NCBI GenBank assembly: GCA_002269645.1
Contig: NIVC01001075.1
Location: forward strand, 124,001 to 188,000
DNA from: Macrostomum lignano
Taxonomy: Eukaryota
DNA: 64,000 nucleotides
Direction of reading: 5' to 3'
Below are positions 1-64,000 of this stretch, piece after piece. A model generated the notes under the pieces. It saw only the letters and a program-made list of their open reading frames with translations. It was not told the DNA's origin and did no database searches. Made by a program: the position numbers and the translations under genes. Numbering within the stretch: position 1 is the stretch's first letter; every line of letters begins with the position of its first letter.

Positions 1-479
1 ATCACATTCCGATGCGACGGGTGCAAATCAGAGACAGAGAGTGAGATGCGCAATCATCAAGTCTCATACATGGAGCTGTACGAGTAATTGACTGATAACA
101 ATGTGTATGAATTTCTTAGTGATTATTATTTGTTTAATGAAAATAATTTATTTAGATTAATTTTCAGCTTTACAGTCTTGGAATTCATTGTCTTATATTT
201 TTGGGGATTTGCACTAGTCTTACAATTGTTTTCTCATATCTATCACTGTGTTTGATAATTTTTCAAAATCGAAAATTTTTGTTTCAATGTTGACCCCTGT
301 CAATCGATCTGCACTTTTTGAGACAGCTTTACAGATTTCATAGCAGCATTTGTGTGTCGTCAGTGGACTGTTGCCCTTACCTTACGCGCCATCTACCGTA
401 TTGTAATTACATTCTTCTATCGACATGACTGTCTAACGCACCACTTCACCGCAACACGCTTCTTTCGAGTACTTAGATT

Positions 480-700
480 AAGATTAGTCTGACATTGCTG
501 TGCACTGTAGCGCCTGAGACTACTGTCTCTCTTTGTCTGACACTTCATTGTAGCGCCTGACACTGCTGTCTCCCATTCTTCTGACACTTCATTGTAGCTT
601 CTCACACTAGCACTGTCTCGACTATTCTTCTGACACTATCGTCTCCATGCTTCTGACAATTCCCTGCAGCGCCTGACACTACTACAATGCAGCACTAATT
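480..700. repeat. Degenerate CTGACAC-based tandem repeat
   Basis: Repeated ctgacac / cttcattgtagcgcctgacac motifs; same family recurs at 1790-2040. Confidence 0.7.
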
Positions 701-1076
701 TTGCTAAATGCCCGACATCAATTGCAATTATATACGAGATTACATGTTTTTGAGCATTTAATCTTACGAGCGTAGAGTACACCTTCGAATCGCTCGATTC
801 TTCATCAACAGCAAACTATACGAGTGTACTATTGCATTTTGAAGGAACTGAGAATAATAAAGCTCCTGGCCTCATCAGATGAAAGAGGAAACTACGACAG
901 ACAAGCTCCCCTGACAAAAATATTTTCTTTTCCTGAAGCTTTACTTTTAGAAAAATGTTCTTCTTCCGAAAAAATGATTTTCGCTCGATGCAATGCAGAA
1001 TGCTGGAAATTTCAAATTGCAAATCCGGTCAAATGTGGATGGGAAAAATTATTGTCGTACCAAGATACATCTACAC

Positions 1077-1568
1077 CATAGATACTAAAATAACTAGATG
1101 GGCCACTCGGGCATTTATCACAGAATTTACATATATTCTGTGGGCACATATAGCTCGTACTTTGTAAAACGTACAGCTTTCTACTTTCAGTTCAGTAGCA
1201 AAGAGGAATACATAAGCTATTTTATAAAAATAAAGGCAGCTGAAATGACTTTGATAAGTTTAGAAGGCTAGAAGCCCAAGCTTGCAGGCGTAAACAACTT
1301 ACTAATTGGTCCAGCAATAATGTACATTAGCCAGTCCACTGAAATGTACATGGCCGCTTTAGGCTGGAAGTCCGAGAAAGGCAATAAAAATTGGGGCGGG
1401 GTGGGGGTAGTGTGGAAAGGCTCCGTTGGGGGTTTAAGCTGGGGTAAGAGCCAAAAAATCATTGGCTTTAACTTTAAAATGCTTCTGTTTAATCTACTAC
1501 TGAACTGTAAGTAGTTTACACGCAAATGTGCTGAGTGGCCTATCTAGTTAGTTATTCTAGTATCTGTG
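1077..1568. mobile_element. Non-autonomous DNA transposon (MITE), possibly P-like, copy 1
   Basis: Imperfect TIRs CATAGATACTAAAATAACTAGATGGGCCACTC...GAGTGGCCTATCTAG..TTATTCTAGTATCTGTG; flanked by 7-bp direct repeat TCTACAC (1070-1076 and 1569-1575); reverse-complement homolog at 63161-63605. Confidence 0.8.
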
Positions 1569-1789
1569 TCTACACCGAAGTTGCTTAATAAGTTTTCTTC
1601 ATTGGTTTACAGTGAAAAAATGTTAAGTTAATTGCTCATTTAATTTTAAATTTATTAGCACTGAGCACCGTAGAACACATACCGGTAGTTACATGATTAT
1701 ACATATAAAACATACTCACAATTTGGCAAAAGGAACGCAACATACAGACAATGACCAGAAAATATGTTATTGACACATTATTTTAGCAC

Positions 1790-2040
1790 CTGCACCTGCT
1801 ACTCCATTCTCAGCATTCTGACACTTCACTTTAGCGCCTGACACAACTGTCTCCCCTTCTTCTGACACTTAACTGTAGTACCTGACACTACTGTCTCCCC
1901 TTCCTCTGACACAAGTGTAGCGTCTGCCTCTGACACTTCACTATAGCGTCTGACACTTTACTGTCCCTTTCTGACACTTCACTGTAGCGTCTGACACTTT
2001 ACTGTCCCCTTCTGACACTTCACTGTAGCGCCTGACACTA
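1790..2040. repeat. CTGACAC-based tandem repeat
   Basis: ctgacacttcactgtagcg(t/c)ctgacac units in tandem. Confidence 0.75.
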
Positions 2041-2135
2041 TCGGAATACCCCGACAATCTGAAGTTCTGACAGCAGATATTTCCAATGATAAAAAAATTA
2101 TACAAAAAAGTTACGCGAATTCAGAACTCGTTTTT

Positions 2136-2605
2136 TCATTTTCCTTTCAACGAGTCCAGAGTCAGGATGGGGTTCTCTGCTGCCTTCAAGTCGAACTCGG
2201 CCCACGCTGGGTCTCCTGTGTCCCTCACCAGGTAGACTTTGACGAAACCATCTCCAACTTCATGGGTGCTCTTTGCCTGGTCAATTCTGGCGCACAGCTT
2301 CGGGATGCTGCACCCATGAGGGATGGCGCCAGGCCGCCTGGTGAACTGCACCATCAGCGACTCCGGCTCCAGCCGCACCGTCAAGTCGCCTTCGGCCACT
2401 TCAGCCGAAGTCCAACGACTTGGCCGGCGAAGAAAGTTCGAATGAAGATCGAACTTCGGCTTGATGCCTTCGATGGTCAGGCAGATGCGGATGGTGTTGG
2501 CTCGCTTCCGGTGCACTTGAACTCGAGACGGACAGGTGTACGGCTCGATGGCGACCGCCGCCGCTGCTGCTTCGGTTGCTGAAGCTGGCGGCTGCAGTGT
2601 GGCTG
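2136..2605 (-). CDS. CS/p23-like (HSP20-like chaperone fold) protein, paralog 1, exon 2
   Basis: Acceptor ttctcag| at 2606, phase 1; open to TGA at 2136; C-terminus DLTVRLEPESLMVQF..PKLCARIDQAKSTHEVGDGFVKVYLVRD..W matches the CS-domain pattern by eye. Confidence 0.7.
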
Positions 2606-2636
2606 CTGAGAACGAATAATAGAAAGTCTTGGTGGA

Positions 2637-2905
2637 GGGGCGATTCTCTGGGAGATTCTCAGTGAGGTGAGGGGCGATTCTCTGGGAGATTCTCAGTGAG
2701 GAGAGGGGCGATTCTCTGGGAGATTCTCAGTGAGGTGAAGGGCGATTCTCTCGGAGATTCTCAGTGAGGTGAGGGGCGATTCTCTGGGAGATTCTCAGTG
2801 AAGGGAGTGGCGATTCTCTGACAGATTCTCAGTGAGGTGAGTGGCGATTCTCTGGGAGATTCTCAGTGAGGTGAGGGCGATTCTTTGGGAGATTTTCAGT
2901 GAAGG
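2637..2905. repeat. ~34-bp minisatellite (intronic)
   Basis: gaggggcgattctctgggagattctcagtgaggt, about 8 copies. Confidence 0.9.
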
Positions 2906-3112
2906 GCCGTTATCTAGGCAATTTTTTGATAGGCAATTCTATGAATTTTTTAATTTAGTGGGATCACCAGAATGGACAGAGGTAACTTATGCATATCCTA
3001 CTTAAAGTAGATGTTCGTAAGAAAGGCGCTTTAAAAAAACTTTTTCGCCTTGAAATTTGTCAGCAGTGAATCGTGATCACATCACTCAGTCTGAAATAAT
3101 CGAATTTCTCAC

Positions 3113-3533
3113 CGCTGGCTGAAGCACCACCGGCAGTAGCTGTAGCTCCTCCAGCTGGTGCTTCCTCGCCTTCGTCTTCTTCAGCATCCGCTTCTGCTGC
3201 CGCCGGATTTATCTGGGCTTCTTCATCTCCTCCTCCATTTTCACTATCGCTCCCCTCATCGTCGCTTTCCTTTTGTTCTTCTTTTGTTGCTGCGGCGTCT
3301 TCCGGCGGCTGTTCTGGCTCCGATTCCTGCCGCGGCAGGCGCGGCTCCGTCTCTTCTAGCTGCGGCTGCTCCATACTTCCGTCTTCCGTGTGTCGTTTGT
3401 TTAAGAAATCGGGCTTAAGAAGTTGGAGGACCGGGAGTCCGGGACCACTGGGGTGAGCGGAGGATCGGAGCTTTAGGCTACAAAGACTCCAAAGACTCCA
3501 AAGACTCCTGTGGTGGAGGGGTGGCTGGGCCAT
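3113..3533 (-). CDS. CS/p23-like paralog 1, exon 1 (acidic low-complexity N-terminus)
   Basis: ORF with E/D/A-rich content; donor AGC G|gtgaga at 3112, phase 1, matches the exon 2 acceptor; start uncertain (ATG 3533 or 3374). Confidence 0.6.
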
Positions 3534-3608
3534 CTTCTTCTCTCTCCTCTTTCCCTTACCCCACCATCCCGATCTGAACCGCATTCCTTCACCCCGTCCC
3601 CAGTTTAT

Positions 3609-3705
3609 GGCCGCCCGTTAGCGGAGCCCATCCCACGCTAAAAATAGCCCGTTAGCGGGGTCCGCCCCACGGTGGGGTGGGCTCCCTTAGCGCGGGCCAG
3701 CCCAC
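3609..3705. mobile_element. ~100-bp GC-rich interspersed repeat with internal inverted repeat, copy 1
   Basis: Near-identical reverse-complement copy at 18030-18126. Confidence 0.7.
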
Positions 3706-3974
3706 AATGGTTAGGATATGCCATTGCGGGGCTGTGGAGAAGCAGACGCCAGAACTTGACTCGCATTGGTTGTCAAGATACATGGCACTAATTCAAAATA
3801 GAAAAAAAACTTTTTTTTCGCTCCATTGAGTGAGAACTAAATGCATTGACCTTGCCAGGGCGCTAAAATTGGCGCCCAAAGGCTGAAATTGGCGCCGGTA
3901 TATTAAACTTGGCGCCCAGAAGTAGCAAGCTGATATATGCTGCCACTTCTACGCTCGTTGGCACATTCCAGCGC

Positions 3975-6230
3975 TAATTTGGGGATCCTGGCGCCGATTT
4001 GGTGATCCTGGCGCCAAATTTGACTTCCGGCGCCAATTTGAGCTTTCCCGCGCCGATTTGCGCTATCCTGCGCCGATTTAAGCTTTCTAGCGCTGGTTTA
4101 GGTTTTCTTGAGCTGATTTCAGCATTCCGGCGCTGATTCAGCGATCCTGGCGCCGATTTGGTGATCCTAGCGCCAAATTTGACTTCCGGCGCCAATTTGA
4201 GCTTTCCCGCGCCGATTTGCGCTATCCTGCGCCGATTTGAGCTTTCTAGCGCTGGTTTAGGTTTTCTTGAGCTGATTTCAGCATTTCGGCGCTGATTCAG
4301 CGATCCTGGCGCCGATTTGATGATCCTGGCGCCGATTCGGCGATCCTGGCGCCAAATTTGACTTTCGGCGCCAATTTGAGCTTTACCGCGCCAAGTTAAG
4401 CTTTCCAGCGCTGGTCCGGGCTTTATGGCGCTGATTTCAGCATTCCAACGCTGATTTGGCGATCCTCGCGCCGATTTAGTGATCCTGGCGCCAAATTTGA
4501 CTTTCGGCGCCAAATTGAGCTTTCCCGCGCCGATTTGAGCTATCCTGCGCCGATTTGAGCTTTCTAGCGCTGATTTGAGCTTTCTAGCGCTGTTTTAGGT
4601 TTGCTTGAGCTGATTTCAGCATTCCGGCGCTGATTCAGCGATCCTGGCGCCGATTTGGTGATCCTGGCGCCAAATTTGACTTCCGGCGCCAATTTGAGCT
4701 TTCCCGCGCCTATTTGAGCTTTCCAGCGCTGGTCCGGGCTTTTTAGCGCTGATTTGGCGATACTGGCGCCGATTTGGTGATCCTGACGCCAAATTTGACT
4801 TCCGGCGCCAATTTGAGCTTTCACGCGCCAGTTTTAGCTATCTTGCGCCGATTTGAGCTTTCCAACGCTGGTCCGGGCTTTTTGGCGCTGTTTTCAGCAT
4901 TCCGGCTCTTATTCAGCGATCCTGGCGCCGATTTGGTGATCCTGGCGCCAAATTTGACTTCCGGCGCCAATTTGAGCTTTCCCGCGCCGATTTGAGCTTT
5001 CCAACGCTGGTCCGGGATTTTTGGCGCTGTTTTCAGCATTCCGGCTCTTATTCAGCGATCCTGGCGCCGATTTGGTGATCCTGGCGCCAAATTTGACTTC
5101 CCGCGCCAATTTGAGCTATCCTGCGCCGATTTGAGCTTTCTAGCGCTGGTCCGGGCTTTTTGGCGCTGATTTTAGCATTCCGGCGCCGATTTGGTGATCC
5201 TGGCGCCAAATTTGACTTTCGGCGCCAATTTGAGCTTTCCCGCGCCTATTTGAGCTATCCTGCGCCGATTTGAGCTTTCTAGCGCTGGTTTAGGTTTTCT
5301 TGAGCTGATTTCAGCATTCCGGCGCTGATTCAGCGATCCTGGGGCCGATTTGATGATCCTGGCGCCGATTCGGCGATCCTGGCGCCAAATTTGACTTTCG
5401 GCGCCAATTTGAGCTTTCACGCGCCAATTTTAGCTATCTTGCGCCGATTTGAGCTTTCCAACGCTGGATCCGGGCTTTTTGGCGCTGTTTTCAGCATTCC
5501 GGCTCTTATTCAGCGATCCTGGCGCCGATTTGGTGATCCTGGCGCCAAATTTGACTTCCAGCGCCAATTTGAGCTATCCTGCGCCGATTTGAGCTTTCTA
5601 GCGCTGGTCCGGGCTTTTTGGCGCTGATTTTAGCATTCCGGCGCTGATTCGGTGATCCTGGCGCCAAATTTGACTTCCGGCGCCAATTTGAGCTATCCTG
5701 CGCCGATTTGAGCTTTCTAGCGCTGGTCCGGGCTTTTTGGCGCTGATTTTAGAATTCCGACGCTGATTCGGTGATCCTGGCGCCGACCGGCGCCAATTTG
5801 AGCTATCCTGCGCCAATTTGAGCTATCCTGCGCCAATTTGAGCTATCCTGCGCCAATTTGAGCTATCCTGCGCCAATTTGAGCTATCCTGCGCCAATTTG
5901 AGCTATCCCGCGCCGATTTGAGCTTTCTAGCGCTGGTTTCAGCTCTCTAGCGCTGGTTTAGGTTTTCTCGAGCGGATTTCAGCATTCCGGCGCTGATTCG
6001 GCGATCCCTGGCGTAGATTTGGTGATCCTGGCGCCAAATTTGACTTCCGGCGCCAATTTGAGCTTTCCCGCGCCGATTTGAGCTTTCCAGCGCCGATTTG
6101 AGCTTTCCAGCGCCGATTTGAGCTTTCCAGCGCCGATTTGAGCTTTCCAGCGCCGATTTGAGCTTTCCAGCGCCGATTTGAGCTTTCCAGCGCCGATTTG
6201 AGCTTTCCAGCGCCGATTTGAGCTTTCCGA
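3975..6230. repeat. GC-rich GGCGCC-containing hierarchical satellite
   Basis: ~20-bp related subunits (gcgccgatttgagctttcca, gcgccaatttgagctatcct, ggcgccaaatttgacttcc) in variable higher-order blocks. Confidence 0.9.
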
Positions 6231-6537
6231 GCGTTTTTGGGCTTTAAGGCATGGCTTCAGGGATCAGCGCAGATTTATATCTATTTGGCACTATAAAAAT
6301 CAAAAGTGTCATTTTCGGACTTGTTATTGTTGATTGTTTTGTTATTGATTATTTTTCAATTAGGTATACTCCATCTAGATCACTGTTTGCTCAGAGTTTA
6401 GAATCTACTAAATATCGTTACTCAGCAACATTGAAAAGTCGCCACTCTATGCGCCAGAGAGTAAGATATTATTAGTGAGTGAGTTAAAATATTATAAATA
6501 AAAGATATGATATAAACTAATCAAGGTAGCTTTAATC

Positions 6538-6736
6538 CAGTGGTTCTCAATCTATGGGTCGCGACCCCCAGTGGGGTTGCGTGACCATTTTCTGGGGGTC
6601 GCAGCACGAAGAAATGTGTGAGTTGTCATACATAATAATGCATTACATGTATATTAATTTTAAAAGGGGTCGCGAACATTAAAAATGATGCAAGTGAATA
6701 AATTGGGGTCGCCTGAAAAAAGGTTGAGAACCGCTG
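6538..6736. mobile_element. hAT-type MITE (199 bp)
   Basis: TIR CAGTGGTTCTCAA...TTGAGAACCGCTG; perfect 8-bp TSD CTTTAATC at 6530-6537 and 6737-6744. Confidence 0.9.
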
Positions 6737-9700
6737 CTTTAATCCGTTCAACCCTCGCACACCGCTCCCCCACTTCATTCCTCAACTCACGTCTGCCGCG
6801 TGGCGTTGCGTCACTCGCAAAGATTGAGAGACTTCACCTGCACTTTCAAAAGTGACGACCACAGACTTCTGTGATGGCGACTTTTCGATGTTGCTGAGAT
6901 TTACGAAGTTATTATAATTGAGTTATGATTTACTTTTACTACTTAATTGTGTAATGCCTTTGTCTTAATCTTTAACCCACTCGATGCACTGTTAGTGATG
7001 AGTTATGTTGCCACACAGAATCGCCCATATCGCTTTTATCGCTTTTTATCACCTTCCTCCAGGCCATTCAGTCATGCTACTCTCGTCCTACCCTATAGGT
7101 AGTCTGTATCTCTACCTATTGTCCTATCTCGCGATCCTCTCCTTTACAGTATATCACTCTTCTGATCTTTCATCACCCTAACCTACAGGAGTAGGGGGGA
7201 GGGGGGAGATAGGGCGCATGAGGGCGGGAATCAGAGTTTTCGCAGACGGAAATCTTCCTAATGAAGTTTATTAAGCCTTTGAATAGGCCTTTAACCCCCC
7301 CCCCCAACTAAAACCGCACCTGCGTGTAATCCCACAAGGTGTAGTATATATAATGTATGAAACAATATTTGATGTTTAATGTTTGAATGTCTAAATGTTT
7401 GAAAGACTGCCAGAAATCATAGAACCTAGAAAAGCTCATTTTTAATCTCAATCCACGATTCTTAATTCCCTTTCCCAGAAGGGCATATGGCACCTTTTGC
7501 GAGAAACTTGAAAGACTGGGTCAGATATCATAATTCATAAGGCAGAGAGGAGCTTATGGCACCTTTTTCTAAATGTTTGAAAGACTGGATCATTTATCAT
7601 AATTCATAAGGCAGAGAGGAGCTTATGGCACCTTTTTCTAAACGTTTGAAAGACTGGATCATCTATCATAATTCATAAGGCAGAGAGGAGCTTGTTATGG
7701 CACCTTTTTCTAAATGTTTGAAAGACTGCCAGCTATCATAGAACCGTGAGAAGCTCATTTTTTAATCTCAATCCCCGATTCCGAATCCCTATCCCTTATT
7801 CCTCGTTTTGGAACCCGAATCCACGATTCCTAATTCCATATCCCTGATTCCTCATGTTGGAATCCGAATCCACAATTTCTAATTCCATATCCCTGATTCC
7901 TCATTTTGGAACCCGAATCCACAATTTCTAATTCCATATCCCTGATTCCTCATGTTGGAATCTGAATCCACGATTCCTAATTCCATATCCCTGATTCCTC
8001 ATGTTGGAATCCGAATCCACGATTCCTAATTCCATATCCCTGATTCCTCATTTTGGAATCCGAATCCACAATTCCTAAATCCCTATCCCTAATTCCTCAT
8101 GTTGGAATCCGAATCCACAATTCCTAAATCCATATCCCTGATTCCTCATGTTGGAATCCGAATCCACGATTCCTAATTCAATATCCCTGATTCCTCATGT
8201 TGGAATCCGAATCCACGATTCTTAATTCCCTTTCCAGAAGGGCATATGGCACCTTTTGCAAGAAACTTGAAAGACTGGGTCAGATATCATAATTCATAAG
8301 GCAGAGAGGAGCTTATGGCACCTTTTTCTAAATGTTTGAAAGACTGCCAGCTATCATAGAACCGTGAGAAGCTCATTTTTTAATCTCAATCCCCGATTCC
8401 GAATCCCTATCCCCGATTCCTCATTTTGGAATCCGAATCCACGATTCTTAATTCCATATCCCTGATTCCTCATGTTGGAATCTGAATCCACGATTCCTAA
8501 TTCCATATCCCTGATTCCTCATGTTGGAATCCGAATCCACGATTCTTAATTCCATATCCCCGATTCCTCATTTTGGAACCCGAATCCACAATTTCTAATT
8601 CCATATCCCCGATTCCTCATTTTGGAATCCGAATCCACGATTCTTAATTCCATATCCCTGATTCCTCAATTTGGAACCCGAATCCACAATTTCTAATTCC
8701 ATATTCCGATTCCTCATTTTGGAATCCGAATCCACGATTTTTAGTTCCCTTTCCCAGAAAAGCATATGTCACCTTTTGCAAGAAACTTGAAAGACTGGGT
8801 CAGATATCATAATTCATAAGGCAGAGAGGAGCTTATGGCACCTTTTTCTAAATGTTTGAAAGACTGGATCATTTATCATAATTCATAAGGCAGAGAGGAG
8901 CTTATGGCACCTTTTTCTAAACGTTTGAAAGACTGGATCATCTATCATAATTCATAAGGCAGAGAGGAGCTTGTTATGGCACCTTTTTCTAAATGTTTGA
9001 AAGACTGCCAGCTATCATAGAACCGTGAGAAGCTCATTTTTTAATCTCAATCCCCGATTCCGAATCCCTATCCCTTATTCCTCGTTTTGGAACCCGAATC
9101 CACGATTCCTAATTCCATATCCCTGATTCCTCATGTTGGAATCCGAATCCACAATTTCTAATTCCATATCCCTGATTCCTCATTTTGGAACCCGAATCCA
9201 CAATTTCTAATTCCATATCCCTGATTCCTCATGTTGGAATCTGAATCCACGATTCCTAATTCCATATCCCTGATTCCTCATGTTGGAATCCGAATCCACG
9301 ATTCCTAATTCCATATCCCTGATTCCTCATTTTGGAATCCGAATCCACAATTCCTAAATCCCTATCCCTAATTCCTCATGTTGGAATCCGAATCCACAAT
9401 TCCTAAATCCATATCCCTGATTCCTCATGTTGGAATCCGAATCCACGATTCCTAATTCAATATCCCTGATTCCTCATGTTGGAATCCGAATCCACGATTC
9501 TTAATTCCCTTTCCAGAAGGGCATATGGCACCTTTTGCAAGAAACTTGAAAGACTGGGTCAGATATCATAATTCATAAGGCAGAGAGGAGCTTATGGCAC
9601 CTTTTTCTAAATGTTTGAAAGACTGGATCATCTATCATAATTCATAAGGCAGAGAGGAGCTTATTATGGCACCTTTTTCTAAATGTTTGAAAGACTGCCA

Positions 9701-10255
9701 GCTATCATAGAACCGTGAGAAGCTCATTTTTTAATCTCAATCCCCGATTCCGAATCCCTATCCCTTATTCCTCGTTTTGGAACCCGAATCCACGATTCCT
9801 AAATCCATATCCCTTATTCCTCGTTTTGGAACCCGAATCCACGATTCCTAATTCCATATCCCTGATTCCTCATGTTGGAATCCGAATCCACGATTCTTAA
9901 TTCCCTTTCCAGAAGGGCATATGGCACCTTTTGCAAGAAACTTAAAAGACTGGATCGTCTATCATAATTCATAAGGCAGAGAGGAGCTTATGGCACCTTT
10001 TTCTAAATGTTTGAAAGACTGCCAGCTATCATAGAACCGTGAGAAGCTCATTTTTTAATCTCAATCCCCGATTCCGAATCCCTATCCCCGATTCCTCATT
10101 TTGGAATCCGAATCCACGATTCTTAATTCCATATCCCTGATTCCTCATGTTGGAATCTGAATCCACGATTCCTAATTCCATATCCCTGATTCCTCATGTT
10201 GGAATCCGAATCCACGATTCTTAATTCCATATCCCCGATTCCTCATTTTGGAACC

Positions 10256-13225
10256 CACGCCTATGCAGAAGCTGAAAAATGGGGAAAGAAAATTCCCAAA
10301 GAAACTGATGCTTTTCCCAGCCCCAATGACCTATGCAGATTTCAAAAACAGTGTCAGACAAATCTAATCGCCTTGTCAAAAATGGTAATATGAATTTTTT
10401 ATATTATATGCAAATTACATGTAATATGATAGGTATTTAAGGCGAAACCCATCGATAATATTAATGTTAATATAAGTTCGTAGTTTTAATATTAATTTTA
10501 ATCATTAAAGGAACGTGCAACTGTATTAGTATTAATATTATAAAATGAGAACCATGCACTTATTATTGCTAATGTCCGTATGGAATAAAGTGTGCATGGA
10601 TATTAAGTACACAAGCTAAATCCTAGAAATCTTTGCAGGCATGAAAATGCTTGACATCAAATATGGCTGGAATTGTAGCTAACAACTGCGCGCAGCAGGC
10701 ATTCTGCATACTGCACATGCCCCAGAGGCCTGCGAAACCGCTGCCACGTCGAACGAAAGTCGCTGTGTGCAGACTCGACTGCCTGCTCACTGAAGGTCCC
10801 AAGGCCTGAGTTGAATCGCTCGCAGAACTCCGGAACATGGTGGAAAAGGGCGTGCATCTTAGGTGTCGGCACCAGCTTCAGTTCAGCGCAGCAGGATTCC
10901 AGCTGGGCAATCTTCTGGCAAAAGTCGCTCATCAGCTGTTGCCCAAAGCATGCTTGGCGAACAGCATCGAATGCCATGAGAGCAGACGCATAGCCCTGGA
11001 GCCTTGATGGCAGGTTGCTCTTGAGCTCTTGAGCTTTAAGCAGCAATCTGACACACGCAGGGCCTTCCAGACACCCGCCGTGGTACTGCTCGCGACAGAT
11101 TCCAGCTGAATGCGCCCACTTGTATGCCTTGTCGTCGCCCCAAGCTGAGTTCAGCTGATCGAGCAGTTTGTTGGTCACACCAAGCATGATGTGCAGCTCT
11201 GGTGGTGGCACGAGGTCCAGCATTGGCGTAGAATCAGCCCCAGGGAGAAGAGGCTGTCTGACACAGCTTGCGTAGTTTCTTGCCAGTCGCTGGCAGCTAC
11301 CAGCAGCCTCGAATGCCGTGGCCATCCGACGAATGGATCCAAGGGTTCTTATGGAACCGGCAACTTGCCACGGCGCCTGCCCCTCACAGTAGAGACAAGG
11401 ATGAGCTGCGGCATGACTTTGAAGGCCACACAGGATGTTGGCTAGCTTGAAGTCGCAAGCGACTGTGAACTTAATCGATGTCAAGTCTAGCTCATCTAGA
11501 AGTGCTCGCACATTTGCATAGTTCTCCTGGACATCCTCAGCAATCGCGATGATAAACAGTTTTTTTACGCCAAAGTTGCTTATTCGCGACTCCCTGCTCA
11601 GCTTCTTAGGTGTGGACTCTGCCTGTGGTTCGGTAGGCAGTACTGGGGCGACACTAAGGCAGATTTTTAGCGAGCCACCACCTCCGTCCATCCCCAGCTT
11701 CAATCTCACATCGAACTCACTAAATCCTCGCTTTGAGCAAATGAAGCTCAGCAGGCCCTGCAGATCGGGGCATATGACGGAACATCTTGTGGTATCAGTA
11801 AAGCTGCCACCTGAGGACTTTTGAGTGAATTTGAGCTGCCGCATCTCAAAAAAACTCTCCGCGATGCTGCCTGCGGCTGCCAGAGCTGCCCGCAGTCCGG
11901 GTTGCACGGCCTTACGACTGCCCTCCGCCTGCCTGATAATTGTGGCTGCCATGTTTGTCTGCCGGTCACTCAGATTGAGAGATGTCTTTAACGTTACTAG
12001 TGTCTCGGTCCTCAGCGCTCTCTGCTCATTTGAATCACTTGCATGCCTCAGCTGCATTGGTGGGCCACCGGTGGCGCTGGAAATAGAAGCCGTTGATCCA
12101 TGTCCTGATGCTGCTGCTGCTCTTAGCTTTTCACGCATCACGTCATGAGCGATGTGCTCTTTTGATGTAGGGCTGAGCGTGCGCAGGTACTGCAACTTGC
12201 TGGAGACGCTGCACTCGTGCCTTAGGCCTTTGCCCACAAGTGAGTGGCACCTAGTGCAGCGCTTCTCCGAGTCTCTGTCCTGGCTTCGAGTTGTTTCTGC
12301 AGGTCGTCCTTGGGGCAATTTATGGTTGGCCCGGCTGCTGTCAGACATGTATGGGTGCCAGACCGCCACCCGCTTGTTTGATGGGCTGGAAACTACCTGG
12401 CAGATACAGCAGGAGCAGTGCGGATGCTCACGTGTGAGTTGTGGCAAAACCTCCAAATCTGCAACAATTTGAAGGTATGGCAGTCGAGCAGGCAGTTCTT
12501 GCGGTACAGGTGACGTCTGTGACTGCAATTTCTTGCTGCAGCAGCTGCACATGCCTCCTGGCAGAGTATTACGGATGTAGGCATGACAGAATTCTGGCAG
12601 GATAAATTGCTCGATGAGTTCTGCCTGAGCAGCTGAAATAACGCGATCGGCTTTGCGGAAGCAGAGGATGCAGCACCAGATACGATTCTCTTCATGTGTG
12701 CGTCGAAAGTTTGGCATCGCGAGGCCAGAGAACTGATTTGAGTACTGAGGGTAATTGTTTCAATTGACTGCAACTTTATTTTCAAAGGAAGTCTGCGTGT
12801 TAGCAAACTTGTGATAAGAGGCATGTTCTACTTTATGAATGTACATAGTCTGTTCATTGTTTCTCAATCCCTTAATCACAATAGATCTCAATAAATATGT
12901 ACATTTGAGTTGTCTGCCAAAATTTCTATCTAATAATGTACAGCATTTTATGACGCCCTTAAATTTATGCTCTAAACTTTGCAATTGATGCCTGCTCTTG
13001 TTACGCAATTGTTTTCACTACTTGCAATGGCGCAACTGACGAATCTAATACTGAACATGCAGCTGAGAACACATAATTTCAATTTTCCATTCTATTATTT
13101 TTGGACAAGGCGATTAGATTTGTCTGACACTGTTTTTAAAATCTGCATAGGTCATTGGGGCTGGGAAAAGCATCAGTTTCTTAGGGAATTTTCTTTCCCC
13201 ATTTTTCAGCTTCTGCATAGGCGTG
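10256..13225 (-). mobile_element. Chapaev-type (CMC) DNA transposon, full length, 2970 bp
   Basis: CAC...GTG termini; ~122-bp TIRs (10256-10377, 13104-13225) with 2 mismatches; 4-bp TSD AACC (10252-10255, 13226-13229); single transposase ORF. Confidence 0.9.
10657..12717 (-). CDS. Chapaev-like DDE transposase (686 aa)
   Basis: N-terminal H-x7-C-x2-C-x33-P-x2-M-C-x2-C (Chapa-like zinc motif); second CxxC..HxC; GMDGGG, ACDFK..PCLYC, PPELH and SEQAVES motifs as putative D,D,E scaffold; uninterrupted ORF inside TIRs. Confidence 0.88.
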   Translation of the reverse strand: MPNFRRTHEENRIWCCILCFRKADRVISAAQAELIEQFILPEFCHAYIRNTLPGGMCSCCSKKLQSQTSPVPQELPARLPYLQIVADLEVLPQLTREHPHCSCCICQVVSSPSNKRVAVWHPYMSDSSRANHKLPQGRPAETTRSQDRDSEKRCTRCHSLVGKGLRHECSVSSKLQYLRTLSPTSKEHIAHDVMREKLRAAAASGHGSTASISSATGGPPMQLRHASDSNEQRALRTETLVTLKTSLNLSDRQTNMAATIIRQAEGSRKAVQPGLRAALAAAGSIAESFFEMRQLKFTQKSSGGSFTDTTRCSVICPDLQGLLSFICSKRGFSEFDVRLKLGMDGGGGSLKICLSVAPVLPTEPQAESTPKKLSRESRISNFGVKKLFIIAIAEDVQENYANVRALLDELDLTSIKFTVACDFKLANILCGLQSHAAAHPCLYCEGQAPWQVAGSIRTLGSIRRMATAFEAAGSCQRLARNYASCVRQPLLPGADSTPMLDLVPPPELHIMLGVTNKLLDQLNSAWGDDKAYKWAHSAGICREQYHGGCLEGPACVRLLLKAQELKSNLPSRLQGYASALMAFDAVRQACFGQQLMSDFCQKIAQLESCCAELKLVPTPKMHALFHHVPEFCERFNSGLGTFSEQAVESAHSDFRSTWQRFRRPLGHVQYAECLLRAVVSYNSSHI

Positions 13226-14149
13226 AACCCGAATCCACAATTTCTAATTCCATATCCCCGATTCCTCATTTTGGAATCCGAATCCACGATTCTTAATTCC
13301 ATATCCCTGATTCCTCAATTTGGAACCCGAATCCACAATTTCTAATTCCATATTCCGATTCCTCATTTTGGAATCCGAATCCACGATTTTTAGTTCCCTT
13401 TCCCAGAAAAGCATATGTCACCTTTTGCAAGAAACTTGAAAGACTGGGTCAGATATCATAATTCATAAGGCAGAGAGGAGCTTATGGCACCTTTTTCTAA
13501 ATGTTTGAAAGACTGCCAGCTATCATAGAACCGTGAGAAGCTCATTTTTTTATCTCAATCCCCGATTCCGAATCTCTATCCCTTATTCCTCGTTTTGGAA
13601 CCCGAATCCACAATTCCTAAATCCATATCCCTGATTCCTCATGTTGGAATCCGAATCCACAATTCCTAAATCCATATCCCTGATTCCTCATGTTGGAATC
13701 TGAATCCACGATTCTTAATTCCATATCCCTGATTCCTCATTTCGGAATCCGAATCCACGATTCTAAATTTATATCCCTGGTTCCTCATGTTGGAATCCAA
13801 ATCCACGATTTCTAATTACTTATCCCTGATAAGATGCACTTGTTTATATCCCTCAGAGGGGAATGGTGAGGGGAAGCTTCTGACGTTCTAGTTTCTTTAG
13901 CTATACAAGTAAATATAGATGTAGTCTTCGCATAAATATTTATGGCACCTTTTATCAAAAGGTTTGAAAGCCTTTAATCGGTTTTTGGTAGAAGAAAATG
14001 ACAAGTCAAAGTGGCTGTCAAACCATAAACTCAAGCCAGACTTGTCCACAAACGTGTCCGCAAAATTCGGCAAAAAGCCTTGGGACTGCGCCTGTATGTG
14101 TATTCTAATATCAAAACACAGCTAATAAAAGCAAAAAAAGAAGCGTCAT

Positions 14150-14800
14150 GTATAAATGAAAGAAGCGTCATGCAAACAATCATAGAAGCGTCATGTAAAC
14201 GATCATAGAAGCGTCATGTCAACAATCATGGAAGCGTCATGTAAAAAAGCATAGAAGCGTCCGGTAAAAATCATACAAGCATAATGTAATAAATCATAGA
14301 AGCGTCCTGTAAACAATCATATAGGCGTCATGTAAAAAAATCATAGAAGCGTCATGTAAAAAATCATAGAAGCGTCATGTAAAAATCATAGAAGCGTCAT
14401 GTAAACAATCATAGAAGCGTCATGTAAAAAATCATAGAAGCGTCATGTAAACAATCATAGAAGCGTCATGTAAAAATCATAGAAGCGTCATGTAAAAATC
14501 ATAGAAGCGTCATGTAAAAATCATAGAAGCGTCATGTAAAAAATCATAGAAGCGTCATGTAAAAATCATAGAAGCATCATGTAAAAAATCATAGAAGCGT
14601 CATGTAAAAAATCATAGAAGCGTCATGTAAAAATCATAGAAGCGTCATGTAAAAATCATAGAAGCGTCATGTAAACAATCATAGAAGCGTCATGTAAAAA
14701 ATCATAGAAGCGTCATGTAAACAATCATATAAGCGTCATGTAAACAATCATAGAAGCGTCATGTAAAAAATCATAAAAGCGTCCGGTAAAAATAACAGAG
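14150..14800. repeat. 23-24-bp minisatellite
   Basis: atcatagaagcgtcatgtaaaaa, about 25 copies. Confidence 0.95.
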
Positions 14801-15304
14801 GCGTCATGTAGAAAAGAAAATGAGCTTTATGTAAAAATGAAAAAAGTAAAAAAATGTAAAAAAATAGAAGCATTACGTAAAAATCAATAAGCATCATGTA
14901 AAAAGAAGCGTCATGTCAAAAAGTAGCGTCATTTCAAAATAAAAAAAGAGTCACGTGAAACTGTGCTGTGACTCTTGAGGAGAATTACTAAGATGTTAAG
15001 GCTCACGGGGAATAACTGAGATGTACTCGTAAATGCTTATGAGGGATTTTTGAGATGTCTAGGTAAAATTCAGAAGCTACATGTAGTTTATTCACTTTTT
15101 TATTACATTCTTTGTTAGTTCCCCACGAGGGGCGCTAATAGAAGAAGCGTCATTTTAAACAGATGAAAGTAGATATAAAAGAAGAGTCATGTCGAAGTTA
15201 GGAGATTCATTTGGGAATCGCTACGATGTCAAGGCTTGGAGGAATTGCTATAATGCTGTAATGTTATAATGACTCTTGGGGAGAATTACTAAAATGGCAA
15301 TGCT

Positions 15305-15328
15305 TTAGGGTTAGGGTTAGGGTTAGGG
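15305..15328 (+). repeat. Interstitial telomeric repeat (TTAGGG)4
   Basis: Four perfect TTAGGG units. Confidence 0.85.
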
Positions 15329-18029
15329 TTGACAGATTTTTTAAGATTTCAAGGCTTATGGGGGTCATCGCTCAGATTTCAAGGGGGGGGGTTTGATATG
15401 TTAAGACTTGTGGGGGGAGGAATTGCTGAGATGTCAACGCTTACAAGCGATTGCTGAGGTTATTGCAAAGAGACACTACAATCTACATGTAGTTTATTAA
15501 AAAAACTCGTACTGCATTTTTTGGCTCCCCAAGGGGGGGCGCTGATTGCTAGTTAAATTCTGAAATTATGAACCACGAAAAGACAGGAGCAGTTGAAACT
15601 GAAAAATAACAAAACTTAGTTCGTATCATATCGGCCATCGGGTGTTTCATAGTCTAAATCTGGGATAAAAGTAATCAAACTGGTTTTAAATAAACATTCA
15701 TCTGCTTCTCATTTTCTATTAATGTTGCTATGGTGACCAAAGTATCCAGGCGATATCCAAGTGCAGGTTTGTGGTGCCCCTATGACATCGCAGCGGCCAG
15801 GCCATAGGCGTTGTACATCCTGGGCTCCAGGTCCGGCTGGACAAAGAATGCCGGCAGCCGAGTGGCCAGGCGGCAATCTCGCCCTCTGCACTCCGGCAAC
15901 GGCAGAGCGCGCTAGAAGCCCTCGTAGCGATCGGGCAGAATCTGGATGAGAGTGCAAAATGTGTTTTTGACTGGTTAGTTTCGTTGCTTCGATACATGTC
16001 GGCTGTTTTGTGATATTAATTTACAGTTTCTAAGGTTGTAACTTGTTTCATCAATGATTTAACGGCCCAGCCTTGCTTGCGTCAAAAACTGTAGAATTTT
16101 AGCAAAGTAAATCAGTATGTCGATTACTAGCCAAGGTAAATTCTAGTACCTAGGAAGAAGTACCTAGGTATCCAGGTAATAAAAGTTCCTAGGGAGCGCT
16201 GGGAGGAGTGGCGCTCCCACCAGACCCCTAAATCCGCGCCCCTGGCTACAGCTGTTGCGAAATATTTTAAAAGTGTCATTTTTAGTCAGTTCAGTATACT
16301 TCAGTATTTCTGTTTTACTGAACTTTTATACTTCGCAATTCAATTTACGAGGGGTGTTAATTCAGAAGTACAATTCAGAAGTACAATTCAGAAGTACAAT
16401 TCAGAATTTACGATACAGTTGTAATCAGATAAGGATTTATGGATTCCGACTGGGGCTATTTGCTTTAGACGAGTCAATTATGGATGGAATGTGCTCATCT
16501 GTTGTGGTAGGATGCAATGACTCACTAGGCGGCGCCGCCAAGCATCAGAACGTGGCCGCCGGCCGGCCATCGTCGCGGAACGCCATCTTAGCGGACAAAA
16601 TCAGCGATGGCCTCGTTCAGCAGGGGAGGTGAACAGCGTCCCGAGTAGCCAAACCACGGCTAGCCAGCCATGAGGTCTGCTGGCAGCGGATTCTGTCACC
16701 TGCGGGTTGATTGCGGCGGATTGCGACTTCAGTGCAACCTGAGCAACTGTAAATTAAAATCACAAAACAGCCGATATGTATCGAAGGGCGATATTTTTTC
16801 AGAAAGGGTATCAGAGTATCGCTTTTAACCGATACTTTTTCTGAGTATCGTGCCCAACACTGGGTAATTATTATCCCTTTTTAATTGTTTCTTTTCTACC
16901 ATTTTTGTTTTATTTTCAAAGTTTTATCTTAAATACGAGCGGGTCCGAAAGATCAGTTTGCTCTAGTGTAAACAGAATTCCAAACAATATTATCGCTTTG
17001 CTTAAAATGCTAACATTCAGTATCTATTTGTACTCCAGCATAAGATCAATTTATTTGACTACTTTACTCTTTATTTGACTTCCTAAACTAGAAAAGGAAA
17101 TAAGATCATACAGCAACCACAATTCAAGTATTTCAGGGCCAATGAAGTGCCAAAGGGGGCGCCAGATTGCCAGAATTTAACGAACGTGAGATTTTGAATA
17201 TCCGCGTGAATTTAAATTTTGTTCAAATTCCTAATTTTTTAACTTTGTGCGGAAATTCAAAATTTATTTTTCCGCCTTTTTTGACAATATTTACAAACGG
17301 ATTCAGTATACGAGTATTCTGAAAATAAAGATAACTGCTAAAGGACAAGTCCAATCTATAGAAATTAGAAAACTGGGACTCAGCGATTCTGCGAATTAGG
17401 AAATTAGCCTGTCTGTCAATTTTAGAATATCTCGCTTAGTACCTTACTTTGCTAAGTTTGTTTTTTTAAATCTTTTACGTTTGAAACGAAATGGATGGCT
17501 AGTCGTCCTCACTTCTTGCGCCTGTACTATTTTTCTTTGACCATATTTCCACCTTTAAGGTTATAGAAGAATATAAGATTCCTAGCATATTGCAATTATA
17601 AGCTAGACATAAAAGAAAATACAATGAGTACAATGCAAATTAAGAACCAACGTTTGCTTACCTTTGGAATAAAGAAATAACGAAGGCCTTACGAGCGTAT
17701 TAAGAATAAATCTCAAGATCTTAAAGATTCAACTGAGTCAAATAGTTTGATAAATGATATGTATTAAAAAGTAGAAACTATACGTTGAATGAAACACGTT
17801 TCTTTAAAGAATACAATTCCTTGCAGCTTAAAACGAAATGCGTTCTAGGAGTTTTTTAATTTTGGGAGAGTTGGGAAAGACAAAGAGCCGTCTTCATCCA
17901 GCATACATTAATATACGAGAAATGAGTCACGGATGTGCAGTGTTTTCAGCTAGCTTCATTGCTAGTACAGTGCTAGTACGCTAGTGCGCACTGGCGTTCC
18001 ACACTCACCCCACCTCTCCCTCTCCGCTC

Positions 18030-18126
18030 GTGGGCTGGCCCCCGCTAAGGGAGCCCATCCCACCGTGGGCTGGGTCCCGTTAACGGGCTATTTTTAGCGT
18101 GGGATGGGCTCCGCTAGCGGCGGGCC
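18030..18126. mobile_element. ~100-bp GC-rich interspersed repeat, copy 2 (inverted relative to 3609-3705)
   Basis: Direct sequence comparison with the reverse complement of copy 1. Confidence 0.7.
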
Positions 18127-18406
18127 GTTAGGTGCCGTCCCCCGCCTGAATGTACAGATACGGGTGCGTAATCTATTTTTAGAATACGCACTCACCACAC
18201 CACCCCTCCCTGGAGGGGCTTTCATATCGGGCCCCCACACTTAGTTCAACTTCTGAAATAAACCCCCCAGGCGCCATGACGTGTACACTGGAATTGGAAC
18301 CCCAATTTGACTAATTACGAGAATTGTTAAGGCTTCTGCTTTTATCGATTTTTCTCTCCTCCCAGTTTATAGTAAAGGAAATGTCGGAATCCAAGGTCAA
18401 CACACA

Positions 18407-18956
18407 GGGACGCTTTCATTAGACCTAAATTTCACAACGCCTAAAACCACCAGTCCACCACACTTCACAACGCCTAAATTTCATATCGCCTAAATTTCAC
18501 AACGCCTAAAATATTTGCACGCTCTTTCACATCGCCTAAATTTCACATCGCCTAAATTTCACAACGCCTAAAATCAAAAGTGCAGCCTCCTTCACATCGC
18601 CTAAATTTCATATCGCCTAAATTTCACAACGCCTAAAACCGAAAATGCAGCATCCTTCACATCGCCTAAATTTCATATCGCCTAAATTTCACAACGCCTA
18701 AAATCTTTGCTTCTCTCCTTCACACTTAGTTTTAGGTGTTGTGAAATTTAGGCGATATGAAGTTTAGGCGATATGAAAGAGCATGCAGATTTTTAGGCGT
18801 TGTGAAATTTAGGCGATATGAAATTTAGGCGATATGAAATTTAGGCGATGTGAAGGAGCGTGCAGAAATTTTAGGCGTTGTGAAATTTAGGCGTTGTGAA
18901 GGAGGCTGCATTTTCGATTTTAGGCGTTGTGAAATTTAGGTCTTTTGAAGCGCCCC
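18407..18956. mobile_element. Foldback MITE, probably Mutator/MULE-like
   Basis: TIR GGG(A/G)CGCTT..AGACCTAAATTTCACAACGCCTAAAA; arms built from 17-bp cgcctaaatttcaca(a/t) repeats in opposite orientation; 9-bp TSD CAACACACA (18398-18406, 18957-18965). Confidence 0.85.
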
Positions 18957-19664
18957 CAACACACACAGCACCCACCCAATAACCACAAATACGATAGTTA
19001 ATCAGTGATGTAATTCTATGAGTAAGCCAATTTCTTTTAATCCTCTTTAATTCTGTGACATTAATAGACCAAAGGAGGCAAGAATTTCATGACAATAAAC
19101 TCCCACCAGACCAAAATATCGTTGTTTGGCCACCTTAAATGCTAATATGTGACCGAGGCCCAAAATTTTGCAAAAACGCTGTTTTGTCAGTGACGAAATC
19201 ACTCGATTTATTTAACGATAGGTTGAGAAATTCCCGAAAGACAGTACAAAGTTAATAAGTATATTAATACACATGCCTTAAGCATTTTTATCGTTTATTT
19301 AAATGCAAAGCCGTATCCGTATGGGTAAAATCGTAGAAACATAAAAGCCAGTGCACCAAAATGCATTGCAAATGCAGCACGTACAAGCATTGGCAGTAAG
19401 TATACGGTACACATAGTCTCGCTTCTTGTAATGCAACAACTTAATTAAGTGGCAAATCTAAGCATAACGGAGGCGAAATACGAAACAAAGAATAAAATAA
19501 TAGACTTATAAATTAAACTTTGAAGCCATTGTAACTTGGCACTTAAAAGCAATATTGATAAAGCTTTGGAACTTTAATTGCAATTGCAGTACAGCACTGT
19601 CACTTTTCTGTCTTTTTCATATGCTTTTTGCCTAAGTGCCTAGGTGCCTAGGCTAGGTGACCTG

Positions 19665-20159
19665 CTATGGCGGCTGCTGCTGTGCCGACTGTGGCTGTGA
19701 CGGTGCTACAAGGTCGTTTACGTTGATACCAGCATCCTCGTGCTCGTCGACAAACTTGCGCCACTCAGCTTGGTCAGCTGGATACAGGTGTACAACCACA
19801 AAGTTGGTGAATATCTCGTGATAGCTTCTAGCTGTGTCGATGTGAATACTCAGTCTCGGACTCGGAATGGTGAACTCGAATTCGGGGTTCTGCTGCTGCG
19901 CCTCTTTAAAGTATCTCAGGCTAAGGCTCTGGACTTCGTTTTTTACGACAAAAACAGCCGGAGTTCCCACTTCGGAGAAGCCCCGGATCAGGCCTCTGGT
20001 CCTCAGGGGAGACAAAATCGAGTGCCTCTTCGGTCTGATGCCAGGCATGCCCAGCGTCAACTTGAGTCCTACCGGTCTGAATCGGCCAAAATATTTGAAT
20101 TTCCATTGAATATCTCTCGAAGAAACCTCGTCTAAACGGACTTCTTCTTGTTGGGCCAT
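19665..20159 (-). CDS. CS/p23-like protein, paralog 2 (164 aa, intronless)
   Basis: Complete ATG-to-TAG ORF, upstream TATA box, collinear similarity to paralog 1 (GIRPK; PRLSIHIDTARSYHEIFTNFVVVHL..EWRKF). Confidence 0.75.
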   Translation of the reverse strand: MAQQEEVRLDEVSSRDIQWKFKYFGRFRPVGLKLTLGMPGIRPKRHSILSPLRTRGLIRGFSEVGTPAVFVVKNEVQSLSLRYFKEAQQQNPEFEFTIPSPRLSIHIDTARSYHEIFTNFVVVHLYPADQAEWRKFVDEHEDAGINVNDLVAPSQPQSAQQQPP

Positions 20160-20264
20160 CTACGAGCGGATCTACTAGTTTAAAGACGCACTGGCGTTAT
20201 AGCTGTGCTTCAGAACAATGCGGTTTTGGGTTTAGGTCCTTTTCTTAACGCGCTGATTTGTTCA

Positions 20265-20274
20265 CTTTTATATA
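20265..20274 (-). promoter_or_regulatory. TATA box of CS-like paralog 2
   Basis: TATATAAAAG on the minus strand about 105 bp upstream of the ATG at 20159. Confidence 0.55.
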
Positions 20275-20734
20275 GCCTGACTTCAACTAGAACCCTTCAT
20301 ATGCAATGTATGTACATTGTGCAGATGGGAGCTTACTTAGTACAAAAGCGCTTGAGGGGTTTTGGTTTTGGGGTGTGCCGAGAGTTTCATCGATTTTTCT
20401 AACCCCCACCATACCCTCTCTATTGTTAACCAAACCGAACGCCGCCGCCTGGGGATGGGTGGCCGAGGGGTCTGATCCCCCACTGACTAATTCTCCACTA
20501 TGCCGAATGCAGTCCAGTAGCCAGTTCAGATGGGACCGTGAGGGATCATTGTGTTGTGACTCAGTGACTCCCACATAAACCCGAACACTTCTGTTCTGAA
20601 ATAGTGGGCCAGAATGAGGTTGGGCCGCTTCACAGGACAGGAAATTCACATCCTAAACAAAACATATCTGCAAAATATGCCAAAATCTAATCTGAAGTTT
20701 TTGGATTCAGCCTCAGTCTGACCTACTAGATCTA

Positions 20735-21358
20735 ATCTGGCGCTTATTCAATCCAATCTGGAGCTTGTTAGATCCAATCTGGCGCTTATTAGATCCAATG
20801 TGGCGCTTATTAGATCCAATGTGGCGCTTATTAGATCCAATGTGGCGCTTATTAGATCCAATCTGGCGCTTATTAGATCAAATGCGGCGCTGTTTAGATC
20901 CAATCTGGCGCTTATGAGATCCAATCTGGATCTGGCGTCAGTTAGATCAAATCTGGCGCTTATTAGATCCAATCTGGCGCTTATTAGATCCAATGTGGCG
21001 CTTATTAGATCCAATGTGGCGCTTATTAGATCCAATCTGGCGCTTATTAGATCCAATGTGGCGCTTATTAGATCCAATCTGGCGCTTATGAGATCCAATC
21101 TGGATCTGGCGTCAGTTAGATCAAATCTGGCGCTTATTAGATCCAATCTGGCGCTTATTAGATCCAATCTGGCGCTTATTAGATCCAATGTGGCGCTTAT
21201 TAGATCCAATGTGGCGCTTATTAGATCCAATGTGGCGCTTATTAGATCCAATCTGGCGCTTATGAGATCCAATCTGGCGATTATTAGATCCAATTTGGCG
21301 CTTATTAGATCCAATTTGGCGCTTATTAGATCCAATCTGGCACTTATTACATCCAATC
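20735..21358. repeat. 21-bp minisatellite
   Basis: ggcgcttattagatccaat(c/g)t, about 28 copies. Confidence 0.95.
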
Positions 21359-23278
21359 ATGAGAGATAATTTAGAGAGGTTGATCAAGCTTGATCACGAA
21401 TGGCCAACTGTACTAGTTCGAATGACTATTTTATGAAAGCCACATAAATTGCATGAAAAAATTACGCATCCAATTTCGTTATCGGATTTTATAATTTAAA
21501 ATCACTATTGTTACTTACAGTAGAGTAGCGTGATTGCACTACTGCGACTTTTTGGTGAAACTGTGTGGCTCCAGATTACAAAGGTAGCTTAGTTTTAATA
21601 TCTGACTAAGCTAAAGTCAGATATCTGACTTTAATATCTGACTTTCAGTTAGTTGGATTGTAGTGGAAAGGGGGTGGCATGGGAGGCAGTTTTGGGTTTC
21701 ATGTGGTTACTGTGGGATCGCATAAGGTAAATTTCTGATAAAATTTATACATTGAGAGAAAGAATTAGGAGAATTTGGGATAGCATTAGGAGAATTTATA
21801 GGGGCATTTATTGATATATTGATAGCTTTATTGATAAAGCTTTGAAAGCTTTGACATCTCTGCCAAGTGTCCACCTTCTGTAAGTCGCATTGTTCTCAAA
21901 CAATCAAAATCTTCTATTCCTTTCCTTCGATACTCGACGTGCTCACAGCAGGATTTCGTGACTCGTCGGACAATATCCACATCATCATCATATGATGACC
22001 GAGACGTACCTGAGCGATAGGAGCTCGGCCATCGGAGCGTACGTGCTGCAGCATATACTGTATGGGACAGTCCATCTGTTCGTTTAATCCCACATCCTAT
22101 GACTGGCTTCAATATGTCGCGGGGAACGCGGCCTATTTCGGGAAAATGTTTACCCATTCTCGCCCTCTCTTGCCCACTCGCTCGTTCATCGCAAAATCCA
22201 AGATGATTTTGCAATCGAATCGGGAATTCATTCCCTGAGCTGAAGCTCTCCATGGCTTGATTCTGTGGAGGAGACAGAAGTCCCTGCGAGAGAGCTGTTC
22301 AGGGCCGCACTCAAGGACGTAACTGATCTCGTGTTTTGTGGAAAATTATTTGAAGGCTCACGAATACATTTTGATCTAAGATATTATAGACGAATTCCTG
22401 TGGAAAATTTGTCAATTGGCATTTGTTATTTGTCACCTGGATACAAAAAATACTCAAAAGATTACTTTGAAATTTTATGTCGCATTTCATGTAACAATTT
22501 ATGCCCAATGTTTTAATACAGCATCATTTACACCAGTTAATTTTAGGCAACGGATCCGGAGTTTAATGAATTCGTTGTGGAAGACAATCAATCAGTGTAC
22601 GAGCTCGTTTGTCAGGGTGCCCGCAGCCCTCCTGAAGTTATTAAATTATCACTGTACTAAACCCTCCACCTCCATCTGGCTTTTTATGCCTTACTCTTCC
22701 TCCACTTTTACCCTATACCACTCTGTATACGTTTCCGCCATTCTCTGTGCCCCTAATTCAGGCATACGACTTTAATATTTTTAATGCACTAAATACCATC
22801 TAAAATCCGCATAAAAAGTCGTGCACTTTTAACGACTGAACTGCCGAAAACCAGCATAATCGGCGCACAAAATCCCTGACTCTCAGATGCGAGCATCCAC
22901 AGCGCCCATCAATTTTTATGAAATAATTAAACAATGTCAGAGTAAACTCTCTGCCTTAAGGATTAACTTAGGGATTAGGAGAGGCAGAATTTAGCCAGGA
23001 TTTTCTATATTAGATGGCTCAGCTTCCTTGACGCTCGCATACGAGTATGATTTTATTTACGACAAACTCCAGAGAAGATTACTTTTGGGCTGTAAAAAAC
23101 AAAAACCTTAATCAAGCGACTTGGCGAGCGTCTGGCATGGATTAATATGACTTACTGCTGCCTCCCTGCCTCACTTCCTGAGAGCAGGAGCTGCCTGCAC
23201 TTCCTCACTTCCTTGCAACCCCTGATTTCTCACTTCGAGTCAAGATTCCATCACTATCACGAAAAAGGATAAACCATG

Positions 23279-23832
23279 CAGTGGCGTATAAAAACATAAG
23301 ACAGGTGCGCCCAACAAGAGACAGGGGCGCCCACCAAGAGACAGGGGCGTCCACCAAGAGATAGGGGCGCCCACCAAGAGACAGGGGCGTCCACCAAGAG
23401 ATAGGGGCGCCCACCAAGAGACAGGGGGCGCTCACCAAGAGGTAGGGGCGCCCACCAAGAGACAGGGGCGCCCACCAAGAGACAGGGGCGCCCACCAAGA
23501 GACAGGGGCTAACCTTGACAGGGGCGCCCACCAAGAGGCAGGGGCGCCCACCAAGAGACAGGGGCGCCCACCAAGAGACAGGAGCGCCCACCAAGAGACA
23601 GGGGCGCCCACCAAGAGACAGGGGCTAACCTTGACAGGGGCACCCACCAAGAGGCAGGGACGCCCACCAAGAGACAGGGGCGCCCACCAAGAGACAGGGG
23701 CTAACCTTGACAGGGGCGCTCACCAAGAGACTGGGGCGCTTACCAAGAGGCGGGGGCGCCCAACAAGAGACCAAATATTGCCGCCCCTTACGGCTTCGGC
23801 CCCCCTCTTGTTAAAATTCACGTGTACGCCAC
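23279..23832. repeat. 21-bp minisatellite, possibly inside a MITE
   Basis: ggggcgcccaccaagagacag units; bounded by CAGTGGCGTA...TACGCCACT; no TSD found. Confidence 0.75.
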
Positions 23833-24069
23833 TTTAATACGTTTGTAAATGTATTTTTATCCGGTTTTAAGAAAACTTTTCCTACAGAAACAGGGCGGAT
23901 TCTGAAGACTTTTTTTGCGGGAACAACAATTTTTGGAAGGCTGGCAAAGGAAATCGATCAAGCTACCTTGCTATATTAGTACAGTATGTATACGTACATT
24001 CATGGACTTCAAGTGCGACCGTTCCCTCCTCCAACTCTGGAGGAGTGACTATTATTCGTAGTTTGAAAA

Positions 24070-24540
24070 TAAATAAATATCCATCCGCCCAACTAGTGAC
24101 TATGGCCCTCTCGGGTCATGGCTGTTTTCCAGGCATCGTCACCTCCAAGGGAAATTCCGTAGCGAGGAATGACCATTCTGCCTCTCCGATGTTGAGAATG
24201 TGGAGCACTTCATCTGTGAATGCCCCGCCTTTACTCAGGACAGGCTCACCTACCTCGGCCCAAACCCGGACCTCTCCGACGTTTTCAGGCCCAGAATCTC
24301 TACCAGCTCGTCCACTATCTCCTGGACTCTCCGGAAGGGGACCGCGCTGCGGACGCCGGCACCACCGGATCTCACAGCGCGACACTGCAGCACCAGCTGC
24401 CCGAGGTCGCCAGGCGTTAGCGGAATGGACGGCAACGCTTCCCCGTGGTATCCGGATGCCCGGAACCCCTGCAGCTGAGTCAAAGTAAGTCAAACTTTCG
24501 TCCCAGCATCCGGCTTCTTACTTTTAGTCACTACAGTATG
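24070..24540 (+). pseudogene. 3' remnant of a non-LTR retrotransposon (zinc-knuckle region)
   Basis: ALSGHGCF...(frameshift)...ENVEHFICECPAF..DRLTYLG resembles the C-terminal CCHC knuckle of I/R1/LOA-type LINE ORF2. Confidence 0.7.
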
Positions 24541-24606
24541 CAAAGTAACTCGATGCTATGTGTATAAAAACAAAGATTAGAAAGGTTTTTGGGCCCGAGG
24601 AGACTG

Positions 24607-25086
24607 TTGAGGTGTCAGGAGAGGGTTGAGGTGTCAGGAGAGGGTTGAGGTGTCAGGAGAGGGTTGAGGTGTCAGGAGAGGGTTGAGGTGTCAGGAGAGG
24701 GTTGAGGTGTCAGGAGAGGGTTGAGGTGTCAGGAGAGGGTTGAGGTGTCAGGAGAGGGTTGAGGTGTCAGGAGAGGGTTGAGGTGTCAGGAGAGTATGGG
24801 TGTCAGGAGAGTATGGGTGTCAGGTGAGTATGGGTGTCAGGAGAGGGTTGAGGTGTCAGGAGAGGGTTGAGGTGTCAGGAGAGGGTTGAGGTGTCAGGAG
24901 AGGGTTGAGGTGTCAGGAGAGGGTTGAGGTGTCAGGAGAGTATGGGTGTCAGGAGAGTATGGGTGTCAGGTGAGTATGGGTGTCAGGTGAGTATGGGTGT
25001 CAGGAGAGTACGGGTGTCAGGAGAGGGTTGAGGTGTCAGGAGAGGGTTGAGGTGTCAGGAGAGTATGGGTGTCAGGAGAGTATGGG
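24607..25086. repeat. 18/19-bp minisatellite
   Basis: gaggtgtcaggagagggtt and variant gggtgtcaggagagtat. Confidence 0.95.
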
Positions 25087-26089
25087 TGTAAAGAGGTACT
25101 GGCTCGGCTTCAAGTCGGATGTATAAGATGCAGAAAAGTCAGCAATTTTTTTCATTTCAACAAGGAGGCCAATCTTTTATCTATTTCCGTTTAAAAAGGT
25201 TTTGTTTACTTAAAGTTAAACAGTAGAAGGATTCAACGAGTTGGTCGGATTAGTCTTTAAATGAAATATAGATAACAAAACTCGCTATAGGCTGCAGAGC
25301 TCAGAATGCTCGTAGATTAAAATTTTCCGGACTAAAAAAACGATTAAAAGTTTTTGTTTTACTGTCTGCTGGGGTCGGATTAAACAAAACATAACAGTGC
25401 ACAATAACGCACAGTCTTAAATGTTAAAGGGGCTTTTAGAGAGAATGAGAGAGAAATCGGTGAGTTAAATTAAATATTTCTCTACTCAAGCAATCCGTGC
25501 TCAGCTGCTAATTAAGATAATTAACTCGATTATTTTGTCTCTCGTTTTCTCTCCTGATTGCCATATAAAGAAACGTAATTCCGCGAATGAAACGATAGCA
25601 AAAATGTCGAAACATCGAAAGAACAAGAACAGCTTTTTGTCTTTTTTAAATAGCTATTGCTCCTTAGTCAAGGTGGGATTTTGATAACAGCTTCAAAGGG
25701 ATATTGCTTGATAATAGGCCGCACTTAATTACCGGTTTCCAGAGAGCAGTTATAACAAATTACTTACTTTGGTCGGTCTTAGATAATTAATAATAAAATC
25801 TAAAGCCTAAAACGGCACACTTATTGGGCATGGCTTCGCAATGAAAGATAAAAGCGGGTTGCATGAAAGCGTGTTTCGAAACGCTGCACAAGTGGTACAA
25901 AAATTGGATTGTGCCAATTTAAAAGCGGCATAGTCTACAGAACTTTGAACAAACAAAAAACAACATCAGCGTGATTTCACTATCGAAAGAGTTTCGCTTA
26001 CAACAGAATTAATAATTAATTAAGCTTATTGTAAGCTGAGCGGTGCGCATTAGAAAGCAAAAAAATCAAAGCTGTTTCCTAATAATATA

Positions 26090-26495
26090 GTATTGGTTTT
26101 TGCATGCCAAGTGAGACACCCCTCAAGCAATCTGAGACTGAGTAGCAAAAACACCATTGTCTATGGCCACCCCTCGCTGCAGCCCAACTTTTTGGGATCG
26201 CCTTGCAAGCAAAGTGAGAAATTTTTTAAAGCTAAGTGAGAACCATTTTGAAAACAAAGGCTGGGCTACGGCAAATCAACTGCGTCTAACAAGCAACCAC
26301 CCCTTTTAATTTCGTAAAACCACCCCTTTGTTTTCAATATGGTTCTCACTTAGCTTTAAAAAATTTCTCACTTTGCTTGCAAGGCGATCCCAAAAAGCTG
26401 GGCTGCAGCGAGGGGTGGCCATTGACAATAGTGTTTTTGCTATTCAGTCTCAGACCGCTTGAAAAATGTCTCACTCAGCATGCAAAAACCAATAT
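26090..26495. mobile_element. Long foldback / MITE-like inverted repeat
   Basis: Arms of ~170 bp (e.g. gggatcgccttgcaagcaaagtgagaaattttttaaagctaagtgagaacc vs its reverse complement) around a ~55-bp loop; TSD not found. Confidence 0.75.
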
Positions 26496-26923
26496 TTTGA
26501 AAGCTACACAACACATTCTGGCGGAGACAATTAAAAAGCTGACAGAGATTAACATGCATATAGAGAATTTCTATAAAGTACACGAGATAATTCGGGGCAA
26601 GCCTTTAGGAAGGAGCTTTTAGGGCCCATATCTAAAATTTTTAAAATGTACATGTAGCTTTGCTTTAATGTACGAGCGTGAAATCCGACTAAGCTATTTT
26701 TAGACTGTTTTTATCAGACTTGTTATCACACGGGCTCTGTACATTCTGTCTGCATACTCAGCCCCTCTGTGGGGGGAGGCAAAGTGAATTAACTCCAACC
26801 AATCAGCGTCCAGCCCAGCCTAAACCAAGGGGACGAAATTAAAGCACCCCAACCCCAAGCACAGCGCAGCAAAAGGCGGTAATTTAATAAATATGTGCAT
26901 TTAGCTTAGCTTGAAGGGAACAT

Positions 26924-27128
26924 TCAGTCAAACCGTTGATCTGGCTTGTCGTGACTTTCCACCATAAACTCTGCCGCCTGTTTGTCCATGTCCGCCTGGA
27001 TGACTGCCGGAGGCTGGACGCCCTCCTGCCACACGGACACGAGTCGCTGCTTGTCAATCACCAGACGCTGCTCCGGCCGTCTGGGATTAACATAGTACCG
27101 AGTTCGCTGTTCGAGACGCATTACCAGA
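26924..27128 (-). CDS. ank: Ankyrin putative last coding exon
   Basis: Acceptor ttttgacag|, phase 2, fits the 28-nt exon; reads LVMRLEQRTRYYVNP...DQRFD*. Confidence 0.6.
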
Positions 27129-28011
27129 CTGTCAAAACGGAGAATGGTAATTGCTGCTTGTCAGTCACTTCTGTTCGGTTTTGCGATTATTATTGATAGG
27201 CCAAAGATGCGCCCACTAGAAGAAAAGAAAGAGTGAACTAGAAACCTTTCTAAAGGATTTCAATGGCTCGGAAATTTCAAAGAAATTTTCCCTTCAAATC
27301 AGAGCAAAGATCAAAAGAGCTGGACAGGACATGATTTGAGACCCCGAACCCGAACTAACCCCCGTGGCACGTCAATATACATGTAGCATGCACTTGGGAA
27401 AGTTATGCGGGAATGTCATGCACACAGCAATTAACCCCCAGTTTTGCAGCGAGGCACATACGAAGTACAAGATTTACTTAATTTGTATTCTTGAGATTTC
27501 AAGACTTCTATCAGTTGTCAAATTTAGTAAATTGACTGATGCCAGCTGGTATCTTGGTCTTCAGTTTAACATCCTGAATCTGAAGGTCCCAACCAATTCT
27601 GCCAATTCTTAAATCTATGATTGAGAAGCAATTCATACTCACTAGATTGTCCAGGACAGACGATCCTCTCTCATCCTCATCTCCATGGTTGATGATGCAG
27701 GCATGTATAAATATAGCTATTTTTCGGAGAGAATTGCAGACAGAACAGGGAAACGAAAAAGCACAAACAAAGGCTTGCGAAATATGCGGAATACAAATAA
27801 GGAACACAGCAAAGCAGCAAAAATGTTATTGAGGACTGAAAAGCTTCAATCGGTTTTCAATTTGGGATTGTCTTTTGAAAAAAATATGAAAAAAATATTT
27901 TCAAGAGCGATCCTAGAGTCAGTTATTAATATTTTTGCACGGCACAGCAGACAAAAAGCAAAATCCTGTTGTTGCTATCAGCGTCTCTTTTGTGCCATCC
28001 TTTTTCTCTAC

Positions 28012-28039
28012 CTCGCCGAACTGTTGTCGCCATGTTCAT
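28012..28039 (-). CDS. ank: Ankyrin putative 28-nt microexon
   Basis: cattttag|ATGAACAT...GCGAG|gtagag; phase 1 to 2 bridges the neighbouring exons exactly. Confidence 0.5.
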
Positions 28040-28221
28040 CTAAAATGATTGAGCAAGGAATTGCGAATAAGATTGATTGATTGACCTGATTACCCTGATT
28101 AACTAAGCCCCTCCACTACAGTCGATAAGCCCCATTTCGATATTGAATATGATTTAAAGGATTGGAAAAATTTAGACTCTTTATAGATAACTTAATGAAC
28201 TGATAAAGCCATGAGGTGCTT

Positions 28222-29450
28222 CTATCCTAGTCTGCTTTATTCACCTCTTGATCCCTCTATCCTCAGTCTGCTTTACTCATCTCTTGATTTCTCTATCCTA
28301 GCCTGCTTTACTCATCTCTTGATTCCTCTATCCTAGTCTGCTTTACTCATCTCTTGATTCCTCTATCCTAGTCTACTTTACTCATCTCTTGATTCCTCTA
28401 TCCTAGTCTACTTTACTCATCTCTTGATTCCTCTATCCTAGTCTGCTTTACTCATCTCTTGATTCCTCTATCCTAGTCTACTTTACTCATCTCTTGATTC
28501 CCTATCCTAGTCTGCTTTACTCATCTCTTGATTCCTCTATCCTAGTCTGCTTTACTCATCTCTTGATTCCTCTATCCTAGTCTGCTTTACTCATCTCTTG
28601 ATTCCCCTATCCTAGTCTGCTTTACTCATCTCTTGATCCCTCTATCCTAGTCTGCTTTACTCATCTCTTGATTCCTCTATCCTAGTCTGCTTTAATCATC
28701 TGTTGATTCCTCTATACTAGTCTGCTTTACTCATCTCTTGATCTCTCTATCCTAGTCTGCTTTACTCATCTCTTGATCTCTCTATCCTAGTCTGCTTTAC
28801 TCATCTCTTGATCTCTCTATCCTAGTCTGCTTTACTCATCTCTTGATCTCTCTATCCTAGTCTGCTTTACTCATCTCTTGATCCCTCTATCCTAGTCTGC
28901 TTTACTCATCTCTTGATTCCTCTATCCTAGTCTGCTTTACTCATCTCTTGATTCCTCTATCCTAGTCTACTTTACTCATCTCTTGATTCCTCTATCCTAG
29001 TCTACTTTACTCATCTCTTGATTCCTCTATCCTAGTCTGCTTTACTCATCTCTTGATTCCTCTATCCTAGTCTACTTTACTCATCTCTTGATTCCCTATC
29101 CTAGTCTGCTTTACTCATCTCTTGATTCCTCTATCCTAGTCTGCTTTACTCATCTCTTGATTCCTCTATCCTAGTCTGCTTTACTCATCTCTTGATTCCC
29201 CTATCCTAGTCTGCTTTACTCATCTCTTGATCTCTCTATCCTAGTCTGCTTTACTCATCTCTTGATCTCTCTATCCTAGTCTGCTTTACTCATCTCTTGA
29301 TCTCTCTATCCTAGTCTGCTTTACTCATCTCTTGATTCCCCTATACTAGTCTGCTTTACTCATCTCTTGATCTCTCTATCCTAGTCTGCTTTACTCATCT
29401 CTTGATTCCTCTATCCTAGTCTGCTTTACTCATCTCTTGATCTCTCTATC
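28222..29450. repeat. 35-bp minisatellite (intronic)
   Basis: ctctatcctagtctgctttactcatctcttgattc, about 35 copies. Confidence 0.95.
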
Positions 29451-29462
29451 ACAGTATAGTAC

Positions 29463-29830
29463 CATCGGCGCCTCCGTGGCCTTCCCGGTCGGGCAACCGC
29501 AGGCCCTCCTGGTCGAAGATATGATCGTGCTCTCTGGGGTCCACTTCCACGGCGTAGTCGTCGTCCATGCTGATGGAGGAAGCCAAGTCAGCCTCGGCTG
29601 CAGACTTCCAGCCGAAGGCCGCGCCGCAGCGTTTTCCCTGGCTCTGCCGCTTCTGCTGCTCTCCAGTTGTCTGCGATGCGTCGGACTGTTCCGAGACTTC
29701 AGACGTTGCTGACTCGGATCCATCCGATTGATGGCTTTCCTCCATGTGAAACAGCTGCTGACTCTCATCCGCTGATGCTGCTGCTGCCGCCTCGTCTTCC
29801 ATTGTTTCGCTCATTTTTATTGTCTACTTG
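29463..29830 (-). CDS. ank: Ankyrin putative post-giant exon (acidic)
   Basis: ORF MSETMEDEAAAA...DDDYAVEVDPREHDHIF; donor GAT G|gtacta, phase 1; acceptor and phase versus the giant exon unresolved. Confidence 0.55.
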
Positions 29831-30315
29831 TGCATCTGCCACTCCAACTCAAAGACTTATTGCGGAGGCTAACTACGCTCGTAACTGATTCACGCTGTGT
29901 ACCCTCTCTGAGCTAGCTTAAAGCCTACCTGCTCTTAAATTTCGCCAGCCAATGACGTAAATCTTTGTCACTATTGGCTAGCTATACTATGGCTAATGCA
30001 AAGTTCGATGACTACTAACAGTAGCTTTGAAGCAGTTAGGGTATTGAAATGATTAATTATCAAGAGAGTTCAAATCGACGCAGAAGAGAAAATAGGAGTC
30101 TTAAACCCGAACTATTGGCTGTAAAATTAATCTCTAGAAAAATAATTGCATTGTTAGCGTATGCTAATGAGGATAAACTGGACTGCGACAGGCGAGGATT
30201 AGCACACCACAAGACTACATACATCATGCAAGCAAGCTCATACGGTCCTAACTTCTACGAAATTAAATGAATGCTAATGGTTTGAAAACAAAATAGCATC
30301 CGAAAAAAACCGCAC

Positions 30316-33300
30316 CAGCCTCCGCTGACTCTGCCGTCTGCGCCGTCGTGCCTGCAGTCGAGTTCGCAACGTCTAAACTATCTGTGGACGCTTCCATAGC
30401 CGACTGTTCTCGAACAACACGGACGCCCTCGCTGGGCATGGAATAGGCCAGGGCCCAGCCACTGCCCGATGCTTCTTCGTTGCGCAATCCCTCGATGCTG
30501 TCAACACTAGCTACCATCATCTGGGCGGCGTCGGCTGAAGACAGGGAGTCGGCCTCGCTTGGTGCAAGCAGCGAGGATGTCATGCTGGCTCCCATAGCAG
30601 CCCCAGGCTGCTGCTGCTGTGGCGCTGCCAGCACAGACGGCTGACGCACGGAAGACAAGTCGTCATCGTCGTCCTCCTCCTCACTTTCATTTTCTTCCGT
30701 CTGCTGTTTCTCCCCGACCGGTTCTCTTTCGCGTTTCAATTCTTCCTCTGGAGCGGCTTCGTGACCGCTCAAACTGTCCGCATCGATGCGCTCCTCTTGG
30801 GACGAGCCGTGCACCAGAATCTCTTGTATGCGCTGGTAGCTATCGCCTGTCACGTCTGCCGCAGCTGCTGATGCGGTCGCAGAATTTGCAGCCTCATCTT
30901 CCGGAGACATCTCCCCGACTGTGGGCAGCTGACCAGCTTCCAGTGCCTCGGCAATCTTCGATGCTTCACTGAAGAGCTCCTCATCTACGGCCGACTTTTC
31001 AAGCTGCTCGAACTCATCTAACGAGGACGATTTTGAGTCCGCGGCAAGCCGCCCTTCGCTGTCCTTCTCACCTTCTTCCGCTTCCTCCAGAGGACTCTCG
31101 TCCAGAGGTGTCTGGCGCCAAAAATCACCTGGTGAGCCTGTGGTCGTCGCAGCTGCAGCCTCGCACTCGCGTTCGAGTCTTTCAAATTCCACCAGTGACG
31201 AGCTGACGGATCGGCCCCCGCCGGAGGCAGCCGCTTCACCACTGGACGAAGACTTTTTCAGTGAGCCCGTGCTGCTGACCTGCTGAGCGATCTCCTGTTC
31301 TAATCGCTCAAACTCAGACAGTGACGATGGAATAGAAGAGGACGCTGAACGGCTGTCAACTGAGTGCGCCTGCCCGCAGCTAGGGCTCCCACTGACGCCT
31401 GTCGCTGCGCGTGGAACCACCTGCTGCCGCTTGGCGAGCCGCACTGGGTCAGAGGATTGACCTGGCGCAGTCGTTAATCCTGCAGTCGCTGGCGAACCTG
31501 CGGACGCAGCACTTGGCGAGGACACCAGCTCGTAGTCCTCCAACGAATCGCGAGATGCCGATAACTCCGACAGCAATTGATCCTGCGCTGTTGTTGCATC
31601 CGAGCTGCATGACTCAGTCATGAGCTCAGGAAATCTGTCCTGCTGTTGCTGGTGATGCCGCAGCACCACTGTTGACTGGCTTGATAGGCTCGACGCTTCA
31701 GATATCTCAACAGACATTTCCTCTTCGATCTCGAAACCGATGATTTTCGGAGCAGTTCCAGTCGGACGAGGAATCTGCGAAGTCCGAACTGACTGTTGGA
31801 CTGTTGACTTTTGAGAAGCCGCGGTAACTGTCCCCGTTGATGCAGATGGCTGATCTTGGTTCTGATCTTGTTGCTGCTCTGGTGAACTCTCTGGAGTCTC
31901 TTTCAGCTCAATGATCGGCGAAAGGACGCTCTCGTCAATAACCACCGGCTCCTGATCCGGCTTCTCTACTTCCGAATCTTCTTCTTCAACTTCTCCTCCT
32001 GCGAGCAGATCACCTCCGAGCTCCATGAGGTGACGTTCAGCGAGCATCTCAGCGGCCAGAGCTCTCTGCTCAAGCTCCGGTGTATCCAGTGGCATCGACT
32101 CTACTTCGGGCTGTACTGCTGATCCCGACAATTCGAGAGCATCGTATGCACTTGCCAGAGCTGACATCACCAGCTGTGCTGCTACAGACTCTACTTCTGA
32201 TTCGGCCACCTCAGCGCCGTCCTCACCAGCGGGCTCCAGTGTTGTCGGCACAGTTATCTCTTCGAAGGATTCACTGGTGTCATTATCTGTTTTGTTTTCC
32301 TCTCGCGCGGGCAGTGACGCCAGCTGAACTGTCGTAGCTCTCAACGCTCCTATTGCCGGCCCGAGAGCCTCTGGGGTATCAAGCGGCTCGGCTGTCTCGT
32401 CAACATAGTCTTCGCCATCACCACCTTCGCCTGGGAATTCAGCCTCGTCGCACTCGGAGTTTTGAACGGTGTCCGGCCCGGCTAGGGTGGAGGCAGCCTC
32501 ACTTGCCAGCGACATCGAGATATCTGTGGCATCTTCGTCTCTTCCCGCTGGCTGCCGTGCCTGCTCCGTATCGCTGTCACACGTATCGGCGCCCGCCTCC
32601 GCAGCGCTAACCAGAATGAAGCCGCTATCGTCTTGGCAGGCAGGGCTACCGAAGTGTTCCGTGGTAGCGGAGGTCTCCATTCCTGCGCCTTCACTTCCTG
32701 TGCCGGCGGCACCGCCTCCCCCGGTTACGCTTATTCCCGAGCTAGGCATTTCGCTAGACCTGGATGCATCCTGGCTGAACGAGGACGTATTGAGAGGTAA
32801 TTCGCTCGCCGCCGCTGACTCCATCATTTCGGCTGCCTCAGCCTCCATTTCAAACTGATCCTCTTCCTCCTTGATTGGAGAGCGGTCGTCAGGACTAAGA
32901 CTAGCCTTGTCATTCCCCTTGTCCTCTTCTGCGATCTTTGATGTTTTTTCGTCCTCCTCGTCAGCTTCCAGTGACTGCGAAGTAGTAGCAGAAGCGGTTG
33001 CCATCTGCACTTTCGCATCTGGTGGGAGGGAGCGGTGGATGACTGAGTCAAATGACTCTGGCGTTGGCGACGGAGGCGCAGAACCAGGAGATGCAGGCGA
33101 TGCGGCGATGTTGGCTGCTGCAGCCGCAGCAGCTGGGAGTTGCGGCGACGCCTGTGGCTGCATCGACTGCTGCGTCTCTGTCGGTGCAGCCTCCTCAGAC
33201 TTAGCCAGTGGGAATGCCTCGATGCCATGGTAGACTCGAGTTTGCGGCTGCGAAACAAGCATAGACTCCTCCGATGCAGGCAGCTGGTCCTTGTTCCAAA

Positions 33301-36300
33301 CAATCCAATCGGCTGCCTCGTCGTCCTTTCCAGCAATGTCGTCTCTCGTAGCATCGTCTGGTTTTGGAACAGTGCTGGGCGCTTTTAGCTCCTCTGGTCT
33401 AATTCCAGAGCTTACACTGCCAGCACCGACAGTTTCATTTTCCTTGCTAGGCAAGGTTTTCGGTAATGTATCTGCTTCCTTGTACTCCAAGCTTTTCTCC
33501 TCTTCTAGAACTTCTTCAAGCGCAGCCTCGGGTAGCTCAGCAGACTCCCCAAAAAAGTCCATATCCTTCGCACTGGCGTCAGGGCCCAGTGATTTACCCG
33601 ATTGCTCTTCAAACGTTGGCATTTCAAACCTCTCAGGCTCCAAAGGCTGTTCGGCTTCTTGAGGTTCGCAGGTCGGTTTCTCAGCTTCTTCAGGCTCCTT
33701 GTGAGTCGGTTTTTCCACCTCTTCAGGGTCCTTGTAGATCGGCTTCTCTGCCTCTTCAGGCTCCTTGTGAGTCGGTTTTTTCACCTCTTCAGGGTCCTTG
33801 TAGGTCGGCTTCTCTGCCTCTTCAGGCTCCTTTTGAGTTGGCTCCTCGACCACCTCGAGTTCTTCATAGGCTGGCTTTTCAGTTTTTTCAAGTTTATTGT
33901 AAGTTAACTCATCGACCTCTTCAGGCTCTTCGTAGGTCAGCTTGTCGATCTCTTCAGGCTCCTTCAGAGTTGGCTTTTCCTCCTCAGGTTCATTTTTAGT
34001 CGGTTTCTCGACCTTCTCAGACTTTTCATGCTGATGTTCGACTACTGACTCAAAACTCTCTTTTTGAATAGAAACCGCTTCCTGATTGGTCAGCCAGTGC
34101 TTACCCTGAAGCGCGCGCATTTCCTGAGCTTCCTCCACTCGACTATTAGATTCGCTGCTATCCCACGAACGAAAAGATACGCTGTGAACTGAACCAGCTA
34201 CTTGTCGAAAGCTATTTTCCTGGTGAATTTCAGTTTTATTCAACGTGCTCACACTCTGAACTGTGCTTTCCTCAAAATGAAGGGACTGTGAATGAGTCTC
34301 CGAAAAATATTGTTGCTGCTCTGAAACTCCAGCTGTTCTCGAAGTCACCTCGGTCAGCAATGAGGTCGAAGTGTCTCCGATAGCTGAGTCCTCAGGAACC
34401 CGGAGCTGCACAGCTAGCATTTCAAATTCATCCAAAACTTCTGACTTAGATTTCAAAGCAGTCCCGAAATTCGAATTGATTTCTGAATGGGCTTTCTCGG
34501 TTGAATAACCCGCCGTGTCATGAATTGGCTCATCAAGAGGATTCTCTTCAGTGTGAACAAGCTCATCCCGAAACTTAAAAACTTCTTCTTCGGCACGAAT
34601 TGATTCTTCTTGACTGTCAAGAACCTTCTCTTCAGTGTTGAGTGCCTTATCGTGAATTGTCTCTTCAGTATGAGCTGGCTCATCGTGCACTTCTGTAACC
34701 TTCTTATCAGTGTGTGCCGGCTCTACATGCACTTCAGGAACCTTCTCTTCGGCATGAGCAGGCTCTTCATGCACTTCAGGAACCTTCTCTTCGGCATGTA
34801 CAGGCTCTTCATGCACTTCAGGAATCTTCTCTTCGGCATGAGCTGGCTCTTTATGCACTTCAGGAGTTTTCTCTTCGGCATGAGCAGGCTCTTCATGCAC
34901 TTCAGGAGTTTTCTCTTCGGCATGAGCTGGCTCTTCATGCGAAACTTCAGTAACCTTCTCTTCGGCATGAGCTGGCTCTTCATGCGAAACTTCAGTAACC
35001 TTCTCTTCGGGGTGAGCTGGCTCTTCGTGCAACACTTCAGTAACCTCTTCGGCGTGAGCTGGCTCTTTCTGCGAAACTTCAGGAATCTTCTGTTCGGCGT
35101 GAGCAGGCTCTTCATGCACTTCAGGAATATTCTCTTCGGCGTGAGCAGGCTCTTTATGCACTTCAGGAACCTCTTCTTCAGCATAAGCAGGCTCTTTATG
35201 CACTTCAGTAACCTTCTCTTCGGCGTGAGCTGGCTCTTCGTGCAACACTTCAGTAACCTTCTCTTCGGCGTGAGCTGACTCTTTGTGCAACACTTCAGTA
35301 ACCTTCTCTTCGGCGTGAGCTGGCTCTTCATGCGAAACTTCAGTAACCTTCTCTTCGGGGTGAGCTGGCTCTTTGTGCAACACTTCAGTAACCTTCTCTT
35401 CGGCGTGAGCTGGCTCTTCATGCGAAACTTCAGTAACCTTCTCTTCGGCGTGAGCAGGCTCTTCATGCGAAACTTCAGTAACCTTCTCTTCGGCGTGAGC
35501 TGGCTCTTCATGCGAAACTTCAGTAACCTTCTCTTCGGCGTGAGCTGGCTCTTCGTGCAACACTTCAGTAACCTTCTCTTCGGCGTGAGCTGGCACTTCA
35601 TGCGAAACTTCAGTAACCTTCTCTTCGGCGTGAGCTGGCTCTTCATGCGAAACTTCAGTAACCTTCTCTTCGGGGTGAGCTGGCTCTTTGTGCAACACTT
35701 CAGGAATCTTCTCTTCGGCATGAGCTGGCTCTTCCTGCACTTCAGGAACCTTCTCTTCGGCGTGAGCTGGCTCTTCATGCGAAACTTCAGGAATCTTCTG
35801 TTCGGCATGAGCAGGCTCTTCATGCACTTCAGGAACCTTCTCTTCAGCGTGAGCTGGCTCTTCGTGCAACAATTCAGTAACCTTCTCTTCGGCGTGAGCT
35901 GACTCTTTCTGCGAAACTTCAGGAATCTTCTGTTCGGCATGAGCAGGCTCTTTATGCACTTCAGGAACCTTCTTTTCGGCGTGAGCAGGCTCTTCATGCA
36001 CTTCAGGAACCTTCTCTTCGGCATGAGCAGGCTCTTCATGCACTTCAGGAACCTTCTCTTCGGCGTAAGCTGGCTCTTCGTGCAACACTTCAGTAACCTT
36101 CTCTTCGGCATGAGCTGGCTCTTCATGCACTTCAGGAACCTTCTTTTCGGCGTGAGCAGGCTCTTCATGTACTTCAGGAATCTTCTCTTCGGCATGAGCT
36201 GGCTCTTCATGCACTTCAGGAACCTTCTCTTCGGCATGAGCAGGCTCTTCATGCACTTCAGGAACCTTCTCTTCGGCATGAGCAGGCTCTTCATGCACTT

Positions 36301-39300
36301 CAGGAACCTTCTCTTCGGCATGAGCTGGCTCTTCATGCGAAACTTCAGTAACCTTCTCTTCGGGGTGAGCTGGCTCTTTGTGCAACACTTCAGTAACCTT
36401 CTCTTCGGCGTGAGCTGGCTCTTCATGCGAAACTTCAGTAACCTTCTCTTCGGGGTGAGCTGGCTCTTCGTGCAACACTTCAGTAACCTTCTCTTCGGCG
36501 TGAGCTGGCTCTTCGTGCAACACTTCAGTAACCTTCTCTTCGGCGTGAGCTGGCTCTTCGTGCAACACTTCAGTAACCTTCTCTTCGGCGTGAGCTGGCT
36601 CTTCATGCGAAACTTCAGTAACCTTCTCTTCGGCGTGAGCTGGCACTTCATGCGAAACTTCAGTAACCTTCTCTTCGGCGTGAGCTGACTCTTCCTGCAC
36701 TTCAAGAGTTTTCTCTTCGGCGTGAGCAGGCTCTTCATGCGAAACTTCAGTAACCTTCTCTTCGGCGTGAGCAGGCTCTTCATGCGAAACTTCAGTAACC
36801 TTCTCTTCGGCGTGAGCTGGCTCTTCATGCGAAACTTCAGTAACCTTCTCTTCGGGGTGAGCTGGCTCTTTGTGCAACACTTCAGTAACCTTCTCTTCGG
36901 CGTGAGCTGGCTCTTCATGCGAAACTTCAGTAACCTTCTCTTCGGCGTGAGCAGGCTCTTCATGCGAAACTTCAGTAACCTTCTCTTCGGCGTGAGCTGG
37001 CTCTTCATGCGAAACTTCAGTAACCTTCTCTTCGGGGTGAGCTGGCTCTTTGTGCAACACTTCAGTAACCTTCTCTTCGGCGTGAGCTGGCTCTTCATGC
37101 GAAACTTCAGTAACCTTCTCTTCGGGGTGAGCTGGCTCTTTGTGCAACACTTCAGTAACCTTCTCTTCGGCGTGAGCTGGCACTTCATGCGAAACTTCAG
37201 TAACCTTCTCTTCGGGGTGAGCTGGCTCTTCGTGCAACACTACAGTAACCTTCTCTTCGGCGTGAGCTGGCACTTCATGCGAAACTTCAGTAACCTTCTC
37301 TTCGGGGTGAGCTGGCTCTTCGTGCAACACTTCAGTAACCTTCTCTTCGGCGTGAGCTGGCACTTCATGCGAAACTTCAGTAACCTTCTCTTCGGCGTGA
37401 GCTGGCTCTTCATGCGAAACTTCAGTAACCTTCTCTTCGGGGTGAGCTGGCTCTTTGTGCAACACTTCAGGAATCTTCTCTTCGGCATGAGCTGGCTCTT
37501 CCTGCACTTCAGGAACCTTCTCTTCGGCGTGAGCTGGCTCTTCATGCGAAACTTCAGGAATCTTCTGTTCGGCATGAGCAGGCTCTTCATGCACTTCAGG
37601 AACCTTCTCTTCAGCGTGAGCTGGCTCTTCGTGCAACAATTCAGTAACCTTCTCTTCGGCGTGAGCTGACTCTTTCTGCGAAACTTCAGGAATCTTCTGT
37701 TCGGCGTGAGCAGGCTCTTCATGCACTTCAGGAACCTTCTGTTCGGCATGAGCAGGCTCTTCATGCACTTCAGGAACCTTCTCTTCGGCATGAGCTGGCT
37801 CTTCCTGCACTTCAGGAACCTTCTCTTCGGCGTAAGCTGGCTCTTCGTGCACTTCAGGAACCTTCTCTTCGGCATGAGCTGGCTCTTCATGCACTTCAGG
37901 AACCTTCTCTTCGGCATGAGCTGGCTCTTTATGCACTTCAAGAGTTTTCTCTTCGGCGTGAGCTGGCTCTTCATGCGAAACTTCAGTAACCTTCTCTTCG
38001 GCGTGAGCTGACTCTTTGTGCAACACTTCAGTAACCTTCTCTTCAGCGTGAGCTGGCTCTTCGTGCAACACTTCAGTAACCTTCTCTTCGGCGTGAGCTG
38101 GCTCTTCATGAGAAACTTCAGTAACCTTCTCTTCGGCGTGAGCTGGCTCTTCATGAGAAACTTCAGTAACCTTCTCTTCGGCGTGAGCTGGCTCTTCATG
38201 CGAAACTTCAGTAACCTTCTCTTCGGCATGAGCTGGCTCTTCATGCGAAACTTCAGTAATCTTCTCTTCGGCGTGAGCTTGCTCTTCGTGCAACACTTCA
38301 GTAACCTTCTCTTCGGCGTGAGCTGGCTCTTCATGCAAAACTTCAGTAATCTTCTCTTCGGCATGAGCTGGCTCTTCGTGCAACACTTCAGTAACCTTCT
38401 CTTCGGCGTGAGCTGGCTCTTCATGCGAAACTTCAGTAACCTTATCTTCGGCGTGAGCTGGCTCTTCGTGCAACACTTCAGGAACCTTCTCTTCGGCGTG
38501 AGCTGGCTCTTCATGCGAAACTTCAGGAATCTTCTGTTCGGCATGAGCAGGCTCTTCATGCACTTCAGGAACCTTCTCTTCAGCGTGAGCTGGCTCTTCG
38601 TGCAACATTTCAGTAACCTTCTCTTCGGCGTGAGCTGGCTCTTCCTGCAACACTTCAGTAACCTTCTCTTCGGCATGAGCAGGCTCTTCATACAAAAATT
38701 CAGTAATATTCTCTTCGGCGTGAGCTGGCTCTTCGTGCAACACTTCAGTAACCTTCTCTTCGGCGTGAGCTGGCTCTTCATGCGAAACTTCAGTAACCTT
38801 CTCTTCGGCGTGAGCTGGCTCTTCGTGCACGCCAGGAACCATTTTAGGAAGATCTGGCTCTACGTGCATTTCTAGAATCTTCTCTTTAGCTGACTCCTCG
38901 TGAAGTTCAGGAGCTTTGTCAGCTTGTAGTGCTTTGTCCTGAAGCTTCTCCATATTTTCTTCTGCATAATCTGGATGAGTTTGGCTAAGCTCTGTGCTTC
39001 TCTTTCTTAGCTGAACTGCAAGAACATTTATTTCCTCTTCCCTTTCGATGTGACGTGCATTGGCTCAGATACAGAATCACTTTGGACCGTCGCTTTCACG
39101 TGTTGAATCCTCTCATCAAGAACCGTCTTCTGATCCAGCCGATCTTGTTTAGTCGGAACAGTCGGTTCGGATGCTTTTTCCTTTTCATGAGTAGTCTGCT
39201 CATCTTGAGCAGGAGTCTGCACCTCCTCCGTCTTAGCCTTCAGCTCTATCGACTCCTCCTCGGTGATTTGCGTCATGCGCTCAGCCAGAGGCGATGCTGC

Positions 39301-40064
39301 CACTGCACCTGCAGCAGCGCTGTTGCCCCAGCTCCCGGAAACTTCTTGTAGGCGTCAACGGGACTCTGCACCGGGCTGTCCAGCTTCTCCTCGATGCGAG
39401 AGTACGCGTACTCAGCGGAGACTAGTCGGGAAAATGCCGCGGCGCCAGCTTGTTGGGCACTCGTCAAATCGTCTTTAGCCGGGCTGACCAGCTCTTCTGG
39501 TCGAATTCCGCCCTCATGGAACAGGCCGCGCCGATCGGCAGCTCCTCGGGCCTGAAGAAGGCGGGCTTTCCAGCAGATGGCGTTTCCTCATCGTCTTCCT
39601 CCTCGCCCTCCGTGGCCGAAGCCGACGTGTAGGATGCCGATGAGGCGCTTTCCAAAAAGACGTCCTCCGAAGCGTCTGCTACCTCTGCATCGGCTGCCTG
39701 TTGGAAACTGATGACTGCGGACGGCGTCTCCTCTACTGGCGTCGGCGCCTCGGAGCCGGTATCAGCGCCAGATATGGAGCGCGTTAGCTCGGAGATCGAT
39801 TTCTCCTCCACCTGGGGCGTCGCATCAGGCGCGTTTAGCGCGTCATCGATGCTGACATGCCGCATCTCGCTGCGAAGGCTCTCTTCGAACTCCATACTGC
39901 GCAGCATAAGCGAGTTCAACGAATGCCGCCGCGTAGCATCGCCTGGTGATTCTGCAGGCGCCGGCACGACGTCGGCTGCCCTGTCGGAAGCTTCCTCGAT
40001 CGCGGACGCTACGGAAGTTGCGTCGGTGGTTGAGCCTGTCGTCTCTGGGCGTCTCGTTGTGTCT
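30316..40064 (-). CDS. ank: Ankyrin giant exon (~9.75 kb, ~3250 aa)
   Basis: 2896-aa ORF 30263-38953, extended upstream through three apparent 1-nt deletions to acceptor ctacag| at 40065; donor GCT G|gtgcgg at 30315. Confidence 0.8.
34650..38830 (-). repeat. Coding tandem repeat, 42/45 bp (EEPAHAEEKVPEVH / EEPAHAEEKVTEVSH)
   Basis: Roughly 90-95 in-frame units visible in DNA and translation. Confidence 0.95.
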
Positions 40065-40232
40065 CTGTAGATTTCGACGGCGGAGAGTAGGGCAGGGTCG
40101 GGTTTAGTGGGAAGCGGAGGGTTAGTGTGTTAAGAGCGGCACAGCAAAAACTTGTTCGTTAGCATGCAAGTTTCAACCCATAAAAACTATACTATAAGTA
40201 GCGCCCACCCCTCTCCATTCTGTGCATGCAGA

Positions 40233-40639
40233 TCAGGCAAGAGGTTCGGCAACTGGAGAACACACGGCAAGACCAGAGCTGCAAGCTTTGCGGGTACCGC
40301 TGTCAGTTGCCCTCGGCCTGGAGAGCTCATCTGGAGTAGAGGAAGACGTTACAGTCGCCGTGCCCGATGCCGACGCCGATGCCGCCTCCATGAGGGCCTC
40401 CCGCCAGGCCTCATCGGATGAAGACGGATCGTCGGCACCCAACAGGGTGTCCTCGCTGGCCCCGGTTGTGATGTCGGTGAAGTCGGCTGAAACAGCCGAC
40501 GAGGCCGTGGTGGATCGGTCAGCGGAGCTATCCGTCCGCTCGCGTCGTCGGCGGAGTCGCGGACGTTGCGAGTCCGGCGTGGCCCAGGTGCCGGAGTCCT
40601 CGCGGGCCTCCGAGGCAGCGGACCTCTGGGACCGACTGT
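40233..40639 (-). CDS. ank: Ankyrin exon (S/T/A-rich); 3' boundary uncertain
   Basis: Acceptor aagcag|, phase 1; reads SRSQRSAASEAREDSGTWATPDS...DEAWREALMEAA; in-frame TGA at 40233, so the real donor lies earlier or this is an alternative end. Confidence 0.6.
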
Positions 40640-41023
40640 CTGCTTGAGCAGCAGTGATTTGCTAGCAAGCTTCAGTCTCAGCCTAAGTGTGTAACTAGCG
40701 ACTTACCGTACTGAACCATTAGAAAATTAATCTTGCCAAAATAGGACATATCAGTTAATGCACAAATAAGATATCTGGAATGCATACTCAATTAGCTAAG
40801 ATGCATGGAGCTTCTGAATGGTTCAAGATTATTTGGTAGGTAATAAATGTACTAAAAATGGATAGATAATTTTCCTGACCAAGACCTTCCAAAGTACGGA
40901 CTGCTCAAGGATCATCAAGGATGGAAGCGAACGCAGATTTTGCATGACGCCGCTGTCCCCAACCACGCTGATCAAGTTTGATTTTCTATACAAAAAAAGT
41001 TAGTAGGGTCTGCGAGTCCTTAC

Positions 41024-41065
41024 TGTCTTCCGCATCTGCAGCATCATCTGGCTCTTCTGCGGCAG
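41024..41065 (-). CDS. ank: Ankyrin 42-nt symmetric exon
   Basis: ttccag|...GAC A|gtaagg, phase 1-1. Confidence 0.7.
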
Positions 41066-41155
41066 CTGGAATAAAATCGATAAAAATCAGTGAAAATATG
41101 TTTCTCACGGATGTGTCAATGCACAATCTCGAAGCAGAAAGTGGAAATCTCTCAC

Positions 41156-41227
41156 CTTCATCAGCAACGCTGGAGGATCTGCGCTGTTCTGCGTGTGCAA
41201 TCCCAACAATTTTCGGTACCTCGACAA
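41156..41227 (-). CDS. ank: Ankyrin 72-nt symmetric exon (VVEVPK)
   Basis: ttccag|...GAA G|gtgaga, phase 1-1. Confidence 0.75.
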
Positions 41228-41338
41228 CTGGAATGGAACACAGCATTCGATTTACGAGGCATGCTTTCGATGTTCTCTATATTCTCTCTTTGTTTAACTG
41301 AACTAGGGACTAATGAACCAATCGCGCGTTCTTCTCAC

Positions 41339-41413
41339 CTTCCTCCGGTGTTCCCGCCTCCGGGGCCATGGACTGGTCCTGATGAACGTCCAACTTGTGT
41401 AGAGTCTCTTCAA
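41339..41413 (-). CDS. ank: Ankyrin 75-nt symmetric exon (QDQSMAPEAGTPEE)
   Basis: tttcag|...GAA G|gtgaga, phase 1-1; paralogous to adjacent exons. Confidence 0.75.
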
Positions 41414-41684
41414 CTGAAATGTTTCAATATCCCATTGACAAGTGAATATGATTGTACTAATGGTAAAAAACCATGACTAACATTTATTGGGGAATAAAGT
41501 ACATTAGCGTTCAGTCAACCGTTTTAAGGGATATTAAATTTTCTTCAGAAACAGCCACCCGTAATTTATTTCTACTTATTCAAGCGTAAAATTCAATTTA
41601 ATTTCATTTATCAAGTCCATTTGAAGCGTGACTAATGATGCATTGCAAAAAATGATGAAGCTATACTGGCTTGTTGAAAATTAC

Positions 41685-41744
41685 CATCAGCTGTGGCCTT
41701 TGGCAGTGCTTGCGCCTGCGTAACCGTCTTTGGCACCTCGACCA
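41685..41744 (-). CDS. ank: Ankyrin 60-nt symmetric exon (VVEVPK)
   Basis: ttgcag|...GAT G|gtaatt, phase 1-1. Confidence 0.75.
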
Positions 41745-41846
41745 CTGCAAATTTTTATTTGACAGTTTGCGCTTAGTTAGAAAAAATTGGTTGGATCGTA
41801 ATCTTTCGACTATAAATACTAGTTTTGTTGTATTAATATCAATTAC

Positions 41847-41927
41847 CTTCTTCCGGTGTTACAGCTTCCGGCGCCATGGACTGGTCCTGAATTGCATCCC
41901 GCTTCTCCAATTTCTCTTCAATAGGAA
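41847..41927 (-). CDS. ank: Ankyrin 81-nt symmetric exon (QDQSMAPEAVTPEE)
   Basis: tttcag|...GAA G|gtaatt, phase 1-1. Confidence 0.75.
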
Positions 41928-42016
41928 CTGAAAAATTATATCGTTATTAACAGTATAATACTACTAACCCAATATAAGTAGTCTAACATGTAAAATTGCT
42001 AAAAAAATTCACGAAC

Positions 42017-42244
42017 CCCCAGCAGCTGTCTCTGGAGGCGTGTGCACCTGGGCTTGCACTTGGCTGATAGACTTTGGTACATCAACAACTTCTTCTGGCG
42101 TTCCAGCCTCCGGCGCCATCGACTGATCGGGACGAGCGTCCAGCCTGGCCAGCAGCTCCTCCACCGCGTTGAGTCCCTCCTTTGCTCGCTTCTCCGGCGA
42201 GCCGGGTGCTTTGCTCGGCTCCACTACAGCCTCATCTACAGACT
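42017..42244 (-). CDS. ank: Ankyrin 228-nt symmetric exon (DQSMAPEAGTPEEVVDVPK)
   Basis: ctccag|...GGG G|gttcgt, phase 1-1. Confidence 0.7.
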
Positions 42245-42500
42245 CTGGAGTTGAGGTGTTGGGGATGATGCGTCAAGTCCGCTAGTTATCACTGGGAACT
42301 ATTTTGATTGTCATATACAGCCATCCTAGTTGACGTAATCTCTATAAAGCAAAACGGTACAGCAATCCGACGTCGATGACAGATATGTACTCTTACACTA
42401 TCTGTCAATGCAATGTAGAAGCACATATTTTTCATCGTCCCCAGGTTACTGCACGAGAAACTAAAAACGATTCGCATCTACCATCCCCCAAAGCACTAAC

Positions 42501-43110
42501 CTTTGTCTTCAAACTCTGAGGTCGTAGCCAACGGCTTCGGCTCAGGTGTCTGTTCCTCCAACGTGCGAACCAACTCCAGATAGGCCTCTGTCTTGGCGCG
42601 CCGTGCGGCTGCCTCCTCGTCGGCGGTGTACGATCGAGCTACGCCGTGCGTCGGATCCACGGCCGCAACCAGTTCGGGCTCATCTGCGGACTCCGCTGGC
42701 GCAGCAACATCCGATGCTGCCCGCGGCGCCGGCCTTGCAGCCTTTGAAATCGGAGGTCCGCTGTAGTCCGGCAGGGCCAATTCCAGAGTGCAGATTGCCG
42801 CAGTCGTCGCGGAGGTCGTCTGCGGCTCGGCCAGGAAGGCGACGCGTCCAGCGGCCGGCTGGTCGGCGTCGCGGGGTCGAGCGCCGCAGGTGAGGCGGTT
42901 TTCTCGGAAAGCACGGACGGTGAAGAACGGCGGCTGCTGTAGCTGGTGCTGCTGCTGGTGATCGAACAGACCGCGAGGCTCGGCCGCCACATGGAAGGCG
43001 GTCAGATTGTCTAAACCTTCTATCCACAACGGCCGACCGTCGAGGATTTCAACTTCGCGCGATTCCGCCTTCCGCTCGAAGCCCTGCGCCGTCTCCAGAG
43101 TTTTGTCCGC
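42501..43110 (-). CDS. ank: Ankyrin UPA domain exon
   Basis: ADKTLETAQGF..SREVEILDGRP..FRENRL..ICTLELALP matches ankyrin UPA; phase 0 to 1. Confidence 0.9.
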
Positions 43111-43389
43111 CTGTTGATTGTTGCGAGTCGCGGCCGTGCATCGATTTTGGTTTGCACTTGAAAGCTAAGCACATTTGGCTAGGTTAGATACTAGATAGAA
43201 AGGATATCCTTCAACGATTACATGTAGAATTATGTCAGGGCCGCTGTACACCCCTTGGCTCCGTAGCTAAATCTCCTTCACAAATTCTTTTTCAAGAAAA
43301 CGAAACTACTAATTTTCACCTTAGTATCAATTGCTAAATCATGTTTGAATCCCTTAGGTTTTATCCCTTCTAATAATCTCTCCCCTTAC

Positions 43390-43857
43390 CCGGTCATCCG
43401 TGATGCAGAGGCAGCGAAGTCGAGCCTCATCCGGGTGAGTCCTCTTGGCGTAGACCACAAAGCGGCCCATGTAGGGCACGGCAGCGGCCTCCCTGTACAG
43501 CTTGCCGGCCATCTCGGCGGCTTCGGCCGGGTTCTGACAGTCGACTAGCCAAAATCTGGCGCTCACCGTTGTAGTGAAAGACACGCTGTCCTTGACGTGG
43601 GACAGCGCTGTAGAACCGGTGATGTCTTCCCAGGTGGCCGGCTGAGCGCCACCAGTGATGCTGCATAGCAGGCGAAGCGTCTGCGACGCGCCCAACCCTG
43701 ACGCCGACGCGGCCGACGGCAGCGGCAGGGTGAGAGTGATCGGCTTGTGAAATTTACGCCGACGCGGCTCGATGGTCACCACCGGGGAGGCGGCGATTCG
43801 ACGCTGGCCAGCGCCGCCGAACAGGCGGGCAGCCGCCTCCGACGGGATCGGGAATAC
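43390..43857 (-). CDS. ank: Ankyrin ZU5-B/UPA exon
   Basis: SPVVTIEPRRRKFHKPIT..WEDITG..SFTTTVSARFWL..VPYMGRFVV. Confidence 0.97.
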
Positions 43858-43877
43858 CTGTAAACGGTTTTGAATAT

Positions 43878-44095
43878 CCGTTGTACTTTTAGGGACTCTT
43901 CTTTGTACTATTAAGGACTCTCTGTTGTACTTTTAAGGACTCTGTTGTACTTTAAGGGACTCTCTGTTGTACTTTTAAGGACTTTCTTTTGTACTTTAGA
44001 GACTCCCTGTTGTACTATTAGGGACTCTCTATTGTACTTTTAATGACCTCACTCTTGTACTTTTAGGGACTCTCTGTTGTACTTTTAGTGACTCT
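43878..44095. repeat. ~21-bp degenerate minisatellite
   Basis: gtacttttagggactctctgtt units. Confidence 0.85.
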
Positions 44096-44258
44096 CTAAA
44101 GCACACACGACAAGCCAGAAGCACTCATTTAAAGACTAAGTATAGGTCAAGTCAGTGCAAGCGCACTCTGGAAAAGGATTAAAAACGCAAGTTGACAGAC
44201 TCCATGGTCCAAAAAAGCTTGACAGAAAAGTGGCACCAATTCAGACGCCAGTTCAAAC

Positions 44259-44562
44259 CTGAACTCCAACTCGAATCTTCTTGGTCAAGGCGCCGTCCGG
44301 GAACACAGACTGGACGCGTCCGTTGGCCAGGCTGGCGCCAATAACGCCGCCCTCCGGACCGATCAGGGCCGCCTCCTGTCGGAGCCGCGTCACCAAGGCG
44401 AAGTACTGCGGCAGGCTGGCAGTCAGGATGCGTACGATGCGCCTCTGGCGCAGCTCTTCGTTGCTCTCCAACGGGCTGCCAAAGAAGCCGCCAATGACGT
44501 CTAGCACAGCCTGCTCGGAGGCCTCAAGAGCGTGCTCTTTCCAGGTTTCACCTGTGTCCGAT
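44259..44562 (-). CDS. ank: Ankyrin ZU5-A/ZU5-B exon
   Basis: SDTGETWKEH..PQYFALVTR..IGPEGG..FPDGALTKKIRVGVQ. Confidence 0.97.
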
Positions 44563-44706
44563 CTGACAGGTACGGGATGTGATGTCTGCACTGTTATGTC
44601 TATGGCCTAACTTTGACAGAGCGAGAGCGAGCACAGTACCCGCAAAGCAGCCGACTATTTAAAATTCATCTTTCTTACTTGAATTTCGTTGGAGATTCGC
44701 TCTCAC

Positions 44707-45000
44707 CTGTAGACCACAATCTCCCTCTCAGAGTTCCTCAGCGCGGCCATGTGCGGCACCTCGAGCAGCACGGGACTGGCGAAGCTCCGGCAGCTGCAGC
44801 CGAACTCCAGGATCCGGCAGGCGAGGCCTTCGCCGTCGTTCAGCTGCGGCGGCCGGCTCACCCGGCCGGGGCGGAGCAGGCGGCACGTGACTCGGGTTGG
44901 CCCGGTGGCCGCGTTCGGCGGCACCACGATGCGCAGGCCCGGACAGCGGGCGCCGGTCATGGCGCCGCCTCGGGCGTCAACCAGGAATGAGACCAGGAAC
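44707..45000 (-). CDS. ank: Ankyrin ZU5-A (spectrin-binding) exon
   Basis: FLVSFLVDARGGAM..PTRVTCRL..GEGLACRILE; phase 2-2. Confidence 0.97.
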
Positions 45001-46589
45001 CTGGAGGCGTTGGGGACGCCATGGTACATTGGAATTGGATTTGACACAATTGGACAATAGGACACAAGCCTCGAGGTTTATATTCATCAACGTTCATTGT
45101 CATTCAGTTTGGACGTGTTTTCAATAAACATTAGTTAGACAAAGCTTTTGGCACTGCTGACACCTGACCCTGAGCACGCACACTTCTCATGTACATTGAG
45201 ACATGTTGATTTATATACCGGTAGTAAAATTGCTCAGATGAGTCCGAAAAATGTTGTCATAAAGGAAATGAGTGATGGGAGAGGATGGCCTGTGCCTATG
45301 GCCCACTGACGAAGGCGAACAACCAGAAATGTTTCGTGGTTTTACCGCAAATATTGATCCATAACAAATGCGAAAACTACGAGCACTAAGGACCAGCAAG
45401 TGACCACTTGGCATTAGGAAATGGGATGACGAGGCAAGAGAGTGATGAAGGCAGTGCTCATCAGCTTCGGCTGCTGTGAAGTGGCAGTTAAGAGAACTCA
45501 TTGTCAACCCAACCCCACAAAAAGTTTCCTGGCCGCCGGCTATGCACGCTCGTAGGCTACGCCTGAAGATTTTAACTTTCTGCCTGTCAATCAGCAATAT
45601 TGTGAGATAAATATTTGGTAGCAATGTCCATTTAAAGTACAAATAATTAGTGATATATACTATGTCAGATCGTAGTTTGAAAAAATATCTTACAATTTCC
45701 CAGTCGCAGAGGCTTCGCCATCGGTCGGTGGCTGGCACTTCACTGCAGTGACTGTCATCCCGAGCAGTTTCCTAGAAATACAAGGCCACCCTCCCGGCCA
45801 CGGTTTCTCGGGTTCTGTCAAGTAATACTTGTGATTCTAGAGCGTAGTTACTGGGTCCCGTTCGATTCGATCAAAGATCTGATTGACATTGTCCCAAAAA
45901 GGTCTCTGGTTGAAATACGTCTTGTGCAGTCCGTTCCTCTCCTCCCCAACTCAATCGCTACTCTTCCCCAATCTATGGGAGAGCGGCATTGGCTGAGAAG
46001 CGAGGAATTCAGGCGAGGGGGGGGGAGTTATGAGCGCATCCCAGCTTTTCCCGTCCCTGCCTACTGTAACTCTAAAGAAGTATTTTGGTCTGCAGCGGAC
46101 GTGGATCGGCTCGTGCGTACACTCGAGATTCAGGACACGCGGCCTTAAAGCAGAGGACAGTCCCGTATTCTCCTGCACTTGGCGCAGAAATCCAGGCCGG
46201 AGTATGAGGGAGGAGACGGGTTGTTGCCATGCGCTGTTCAACCTTCCCTTGTTTCGCCTCTGTATATGCTATTGCGTGCGACACATTACATTGACTCGTC
46301 TAGACTCATCTCTCAATTGAGGCCTTCTGTTTGTTCTCCAGCCTCCTCTCTTCCTCATCATGGCATTATACGTACGATAAAGTTTCTAAAATTAGAATAC
46401 TATATATTCCTATATACGTCTACGGGTACTAGCAAGTGCTCAAGTTTGATTGACACGTTAACTGCTTGGTTTGTACTTTAAAGTTGTGTCTGGCCGCCTC
46501 TTAGTCAGTAAGAATTGAGTGTAGTTGAAACATAGAAAAATTTAACATGGAGGCAACTTCATTTCCTGGAAAATAACGGAAACAGGAGG

Positions 46590-46825
46590 GGGAGAGAAGG
46601 GAGAGGGTGAGAAGGGAGAGGGTAAGAAGGGAGAGGGTGAGAAGGGAGAGGGTGAGAAGGGAGAGGGTGAGAAGGGAGAGGTGAGAAGGGAGAGGGTGAG
46701 AAGGGAGAGGGTGAGAAGGGAGAGGGTGAGAAGGGAGAGGGTGAGAAGGGAGAGAGTGAGAAGGGAGACGGTGAGAAGGGAGAGGGTGAGAAGGGAGAGG
46801 GTGAGAAGGGAGAGGGTGAGAAGGA
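46590..46825. repeat. 15-bp purine-rich minisatellite
   Basis: gagaagggagagggt tandem. Confidence 0.9.
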
Positions 46826-47329
46826 AGAGGGCGAGAGTGAGAGAGGAGAGAGATAGGAAGAGATAGGAGAGGCAGGGTGAACCAGGGACAGGAAGGCAAG
46901 GAAGATCTCTCTGACTCAGCCAGCAGACCCGCATGCATTTTATTCTCAAACATTAGACTGCCTTCTCGCTGGGTCCGCAGTCAGACCACACTTTCGCCTT
47001 CTCTCTAAGTCTGTCTGACTACTCTGGATTTGCATTTTTTGTTATGAGTCACGCGTGCTGAGAAAAATCATTCGCCAGAGGCCAACTTAAAACTAAATTG
47101 AGTCATTTGGCTTTTCCTGTTCCACACTTTTAATTTGCTGAAACTGCTCTTGGCGAAGTTAAAAAATGGGAGTAGCTCTCAGAAAATTCCAGCTTTGCAC
47201 GCATTCCAAACGAGCTCAATAAAACAAATTCTCCAGTTTGGAATATGAATCATATTTTATCTATTTTAAATTAAGTTTGAGTTAGGGCTAGGGTTCCGCG
47301 GTCACTTCTTGTCAGTCAGGTTGTTGGCC

Positions 47330-48350
47330 TGTCTCAATCACACTCCCTGTTTCAATCTCATTTCCTATCTCAATCTCACTCCCTGTTTCAATCTCACTCG
47401 CTATCTCAATCTCACTCCCTATCTCAATCTCAAACTCATTCCCTGTCTCAATCTCAATCTCTATATCAATCTCACTCCTATCTCAATCTCACTCCCTATC
47501 TCAATCTCACTCCCTATCTCAATCTCACTCCCTGTTTCAATCTCACTCGCTATCTCAATCTCACTCCCTATCTCAATCTCACTCGCTATCTCAATCTCAC
47601 TCGCTATCTCAATCTCACTCCCTATCTCAATCTCACTCCCTATCTCAATCTCACTCCCTATCTCAATCTCACTCCCTGTTTCAATCTCACTCGCTATCTC
47701 AATCTCACTCCCTATCTCAATCTCAAACTCATTCCCTGTCTCAATCTCAATCTCTATATCAATCTCACTCCCTATCTCAATCTCACTCGCTATCTCAATC
47801 TCAATCTCCATCTCACTCCCTGTTTCAATCTCACTGCCTGTTTCCATCTCATTTCCTATCTCAATCTCACTCCCTGTTTCAATCTCACTCGCTATCTCAA
47901 TCTCACTCGCTATCTCAATCTCAATCTCCATCTCATTCCCTGTCTCAATCTCAATCTCAATCTCAATCTCACTCCCTATCTCAATCTCACTCCCTATCTC
48001 AATCTCACTCCCTATCTCAAGCTCACTCATTATCTCAATCTCACGTCCTATCTAATCTCACTCCCTGTTTCCATCTCATTTCCTATCTCAATCTCACTCG
48101 CTATCTCAATCTCAATCTCCATCTCATTCCCTGTCTCAATCTCACTCCCTGTCTCAATCTCACTCCCTATCTCAATCTCACTCCCTATCTCAATCTCACT
48201 CCCTATCTCAATCTCACTCCCTATCTCAATCTCACTCCCTATCTCAATCTCACTCCCTATCTCAAGCTCACTCATTATCTCAATCTCACGTCCTATCTAA
48301 TCTCACTCCCTGTTTCCATCTCATTTCCTATCTAATCTCACTCTCTATCT
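47330..48350. repeat. Hexamer-derived (TCTCAA/TCTCAC) tandem repeat, ~18-bp period
   Basis: tctcaatctcactccctа-type units throughout. Confidence 0.9.
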
Positions 48351-48899
48351 CAATCATTTCTCATAGCTTCTATTCAGCAGGCATCCATCTCCGCAGAGTC
48401 CAATTTAAAAAAAGGACAGCTGCAGCCTTTGCAGATTTCTACTAGGAGAGAGAAATTCTAGTGAAGTCACTGTGCATGCTGTGTATATCCACGGTTTGGA
48501 AGGCCTAAGCTCGAGCTCGCCTGGGAGGCTGGCAGACTCGGATGAAGGAAGAAAACGAAACGAGACGCAATTTCCCTTCGTCAATCGAATAAACTCTGAG
48601 GACCGCCTGCTGCCTGGGCGGGCATGAGCGACCGTTGTCCCCCGAGGGCAGTGGGAACGGAACTACTTTATCCAGTTTTCTTAGAAACCGCGGAGCAGTG
48701 TTGATGCGGCAAGAGCAGTTGGAGTTCCTCAAAGGCTCAAAAAGGGAGATGTGGAGCTTGGGAAAAATGGAGGGCTCCGCTCGCTTTGAAGTTCGGCGGC
48801 TTTTGGGGATGCAGATTCACGCGAGGTGTACAAGAAAGTTCTGTATGTTGAACTGGACACAGCGGTTGAGGTCTGTGAATTTTCTGTGTTTGTAGATGT

Positions 48900-49270
48900 A
48901 GCAGATTCTCAGGCACTGAGGGAGAGGCAGATTCTCAGGCACTGAGGGAGAGGCAGATTCTCAGGCACTGAGGGAGAGGCAGATTCTCAGGCACTGAGGG
49001 AGAGGCAGATTCTCAGGCACTGAGGGAGAGGCAGATTCTCAGGCACTGAGGGAGAGGCAGATTCTCAGGCACTGAGGGAGAGGCAGATTCTCAAGCACTG
49101 AGGGAGAGGCAGATTCTCAGGCACTGAGGGAGAGGCAGATTCTCAAGCACCGATGGAGCGGAGAGGCAGATTCTCAGGCACCGATGGAGCGGAGAGGCAG
49201 ATTCTCAGGCACCGATGGAGCGGAGAGGCAGATTCTCAGGCACCGATGGAGCGGAGAGGCAGATCTCCAA
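48900..49270. repeat. 26/31-bp minisatellite
   Basis: gcagattctcaggcactgagggagag changing to gcagattctcaggcaccgatggagcggagag. Confidence 0.9.
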
Positions 49271-49328
49271 GCACCGAGGAAGTGTGAAAATTCGCTTCAA
49301 ATGTACACCCGAAGGCAGCGCAACTCAC

Positions 49329-49498
49329 CCGGACACAACGGGCAGCCGCTCCGTCGGTGTGTTGTCCTTCCCGGCGGTTACAGCGGCTGCGGCGGCGGCC
49401 TTCGAGCTGCCCGTCAGAGTCAGCGGACTCAGCTGCTCAGGCTCCTTGTACTGGCTGGCATAGGAGCTGGGCTCCACCATGTCCAGGACGGCCGCGTC
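49329..49498 (-). CDS. ank: Ankyrin linker exon preceding ZU5
   Basis: ccacag|DAAVLDM...LPVVSG|gtgagt; phase 0 to 2 joins SG|FLVSF as expected for ankyrins. Confidence 0.88.
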
Positions 49499-49519
49499 CT
49501 GTGGGTTGGGAATCGGCTT

Positions 49520-51066
49520 TGTACACCTATCTGAGAGTCTGTACACCTATCTGAGAGTCTGTACACCTATCTGAGAGTCTGTACACCTATCTGAGAGTCT
49601 GTACACCTATCTGAGAGTCTGTACACCTATCTGAGTGTCTGTTTACCTATCTGAGTGTCTGTTTACCTATCTGAGTTTCTGTACACCTATCTGAGTTTCT
49701 GTACACCTATCTGAGTTTCTGTACACCTATCTGAGTGTCTGTACACCTATCTGAGTTTCTGTTTACCTATCTGAGTGTCTGTACACTTATCTGAGTTTCT
49801 GTACACCTATCTGAATTTCTGTACACCTATCTGAGTGTCTGTTTACCTATTTGAGTGTCTGTAAACCTATCTGAGTGTCTGTACACCTATCTGAGTTTCT
49901 GTACACCTATCTGAGTTTCTGTACACCTATCTGAGTTTCTGTACACCTATCTGAGTTTCTGTACACCTATCTGAGTTTCTGTACACCTATCTGAGTTTCT
50001 CTACACCTATCTGAGTGTCTGTTTGCCTATCTGAGTGTCTGTTTACCTATCTGAGAGTCTGTACACCTATCTGAGTGTCTGTTTGCCTATCTGAGTGTCT
50101 GTAAACCTATCTGAGAGTCTGTACACCTATCTGAGAGTCTGTACACCTATCTGAGAGTCTGTACACCTATCTGAGAGTCTGTTTACCTATCTGAGTGTCT
50201 GTTTACCTATCTGAGAGTCTGTACACCTATCTGAGTGTCTGTTTGCCTATCTGAGTGTCTGTAAACCTATCTGAGAGTCTGTACACCTATCTGAGAGTCT
50301 GTTTACCTATCTGAGTGTCTGTTTACCTATCTGAGAGTCTGTACACCTATCTGAGTGTCTGTTTGCCTATCTGAGTGTCTGTAAACCTATCTGAGAGTCT
50401 GTACACCTATCTGAGAGTCTGTACACCTATCTGAGAGTCTGTACACCTATCTGAGAGTCTGTACACCTATCTGAGTGTCTGTTTACCTATCTGAGTGTCT
50501 GTTTACCTATCTGAGTTTCTGTACACCTATCTGAGTTTCTGTACACCTATCTGAGTTTCTGTACACCTATCTGAGTTTCTGTACACCTATCTGAGTTTCT
50601 CTACACCTATCTGAGTGTCTGTTTGCCTATTTGAGTGTCTGTACACCTATCTGAGTGTCTGTACACCTATCTGAGTTCCTGTACACCTATCTGAATTTCT
50701 GTACACCTATCTGAGTGTCTGTTTACCTATTTGAGTGTCTGTAAACCTATCTGAGTGTCTGTAAACCTATCTGAGAGTCTGTACACCTATCTGAGAGTCT
50801 GTACACCTATCTGAGAGTCTGTACACCTATCTGAGAGTCTGTACACCTATCTGAGTGTCTGTTTACCTATCTGAGTGTCTGTTTACCTATCTGAGTTTCT
50901 GTACACCTATCTGAGTTTCTGTACACCTATCTGAGTTTCTGTACACCTATCTGAGTTTCTGTACACCTATCTGAGTTTCTGTACACCTATCTGAATTTCT
51001 GTACACCTATCTGAGTGTCTGTTTACCTATTTGAGTGTCTGTAAACCTATCTGAGTGTCTGTAAAC
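49520..51066. repeat. 20-bp minisatellite
   Basis: gtacacctatctgag(a/t)gtct, about 77 copies. Confidence 0.95.
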
Positions 51067-51163
51067 CTACTCTCTTCTCCTGTTTTTGCCATCAAGTGTC
51101 TATTCTGCAGTTTATCCATACTAGTACGCGCTCGTATATAAGTATGCTTTAATGTAACATTAC

Positions 51164-51231
51164 CTTTTGAGCAGATAAAGTTCCCATTCGCTCAATGTCT
51201 CCAGTTGTCTCATCCAAACTCTTTGATTCAC
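51164..51231 (-). CDS. ank: Ankyrin 68-nt linker exon
   Basis: ttggcag|GTGAATCA...CAAAAG|gtaatg; phase 1 to 0 is required to join 55535 with 49498. Confidence 0.75.
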
Positions 51232-51477
51232 CTGCCAAAATGACAAAATAGTTTTAAAAACGTTACTCGTTATTAATAATAATTATTTTCAGCAGCGAAT
51301 TTAGAAACATGCAGAAATAAAAAGTGCAAAATTGCACCACAGCAGGAAGTTGAATTTCGATCTGAATGCGGGACAGACATCCGGAATCCATGCCATGGTT
51401 GGGATGCGCCGACCTGGGATCTGGGTTGCAAAACAGGCAGTTTCTGTATAGTAATTTGGGAGTCATACAGTTAGATA

Positions 51478-52280
51478 ATGAGTCAGACAGTGAGACAACG
51501 AGAGTCAGACAGTGAGATAATGAGAGTCGGACAGTGAGATAATGAGAGTCGGACAGCTAAAGAACGAGAGTCAGACAGTGAGATAATGAGAGTCGGACAG
51601 CTAAAGAACGAGAGTCAGACAGTTAGAGAATGAGAGTCAGACTGTTAGAGAATGAGAGTCATTCAGTTAGATAACGAGAGTCAGACAGTTAGAGAATGAG
51701 AGTCAGACTGTTAGAGAATGAGAGTCATTCAGTTAGATAACGAGAGTCAGACAGTTAGATAATGAGAATCAGACAGTTAGAGAGTGAGTGTCATTCAGTT
51801 AGAGAACGAGAGTCGGACAGTTAGAGAATGAGAGTCAGACAGTTAGATAACGAGAGTCAGACAGTTAGATAACGAGAGTCAGACAGTTAGATAATGAGAA
51901 TCAGACAGTTAGAGAGTGAGTGTCAGACTGTTAGAGAACGAGAGTCGGACAGTTAGAGAATGAGAGTCAGACAGTTAGATAACGAGAGTCAGACAGTTAG
52001 ATAACGAGAGTCAGACAGTTAGATAATGAGAATCAGACAGTTAGAGAATGAGAGTCAGACTGTTAGAGAACGAGAGTCGGACAGTTAGAGAATGAGAGTC
52101 AGACAGTTAGATAACGAGAGTCAGACAGTTAGAGAATGAGAGTCAGACTGTTAGAGAACGAGAGTCGGACAGTTAGAGAATGAGAGTCAGACTGTTAGAG
52201 AACGAGAGTCAGACAGTTAGATAACGAGAGTCAGACAGTTAGATAATGAGAATCCGACAGTTAGAGAGTGAGAGTCAGAT
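51478..52280. repeat. ~21-bp minisatellite
   Basis: gagagtcagacagttaga(t/g)aa(c/t) units. Confidence 0.9.
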
Positions 52281-52689
52281 AGGGACAGGGTGAGAGTCAA
52301 ACGGACGATTCAGAAATCAAGCGATATAGTGCGCAGGCTGTGCTTCGCAGTTCACCAGTCCCGCTCCTGCACAGCTAAATAATTCATGCATACCCTGTGC
52401 CTTTGCCTCGAATAAGATGGACTGTTTTATGTACCAAAGTAGCCAACTGGTCTGGCGAGTCATCTGTCCATTCGCAGAGGAAATTGCATCCCCTCTTCTA
52501 CCCCCTTTTCCGCGAAACAGTCTTTCTCGAAAATATTGCTACTGTAATGTCCCGGCGGTTTTATTGCATTGGGAAAAATTTTATTGCCTCTTTGGCCTCG
52601 CGGATATTTGGGTCATTAAGATGGTCTGATCTTAGCTCGCATTATCGAAAATATTGTTTTAGCTATCGTTTATGACAGACGAATGGACT

Positions 52690-52952
52690 AGCAATCCACT
52701 GCAATCCATAATCCATGTCTTTGGCTAGATTAGCAATCCATTCTAATCCATAATCCATGTCTTTGGCTAGATTAGCAATCCAGTCTAATCCATAATACAT
52801 TCTTTGGCTAGATTAGCAATCCATTCTAATCCTTAATCCATGGCTTTGGCTAGATTAGCAATCCATTCTAATCCATAATCCATGTCGTTGGCTAGATTAG
52901 CAATCCATTCTAATCCATTCTAATCCATGTCTTTGGCTAGATTAGCAATCCA
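52690..52952. repeat. ~42-bp minisatellite
   Basis: ttggctagattagcaatccattctaatccataatccatgtct, about 6 copies. Confidence 0.9.
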
Positions 52953-53023
52953 TTAATTCAAATCCTTCATGCAGAACCAAGGCGGACCAAAAAAAAAATG
53001 GGATTAAGTCAGACTGAACCAAC

Positions 53024-53134
53024 CGCGCTGTTTTCCCAGATTGGAAATTTTCCCAGCACCACCGGATTCGCGAACACTGGGCGGAGATGAAAATATTGGC
53101 GACGGTGGCATCGAAGTGACCTCGAAGGGCTCGG
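53024..53134 (-). CDS. ank: Candidate optional 111-nt ankyrin linker exon
   Basis: cttccag|..AEPFEVTSMPPSPIFSSPP..CGC G|gttggt; symmetric phase 1-1, weak donor. Confidence 0.4.
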
Positions 53135-53359
53135 CTGGAAGAGTTCGGCGAGAGGAGGAGTAAAACATGATGGATTCCTGGCCAGACTCAGTACGACAAT
53201 GTCCGCACAGTTTGCTTAGCATACAGATGGAGCCTTATCAGCTAAGTGGATCTCGCAGCCTAGGCTCAGACTGCTCAATAAGTTCAGACAGTTGTTTTTT
53301 CCACCTCTGACCAGCTCGGGCTAAAAGTGCATTCTGTCTGAGCTGGCTCTTAATGTCTC

Positions 53360-54715
53360 CCTTCTCCGTCACTCTCCGTCTCTCCCCTCTACGCTCGTAT
53401 GTCTCTCCATTTTCCATCTCTCCCCTATCTGTCTCTCCCCTTTCTGTCTCTTCCCTTTCTGTCTCTCCCCTTTCTGTCTCTCCCCTTTCTGTCTCTCCCC
53501 TCTCCGTCTCTCCCTTTTCCATCTCTCCCCTCTCCGTCTCTCCCCTCTCCGTCTTCCCCTCTCCGTCTCTCCCCTCTCCGTCTCTCCCTTTTCCATCTCT
53601 CCCCTCTCCGTCTTCCCCTCTCCGTCTTCCCCTCTCCGTCTTCCCCTCTCCGTCTTCCCCTCTCCGTCTCTCCTCTCTCCGTCTCTCCCCTCTCCGTCTT
53701 CCCCTCTCCGTCTTCCCCTCTCCGTCTCTCCTCTCCGTCTTCCCCTCTCCGTCTCTCCTCTCTCCGTCTCTCCCCTCTCCGTCTTCCCCTCTCCGTCTTC
53801 CCCTCTCCGTCTCTCCTCTCTCCGTCTCTCCCCTCTCCGTCTTCCCCTCTCCGTCTCTCCCCTCTCCGTCTCTCCTCTTTCCATCTCTCCCTTTTCCATC
53901 TGTCCCCTCTCCGTCTCTCCCCTCTCCGTCTTTCCCCTCTCCGTCTCTCCCCGCTCCGTCTCTCCTCTCTCCGTCTCTCCCTTTTCCATCTCTCCCCTCT
54001 CCATCTTCTCCTCTCCGTCTTCCCCTCTCCGTCTCTCCTCTTTCCGTCTCTCCCTTTTCCATCTCTCCCCGCTCCGTCTCTCCCCTCTCCGTCTCTCCCC
54101 TCTCCGTCTCTCCCTTTTCCATCTCTCCCCGCTCCGTCTCTCCCCTCTCCGTCTCTCCCCTCTCCCCTCTCCGTCTCTCCCTTTTCCATCTCTCCCCGCT
54201 CCGTCTCTCCCCTCTCCGTCTCTCCCCTCTCCCCTCTCCGTCTCTCCCTTTTCCATCTCTCCCCTCTCCGTCTCTCCCCTCTCCGTCTTCCCCTCTCCGT
54301 CTTCCCCTCTCCGTCTCTCCTCTCCGTCTTCCCCTCTCCGTCTCTCCCCTCTCCGTCTTCCCCTCTCCGTCTCTCCTCTCTCCGTCTCTCCCCTCTCCGT
54401 CTCTCCCCTCTCCGTCTCTCCCCTCTCCGTCTCTCCCTTTTCCGTCTCTCCCCTCTCCGTCTCTCCCCTCTCCGTCTCTTCCCTCTCCGTCTTCCCCTCT
54501 CCGTCTCTCCTCTCTCCGTCTCTCCCTTTTCCGTCTCTCCCCTCTCCGTCTTCCCCTCTCCGTCTTCCCCTCTCCGTCTCTCCTCTCTCCGTCTCTCCTC
54601 TCTCCGTCTCTCCCTTTTCCGTCTCTCCCCTCTCCGTCTCTCCCCTCTCCGTCTCTTCCCTCTCCGTCTTCCCCTCTCCGTCTCTCCTCTCTCCGTCTCC
54701 CTTTTCCATCTCTCC
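53360..54715. repeat. CT-rich polypyrimidine tandem repeat (14-15 bp)
   Basis: ctctccgtctctccc / ctctccgtcttccc units. Confidence 0.95.
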
Positions 54716-55036
54716 CCTGTTCTGCCCCCACAGCGCACCTCCCAGACTCGTGAAACACAAACAGGTCATAAATTTTCGAGAATGGAGTTTTCTCTCATTC
54801 AAATCTTTCCGCTTCCGCGACAAGGAAACTCAAACCCGCTCCGACGCAGCTGACAGATGAGACTCATATCCGTGCGCGCGTTTTATTTGACTTGTTTAAA
54901 TCAGCAAATTGATGAAGAAGTTAATTAAATGTAGCAATTCCTTTCGCGAAGTCCCAACACGTTTCTAAGAATCTGTCTGGCTGGCATATAAAAATAGAAT
55001 GCACTTTTAGAACGCGGGATTTTAGCCTAAACGATA

Positions 55037-55500
55037 GGCGCTGAAATAAGTGTCAGCTAAGGCGCTGAAATAAGTGTCAGCTAAGGCGCTGAAATAAGTG
55101 TCAGCTAAGGCGCTGAAATAAGTGTCAGCTAAGGCGCTGAAATAAGTGTCAGCTAAGGCGCTGAAATAAGTGTCAGCTAAGGCGCTAAAATAAGTGTCAG
55201 CTAAGGCGCTGAAATAAGTGTCAACTAAGGCGCTGAAATAAGTGTCAGCTAAGGCGCTGAAATAAGTGTCAGCTAAGGCGCTGAAATAAGTGTCAGCTAA
55301 GGCGCTGAAATAAGTGTCAGCTAAGGCGCTGAAATAAGTGTCAGCTAAGGCGCTGAAATAAGTGTCAGCTAAGGCGCTGAAATAAGTGTCAGCTAAGGCG
55401 CTGAAATAAGTGTCAGCTAAGGCGCTGAAATAAGTGTCAGCTAAGGCGCTGAAATAAGTGTCAGCTAAGGCGCTGAAATAAGGGTCAGCTAAGGCGCTAA
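55037..55500. repeat. 24-bp minisatellite
   Basis: ggcgctgaaataagtgtcagctaa, about 19 near-identical copies. Confidence 0.95.
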
Positions 55501-55534
55501 ACTACAAAACCCACAAAAAGCATGCAAACCTTAC

Positions 55535-55733
55535 CGGCCTCCTCCTCAGAGTCGGACATGTTTTGCTCGGCCAAAGTGTCCGGCCGGCACATCTCCACAG
55601 TCTCCTCAATGGTGGTCAATTCTTCCTCCTCCCAGGTGCGCACCTGGCTGCTGCCACCGCCGCTGCTACGGAGCGCCTCGAAGACTTCGCGGTGGCCGCG
55701 GCAGCGGGCGAGCTGAGCCGGCGTGTGGCCGCG
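55535..55733 (-). CDS. ank: Ankyrin last ANK repeat and start of linker
   Basis: RGHTPAQLARCRGH..NMSDSEEEAG (compare vertebrate LDVSDEEG); phase 0 to 1. Confidence 0.9.
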
Positions 55734-56019
55734 CTGAGGTGCGAGCGGATTTTTGTCTTCTTGAGCAAAATTTAGTTGACATATACTCATAGGTCTACTT
55801 ATTAGTAGGCTACTATCAGTAGTATGGTGCGTGTGTGAAAGAATATGTGGATTCAGCACATTCTAATTTTTAAGTAATTCGTTTCGCAATTTATTTTATT
55901 TCGAAAGTTTTTATACGAGCGTATAAGGTGCTTTGATTCCTGTCTGTCTCTCCCCACTCCGTCTCTCCCCTCTCCGTCTCTCCCCTCTCCCCTCTCCATC
56001 TCTACCCTCTCCGTCTCTA

Positions 56020-56268
56020 ATTGATTACACCTGCCCTAATAGCAGAAGGCTGAAGGCTGCGTACGGCTGTTCAGTCCAAGGACTGGAGGGTCGCCACACA
56101 CACCCTCAATTACCCCAGCTAATGCTGGCACCCATTTTACTGAAACTGAAGCAATGCAGAGAGTTAAGTGTCTTGCTCAAGGAAACAAATTTTTCCGAGT
56201 GGAGAGAGAATCGAACTCCCGACCTTGAAGTCGTGAGTCCGACGCTCGGACCACTAGGCTACAACCCC
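56020..56268 (-). mobile_element. tRNA-derived SINE
   Basis: A box TAGCCTAGTGG, B box GAGTTCGATTC, then CCTTGAGCAAGACACTTAAC core-like motif; lacks a proper tRNA 3' acceptor stem. Confidence 0.75.
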
Positions 56269-56281
56269 CCCTCATGCTCAC

Positions 56282-56551
56282 CGAATTCAGCGGGCTGGGC
56301 TCAACCCCAGCTGCCAGCAGCGCCAGCACGAGCTGCAGGTGGCCCTCCTGCGCTGCCAGGTGCAACGGCGTGGCGCCGCCGGCGTTGTCCCGCGCCGAGG
56401 CCGCGGCGCCGTGGCCAAGCAGGAAGCGCGCGGTTGAGAGGCGACCAAAAAAGCAGGCAGCGTGCAGCGGGGTGAAGCCGGCCCGAGTTGTTGGGTCAAC
56501 CTGGGCGCCGTGGTGAACCACCAGCGACTCCGCCACGGCTAGACGGTCCTC
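56282..56551 (-). CDS. ank: Ankyrin repeat exon
   Basis: EDRLAVAE..GFTPLHAACFFG..TPLHLAAQEGH; 270 nt, phase 0-0. Confidence 0.95.
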
Positions 56552-56909
56552 CTGCGGTAGTTGAGCGGGGTTCGCTTGCACTCACTTGCTCTCTTGCATA
56601 GCGCTATATGGGGCTTTACTTAGATTAGACAGCATGCCCTAAGGAGACAGGAACAGATGAAAATTTCACCAAATAAACTTGTGAGTTTTACTCCAGATTT
56701 ACTCATAATAATCAACTCCAGAACACTTGCGCTTCGCATCCTATTCTAACTCACTAGTAGCCGTCTTTTCACTTTGTTTTTCCTAAAATTTAAAAGCTAG
56801 ATGTTGCAATAGAAATTTTTCCTAAAGAAGAGAATGTGGACGAAACCTACATAAAAGTTTACTGCATTCGTCCTTGACCAGGAGTTGTCGCAACTTTGCT
56901 TTCACTGAC

Positions 56910-57506
56910 CTGTGCTGCCAGGTGTAGCGGCGCAACTCCTCCTGTGGAGGCCTGGTCAACTCTGGCGCCACGGTTCACCAGCAGGTCGCACAACTCCGCG
57001 TGGCCCTCCTGCGCCGCCAGGTGCAGAGGAGCGAAGCCGCTCTTGGAGGCGGCGACAGCAGCGCCGGAGGCAGCGGCGTCCAGCAGGCAAGCGGCGAGGT
57101 CGACGGCGCCCCGTCTGGCTGCGATGTGCACCGGCGTGTAGCCGTTGCTGGCGGCGCACAGAGCGCTGGCACCGGCCTCGAGTAGGGCCTGAGCGGCCGA
57201 CAGACGGTGGTAATGCGCCGCCAGATGCAGCGGCGTCAGGCCGTTCCGACCGCGAGCGTTCGCGTCGGCCTTGACGGCTGAAGCCGGCCCGGAGCGGCTG
57301 GTTGTCGTCAGCAGCAGCTGTCGGATGACTCCAGCTCGGTCGTATTTCGCCGCGGTGTGCAACGGCGTTGCTCCTCGACGCGTGGCTGCATGAGGGTCAG
57401 CGCCCGCGTCCAGCAGTAGCCGGACAACGGTCTCGTGGCCCTCCTTGGCTGCCGCGTGCAACGGCGTGTAGGCGTCCTTGCTGGTGGCGTTGGGGTCCGC
57501 GCCGGC
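56910..57506 (-). CDS. ank: Ankyrin repeat exon
   Basis: Consecutive TPLH..A repeats; 597 nt, phase 0-0. Confidence 0.95.
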
Positions 57507-57619
57507 CTGTCGGTTGATTGATTTGGGTTTGAACGAGTCAGAAGTTATTCGCTAAAGCTTAGCGTAACTTTCAACTCAATTTAACAGCATGAATATGAGG
57601 GTCGTAGTTGACCCAAGGA

Positions 57620-57790
57620 GGTTCATAACCCAGTGGTCCAAAGCGGTGCTCTCATGTTCCAGCGGCCCAGGCTCGATTCCAAGTGCAGTCACATTAAGTT
57701 GGGGCTAAATTGGAAGCTCGGCTTGGCTCTGCTCGTGCAATTAACGCCTTGAAGTGTACATGCCTAACGATAAATACAGTTAGGGTCGCT
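57620..57790 (+). mobile_element. Degenerate tRNA-derived SINE
   Basis: A-box-like TAACCCAGTGG (57626) and B-box-like GGCTCGATTCC (57670). Confidence 0.5.
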
Positions 57791-57986
57791 GTACACTCCT
57801 GTGAGTGAGTGTGTGCCTGTGTGCCTGTACATGTATCCGCGCGCTTGTGTGCCTGCTCAGGGGAGTCGGTGGAATTGGCAACAATGTCGCTTAGAGTGCG
57901 CCAGGGTGCACAGCCAAACAGCTAGAAAGAAACAGATAGAAACAAACAGCATGAATAACCAGCTAATTAGATAGATAATCGCGCAC

Positions 57987-58589
57987 CTGCAGCAGCACAG
58001 CAACAGCCTCGGCGTTTCCCATCCTGCAGGCCACGTGCAGCGCAGTCTGGCAGTCGCGGGCCACCGCGTCAACTGGGCAGCCGCCTCTGCCAAGCAGCAG
58101 CCGGACAACCTCGGCGTGACCTCCGCGCACCGCCAAATGCAGCGGCGTCTCGCCCCGGATCGTGGTTGCTGAGACCGCCGCTGCCGCCGCCGCGGCTGTG
58201 GAATCTCCTCCAGCAGAGCCTGTGGACGACCTCTGATCGAGTGGTGGCGGCACCAGCAGCCTGGACACCACAGCCGCGTGGCCCATGTAGGCGGCCACGT
58301 GCAGCGGCGTCAAGCCGGACTCCGTGGCGGCGGCCGGATCGGCACCTCTGGCGAGCAGCAGTTCGACCACGCGGAGGCGGTTCTTCTTGCAGGCGATGTG
58401 CAGCGGCGTGAAGCCGTTCAGCGCTCGCGGCGCCACCCGACAGCCGTGGTCCAGGAGCAGCTGGGCGGAGCCGGCAAAGCCGCAGTGCGCAGCGACATGC
58501 AGCGGCGTCAGCAGGTCGACGGTGGCGTCCTCAGAGTGGGCGCCGTGGCTTAGCAGCAGGCGAGCGCAGTCGGCGTGATCGCCTTGCAC
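57987..58589 (-). CDS. ank: Ankyrin repeat exon
   Basis: QGDH..LTPLHVAAHCG..NGFTPLHIACKKNR..ESGLTPLHVAAYMG; 603 nt, phase 0-0. Confidence 0.97.
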
Positions 58590-58823
58590 CTGCAATGACG
58601 AATTCAATCAGCAGTCGGGGTTCTGTGTTTAAACAGCGATAGCTACGAGATAGTTTGCCTCCTTTTGCTTGTTTTTGTTTTACTAATCTGTCACACAGTA
58701 GGCAGTGAAGAAGTTATTTTAATTGACAGACGATGATGCGCGATGTTGTCTAAAACCCCTTGGAATGTGAAGATAAGCCAAATCACTAGTAAACAGAATG
58801 TACGACTCGTCAAGGCCTCTCAC

Positions 58824-59630
58824 CGCCATGTGCAGCGGAGTCAGGCCGCTCCTTGACCGCACCGACACCCCGGCTTGCCGAGCCAGCAGCAGCTCCAGCA
58901 CGGCAGTTTGTCCAGACCGGGCTGCGCAGTGCAGCGGCGTCAGACCGTCGCGAGTTCGGCAGTCGACGCTGGCACCGGCGTCAAGAAGTCGCTGGGCGAC
59001 CGCCTGGGTGCCCCACTTGGCGGCCACGTGCAGCGGTGCGATGCCATTGCGGGCCGGGTAGGTGGCATCGGCGCCGCGCTCCAGCAGCAGTCCGGCAACA
59101 CCGGAGCTGCCGTAGTGCGCGGCGATGTGCAGCGCTGTGAAGCCGCTGCCAGCCTGCTGGTTGGTGTCGCACTCGGCCGTCAGCAGCAGCGCCGCCGACC
59201 GCGTGTCGTCTTTCTTAGCGGCCACATGCAGCGCCGGCATGCGCGACCGGCCCCGTGTGTCGTTCTCCAGCAGGATGGCCACCACCCTGTCGTGGCCCTG
59301 CTGCAGCGCCACGGCCAGAGGCGTGAAGCCGTCGGTAGTTGCGAGCGTCTGGAGAGCGCCGGAGGCCAACAGGAGGCGGACAACGTCGACGTGATTCTCC
59401 TGCGCTGCCATGTACAGCGGCGTGAAGCCGTTCTGCGACTGGCAGTTCACTTTGGCGCCCTTCTCTATCAACAGCCGGGCCACTTCCAGCTGTCCGGCCA
59501 AGCAGGCGATGTGCAGCGCCGTGTTGCCCTTCTTTGTGCAGGCGTCCGGGTCGGCATTTCGCATCAATAGCTCTCTGACCACCGCAGTGTGGCCCTCCTT
59601 GGCTGCCAGATGCAGCGCATTCAGGCCGTT
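58824..59630 (-). CDS. ank: Ankyrin repeat exon (first identified; from repeat 2)
   Basis: [55 protein letters not shown], the hallmark of true ankyrins; 807 nt, phase 0-0. Confidence 0.98.
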
Positions 59631-60829
59631 CTGTTTGGGCGAATGGTTTGATAGGGGAAGTTCATTGAGCGTGTATGAGCTCTATGATCTAAATGACGAT
59701 TCTGCAATCGCAAATTAAGGATTAAGGATTAACACAGAATAAATGTATTCTGTATGTAAAATCCCAATTAGTGCCAGAGTTTATGCTTCTTAATTCCCAA
59801 AGCATCAGACATCTTGGACTTGGGACTTGGACATTAGAGCGACAGACAGATCCATATCGATGCACTTTGAGTGGGAAAGATCGACACTTAAGATTGAGAA
59901 TTGCGGAACTTCGATTTACATTAATGACTAAAATCTTTTTTGGACTGCCTCTCAATCGAGCATCCATTTCTATCTCAGTCAGCTCTCTGACCCTGAAATT
60001 CGAAATCAAACCGCTCTAATTTGACTCTTGACCGTTTCCCAAGTCGATTCTGGCTCATTGGGAATGGGAGAATATTGATTCCGTTGGGAGATTGGTCAGA
60101 AAATTAATTCTGCTTGACAAAACTCGTACTCATTTATCTGGCTTGGCCAGAAGACACTTGAGTGACTTTTTTGATTTTCTATGAGCAAAGGAAATGTTCT
60201 TGTCCGAACGCTGGTCTTTAATTACCAAGTCTAGTTCCCGGGAATCAATGCCTTCTTTGCTTCGAGTCCGCGGTTAAAAGACATTCCGGCTGCAGAATCA
60301 ACCTGTTTTTTACACAAAAACAAGTAGTTTGAGGACTGCTTGCGGCAGCAGAATTTAAGTATAGCTCGTATAGCGATGTTGCTGGAAATCACAACAAAGT
60401 TACGAGTAGAAGGAAGCCGTCAGTGGCCAAAGTCACCAGTGTCGTTTGTTAATAAGATTAGAAAACTCATGGTGAGTCGACATTCCGTTTCAGCCTATGT
60501 GGGGCCAGAAAATGAGAAATCGTGCCAGCCCCAGACTAGCAGTCACCCTTAGGGCGTGCGATGGAGCTATCCGATGCGCAAAGGCAGCAGGAAATTTGAC
60601 CTTGCTCAAGCGTATTTCGGCTGAGCTCAGAGAGGCGCTGGAGCGTTCCCGGGGGAGTCGAACTCTCGGCTATCGCGCTTTTGAATAGCTCAAATTCGAC
60701 TCATCTCTCTGGCACTCTCTCGTTCAATATCAATCCCATTCTTAACGCCTGTTGCTCCGTTCTTTCCTTCCTCCGTGCTTTTGTTTTCCCGCTTTTCTGG
60801 TACAGGCTCCGGTACCCTCCGGCTGGTCC

Positions 60830-61808
60830 GTCTATGATCAGCTCTGCTACCCCACCGATCCGTCTATGATCAGCTCTGCTACCCCACCGATAAGTCTATG
60901 ATCAGCTCTGCTACCCCACCGATCCGTCTATGATCAGCTCTGCTACCCCAACCGATCCGTCTATGATCAGCTCTGCTACCTCACCGATCCGTCTATGATC
61001 AGCTCTGCTACCCCAACCGATCCATCTATGATCAGCTCTGCTACCTCACCGATCCGTCTATGATCAGCTCTGCTACCCCACCGATCCGTCTATGATCAGC
61101 TCTGCTACCCCACCGATCCGTCTATGATCAGCTCTGCTACCCCACCGATCCGTCTATGATCAGCTCTGCTACCTCATCGATCCGTCTATGATCAGCTCTG
61201 CTACCCCAACCGATCCATCTACGATCAGCTCTGCTACCCCACCGATCCGTCTATGATCAGCTCTGCTACCCCACCGATCCGTCTATGATCAGCTCTGCTA
61301 CCTCACCGATCCGTCTATGATCAGCTCTGCTACCCCACCGATCCATCTATGATCAGCTCTGATACCCCACCGATCCATCTATGATCAGCTCTGCTACCCC
61401 ACCAATTCGTCTATGATCAGCTCTGCTACCCACCGATCCATCTATGATCAGCTCTGCTACCCCACCGATAAGTCTATGATCAGCTCTGCTACCCCACCGA
61501 TCCGTCTATGATCAGCTCTGCTACCTCACCGATCCGTCTATGATCAGCTCTGCTACCCCAACCGATCCGTCTATGATCAGCTCTGCTACCCCACCGATAA
61601 GTCTATGATCAGCTCTGCTACCCCAACCGATCCGTCTATGATCAGCTCTGCTACCTCACCGATCCGTCTATGATCAGCTCTGCTACCCCAACCGATCCGT
61701 CTATGATCAGCTCTGCTACCCCAACCGATCCATCTATGATCAGCTCTGCTACCCCACCGATCCATCTATGATCAGTTCTGATACCCAACCGATAAGTCTT
61801 TGATCAGC
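60830..61808. repeat. 32/33-bp minisatellite
   Basis: ccgatccgtctatgatcagctctgctacccca, about 30 copies. Confidence 0.95.
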
Positions 61809-62574
61809 TGAAAAACGCACAGTTCCTTGCACCATGTTTCGTCAAACTCACTGTCGCATCGTGAAACTGCAAAAACTTTTCCAGTTCAGGCGTAATGGCC
61901 AAACCGTGCTGTGAACGCAAAGGATGCCTGCGTCGGAACCTCAGCAACTGGGGCTGCTGTTGTTGTTGAATCTGCTGCTGCTGCTGCTGCTGAACTCGCT
62001 GATGACGGGAAGACAGCGGTGGTAGCGGTGGCGGTGACAACAGCTGGACGCAGCCCGTTGGACGCTGCAACGCGCTGACACCATCGCGGATTGCTGATCG
62101 GCGGTACATTGTTTGATTCTTCCCAGCTGCCACTGTGGACTTCTCATCCCAGATCTTTTCCAGTTGGCGATTGTTGTCTAGATTCTTTAAATCTCTCTCT
62201 TATTTTTCTCTTAGCGAATTATGTGAACACAGGCCCCGGTCAGCCAATGACTGTTGGTCTTCGACTCTCGTTCACTTTCTATCTAACAGCCCGAGCATTT
62301 GGAGACTTTTCGACAGATCCTGCAAACACGGAAATTTCCAACCTTGAAGGACGCATCTGCGAATTCACGTCAAATAAGAGAGAACACGACAGCTACTGGG
62401 ATAGAAGATAGTTAAGACAGATTCTTGGACGTACTCTGGAGATGTCCTGCAGTCAAAGAGACTAATGAGCAAAGCTTGACGTGTTCATGTTCGTTTGTTT
62501 TTTTAATTCTCCGCTTTAATTTGCAGAGACGGGTCTCGTTCTGCTACGGATTGATCAAAAAGAATACGAGAGTC

Positions 62575-62655
62575 CGTGTACGGACCCCAAATTAATTTGA
62601 CCAAGCCGCGGACTCGAACCCCAGGAAAGCGCCTGATCGTTGACCACCTATAAGG
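62575..62655 (-). mobile_element. Possible tRNA-derived SINE head
   Basis: B box GGTTCGAGTCC with a weak upstream A-box-like motif. Confidence 0.35.
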
Positions 62656-63160
62656 CTTGTGCAAGACAGCTCCTTGCCCTAATACTCAGCGTTGTCTCAA
62701 TATTTTTCGGCTGTTTCAGTTATCTTCAAAGAATTTCGGTTTGCTTTTAACAAAATCTTGCGCAGCAGATAAGTGCGCAGTGGCAGGTGAAGAGAAATCT
62801 CCCATTTTTCTCCAAGCTCCAAGTTTTTTTCAGAGTTTTCCTTTACTTCTTGTGTCCGCTATTCAATTTTTTAGCACACGCCAGTTCACGACAATTTCTT
62901 CCCACTTGTACCGATCTGGGACTGGAAGTCTTCGAGTGGCATTTTGCAGATATCCCACCTGCTGGGAAGACTATGCCTTTGCTTCTCTCTGCGTAAAACT
63001 GCACCATTTCCCATCCGTACGGATTCCTTCAGGTCGACTTTGGCGATTTGACGATTTTCAGTCGCGGCTTCTCTGAACCTACAAGTTTACGTATATCCTT
63101 CTAATTCGTACTTTCAGTCATTCTCCACGTTCTCCATCTGGTTTAGCTAGCAGCTTAATG

Positions 63161-63605
63161 CACAGATACTAGAATAACTAGATGGGCCACTCAGCGCATA
63201 TGCGTGTAAGCTACTTTCAGTTCAGTAGTGAGTTAAACAGAAGCTTTTAATTGTATTTTTAAAGCCCAGGCTCAATTTTGGCTCTTACCCCCAGCTTAAA
63301 CCCTCCAACCGGGCCTTTCCACACTACCCCCGCCCCGCCCCAAATTTTATTGCCTTTCTCGGACTTCCAGCCTAAATCGGCTATGTACATTTCAGTGGAC
63401 TGGCCAATGTACATTATTGCTGAACCAATTAGCAAGTTGTTTACGCCTGCAAGCTTGGGCTTCTAAACTTATCAAAGTCATTTCAGCTGCCTTTATTTTT
63501 ATGAAATAGTTTATGTATTCTTCTTTGCTACTGAACTGAAAGTAGAAAGCTGTTTTACTAAGTATATATGCCTGAGTGGCCCAACTAGTTATTTTAGTAG
63601 CTGTG
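63161..63605. mobile_element. Non-autonomous DNA transposon (MITE), possibly P-like, copy 2
   Basis: TIR CACAGATACTAGAATAACTAG...CTAGTTATTTTAGTAGCTGTG; flanks CTTAATG / CTTAATT (6 of 7 match); inverted homolog of 1077-1568. Confidence 0.8.
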
Positions 63606-64000
63606 CTTAATTTAATGTCTTATAAAAAATCTATATGCGAGCGTATCTTCTAGATAAAAGGGTCATCTCATATCTGACTCTCTGTCGTTCGGTTATTTTC
63701 TACCCTATAATAGCGAACTAGCATCTGGAAACTGAAGCCGATCCTGCAGCTTTCTCGACACTGAAGATTTCTAATAATAAGAACAAAACTTGCAGAAAGA
63801 CCCTGGCGCAACGTCTTCTGCGATATCGTTCCACTGCCAACCAGCTCTGACGGCAATTCTGCCCTGGTGACTTTCTAATCGTCAGGCATGTGCAGTCTCT
63901 GTGCCTTGTGTACGTCACTTTTCGTACGTACCACTGAGCTGCCCGCCCCCAAAGAGATTCCTAAAAAGACATTTATTTAGGCCGGGAAAGTTCAGCTGAG

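What the first reader, a model, noticed from the sequence alone, without database searches (positions are those of the whole stretch)
2136..20159. Pair of divergent small CS/p23-fold genes sharing an unusual insertion: possible undescribed co-chaperone family
Seen: a two-exon gene (2136-3533) and an intronless TATA-containing gene (19665-20159), same strand, 17 kb apart, align collinearly by eye: IRICLTIEGIKPK~LKLTLGMPGIRPK; LTVRLEPESLMVQF~FVVKNEVQSLSLRYF; PKLCARIDQAKSTHEVGDGFVKVYL..AWAEF~PRLSIHIDTARSYHEIFTNFVVVHL..EWRKF. Known: the L..I....S......V.V.L.K...W pattern is the C-terminal half of CS/p23 (HSP20-like) domains found in SGT1, NudC and p23. Both proteins carry a ~20-aa insertion after a GI[KR]PK motif and lack the TPR, SGS or CHORD partner domains. 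Inference: an old, lineage-specific stand-alone CS family.
Basis: partly seen in the sequence, partly recalled or inferred. Interest (0 to 1): 0.7.

Follow-up and report, generated by a model that had tools for sequence, protein, structure and literature searches.

The report
Flatworm gene pair, probable divergent CS domains
Two neighbouring Macrostomum lignano genes are real, distantly related duplicates found in no other organism searched; their all-beta core weakly but consistently resembles the CS/p23 co-chaperone domain, and neither the fold nor any function is established.

Summary
Gene 2 (19665-20159, minus strand, 164 aa, no intron) and gene 1 (two exons, minus strand) align collinearly at about 29-33% identity. 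The Smith-Waterman score is 61 against 27.7±4.6 for shuffles (0 of 2000).

Three details change:
- The intron is 3112..2606, so the exons end at 3113 and start at 2605.
- The conserved start of gene 1 is the ATG at 3374 (243 aa), not 3533.
- The 17-kb spacing comes from a 14.5-kb transposon-like insertion (3602-18134). In the second genomic copy, gene 1's ATG lies 1.19 kb downstream of gene 2's stop.

The window is M. lignano contig NIVC01001075.1.

The CS/p23 reading is partly supported:
- Neither native protein hits Pfam, PDB sequences, or 1.84 billion representative proteins.
- With the 22 residues after GIKPK removed, gene 1 hits CS (PF04969) as the top Pfam family (E=0.0025, 19.2 bits, cut-off 21.3).
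- Native gene 1 scores P=2.3e-5 against a CS profile built here. Gene 2 scores only P≈0.005.
- AlphaFold models are all-beta but low-confidence (pLDDT about 50), and Foldseek finds nothing.

A co-chaperone role is untested. This is probably a divergent, lineage-restricted CS-like pair, of modest interest.

The parts
19665..20159 (-). Gene 2: intronless CDS, 164 aa (stop included). It is annotated in GenBank as a hypothetical protein. The paralogous copy is BOX15_Mlig033549g1, 98% identical.
   Evidence: ORF. Exact protein in NCBI on contig NIVC01001075.1. 98% copy P0001. The GenBank annotation is RNA-seq derived (PMC5730564).
19752..20069 (-). Gene 2 all-beta core, residues 31-136 (GLKLTLGM...EWRKF), homologous to the gene 1 core.
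   Evidence: Alignments A1/A5. AF2 strands 31-127. Weak CS-HMM match for residues 104-140, P≈0.005.
19959..20027 (-). Gene 2 shared insert after GIRPK (RHSILSPLRTRGLIRGFSEVGTP, 23 aa, basic).
   Evidence: Aligned with the gene 1 insert; L, R, R and S are conserved. Coordinates.
20269..20274 (-). TATA-like box (TATATAAAAG), 115 nt upstream of the gene 2 ATG.
   Evidence: Consensus match only.
19573..19578 (-). ATTAAA poly(A)-signal-like hexamer, 86 nt downstream of the gene 2 stop.
   Evidence: Consensus match only.
3113..3374 (-). Gene 1 exon 1 coding part: 87-aa acidic, low-complexity N-terminal tail (28 D/E, 4 K/R). The conserved start is ATG 3374-3372.
   Evidence: Frame kept in L001 only from this ATG; downstream indels are 9 and 6 bp, the upstream indel is 20 bp.
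3375..3533 (-). It is probably 5' UTR and contains a 9-bp repeat at 3481-3508.
   Evidence: A 20-bp indel in L001 breaks the frame. In L001 the ORF starts at MEQPQ.
2606..3112 (-). Gene 1 intron (GT...AG, phase 1), 507 bp. It contains a 34-bp tandem repeat at 2635-2902, 7.9 copies. The L001 intron is 671 bp.
   Evidence: Splice signals are identical in both copies. There is no transcript evidence.
2136..2605 (-). Gene 1 exon 2 (stop included): Ala-rich linker plus the beta-rich domain. There is no in-frame ATG before the domain, so an upstream exon is needed.
   Evidence: 99.2% identical to the L001 copy against 97.4% for the flanks.
2193..2495 (-). Gene 1 CS-like core, residues 125-225 of the 243-aa protein (TIRICLT...WAEF).
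   Evidence: CS HMM on the native sequence: 10.1-10.9 bits, P=2.3e-5. Pfam CS 19.2 bits after removing the insert. Top of 322 six-frame segments of the window. AF2 strands are in CS order.
2388..2453 (-). Gene 1 shared insert after GIKPK (FDLHSNFLRRPSRWTSAEVAEG, 22 aa). If the domain is CS, the insert sits between strands beta2 and beta3.
   Evidence: Removing it turns no Pfam hit into CS covering model positions 13-76 of 78.
3602..18134 (.). 14,533-bp transposon-like insertion separating the two genes in this copy only. The 8-bp target-site duplication (GGGGACGG on the minus strand) is at 3594-3601 and 18135-18142. Terminal inverted repeats are at 3609-3705 and 18030-18126.
   Evidence: Absent from L001, where the site is single. 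Inverted repeat I2: 97 nt, 90% complementary.

Best explanation
These are two tandemly duplicated protein-coding genes found only in Macrostomum among everything searched.

Structure proposed:
- Each encodes a small protein with no recognised Pfam domain. The N-termini read by eye do not look like signal peptides (not tested), so an intracellular location is assumed.
- Each is built around a roughly 100-residue all-beta core. That core is most likely a highly diverged CS domain (the p23/SGT1/NudC type, in the HSP20-like beta-sandwich clan).
- Both carry a shared 22-23-residue basic loop inserted between strands beta2 and beta3.
- Gene 1 adds an 87-residue acidic disordered N-terminal tail. Gene 2 adds a short acidic, Gln-rich C-terminal tail.

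Mechanism (inferred, not shown): like other stand-alone CS proteins, the sandwich would be a protein-protein interaction surface, binding either Hsp90 or a client or adaptor protein. The acidic tail would act as a p23-like solubilising or holdase extension. The lineage-specific loop would give partner specificity.

Shown: paralogy, intact conserved reading frames in two genomic copies, restriction to M. lignano in the databases searched, and sub-threshold but CS-specific sequence similarity.

Inferred: the fold and the function.
For: Paralogy and coding constraint:
- Collinear alignment at 29-33% identity; Smith-Waterman z≈7, 0 of 2000 shuffles.
- Both genes are intact in a second locus, L001. 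CDS substitution rates are 0.85-1.4% against 2.6-2.8% in the flanks (p=0.03 and 0.09).
- Only in-frame indels occur downstream of ATG 3374, and the splice signals are identical.
- Both copies of gene 2 appear in an RNA-seq-derived GenBank annotation.

CS-likeness:
- Among 24,736 Pfam models, CS is the top hit for insert-deleted gene 1 (E=0.0025, 19.2 bits, model positions 13-76 of 78). HSP20, from the same clan, is second.
- CS stays top for three other deletion boundaries.
- Unedited gene 1 scores 10.7-10.9 bits, P=2.3e-5, against a CS HMM built from database sequences, with 0 of 1000 shuffles reaching it.
- Gene 2 scores 2.6-3.4 bits, P 0.005-0.007, with 1-2 of 1000 shuffles, in the register that the gene 1/gene 2 alignment predicts.
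- Gene 1 exon 2 ranks first of 322 six-frame segments of the window.
- hhalign places the pair on CS over 76 columns.
- AF2 predicts 8-9 beta strands. In gene 1 they coincide with the strand blocks of the CS-HMM alignment.
Against: - No formal threshold is met. Native sequences give no Pfam hit at E<=10.
- The best edited construct stays under the CS gathering score.
- Gene 2 never hits Pfam and ranks only 5th of 322 window segments.
- hhalign gives P=0.03-0.14 and probability below 2%.
- PDB sequence searches are empty.
- AF2 confidence is low (pLDDT 50.9 and 48.8). Foldseek finds no beta-sandwich match (best E 0.065 and 0.12, TM about 0.2).
- The insert was removed with the CS hypothesis in mind.
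- Gene 1 has no transcript evidence and is not annotated.
- Nothing bears on Hsp90 or client binding.
Confidence: 0.5

Rival explanations
1. The pair is a lineage-specific orphan: real paralogous beta-rich proteins with no common ancestry with CS domains. On this view the I-D-x-x-x-S...L...W..F pattern is a chance or convergent resemblance typical of amphipathic beta strands.
For: - No homologue among 1.84 billion representatives, in Pfam, or in PDB sequences.
- All CS scores are below threshold.
- Gene 2 alone cannot be told from noise.
- Foldseek finds no CS or sHSP match of any weight.
Against: - An unbiased scan of all Pfam families returns CS first and HSP20 second for gene 1, rather than any of thousands of other beta-rich families.
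- Native gene 1 reaches P=2.3e-5 without editing.
- Both paralogues match in the same register.
Confidence: 0.3
2. The core is a small-heat-shock-protein-type alpha-crystallin domain (HSP20 family) rather than a CS domain. It would then act as an oligomeric holdase.
For: - Pfam HSP20 is the second hit for insert-deleted gene 1 (E=0.034, model positions 4-38).
- 'LTIEGIKPK' resembles the 'vdlPGvkkedi' strand of sHSPs (my own knowledge).
- An sHSP structure appears at rank 7 in Foldseek, but without significance.
Against: - The HSP20 match covers only the N-terminal third and is absent with the other deletion boundaries.
- A small HSP20 HMM gives no signal on the native proteins.
- The C-terminal W..F/L signature is CS-like.
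- The two families belong to the same clan, so this rival differs in subfamily and mechanism, not in fold.
Confidence: 0.1
3. One or both reading frames are not functional genes: gene 1 in particular is an unannotated pseudogene or a chance ORF beside a transposon.
For: - Gene 1 is absent from the GenBank annotation, and its exact product is not in the protein collection.
- No canonical poly(A) hexamer lies within 335 nt of its stop.
- In this copy a 14.5-kb transposon sits 228 bp upstream of its ATG.
Against: - Protein-level similarity between the two genes at 29-33% identity can only persist under long coding selection on both.
- Gene 1 is intact, with identical splice sites and only in-frame indels, in two loci.
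- The annotation pipeline removed transcripts overlapping repeats, and gene 1's intron holds a tandem repeat.
- Both copies of gene 2 are annotated from RNA-seq.
Confidence: 0.1

Closest known systems
CS domain family (Pfam PF04969; p23/PTGES3, SGT1, NudC and NudCD proteins)
   Same: - Core of about 100 residues, predicted all-beta.
- Same order of strand-like blocks.
- The C-terminal signature I-[DP]-x-x-x-S-x-x-x-[VI]...L-x-[KR]...W-x-x-[LF] is aligned by HMMER and hhalign.
- Stand-alone architecture with an acidic disordered tail, as in p23 and NudCD2 (my own knowledge).
   Different: - Below the Pfam gathering score.
- A 22-23-residue basic insert between beta2 and beta3.
- The N-terminal W-x-Q strand is not recognisable in gene 1.
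- The acidic tail is N-terminal in gene 1, whereas it is C-terminal in p23.
- No closer to p23, NudC or SGT1 individually than to the mixed profile, so it is not an orthologue of any of them.
HSP20 / alpha-crystallin domain (Pfam PF00011)
   Same: - Same clan and same beta-sandwich architecture.
- Second-best Pfam family for insert-deleted gene 1 (E=0.034).
   Different: - Only the first third of the model matches.
- No signal on the native sequences.
- No sHSP-type C-terminal IxI motif was seen on reading the sequences.
Lineage-specific ('flatworm-specific') genes of Macrostomum lignano
   Same: - No homologue outside the species in the databases searched.
- Present in duplicated genome blocks, as is typical of this hidden-polyploid genome (PMC5730564).
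   Different: Most such genes have no family assignment at all. This pair has a weak but specific CS signal.

Membership tests
CS domain (PF04969) | Score at or above the Pfam gathering threshold (21.3 bits) | tested here: not met
   Native gene 1 and gene 2 give no hit at E<=10. Gene 1 with the insert removed scores 19.2 bits, E=0.0025; other boundaries give 12.7-14.2 bits. Gene 2 variants give no hit.
CS domain (PF04969) | C-terminal half signature (L..I....S...v....i.i.L.K.....W..L) in the right order and spacing | tested here: met
   HMMER and hhalign align gene 1 residues KLCARIDQAKSTHEVGDGFVKVYL...W..F and gene 2 residues RLSIHIDTARSYHEIFTNFVVVHL...W..F to this part of CS profiles.
CS domain (PF04969) | Seven-stranded antiparallel beta-sandwich fold | tested here: inconclusive
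   AF2 predicts all-beta with 8-9 strands, but at pLDDT 50.9 and 48.8. Foldseek against PDB gives no hit at E<=0.001 and TM about 0.2.
CS domain (PF04969) | Statistically significant similarity to a CS profile on unedited sequence | tested here: inconclusive
   Gene 1: P=2.3e-5 for a single pre-chosen family, which would be about 0.6 if corrected for all Pfam families; 0 of 1000 shuffles. Gene 2: P=0.005-0.007. hhalign P=0.03-0.14.
p23 / Hsp90 co-chaperones | Binding to Hsp90 (or a CS-type partner) and chaperone-cycle modulation | not testable with these tools
   No experimental or co-occurrence evidence is available.
p23 / SGT1 / NudC orthologue groups | One-to-one orthology with a named CS protein | tested here: not met
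   No hit to any such protein in the word-index or HMMER searches. Subfamily HMMs score no better than the mixed CS HMM.
HSP20 / alpha-crystallin (PF00011) | Score at or above the Pfam gathering threshold (20.8 bits) across the domain | tested here: not met
   14.7 bits, model positions 4-38 only, in one edited construct. Nothing on the native sequences.
Paralogous gene pair (tandem duplicates) | Significant collinear protein similarity, same strand, adjacent in the ancestral arrangement | tested here: met
   Gene 1's ATG lies 1.19 kb downstream of gene 2's stop in L001.

The most novel reading that the evidence does not exclude
The pair founds a macrostomid-specific subfamily of stand-alone CS proteins. 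Its conserved basic beta2-beta3 loop and acidic tails would recruit lineage-specific clients to Hsp90, making it a new co-chaperone type that arose and diverged rapidly within free-living flatworms.
Probability: 0.12. Interest if true: 0.45.

Novelty: new variant of a known kind. Interest (0 to 1): 0.3.

Why it matters
If the CS assignment holds, the pair would show how far a CS sandwich can diverge while still carrying a loop insertion. It would also give M. lignano, a transgenic regeneration model, a lineage-specific candidate Hsp90-network component that RNAi could test.

If the assignment does not hold, these are two more of the many orphan genes in this genome.

In both cases the corrected gene-1 model (start at 3374, junction 3113/2605) describes a gene that is missing from the public annotation. 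The transposon insertion explains the odd spacing and may affect gene 1's promoter in this copy.

Tried and rejected
- Word-index homology searches with gene 2 and with gene 1 exon 2 returned only the species' own 98% copy, or nothing.
- A HMMER profile of the pair against 1.84 billion representatives found only P0001 and one spurious repetitive protein at E=1e-3.
- Pfam on the native proteins and on C-terminal fragments found nothing.
- PDB sequence searches with the profiles and with edited gene 1 found nothing relevant.
- Two AF2 runs with the only available three-sequence alignments gave low-confidence models. Their Foldseek hits (GyrB ATPase, coronavirus spike NTD, LG domains; TM about 0.2) were rejected as meaningless.
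- Subfamily HMMs (p23 only, NudC only, SGT1 only) and a two-sequence HSP20 HMM gave no better or no signal.
- A 300-replicate hhalign shuffle control timed out.
- Searches for the locus tag in papers and supplements found nothing, so no expression or cell-type data were obtained.
- The idea that the genes are transposon cargo was rejected, because the pair exists without the insertion in L001.
Full report
**Source of the window.** Gene 2's product is 98% identical to hypothetical protein BOX15_Mlig033549g1 of Macrostomum lignano (P0001). The exact window protein is also in NCBI, on contig NIVC01001075.1 of assembly GCA_002269645.1. The window is therefore M. lignano. A second, paralogous copy of the locus was fetched as L001 (NIVC01001255.1).

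**Gene 2.**
- It occupies 19665-20159 on the minus strand as a single 164-codon ORF. Both genomic copies are annotated as a single-exon CDS.
- A TATATAA box lies 115 nt upstream of the ATG, and an ATTAAA hexamer lies 86 nt past the stop.
- The GenBank annotation of this assembly derives from a genome-guided RNA-seq transcriptome, from which transcripts overlapping repeats were removed (PMC5730564). Gene 2 therefore has indirect transcript support.

**Gene 1.**
- The domain-bearing exon (2605..2136, minus strand) has no in-frame ATG ahead of the domain, so it needs an upstream exon.
- A canonical phase-1 GT-AG intron (3112..2606) joins it in frame to the acidic ORF upstream.
- Compared with L001, a 20-bp indel between ATG 3533 and ATG 3374 breaks the longer frame. 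Downstream of 3374 the only indels are 9 and 6 bp. The donor and acceptor are identical, and the L001 product is an intact 238-aa protein.
- The conserved CDS is therefore 3374..3113 + 2605..2136, giving 243 aa. It has an 87-residue acidic tail (28 D/E against 4 K/R), an Ala-rich linker, and the beta-rich domain.
- Gene 1 is not in the public annotation. That may be because its intron carries a 34-bp tandem repeat and repeat-overlapping transcripts were filtered out. This is an inference.

**The two genes are homologous.**
- BLASTP finds the C-terminal block, 12/25 identical, E=1e-5.
- Each protein finds the other gene as its best non-self tblastn hit in the window.
- The Smith-Waterman score of 61 lies about 7 SD above 2000 shuffles, and none reached it.
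- Similarity of this kind at about 30% identity implies long-term coding selection on both genes.
- Between the two genomic copies, the CDSs differ less than the flanks: 0.85% against 2.6% (p=0.03) for gene 1 exon 2, and 1.4% against 2.8% (p=0.09) for gene 2.

**The 17-kb spacing is secondary.**
- Window 3602-18134 (14,533 bp) is missing from L001.
- It is flanked by an 8-bp duplication of a site that is single in L001.
- It ends in 97-nt inverted repeats.
- It carries satellites and a nested element with 127-nt inverted repeats around a 686-aa ORF.
- Without it, gene 2's stop and gene 1's ATG are 1.19 kb apart, so the genes are tandem duplicates. In this copy the insertion lies 228 bp upstream of gene 1's start codon.

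**Relatives elsewhere.** None were found:
- word-index searches;
- a HMMER profile of the pair against 1.84 billion representative proteins;
- PDB sequences;
- Pfam on the native proteins at E<=10.

The databases do not include the many Macrostomum transcriptomes. 'Restricted to M. lignano' therefore means 'not found in any annotated genome, including other flatworms'.

**Testing the CS/p23 idea.**
- *CS profile built here.* I built it from database sequences (p23, NudC, SGT1-like) seeded by three CS domains that Pfam confirmed. Unedited gene 1 scores 10.7-10.9 bits (P=2.3e-5, 0 of 1000 shuffles) over strands beta3-beta7. Gene 2 scores 2.6-3.4 bits (P 0.005-0.007), in the register that the gene 1/gene 2 alignment predicts.
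- *Rank within the window.* Gene 1 exon 2 is the best of 322 six-frame segments of the window, and gene 2 is fifth.
- *Insert removal.* Taking out the 22 residues after GIKPK turns 'no Pfam hit' into CS as the top of 24,736 families (E=0.0025, 19.2 bits against a cut-off of 21.3, model positions 13-76 of 78). HSP20, from the same clan, is second. Three other deletion boundaries keep CS on top at E 0.09-0.27. Gene 2 constructs never hit.
- *Profile-profile comparison.* It aligns the pair to CS over up to 76 columns, but only at P=0.03-0.14.
- *HSP20.* A small HSP20 HMM gives nothing.
- *Structure prediction.* With only three sequences per alignment, AF2 gives all-beta models with strands where the CS alignment expects them, but at pLDDT 50.9 and 48.8. 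Foldseek finds nothing usable.

**Verdict on the fold.** It remains below formal thresholds and rests mainly on gene 1. I put about 0.5-0.6 on a true CS/HSP20-clan sandwich and about 0.3 on an unrelated orphan beta protein.

**Function.** Nothing here tests it. By analogy with stand-alone CS proteins (p23, NudCD2; my own knowledge), the most likely role is a protein-interaction or co-chaperone-type module. The acidic tails and the basic loop would modulate partner choice. This is inference only.

**Novelty and interest.** This is a divergent, lineage-restricted variant of a very common domain, in a genome rich in orphan genes. It is useful for annotation: a new gene model and a transposon insertion. 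It would not surprise a specialist unless a function emerges.

Noticed in passing
window 3602-18134 (target-site duplications at 3594-3601 and 18135-18142): A 14.5-kb DNA-transposon-like insertion with an 8-bp target-site duplication and about 97-nt terminal inverted repeats. It is absent from the paralogous locus L001. It sits 228 bp upstream of gene 1's ATG and is filled with satellite arrays.
   Followed up: yes
window 10256-13225: A nested element with 127-nt inverted repeats (98% complementary) flanking a 686-aa Cys-rich ORF (10657..12717, minus strand). The ORF has no Pfam match and may be an uncharacterised transposase.
   Followed up: partly
window 30263-38953 (minus strand): An uninterrupted 2896-codon ORF, 23% Glu, whose first 1500 or so residues are tandem 14-aa repeats (HEEPAHAEEKVTEV). 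It has no Pfam hit. It lies next to an annotated 1919-aa ankyrin-repeat gene that ends near window 26924, and may be a giant exon of that gene or a separate gene.
   Followed up: partly
window 2635-2902; L001 about 12100-12576: The 34-bp tandem repeat inside gene 1's intron varies in copy number between the two genomic copies (intron 507 bp against 671 bp).
   Followed up: yes
window 15305-15330: An interstitial TTAGGG telomere-type repeat, 4.3 copies, inside the transposon-like insertion.
   Followed up: no
window 20727-21358: A 21-bp tandem array (29.5 copies) starting about 570 bp upstream of gene 2's ATG. It is also present at the paralogous locus.
   Followed up: no
window 53238-54853: A stretch of about 1.5 kb open in five reading frames. 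It is a CT-rich satellite (unit about 17 bp, CTCTCCGTCTCTCCCCT-like), not coding sequence.
   Followed up: partly
window 3990-6229: A 20-bp satellite of about 112 copies with higher-order periods of 139, 159 and 179 bp, at the edge of the transposon-like insertion.
   Followed up: no

Follow-up and report, generated by a model that had tools for sequence, protein, structure and literature searches.

In the 64,000-nucleotide stretch of DNA that was analysed here (the window), positions 40064 to 30316 on the minus strand probably form the long exon, known as the giant exon, of an ankyrin gene from Macrostomum lignano, a free-living flatworm. In vertebrates, flies and nematodes, the axon initial segment and the axonal cytoskeleton are organised by giant ankyrins. 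The gene is an undescribed example of a kind that is already known, namely a neuronal scaffold gene with a giant exon. An earlier note on this DNA had proposed a giant ankyrin from a flatworm, and both parts of that proposal are supported: the first by exons for ANK, ZU5, ZU5 and UPA domains upstream, by the transcript-based model of a paralogue and by the composition of the exon, and the second by the exon's C-terminal tail, which matches the M. lignano UniProt entry A0A1I8JMR8 with ~93-94% identity over the aligned residues.

Upstream of the long exon and on the same strand, Pfam detects ANK, ZU5, ZU5/UPA and UPA domains, in agreement with the previous placement of the exon downstream of a ZU5-ZU5-UPA region. 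The membrane-binding domain, with ~24 ANK repeats, is encoded in four open segments (59681-58722, 58607-57966, 57551-56862 and 56581-56180; Pfam Ank/Ank_2, E 1e-17 to 1e-60), which are collinear with residues 47-800 of the M. lignano paralogue PAA50710.1 and show 52-59% identity to it in tblastn searches. The first coding exon of the gene was not found within the 64-kb window. The ANK domain is followed by an exon at 55500..55862 (...WEEEELTTIEETVEM...SDSEEEAG|gtaagg), whose open frame runs to a GTAAGG donor and whose resemblance to residues ~790-850 of PAA50710.1 is a match by eye only. The first ZU5 domain and the segment after it occupy two exons at 44256..45077, separated by an intron of ~95 nt at 44705-44610 (Pfam ZU5, E 4.5e-23), with tblastn matches to ankyrins of Fasciola, Cichlidogyrus and M. 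lignano. The second ZU5 domain and the start of the UPA domain lie at 43357..43932 (Pfam UPA_2, E 4.6e-12, with ZU5 as a weaker match; 60-66% identity to flatworm ankyrins by tblastn), the remainder of the UPA domain and a linker at 42499..43164 (UPA_2, E 3.8e-19; collinear with PAA50710.1 residues 1242-1433), and a linker exon that leads from the UPA domain to the long exon at 42063..42263 (tblastn to PAA50710.1 residues 1433-1497, E 6e-5). A spliced query scored 552 bits against Fasciola gigantica Ankyrin-2 and matched 336 ankyrins at E <= 1e-10. The canonical ankyrin features present at the locus are the ANK repeats and the ZU5-ZU5-UPA supramodule, which is the spectrin-binding region. As a separate observation, the core motif of the linker exon at 42063..42263 recurs twice, at 41922-41848 and 41414-41340.

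The paralogue provides the closest point of comparison. PAA50710.1 (BOX15_Mlig013172g1, on contig NIVC01003580.1 of GCA_002269645.1) is a protein of 2,938 aa that is annotated only as "hypothetical protein", and its model joins ~24 ANK repeats, ZU5, ZU5 and UPA domains to a homologous long exon; the annotation of this assembly rests on RNA-seq transcript assemblies (PMC5730564). The paralogous exon is 5.6 kb long and unbroken: it carries an ORF of 1,866 codons that is collinear with the window from 40064 to 30316, including the acceptor region, and it has an equivalent GCTG|GT donor at the matching point. The two genes are alike in their architecture, exon limits, 15-aa repeat period and repeat units starting with EEP. 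The paralogous locus differs in having two extra long repeat-containing ORFs upstream of the exon.

In the window, the exon is bounded by good splice sites, an acceptor ctacag|A at 40064 and a donor GCTG|gtgcgg at 30316. On the minus strand, a stop-to-stop open frame of 2,933 codons runs from 39064 to 30266, and the uninterrupted part of the exon (30316..39064) comprises 2,916 codons up to the donor, beyond which the frame stays open to 30266. The non-repetitive tail of 1,436 codons contains no in-frame stops, compared with 42 and 107 in the other frames (62 expected, P ~1e-27), so chance does not explain the open frame. By contrast with this open frame, the 5' kilobase of the exon (39065..40064), which was assigned by its acceptor, tblastn and homology to the paralogue, is read in three successive frames, from 40064 to ~39530, from ~39530 to ~39300 and from ~39300 to ~39060. 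Within it, tblastn aligned PAA50710.1 residues 1564-1722 in frame 1 (E 2e-22) and residues 1783-1845 in frame 2 (56% identity, E 5e-17). Expressed as codon-start coordinate modulo 3, the frame shifts 1->2->0->1, with hand-offs near 39525-39532, 39285-39339 and 39050-39100, and all three breaks resemble the loss of one base in the same direction.

We found no credible short GT-AG intron across the first hand-off, and enumeration of open paths gave 283 with a single intron and 72 with several introns, none of which stood out. Introns bridging the three frame changes were rejected, since the paralogous locus carries one continuous ORF. Comparison with the paralogue indeed reveals the four frame segments to be coding throughout and to adjoin one another. 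Because these peptides occur in a single unbroken ORF of the paralogue, whose annotated protein joins the ANK-ZU5-ZU5-UPA part to that exon, the limits 40064-30316 are right by homology. The previous description of a single exon of ~3,250 codons thus stands with respect to its limits and falls with respect to one open frame, which is broken three times. The exon is ~9.75 kb long by homology to the paralogue and 8.8 kb long as an unbroken ORF, with 2.4 kb separating its start from the last UPA exon upstream. Since its 5' kilobase is out of frame at three points, a giant isoform joined to the UPA domain is untranslatable from the exact sequence without corrections or unproven introns. In the preferred reading, this copy would be spliced to the upstream exons and expressed.

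The three single-base breaks are either assembly errors or real mutations. If they are real, this copy would be a decaying duplicate that makes no giant isoform, and a near-identical copy would do the work. We consider this unlikely, even though several observations speak for it: the three breaks fall within ~500 nt, compared with none in ~4 kb of conserved exons plus the 8.8-kb ORF; M. lignano became polyploid recently, and 180 Mb of its genome are non-repetitive blocks duplicated with >=95% identity (PMC5730564); and A0A1I8JMR8 is only ~93-94% identical over the aligned residues, so that a second copy may exist. However, the 8.8 kb downstream are fully open, which would be surprising in a dead gene, except with very recent breaks, and three single-base losses in the same direction are typical of PacBio-CLR consensus error, the public M. 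lignano assemblies being of the PacBio-CLR type (PMC5730564). In addition, A0A1I8JMR8 shows many frame-shifted stretches relative to the window, so some or all of its mismatches could be model errors rather than marks of a distinct copy.

Very unlikely, in our estimation, is that the long ORF encodes a separate protein of 2,896 aa starting at ATG 38953, for example if it were a cistron released from a polycistronic unit by trans-splicing. No start codon lies between the upstream stop and this ATG, the frame breaks sit upstream of it, and in M. lignano 38.8% of genes are trans-spliced and ~7% of transcripts are polycistronic precursors (PMC5730564). Yet homology to the paralogue extends upstream of the ATG through all three frames and corresponds to one ORF in an ankyrin transcript model, the ORF terminates at a conserved splice donor rather than at a natural stop, and an exact look-up of the 2,896-aa product returned no record in the collection searched. 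We retain the long exon of an ankyrin gene as the preferred reading.

The largest element of the exon is a tandem array of 94 in-frame units at 34558..38815, delimited by Tandem Repeats Finder (TRF), unit parsing and self-comparison, which agrees with the ~1,400 aa of acidic, His-containing 14/15-aa repeat described before. Sixty-four units are 15 aa long (AHAEEKVTEVSHEEP) and 30 are 14 aa long (AHAEEKVPEVHEEP); TRF reported a 45-bp tandem array at 34660-38828 with 94.6 copies and 88% match. All differences in unit length are multiples of 3 nt. The array also contains an internal duplication of 846 nt (37853-37007 versus 36086-35240) with 97.5% identity. Differences between units are distributed over the first, second and third codon positions as 58/35/76 in the 45-nt units and 28/12/55 in the 42-nt units, with synonymous to non-synonymous codon differences of 67:99 and 40:40, respectively. 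The concentration of differences at third codon positions points to selection acting on the peptide that this frame encodes. That the array might instead be a non-coding minisatellite, open merely by chance in a window full of tandem repeats open in several frames, has next to no probability: a second frame through the array is interrupted by no more than 2 stops, opposite-strand ORFs reach 200-300 aa and intronic minisatellites, 53241-54857 for example, lack stops in all six frames, but this reading is refuted by units that vary by whole codons only, by the codon-position bias, by the homology of flanks and tail to annotated proteins, the paralogue among them, and by a frame that runs on through 1,436 non-repetitive codons without a stop.

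The encoded array is dominated by Glu, Ala, Val, His and Pro, with an unusual His content of 12.8% and one proline per unit, and its calculated net charge is ~-315 at pH 7.4 and ~-193 at pH 6.0. A low-confidence, single-sequence AlphaFold2 model of 10 units had no secondary structure and a pLDDT of 51, which is weak evidence that the array may be disordered. The view that the repeat is lineage-specific held up. A word-indexed search of 5.8 billion protein clusters with the repeat gave no match, none of the repeat consensuses in Table S4 of Jegla et al. 2016 (PMC5135030) is similar to the array unit, and the paralogue has a different unit: PAA50710.1 contains 15 units of EEPSQQHLRESPVPT, whereas the copy in the window contains 94 units of EEPAHAEEKVTEVSH, and the 15-aa units of the two genes are identical at 19 of 45 nt. 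The array has no match in a word-indexed protein search, and this assembly breaks the reading frame in the 5' part of the exon. Gene models of the region should be curated by hand.

As the earlier note had stated, the array is followed by a KEPEE block and an acidic, S/A-rich tail, which we confirmed by TRF, translation and composition. The block (33670..33877) consists of ~10 copies of the 11-aa unit EKPTxKEPEEA (TRF period 33/66 bp), and the tail contains 14% each of S, E and A. A full HMMER search with the tail returned three relatives, including A0A1I8JMR8; the null result of the word-indexed protein search with the same query was a false negative, in which the 8,000 candidates were saturated by low-complexity words. 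The UniRef name of A0A1I8JMR8, "ELMO domain-containing protein", is supported by no Pfam match and was set aside.

Near its C-terminal end, the exon encodes a conserved module (30785..31387) with three SSLxEFExLE motifs at 31327-31298, 31201-31172 and 31027-30998, the third of which is followed by D[ED]E[LV]x[ST]EA[SR]K[IV]A..LE.G.LP. While the rest of the tail of PAA50710.1 is 33-37% identical to this tail, the module is 72% identical to that of the paralogue. It is 35% identical to a third locus, ctg1541 of the ENA assembly ERZ28675667, where the ORF called before it is 10,855 aa long and the genome is an unrelated one of lower GC content; 53 columns are invariant across the three loci. AlphaFold predicts that each SSLxEFExLE motif begins a helix (pLDDT 72-89). 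A PDB sequence search with the module returned nothing at E <= 10, and among the supplementary sequences of Jegla et al. the search for SSLxEFExLE found only an unrelated EFEELE in a Limulus repeat. Vertebrate giant ankyrins bind Atg8/GABARAP proteins through an "LIR core + C-helix", in which a Φ-x-x-Ψ core is preceded by acidic/Ser residues and the following helix is acidic at +7 (in STX17 at +6) and hydrophobic at either +8 or +11 (PMC8727931). The first two flatworm motifs read F-E-x-L-E-x-E-[I/C]; they contain an F-x-x-L core and place Glu at +6 and Ile/Cys at +7, one residue off the spacing of the AnkG/AnkB LIR, and AlphaFold places the core itself within a helix.

Downstream of the donor at 30316, the in-frame splice test pointed to a candidate next exon at 29459..29783 (...AASADESQQLFHMEESHQSDGSE...GHGGADG|gtac), which is in frame with the donor via tandem CAG acceptors at 29783, 29780 and 29777; the UniProt model A0A1I8JMR8 joins the tail to this segment. 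Alternatively, the segment could be a separate downstream cistron that starts at ATG 29814. A search of the window with Rfam gave no RNA family. In no frame of the window or of the paralogous locus was there a match to an HMM made from 69 ankyrin death domains, while the same HMM detected a split death domain after the UPA domain at the Fasciola gigantica locus (E 1.9e-4); tblastn with ten ankyrin homologues and Pfam searches on ten downstream and linker ORFs were likewise negative for a death domain. A tblastn hint at 24140-24202 ("EVLHILNIGEAEWSFLATEF", E 0.41) was dropped, as the HMM gave it no support. The death domain may lie beyond the window. As it was found neither in the window nor at the paralogous locus, the full canonical ankyrin architecture is not established.

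The survey by Jegla et al. 2016 (PLoS Genet, PMC5135030) covered the long exons of vertebrate 480-kDa AnkG and 440-kDa AnkB, Ciona Ank, Drosophila Ank2-L/XL, C. elegans UNC-44 and the Aplysia and Lottia ankyrins, and contained no flatworms. It defined giant ankyrins by an ORF or exon of >3 kb that follows the UPA exons within the ankyrin locus, and it reported a mean exon length of 8.1 ± 4.9 kb, repeats of 36-228 bp in 5 to >160 copies, a Ser+Glu content of ~25% and a combined content of S, E, T, D, K and P of >55%. The M. lignano exon shares with these exons an ORF of >3 kb after the UPA domain, a Ser/Glu bias and an array unit without homology outside close relatives. Its Ser+Glu content is 31.3%, and S/T/E/D/K/P make up 54.0% (just below 55%), compared with 29.9% in the ANK/ZU5 exons; the composition fits the reported bias. 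The comparison with other bilaterian giant ankyrins that had been suggested for this exon shows agreement in position after the UPA domain, size, composition and repeat size, and a unit that is itself unlike the repeat consensuses of the survey. In protostomes, the survey placed the long exon after the death domain, whereas for the M. lignano exon a death domain is detectable neither before nor after it; the survey also found none in Branchiostoma (PMC5135030). In Fasciola gigantica, no long ORF and hence no orthologous long exon was found within 10 kb downstream of the death-domain exons.

Two known arrays invite closer comparison. The array of Drosophila Ank2-XL has 93 units, compared with 94 here, and both arrays are highly homogeneous, acidic, proline-containing and located inside a long exon; the fly unit, however, is 76 aa long and the M. 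lignano unit of 14/15 aa five times shorter, with no sequence similarity between them. A role as a molecular spacer has been postulated for the Ank2-XL array (Stephan et al. 2015, cited in PMC5135030), whose function has been tested genetically in the fly. Human and mouse 440-kDa ankyrin-B contain 15-16 copies of the 12-aa unit PPVSPSGKTEKH (Table S4, PMC5135030), which is likewise a short unit with Pro, Lys, Glu and His within a giant exon; this array has six times fewer copies, its unit is basic to neutral where the flatworm unit is strongly acidic, there is no homology, and in vertebrates a clear death domain follows the giant exon.

In the preferred reading, the exon encodes, in order, a linker of ~330 aa, a repeat of ~1,400 aa, the 11-aa KEPEE repeat and an acidic Ser/Ala-rich tail of ~1,100 aa that ends in the module of three short amphipathic helices. 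The ANK and ZU5-UPA parts would tether the protein to membrane proteins and spectrin, and the repeat array, as an unfolded and strongly negative chain, would hold the C-terminal docking helices away from the membrane skeleton, as proposed for Drosophila Ank2-XL. The spacer role of the array, suggested by this analogy and by the structural model, is putative, and so is a neuronal function of the exon. Unequal crossing-over is our proposed cause of both the growth and the homogenisation of the array, which would account for a unit that differs even between paralogues. Going further, one can combine three ideas into a joint reading that we offer tentatively and consider fairly unlikely: a flatworm-wide C-terminal docking module as the functional payload, a spacer array responsive to pH or metal ions, and a death domain that was lost or moved in Macrostomum. 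Under this joint reading, the three amphipathic SSLxEFExLE helices and the DEELxSEAxKIA..LE.G.LP helix may form a previously unrecognised module that might be an Atg8/GABARAP-type or other helical-peptide binding site, and the His-rich polyanionic array would be a spacer whose charge changes with pH or metal ions. A lost or relocated death domain would set Macrostomum ankyrins apart from the order described for protostomes in 2016. If so, the module rather than the repeat would be the functional payload.

Collectively, the locus and its paralogue bring the giant-ankyrin pattern to Platyhelminthes, in a species in which transgenesis is established (PMC5730564). The two paralogues keep the 15-aa period of their arrays and not the sequence, which illustrates the fast turnover of such repeat arrays, and the C-terminal helical module is a concrete candidate for the partner-binding part of the exon.

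Pfam places the domains of an ankyrin upstream of the long exon and on the same minus strand: ANK repeats in four open segments (59681-56180), ZU5 (45077-44706), UPA with a weak ZU5 match (43932-43357) and a further UPA (43164-42499), which agrees with the position downstream of ZU5-ZU5-UPA given in the earlier note. With the spliced ZU5-ZU5-UPA sequence as query, 336 ankyrins scored E ≤ 1e-10; among those with a name, Fasciola gigantica Ankyrin-2 (55% identity) and a monogenean protein (60%) ranked highest. The stretch separating the UPA exons from the long exon holds a short coding-like segment in triplicate (42263-42063, 41922-41848 and 41414-41340, minus strand), each copy with DQSMAPEA(G/V)TPEE at its end. 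The segment may be a small exon that was duplicated in tandem; of the three copies, the first alone gives a good alignment with the M. lignano paralogue (locus L003, NIVC01003580.1).

The bulk of the long exon is a minus-strand stop-to-stop ORF of 2,933 codons running from 39064 to 30266. Tandem Repeats Finder detected a 45-bp tandem array at 34660-38828 (94.6 copies, 88% match) and a second tandem repeat with a period of 33/66 bp at 33670-33877. Cutting the translated protein at the A-H-A-E anchor yielded 94 array units, 64 of 15 aa and 30 of 14 aa, and length variation is therefore entirely in whole codons. The most frequent 15-aa unit is AHAEEKVTEVSHEEP, and the 14-aa unit reads AHAEEKVPEVHEEP. 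The array has a higher-order period of two units (90 nt) and contains an 846-nt block twice, 1,767 nt apart and at 97.5% identity (37853-37007 versus 36086-35240), together a signature of recent unequal crossing-over. On the 3′ side of the array, translation gives a linker of ~210 aa, followed by the KEPEE repeat with its 11-aa unit and a tail of ~1,100 aa that is Ser/Glu/Ala-rich by composition. Repeat detection, unit parsing and composition thus bear out the earlier description of the exon contents as a repeat array, a KEPEE block and an acidic S/A-rich tail.

An open frame in repeats can arise by accident, and the non-repetitive tail is the decisive part of the coding evidence. The second frame of the array has merely 2 stops, and intronic minisatellites in the window can have as many as six frames open. 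The non-repetitive tail contains no stop in 1,436 codons, when 62 would be expected from base composition (P about 1e-27); the other two frames contain 42 and 107, and the opposite strand 41-51. Differences between array units favour the third codon position in both the 45-nt units (58/35/76 by position) and the 42-nt units (28/12/55), and synonymous to non-synonymous codon differences number 67:99 and 40:40, respectively. This synonymous share is higher than expected from unconstrained mutation, which we take as supportive only because shared descent of the units inflates the counts. Minisatellite arrays are numerous inside and downstream of the ankyrin gene (53241-54857, 47270-48332, 46504-46980, 55025-55501, 60700-61800, 20716-21393, 23208-23810 and 3906-6263), and several have most or all frames open. 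Tandem repeats make up 15% of the M. lignano genome (PMC5730564); the minisatellite load is typical of it, and ORF length alone says little in the window. A 700-codon open frame at 10660-12759 (minus strand) is Cys-rich in places and drew no Pfam hit at E ≤ 1; it may belong to an adjacent gene or be what is left of a transposon.

The paralogue locus L003 encodes PAA50710.1, a partial protein of 2,938 aa in which Pfam finds ANK repeats, ZU5, ZU5 and UPA. The protein is collinear with the ANK/ZU5/UPA exons of the window, the linker exon 42263-42063, the three frame segments in 40064-39064 and the tail. Since the annotation of GCA_002269645.1 was built on RNA-seq-based transcript assemblies (PMC5730564), PAA50710.1 provides indirect transcript support for splicing of the homologous long exon to the ankyrin core. 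In L003, the long exon has as its counterpart a continuous 1,866-codon ORF, which opens a few residues before the position corresponding to 40064 and runs to GCAGCTG/GTCAGC (slash, splice boundary), the counterpart of GAGGCTG/GTGCGG in the window. Upstream of its long exon and past its UPA exons, L003 has two further long repeat-containing ORFs of 886 and 1,006 codons (26595-29252 and 30111-33128); both appear to be outside the annotated PAA50710.1 and may be additional alternative long exons.

The earlier note had read 40064-30316 as a single exon of ~3,250 codons. Both ends carry good splice sites, an acceptor ctacag/A at 40064 and a donor GCTG/gtgcgg at 30316, which are of the kind seen in the confirmed introns of the same gene (CAG/ acceptors; GTGAGA, GTAAGG, GTCAGT or GTGCGC donors; ~90 nt or more). 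Because L003 has the collinear regions in one unbroken ORF, we conclude by homology that these exon limits are probably right. The single open frame did not hold: along 40064-39064 three frames follow one another, and the coordinate of the codon starts modulo 3 passes from 1 to 2 to 0 before returning to 1 in the long ORF. PAA50710.1 residues 1564-1722 match the first frame (E 2e-22) and residues 1783-1845 the second (56% identity). Frame translation and the paralogue match put the hand-offs near 39525-39532, 39285-39339 and 39050-39100 (minus strand), and each shift corresponds to the loss of one base in the same direction. The long exon of the window thus carries three single-base frame breaks, all within its first kilobase; no break affects the other 8.8 kb or any conserved exon. 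Consensus errors are a somewhat more likely cause, because the downstream 8.8-kb ORF is perfect; public M. lignano assemblies are of the PacBio-CLR type (PMC5730564). Alternatively, the breaks would be real lesions in one copy in a recently duplicated genome. Allowing up to three introns gave 72 open paths with no clear winner, and no credible short intron was found across the first shift (39525-39532); introns were rejected as the explanation in view of the continuous ORF in the paralogue.

Word-indexed protein searches with the tail and repeat queries gave no match. An exhaustive HMMER search with the tail matched three proteins, identified by cluster look-up: A0A1I8JMR8 of M. lignano (94% identity by HMMER, about 93% over aligned columns), PAA48154.1 of M. 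lignano (37% identity to the tail; PAA50710.1 is in its 90% cluster) and an ENA protein (38%). The source is accordingly M. lignano or something nearly identical, with which the GC content and tandem-repeat load of the window agree. A0A1I8JMR8 is a frame-shifted rendering of the long-exon tail plus a downstream segment; its UniRef name, 'ELMO domain-containing protein', is backed by no Pfam match. Past the donor at 30316, 17 T-rich codons are still open before a stop, and conservation of this donor in the paralogue indicates that the long exon is internal. Tandem CAG acceptors at 29783, 29780 and 29777 keep the frame of the donor and, in an in-frame splice test, lead into an acidic Ser-rich open segment (29452-29823, minus strand) ending GATG/gtac at 29459. 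This segment is either the next ankyrin exon, as the in-frame acceptors and the joining of tail and segment in the A0A1I8JMR8 model suggest, or a separate downstream cistron, possibly trans-spliced. The latter is possible because SL trans-splicing and polycistronic units are both found in M. lignano (PMC5730564), and the segment has its own ATG at 29814, which stands in an AAAATG context and overlaps an AATAAA at 29821.

Giant-ankyrin long exons at 23 loci, none from a flatworm, were surveyed by Jegla et al. 2016 (PMC5135030), and no paper pairing 'giant ankyrin' with a flatworm term was among the top-ranked literature matches listed. In a comparison of the kind the earlier note had proposed, the M. 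lignano exon fits the surveyed exons in size (8.8-9.75 kb versus 8,103 ± 4,850 bp), in having an array (94 copies of 42-45 bp) and in composition (Ser+Glu 31.3% versus about 25%; S/E/T/D/K/P 54.0%, versus 29.9% in the ANK/ZU5 exons and >55% in the survey). It differs in domain order: surveyed protostome long exons lie downstream of a death domain, whereas no death domain was detected between the Macrostomum exon and the UPA and linker exons that precede it. An HMM built from 69 ankyrin death domains detected a split domain right after UPA in Fasciola gigantica (L001 53732-54454, E 1.9e-4), but found none in the window, including 30 kb downstream of the long exon, or in L003. Death domains are hard to find, and none was found in Branchiostoma (PMC5135030); in Macrostomum ankyrins the domain may have been lost or moved, for example further downstream. 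With the domains upstream, the paralogue protein and the fit in size, array and composition, the identification as a giant ankyrin proved largely right.

Long-exon repeats are homologous only between very close species (PMC5135030). The array unit resembles none of the Table S4 consensuses of that survey, and the paralogue array, 15 units of EEPSQQHLRESPVPT, has a 15-aa period and EEP start in common with the window array but only 19/45 nt identical. For these reasons, calling the unit lineage-specific, as had been done, is fair, and it is even paralogue-specific. The best-conserved part of the long exon is instead a 200-aa C-terminal module (window 31387-30785, minus strand; L003 39240-39842), which is 72% identical between the M. 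lignano paralogues, compared with 33-37% for the remaining tail. The SSLxEFExLE motif occurs three times in the module, and D[ED]E[LV]x[ST]EA[SR]K[IV]A..LE.G.LP comes after the last copy. In the AlphaFold2 prediction, an amphipathic helix begins at each motif (pLDDT 72-89), and the Ser-rich linkers are disordered. The module also occurs in an unrelated ENA contig, ERZ28675667 ctg1541 (L002, 9980-10480; 35% identity, 53 invariant columns). There it comes after an ORF (L002 1-9207) with a called length of 10,855 aa, whose acidic repeats measure about 102 aa and are 26% E, 14% V and 10% I. The genome has a GC content of 38%, and the ORF may be a giant-ankyrin exon from another flatworm. The module had no match in PDB sequences and is loosely like the LIR and C-helix sites of vertebrate giant ankyrins (PMC8727931), one residue out of register, and as a lead only it could be a partner-docking site.

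The array consists of 31% Glu, 13% each of His, Val and Ala, 10% Pro and 8% Lys, and its calculated net charge shifts from about -315 at pH 7.4 to about -193 at pH 6.0 because of its 179 His residues. A single-sequence AlphaFold2 model of ten units was without secondary structure (mean pLDDT 51). An unfolded polyanionic chain would agree with these properties; taking about 0.35 nm per residue, we estimate that its contour length could reach about 500 nm. By analogy with the repeat array of Drosophila Ank2-XL, described as a postulated molecular spacer (PMC5135030), the array might act as a spacer or bristle. Collectively, the window contains a genuine giant-ankyrin long exon of M. lignano, with a novel, very homogeneous, His-rich acidic array and a conserved end module of predicted helices.
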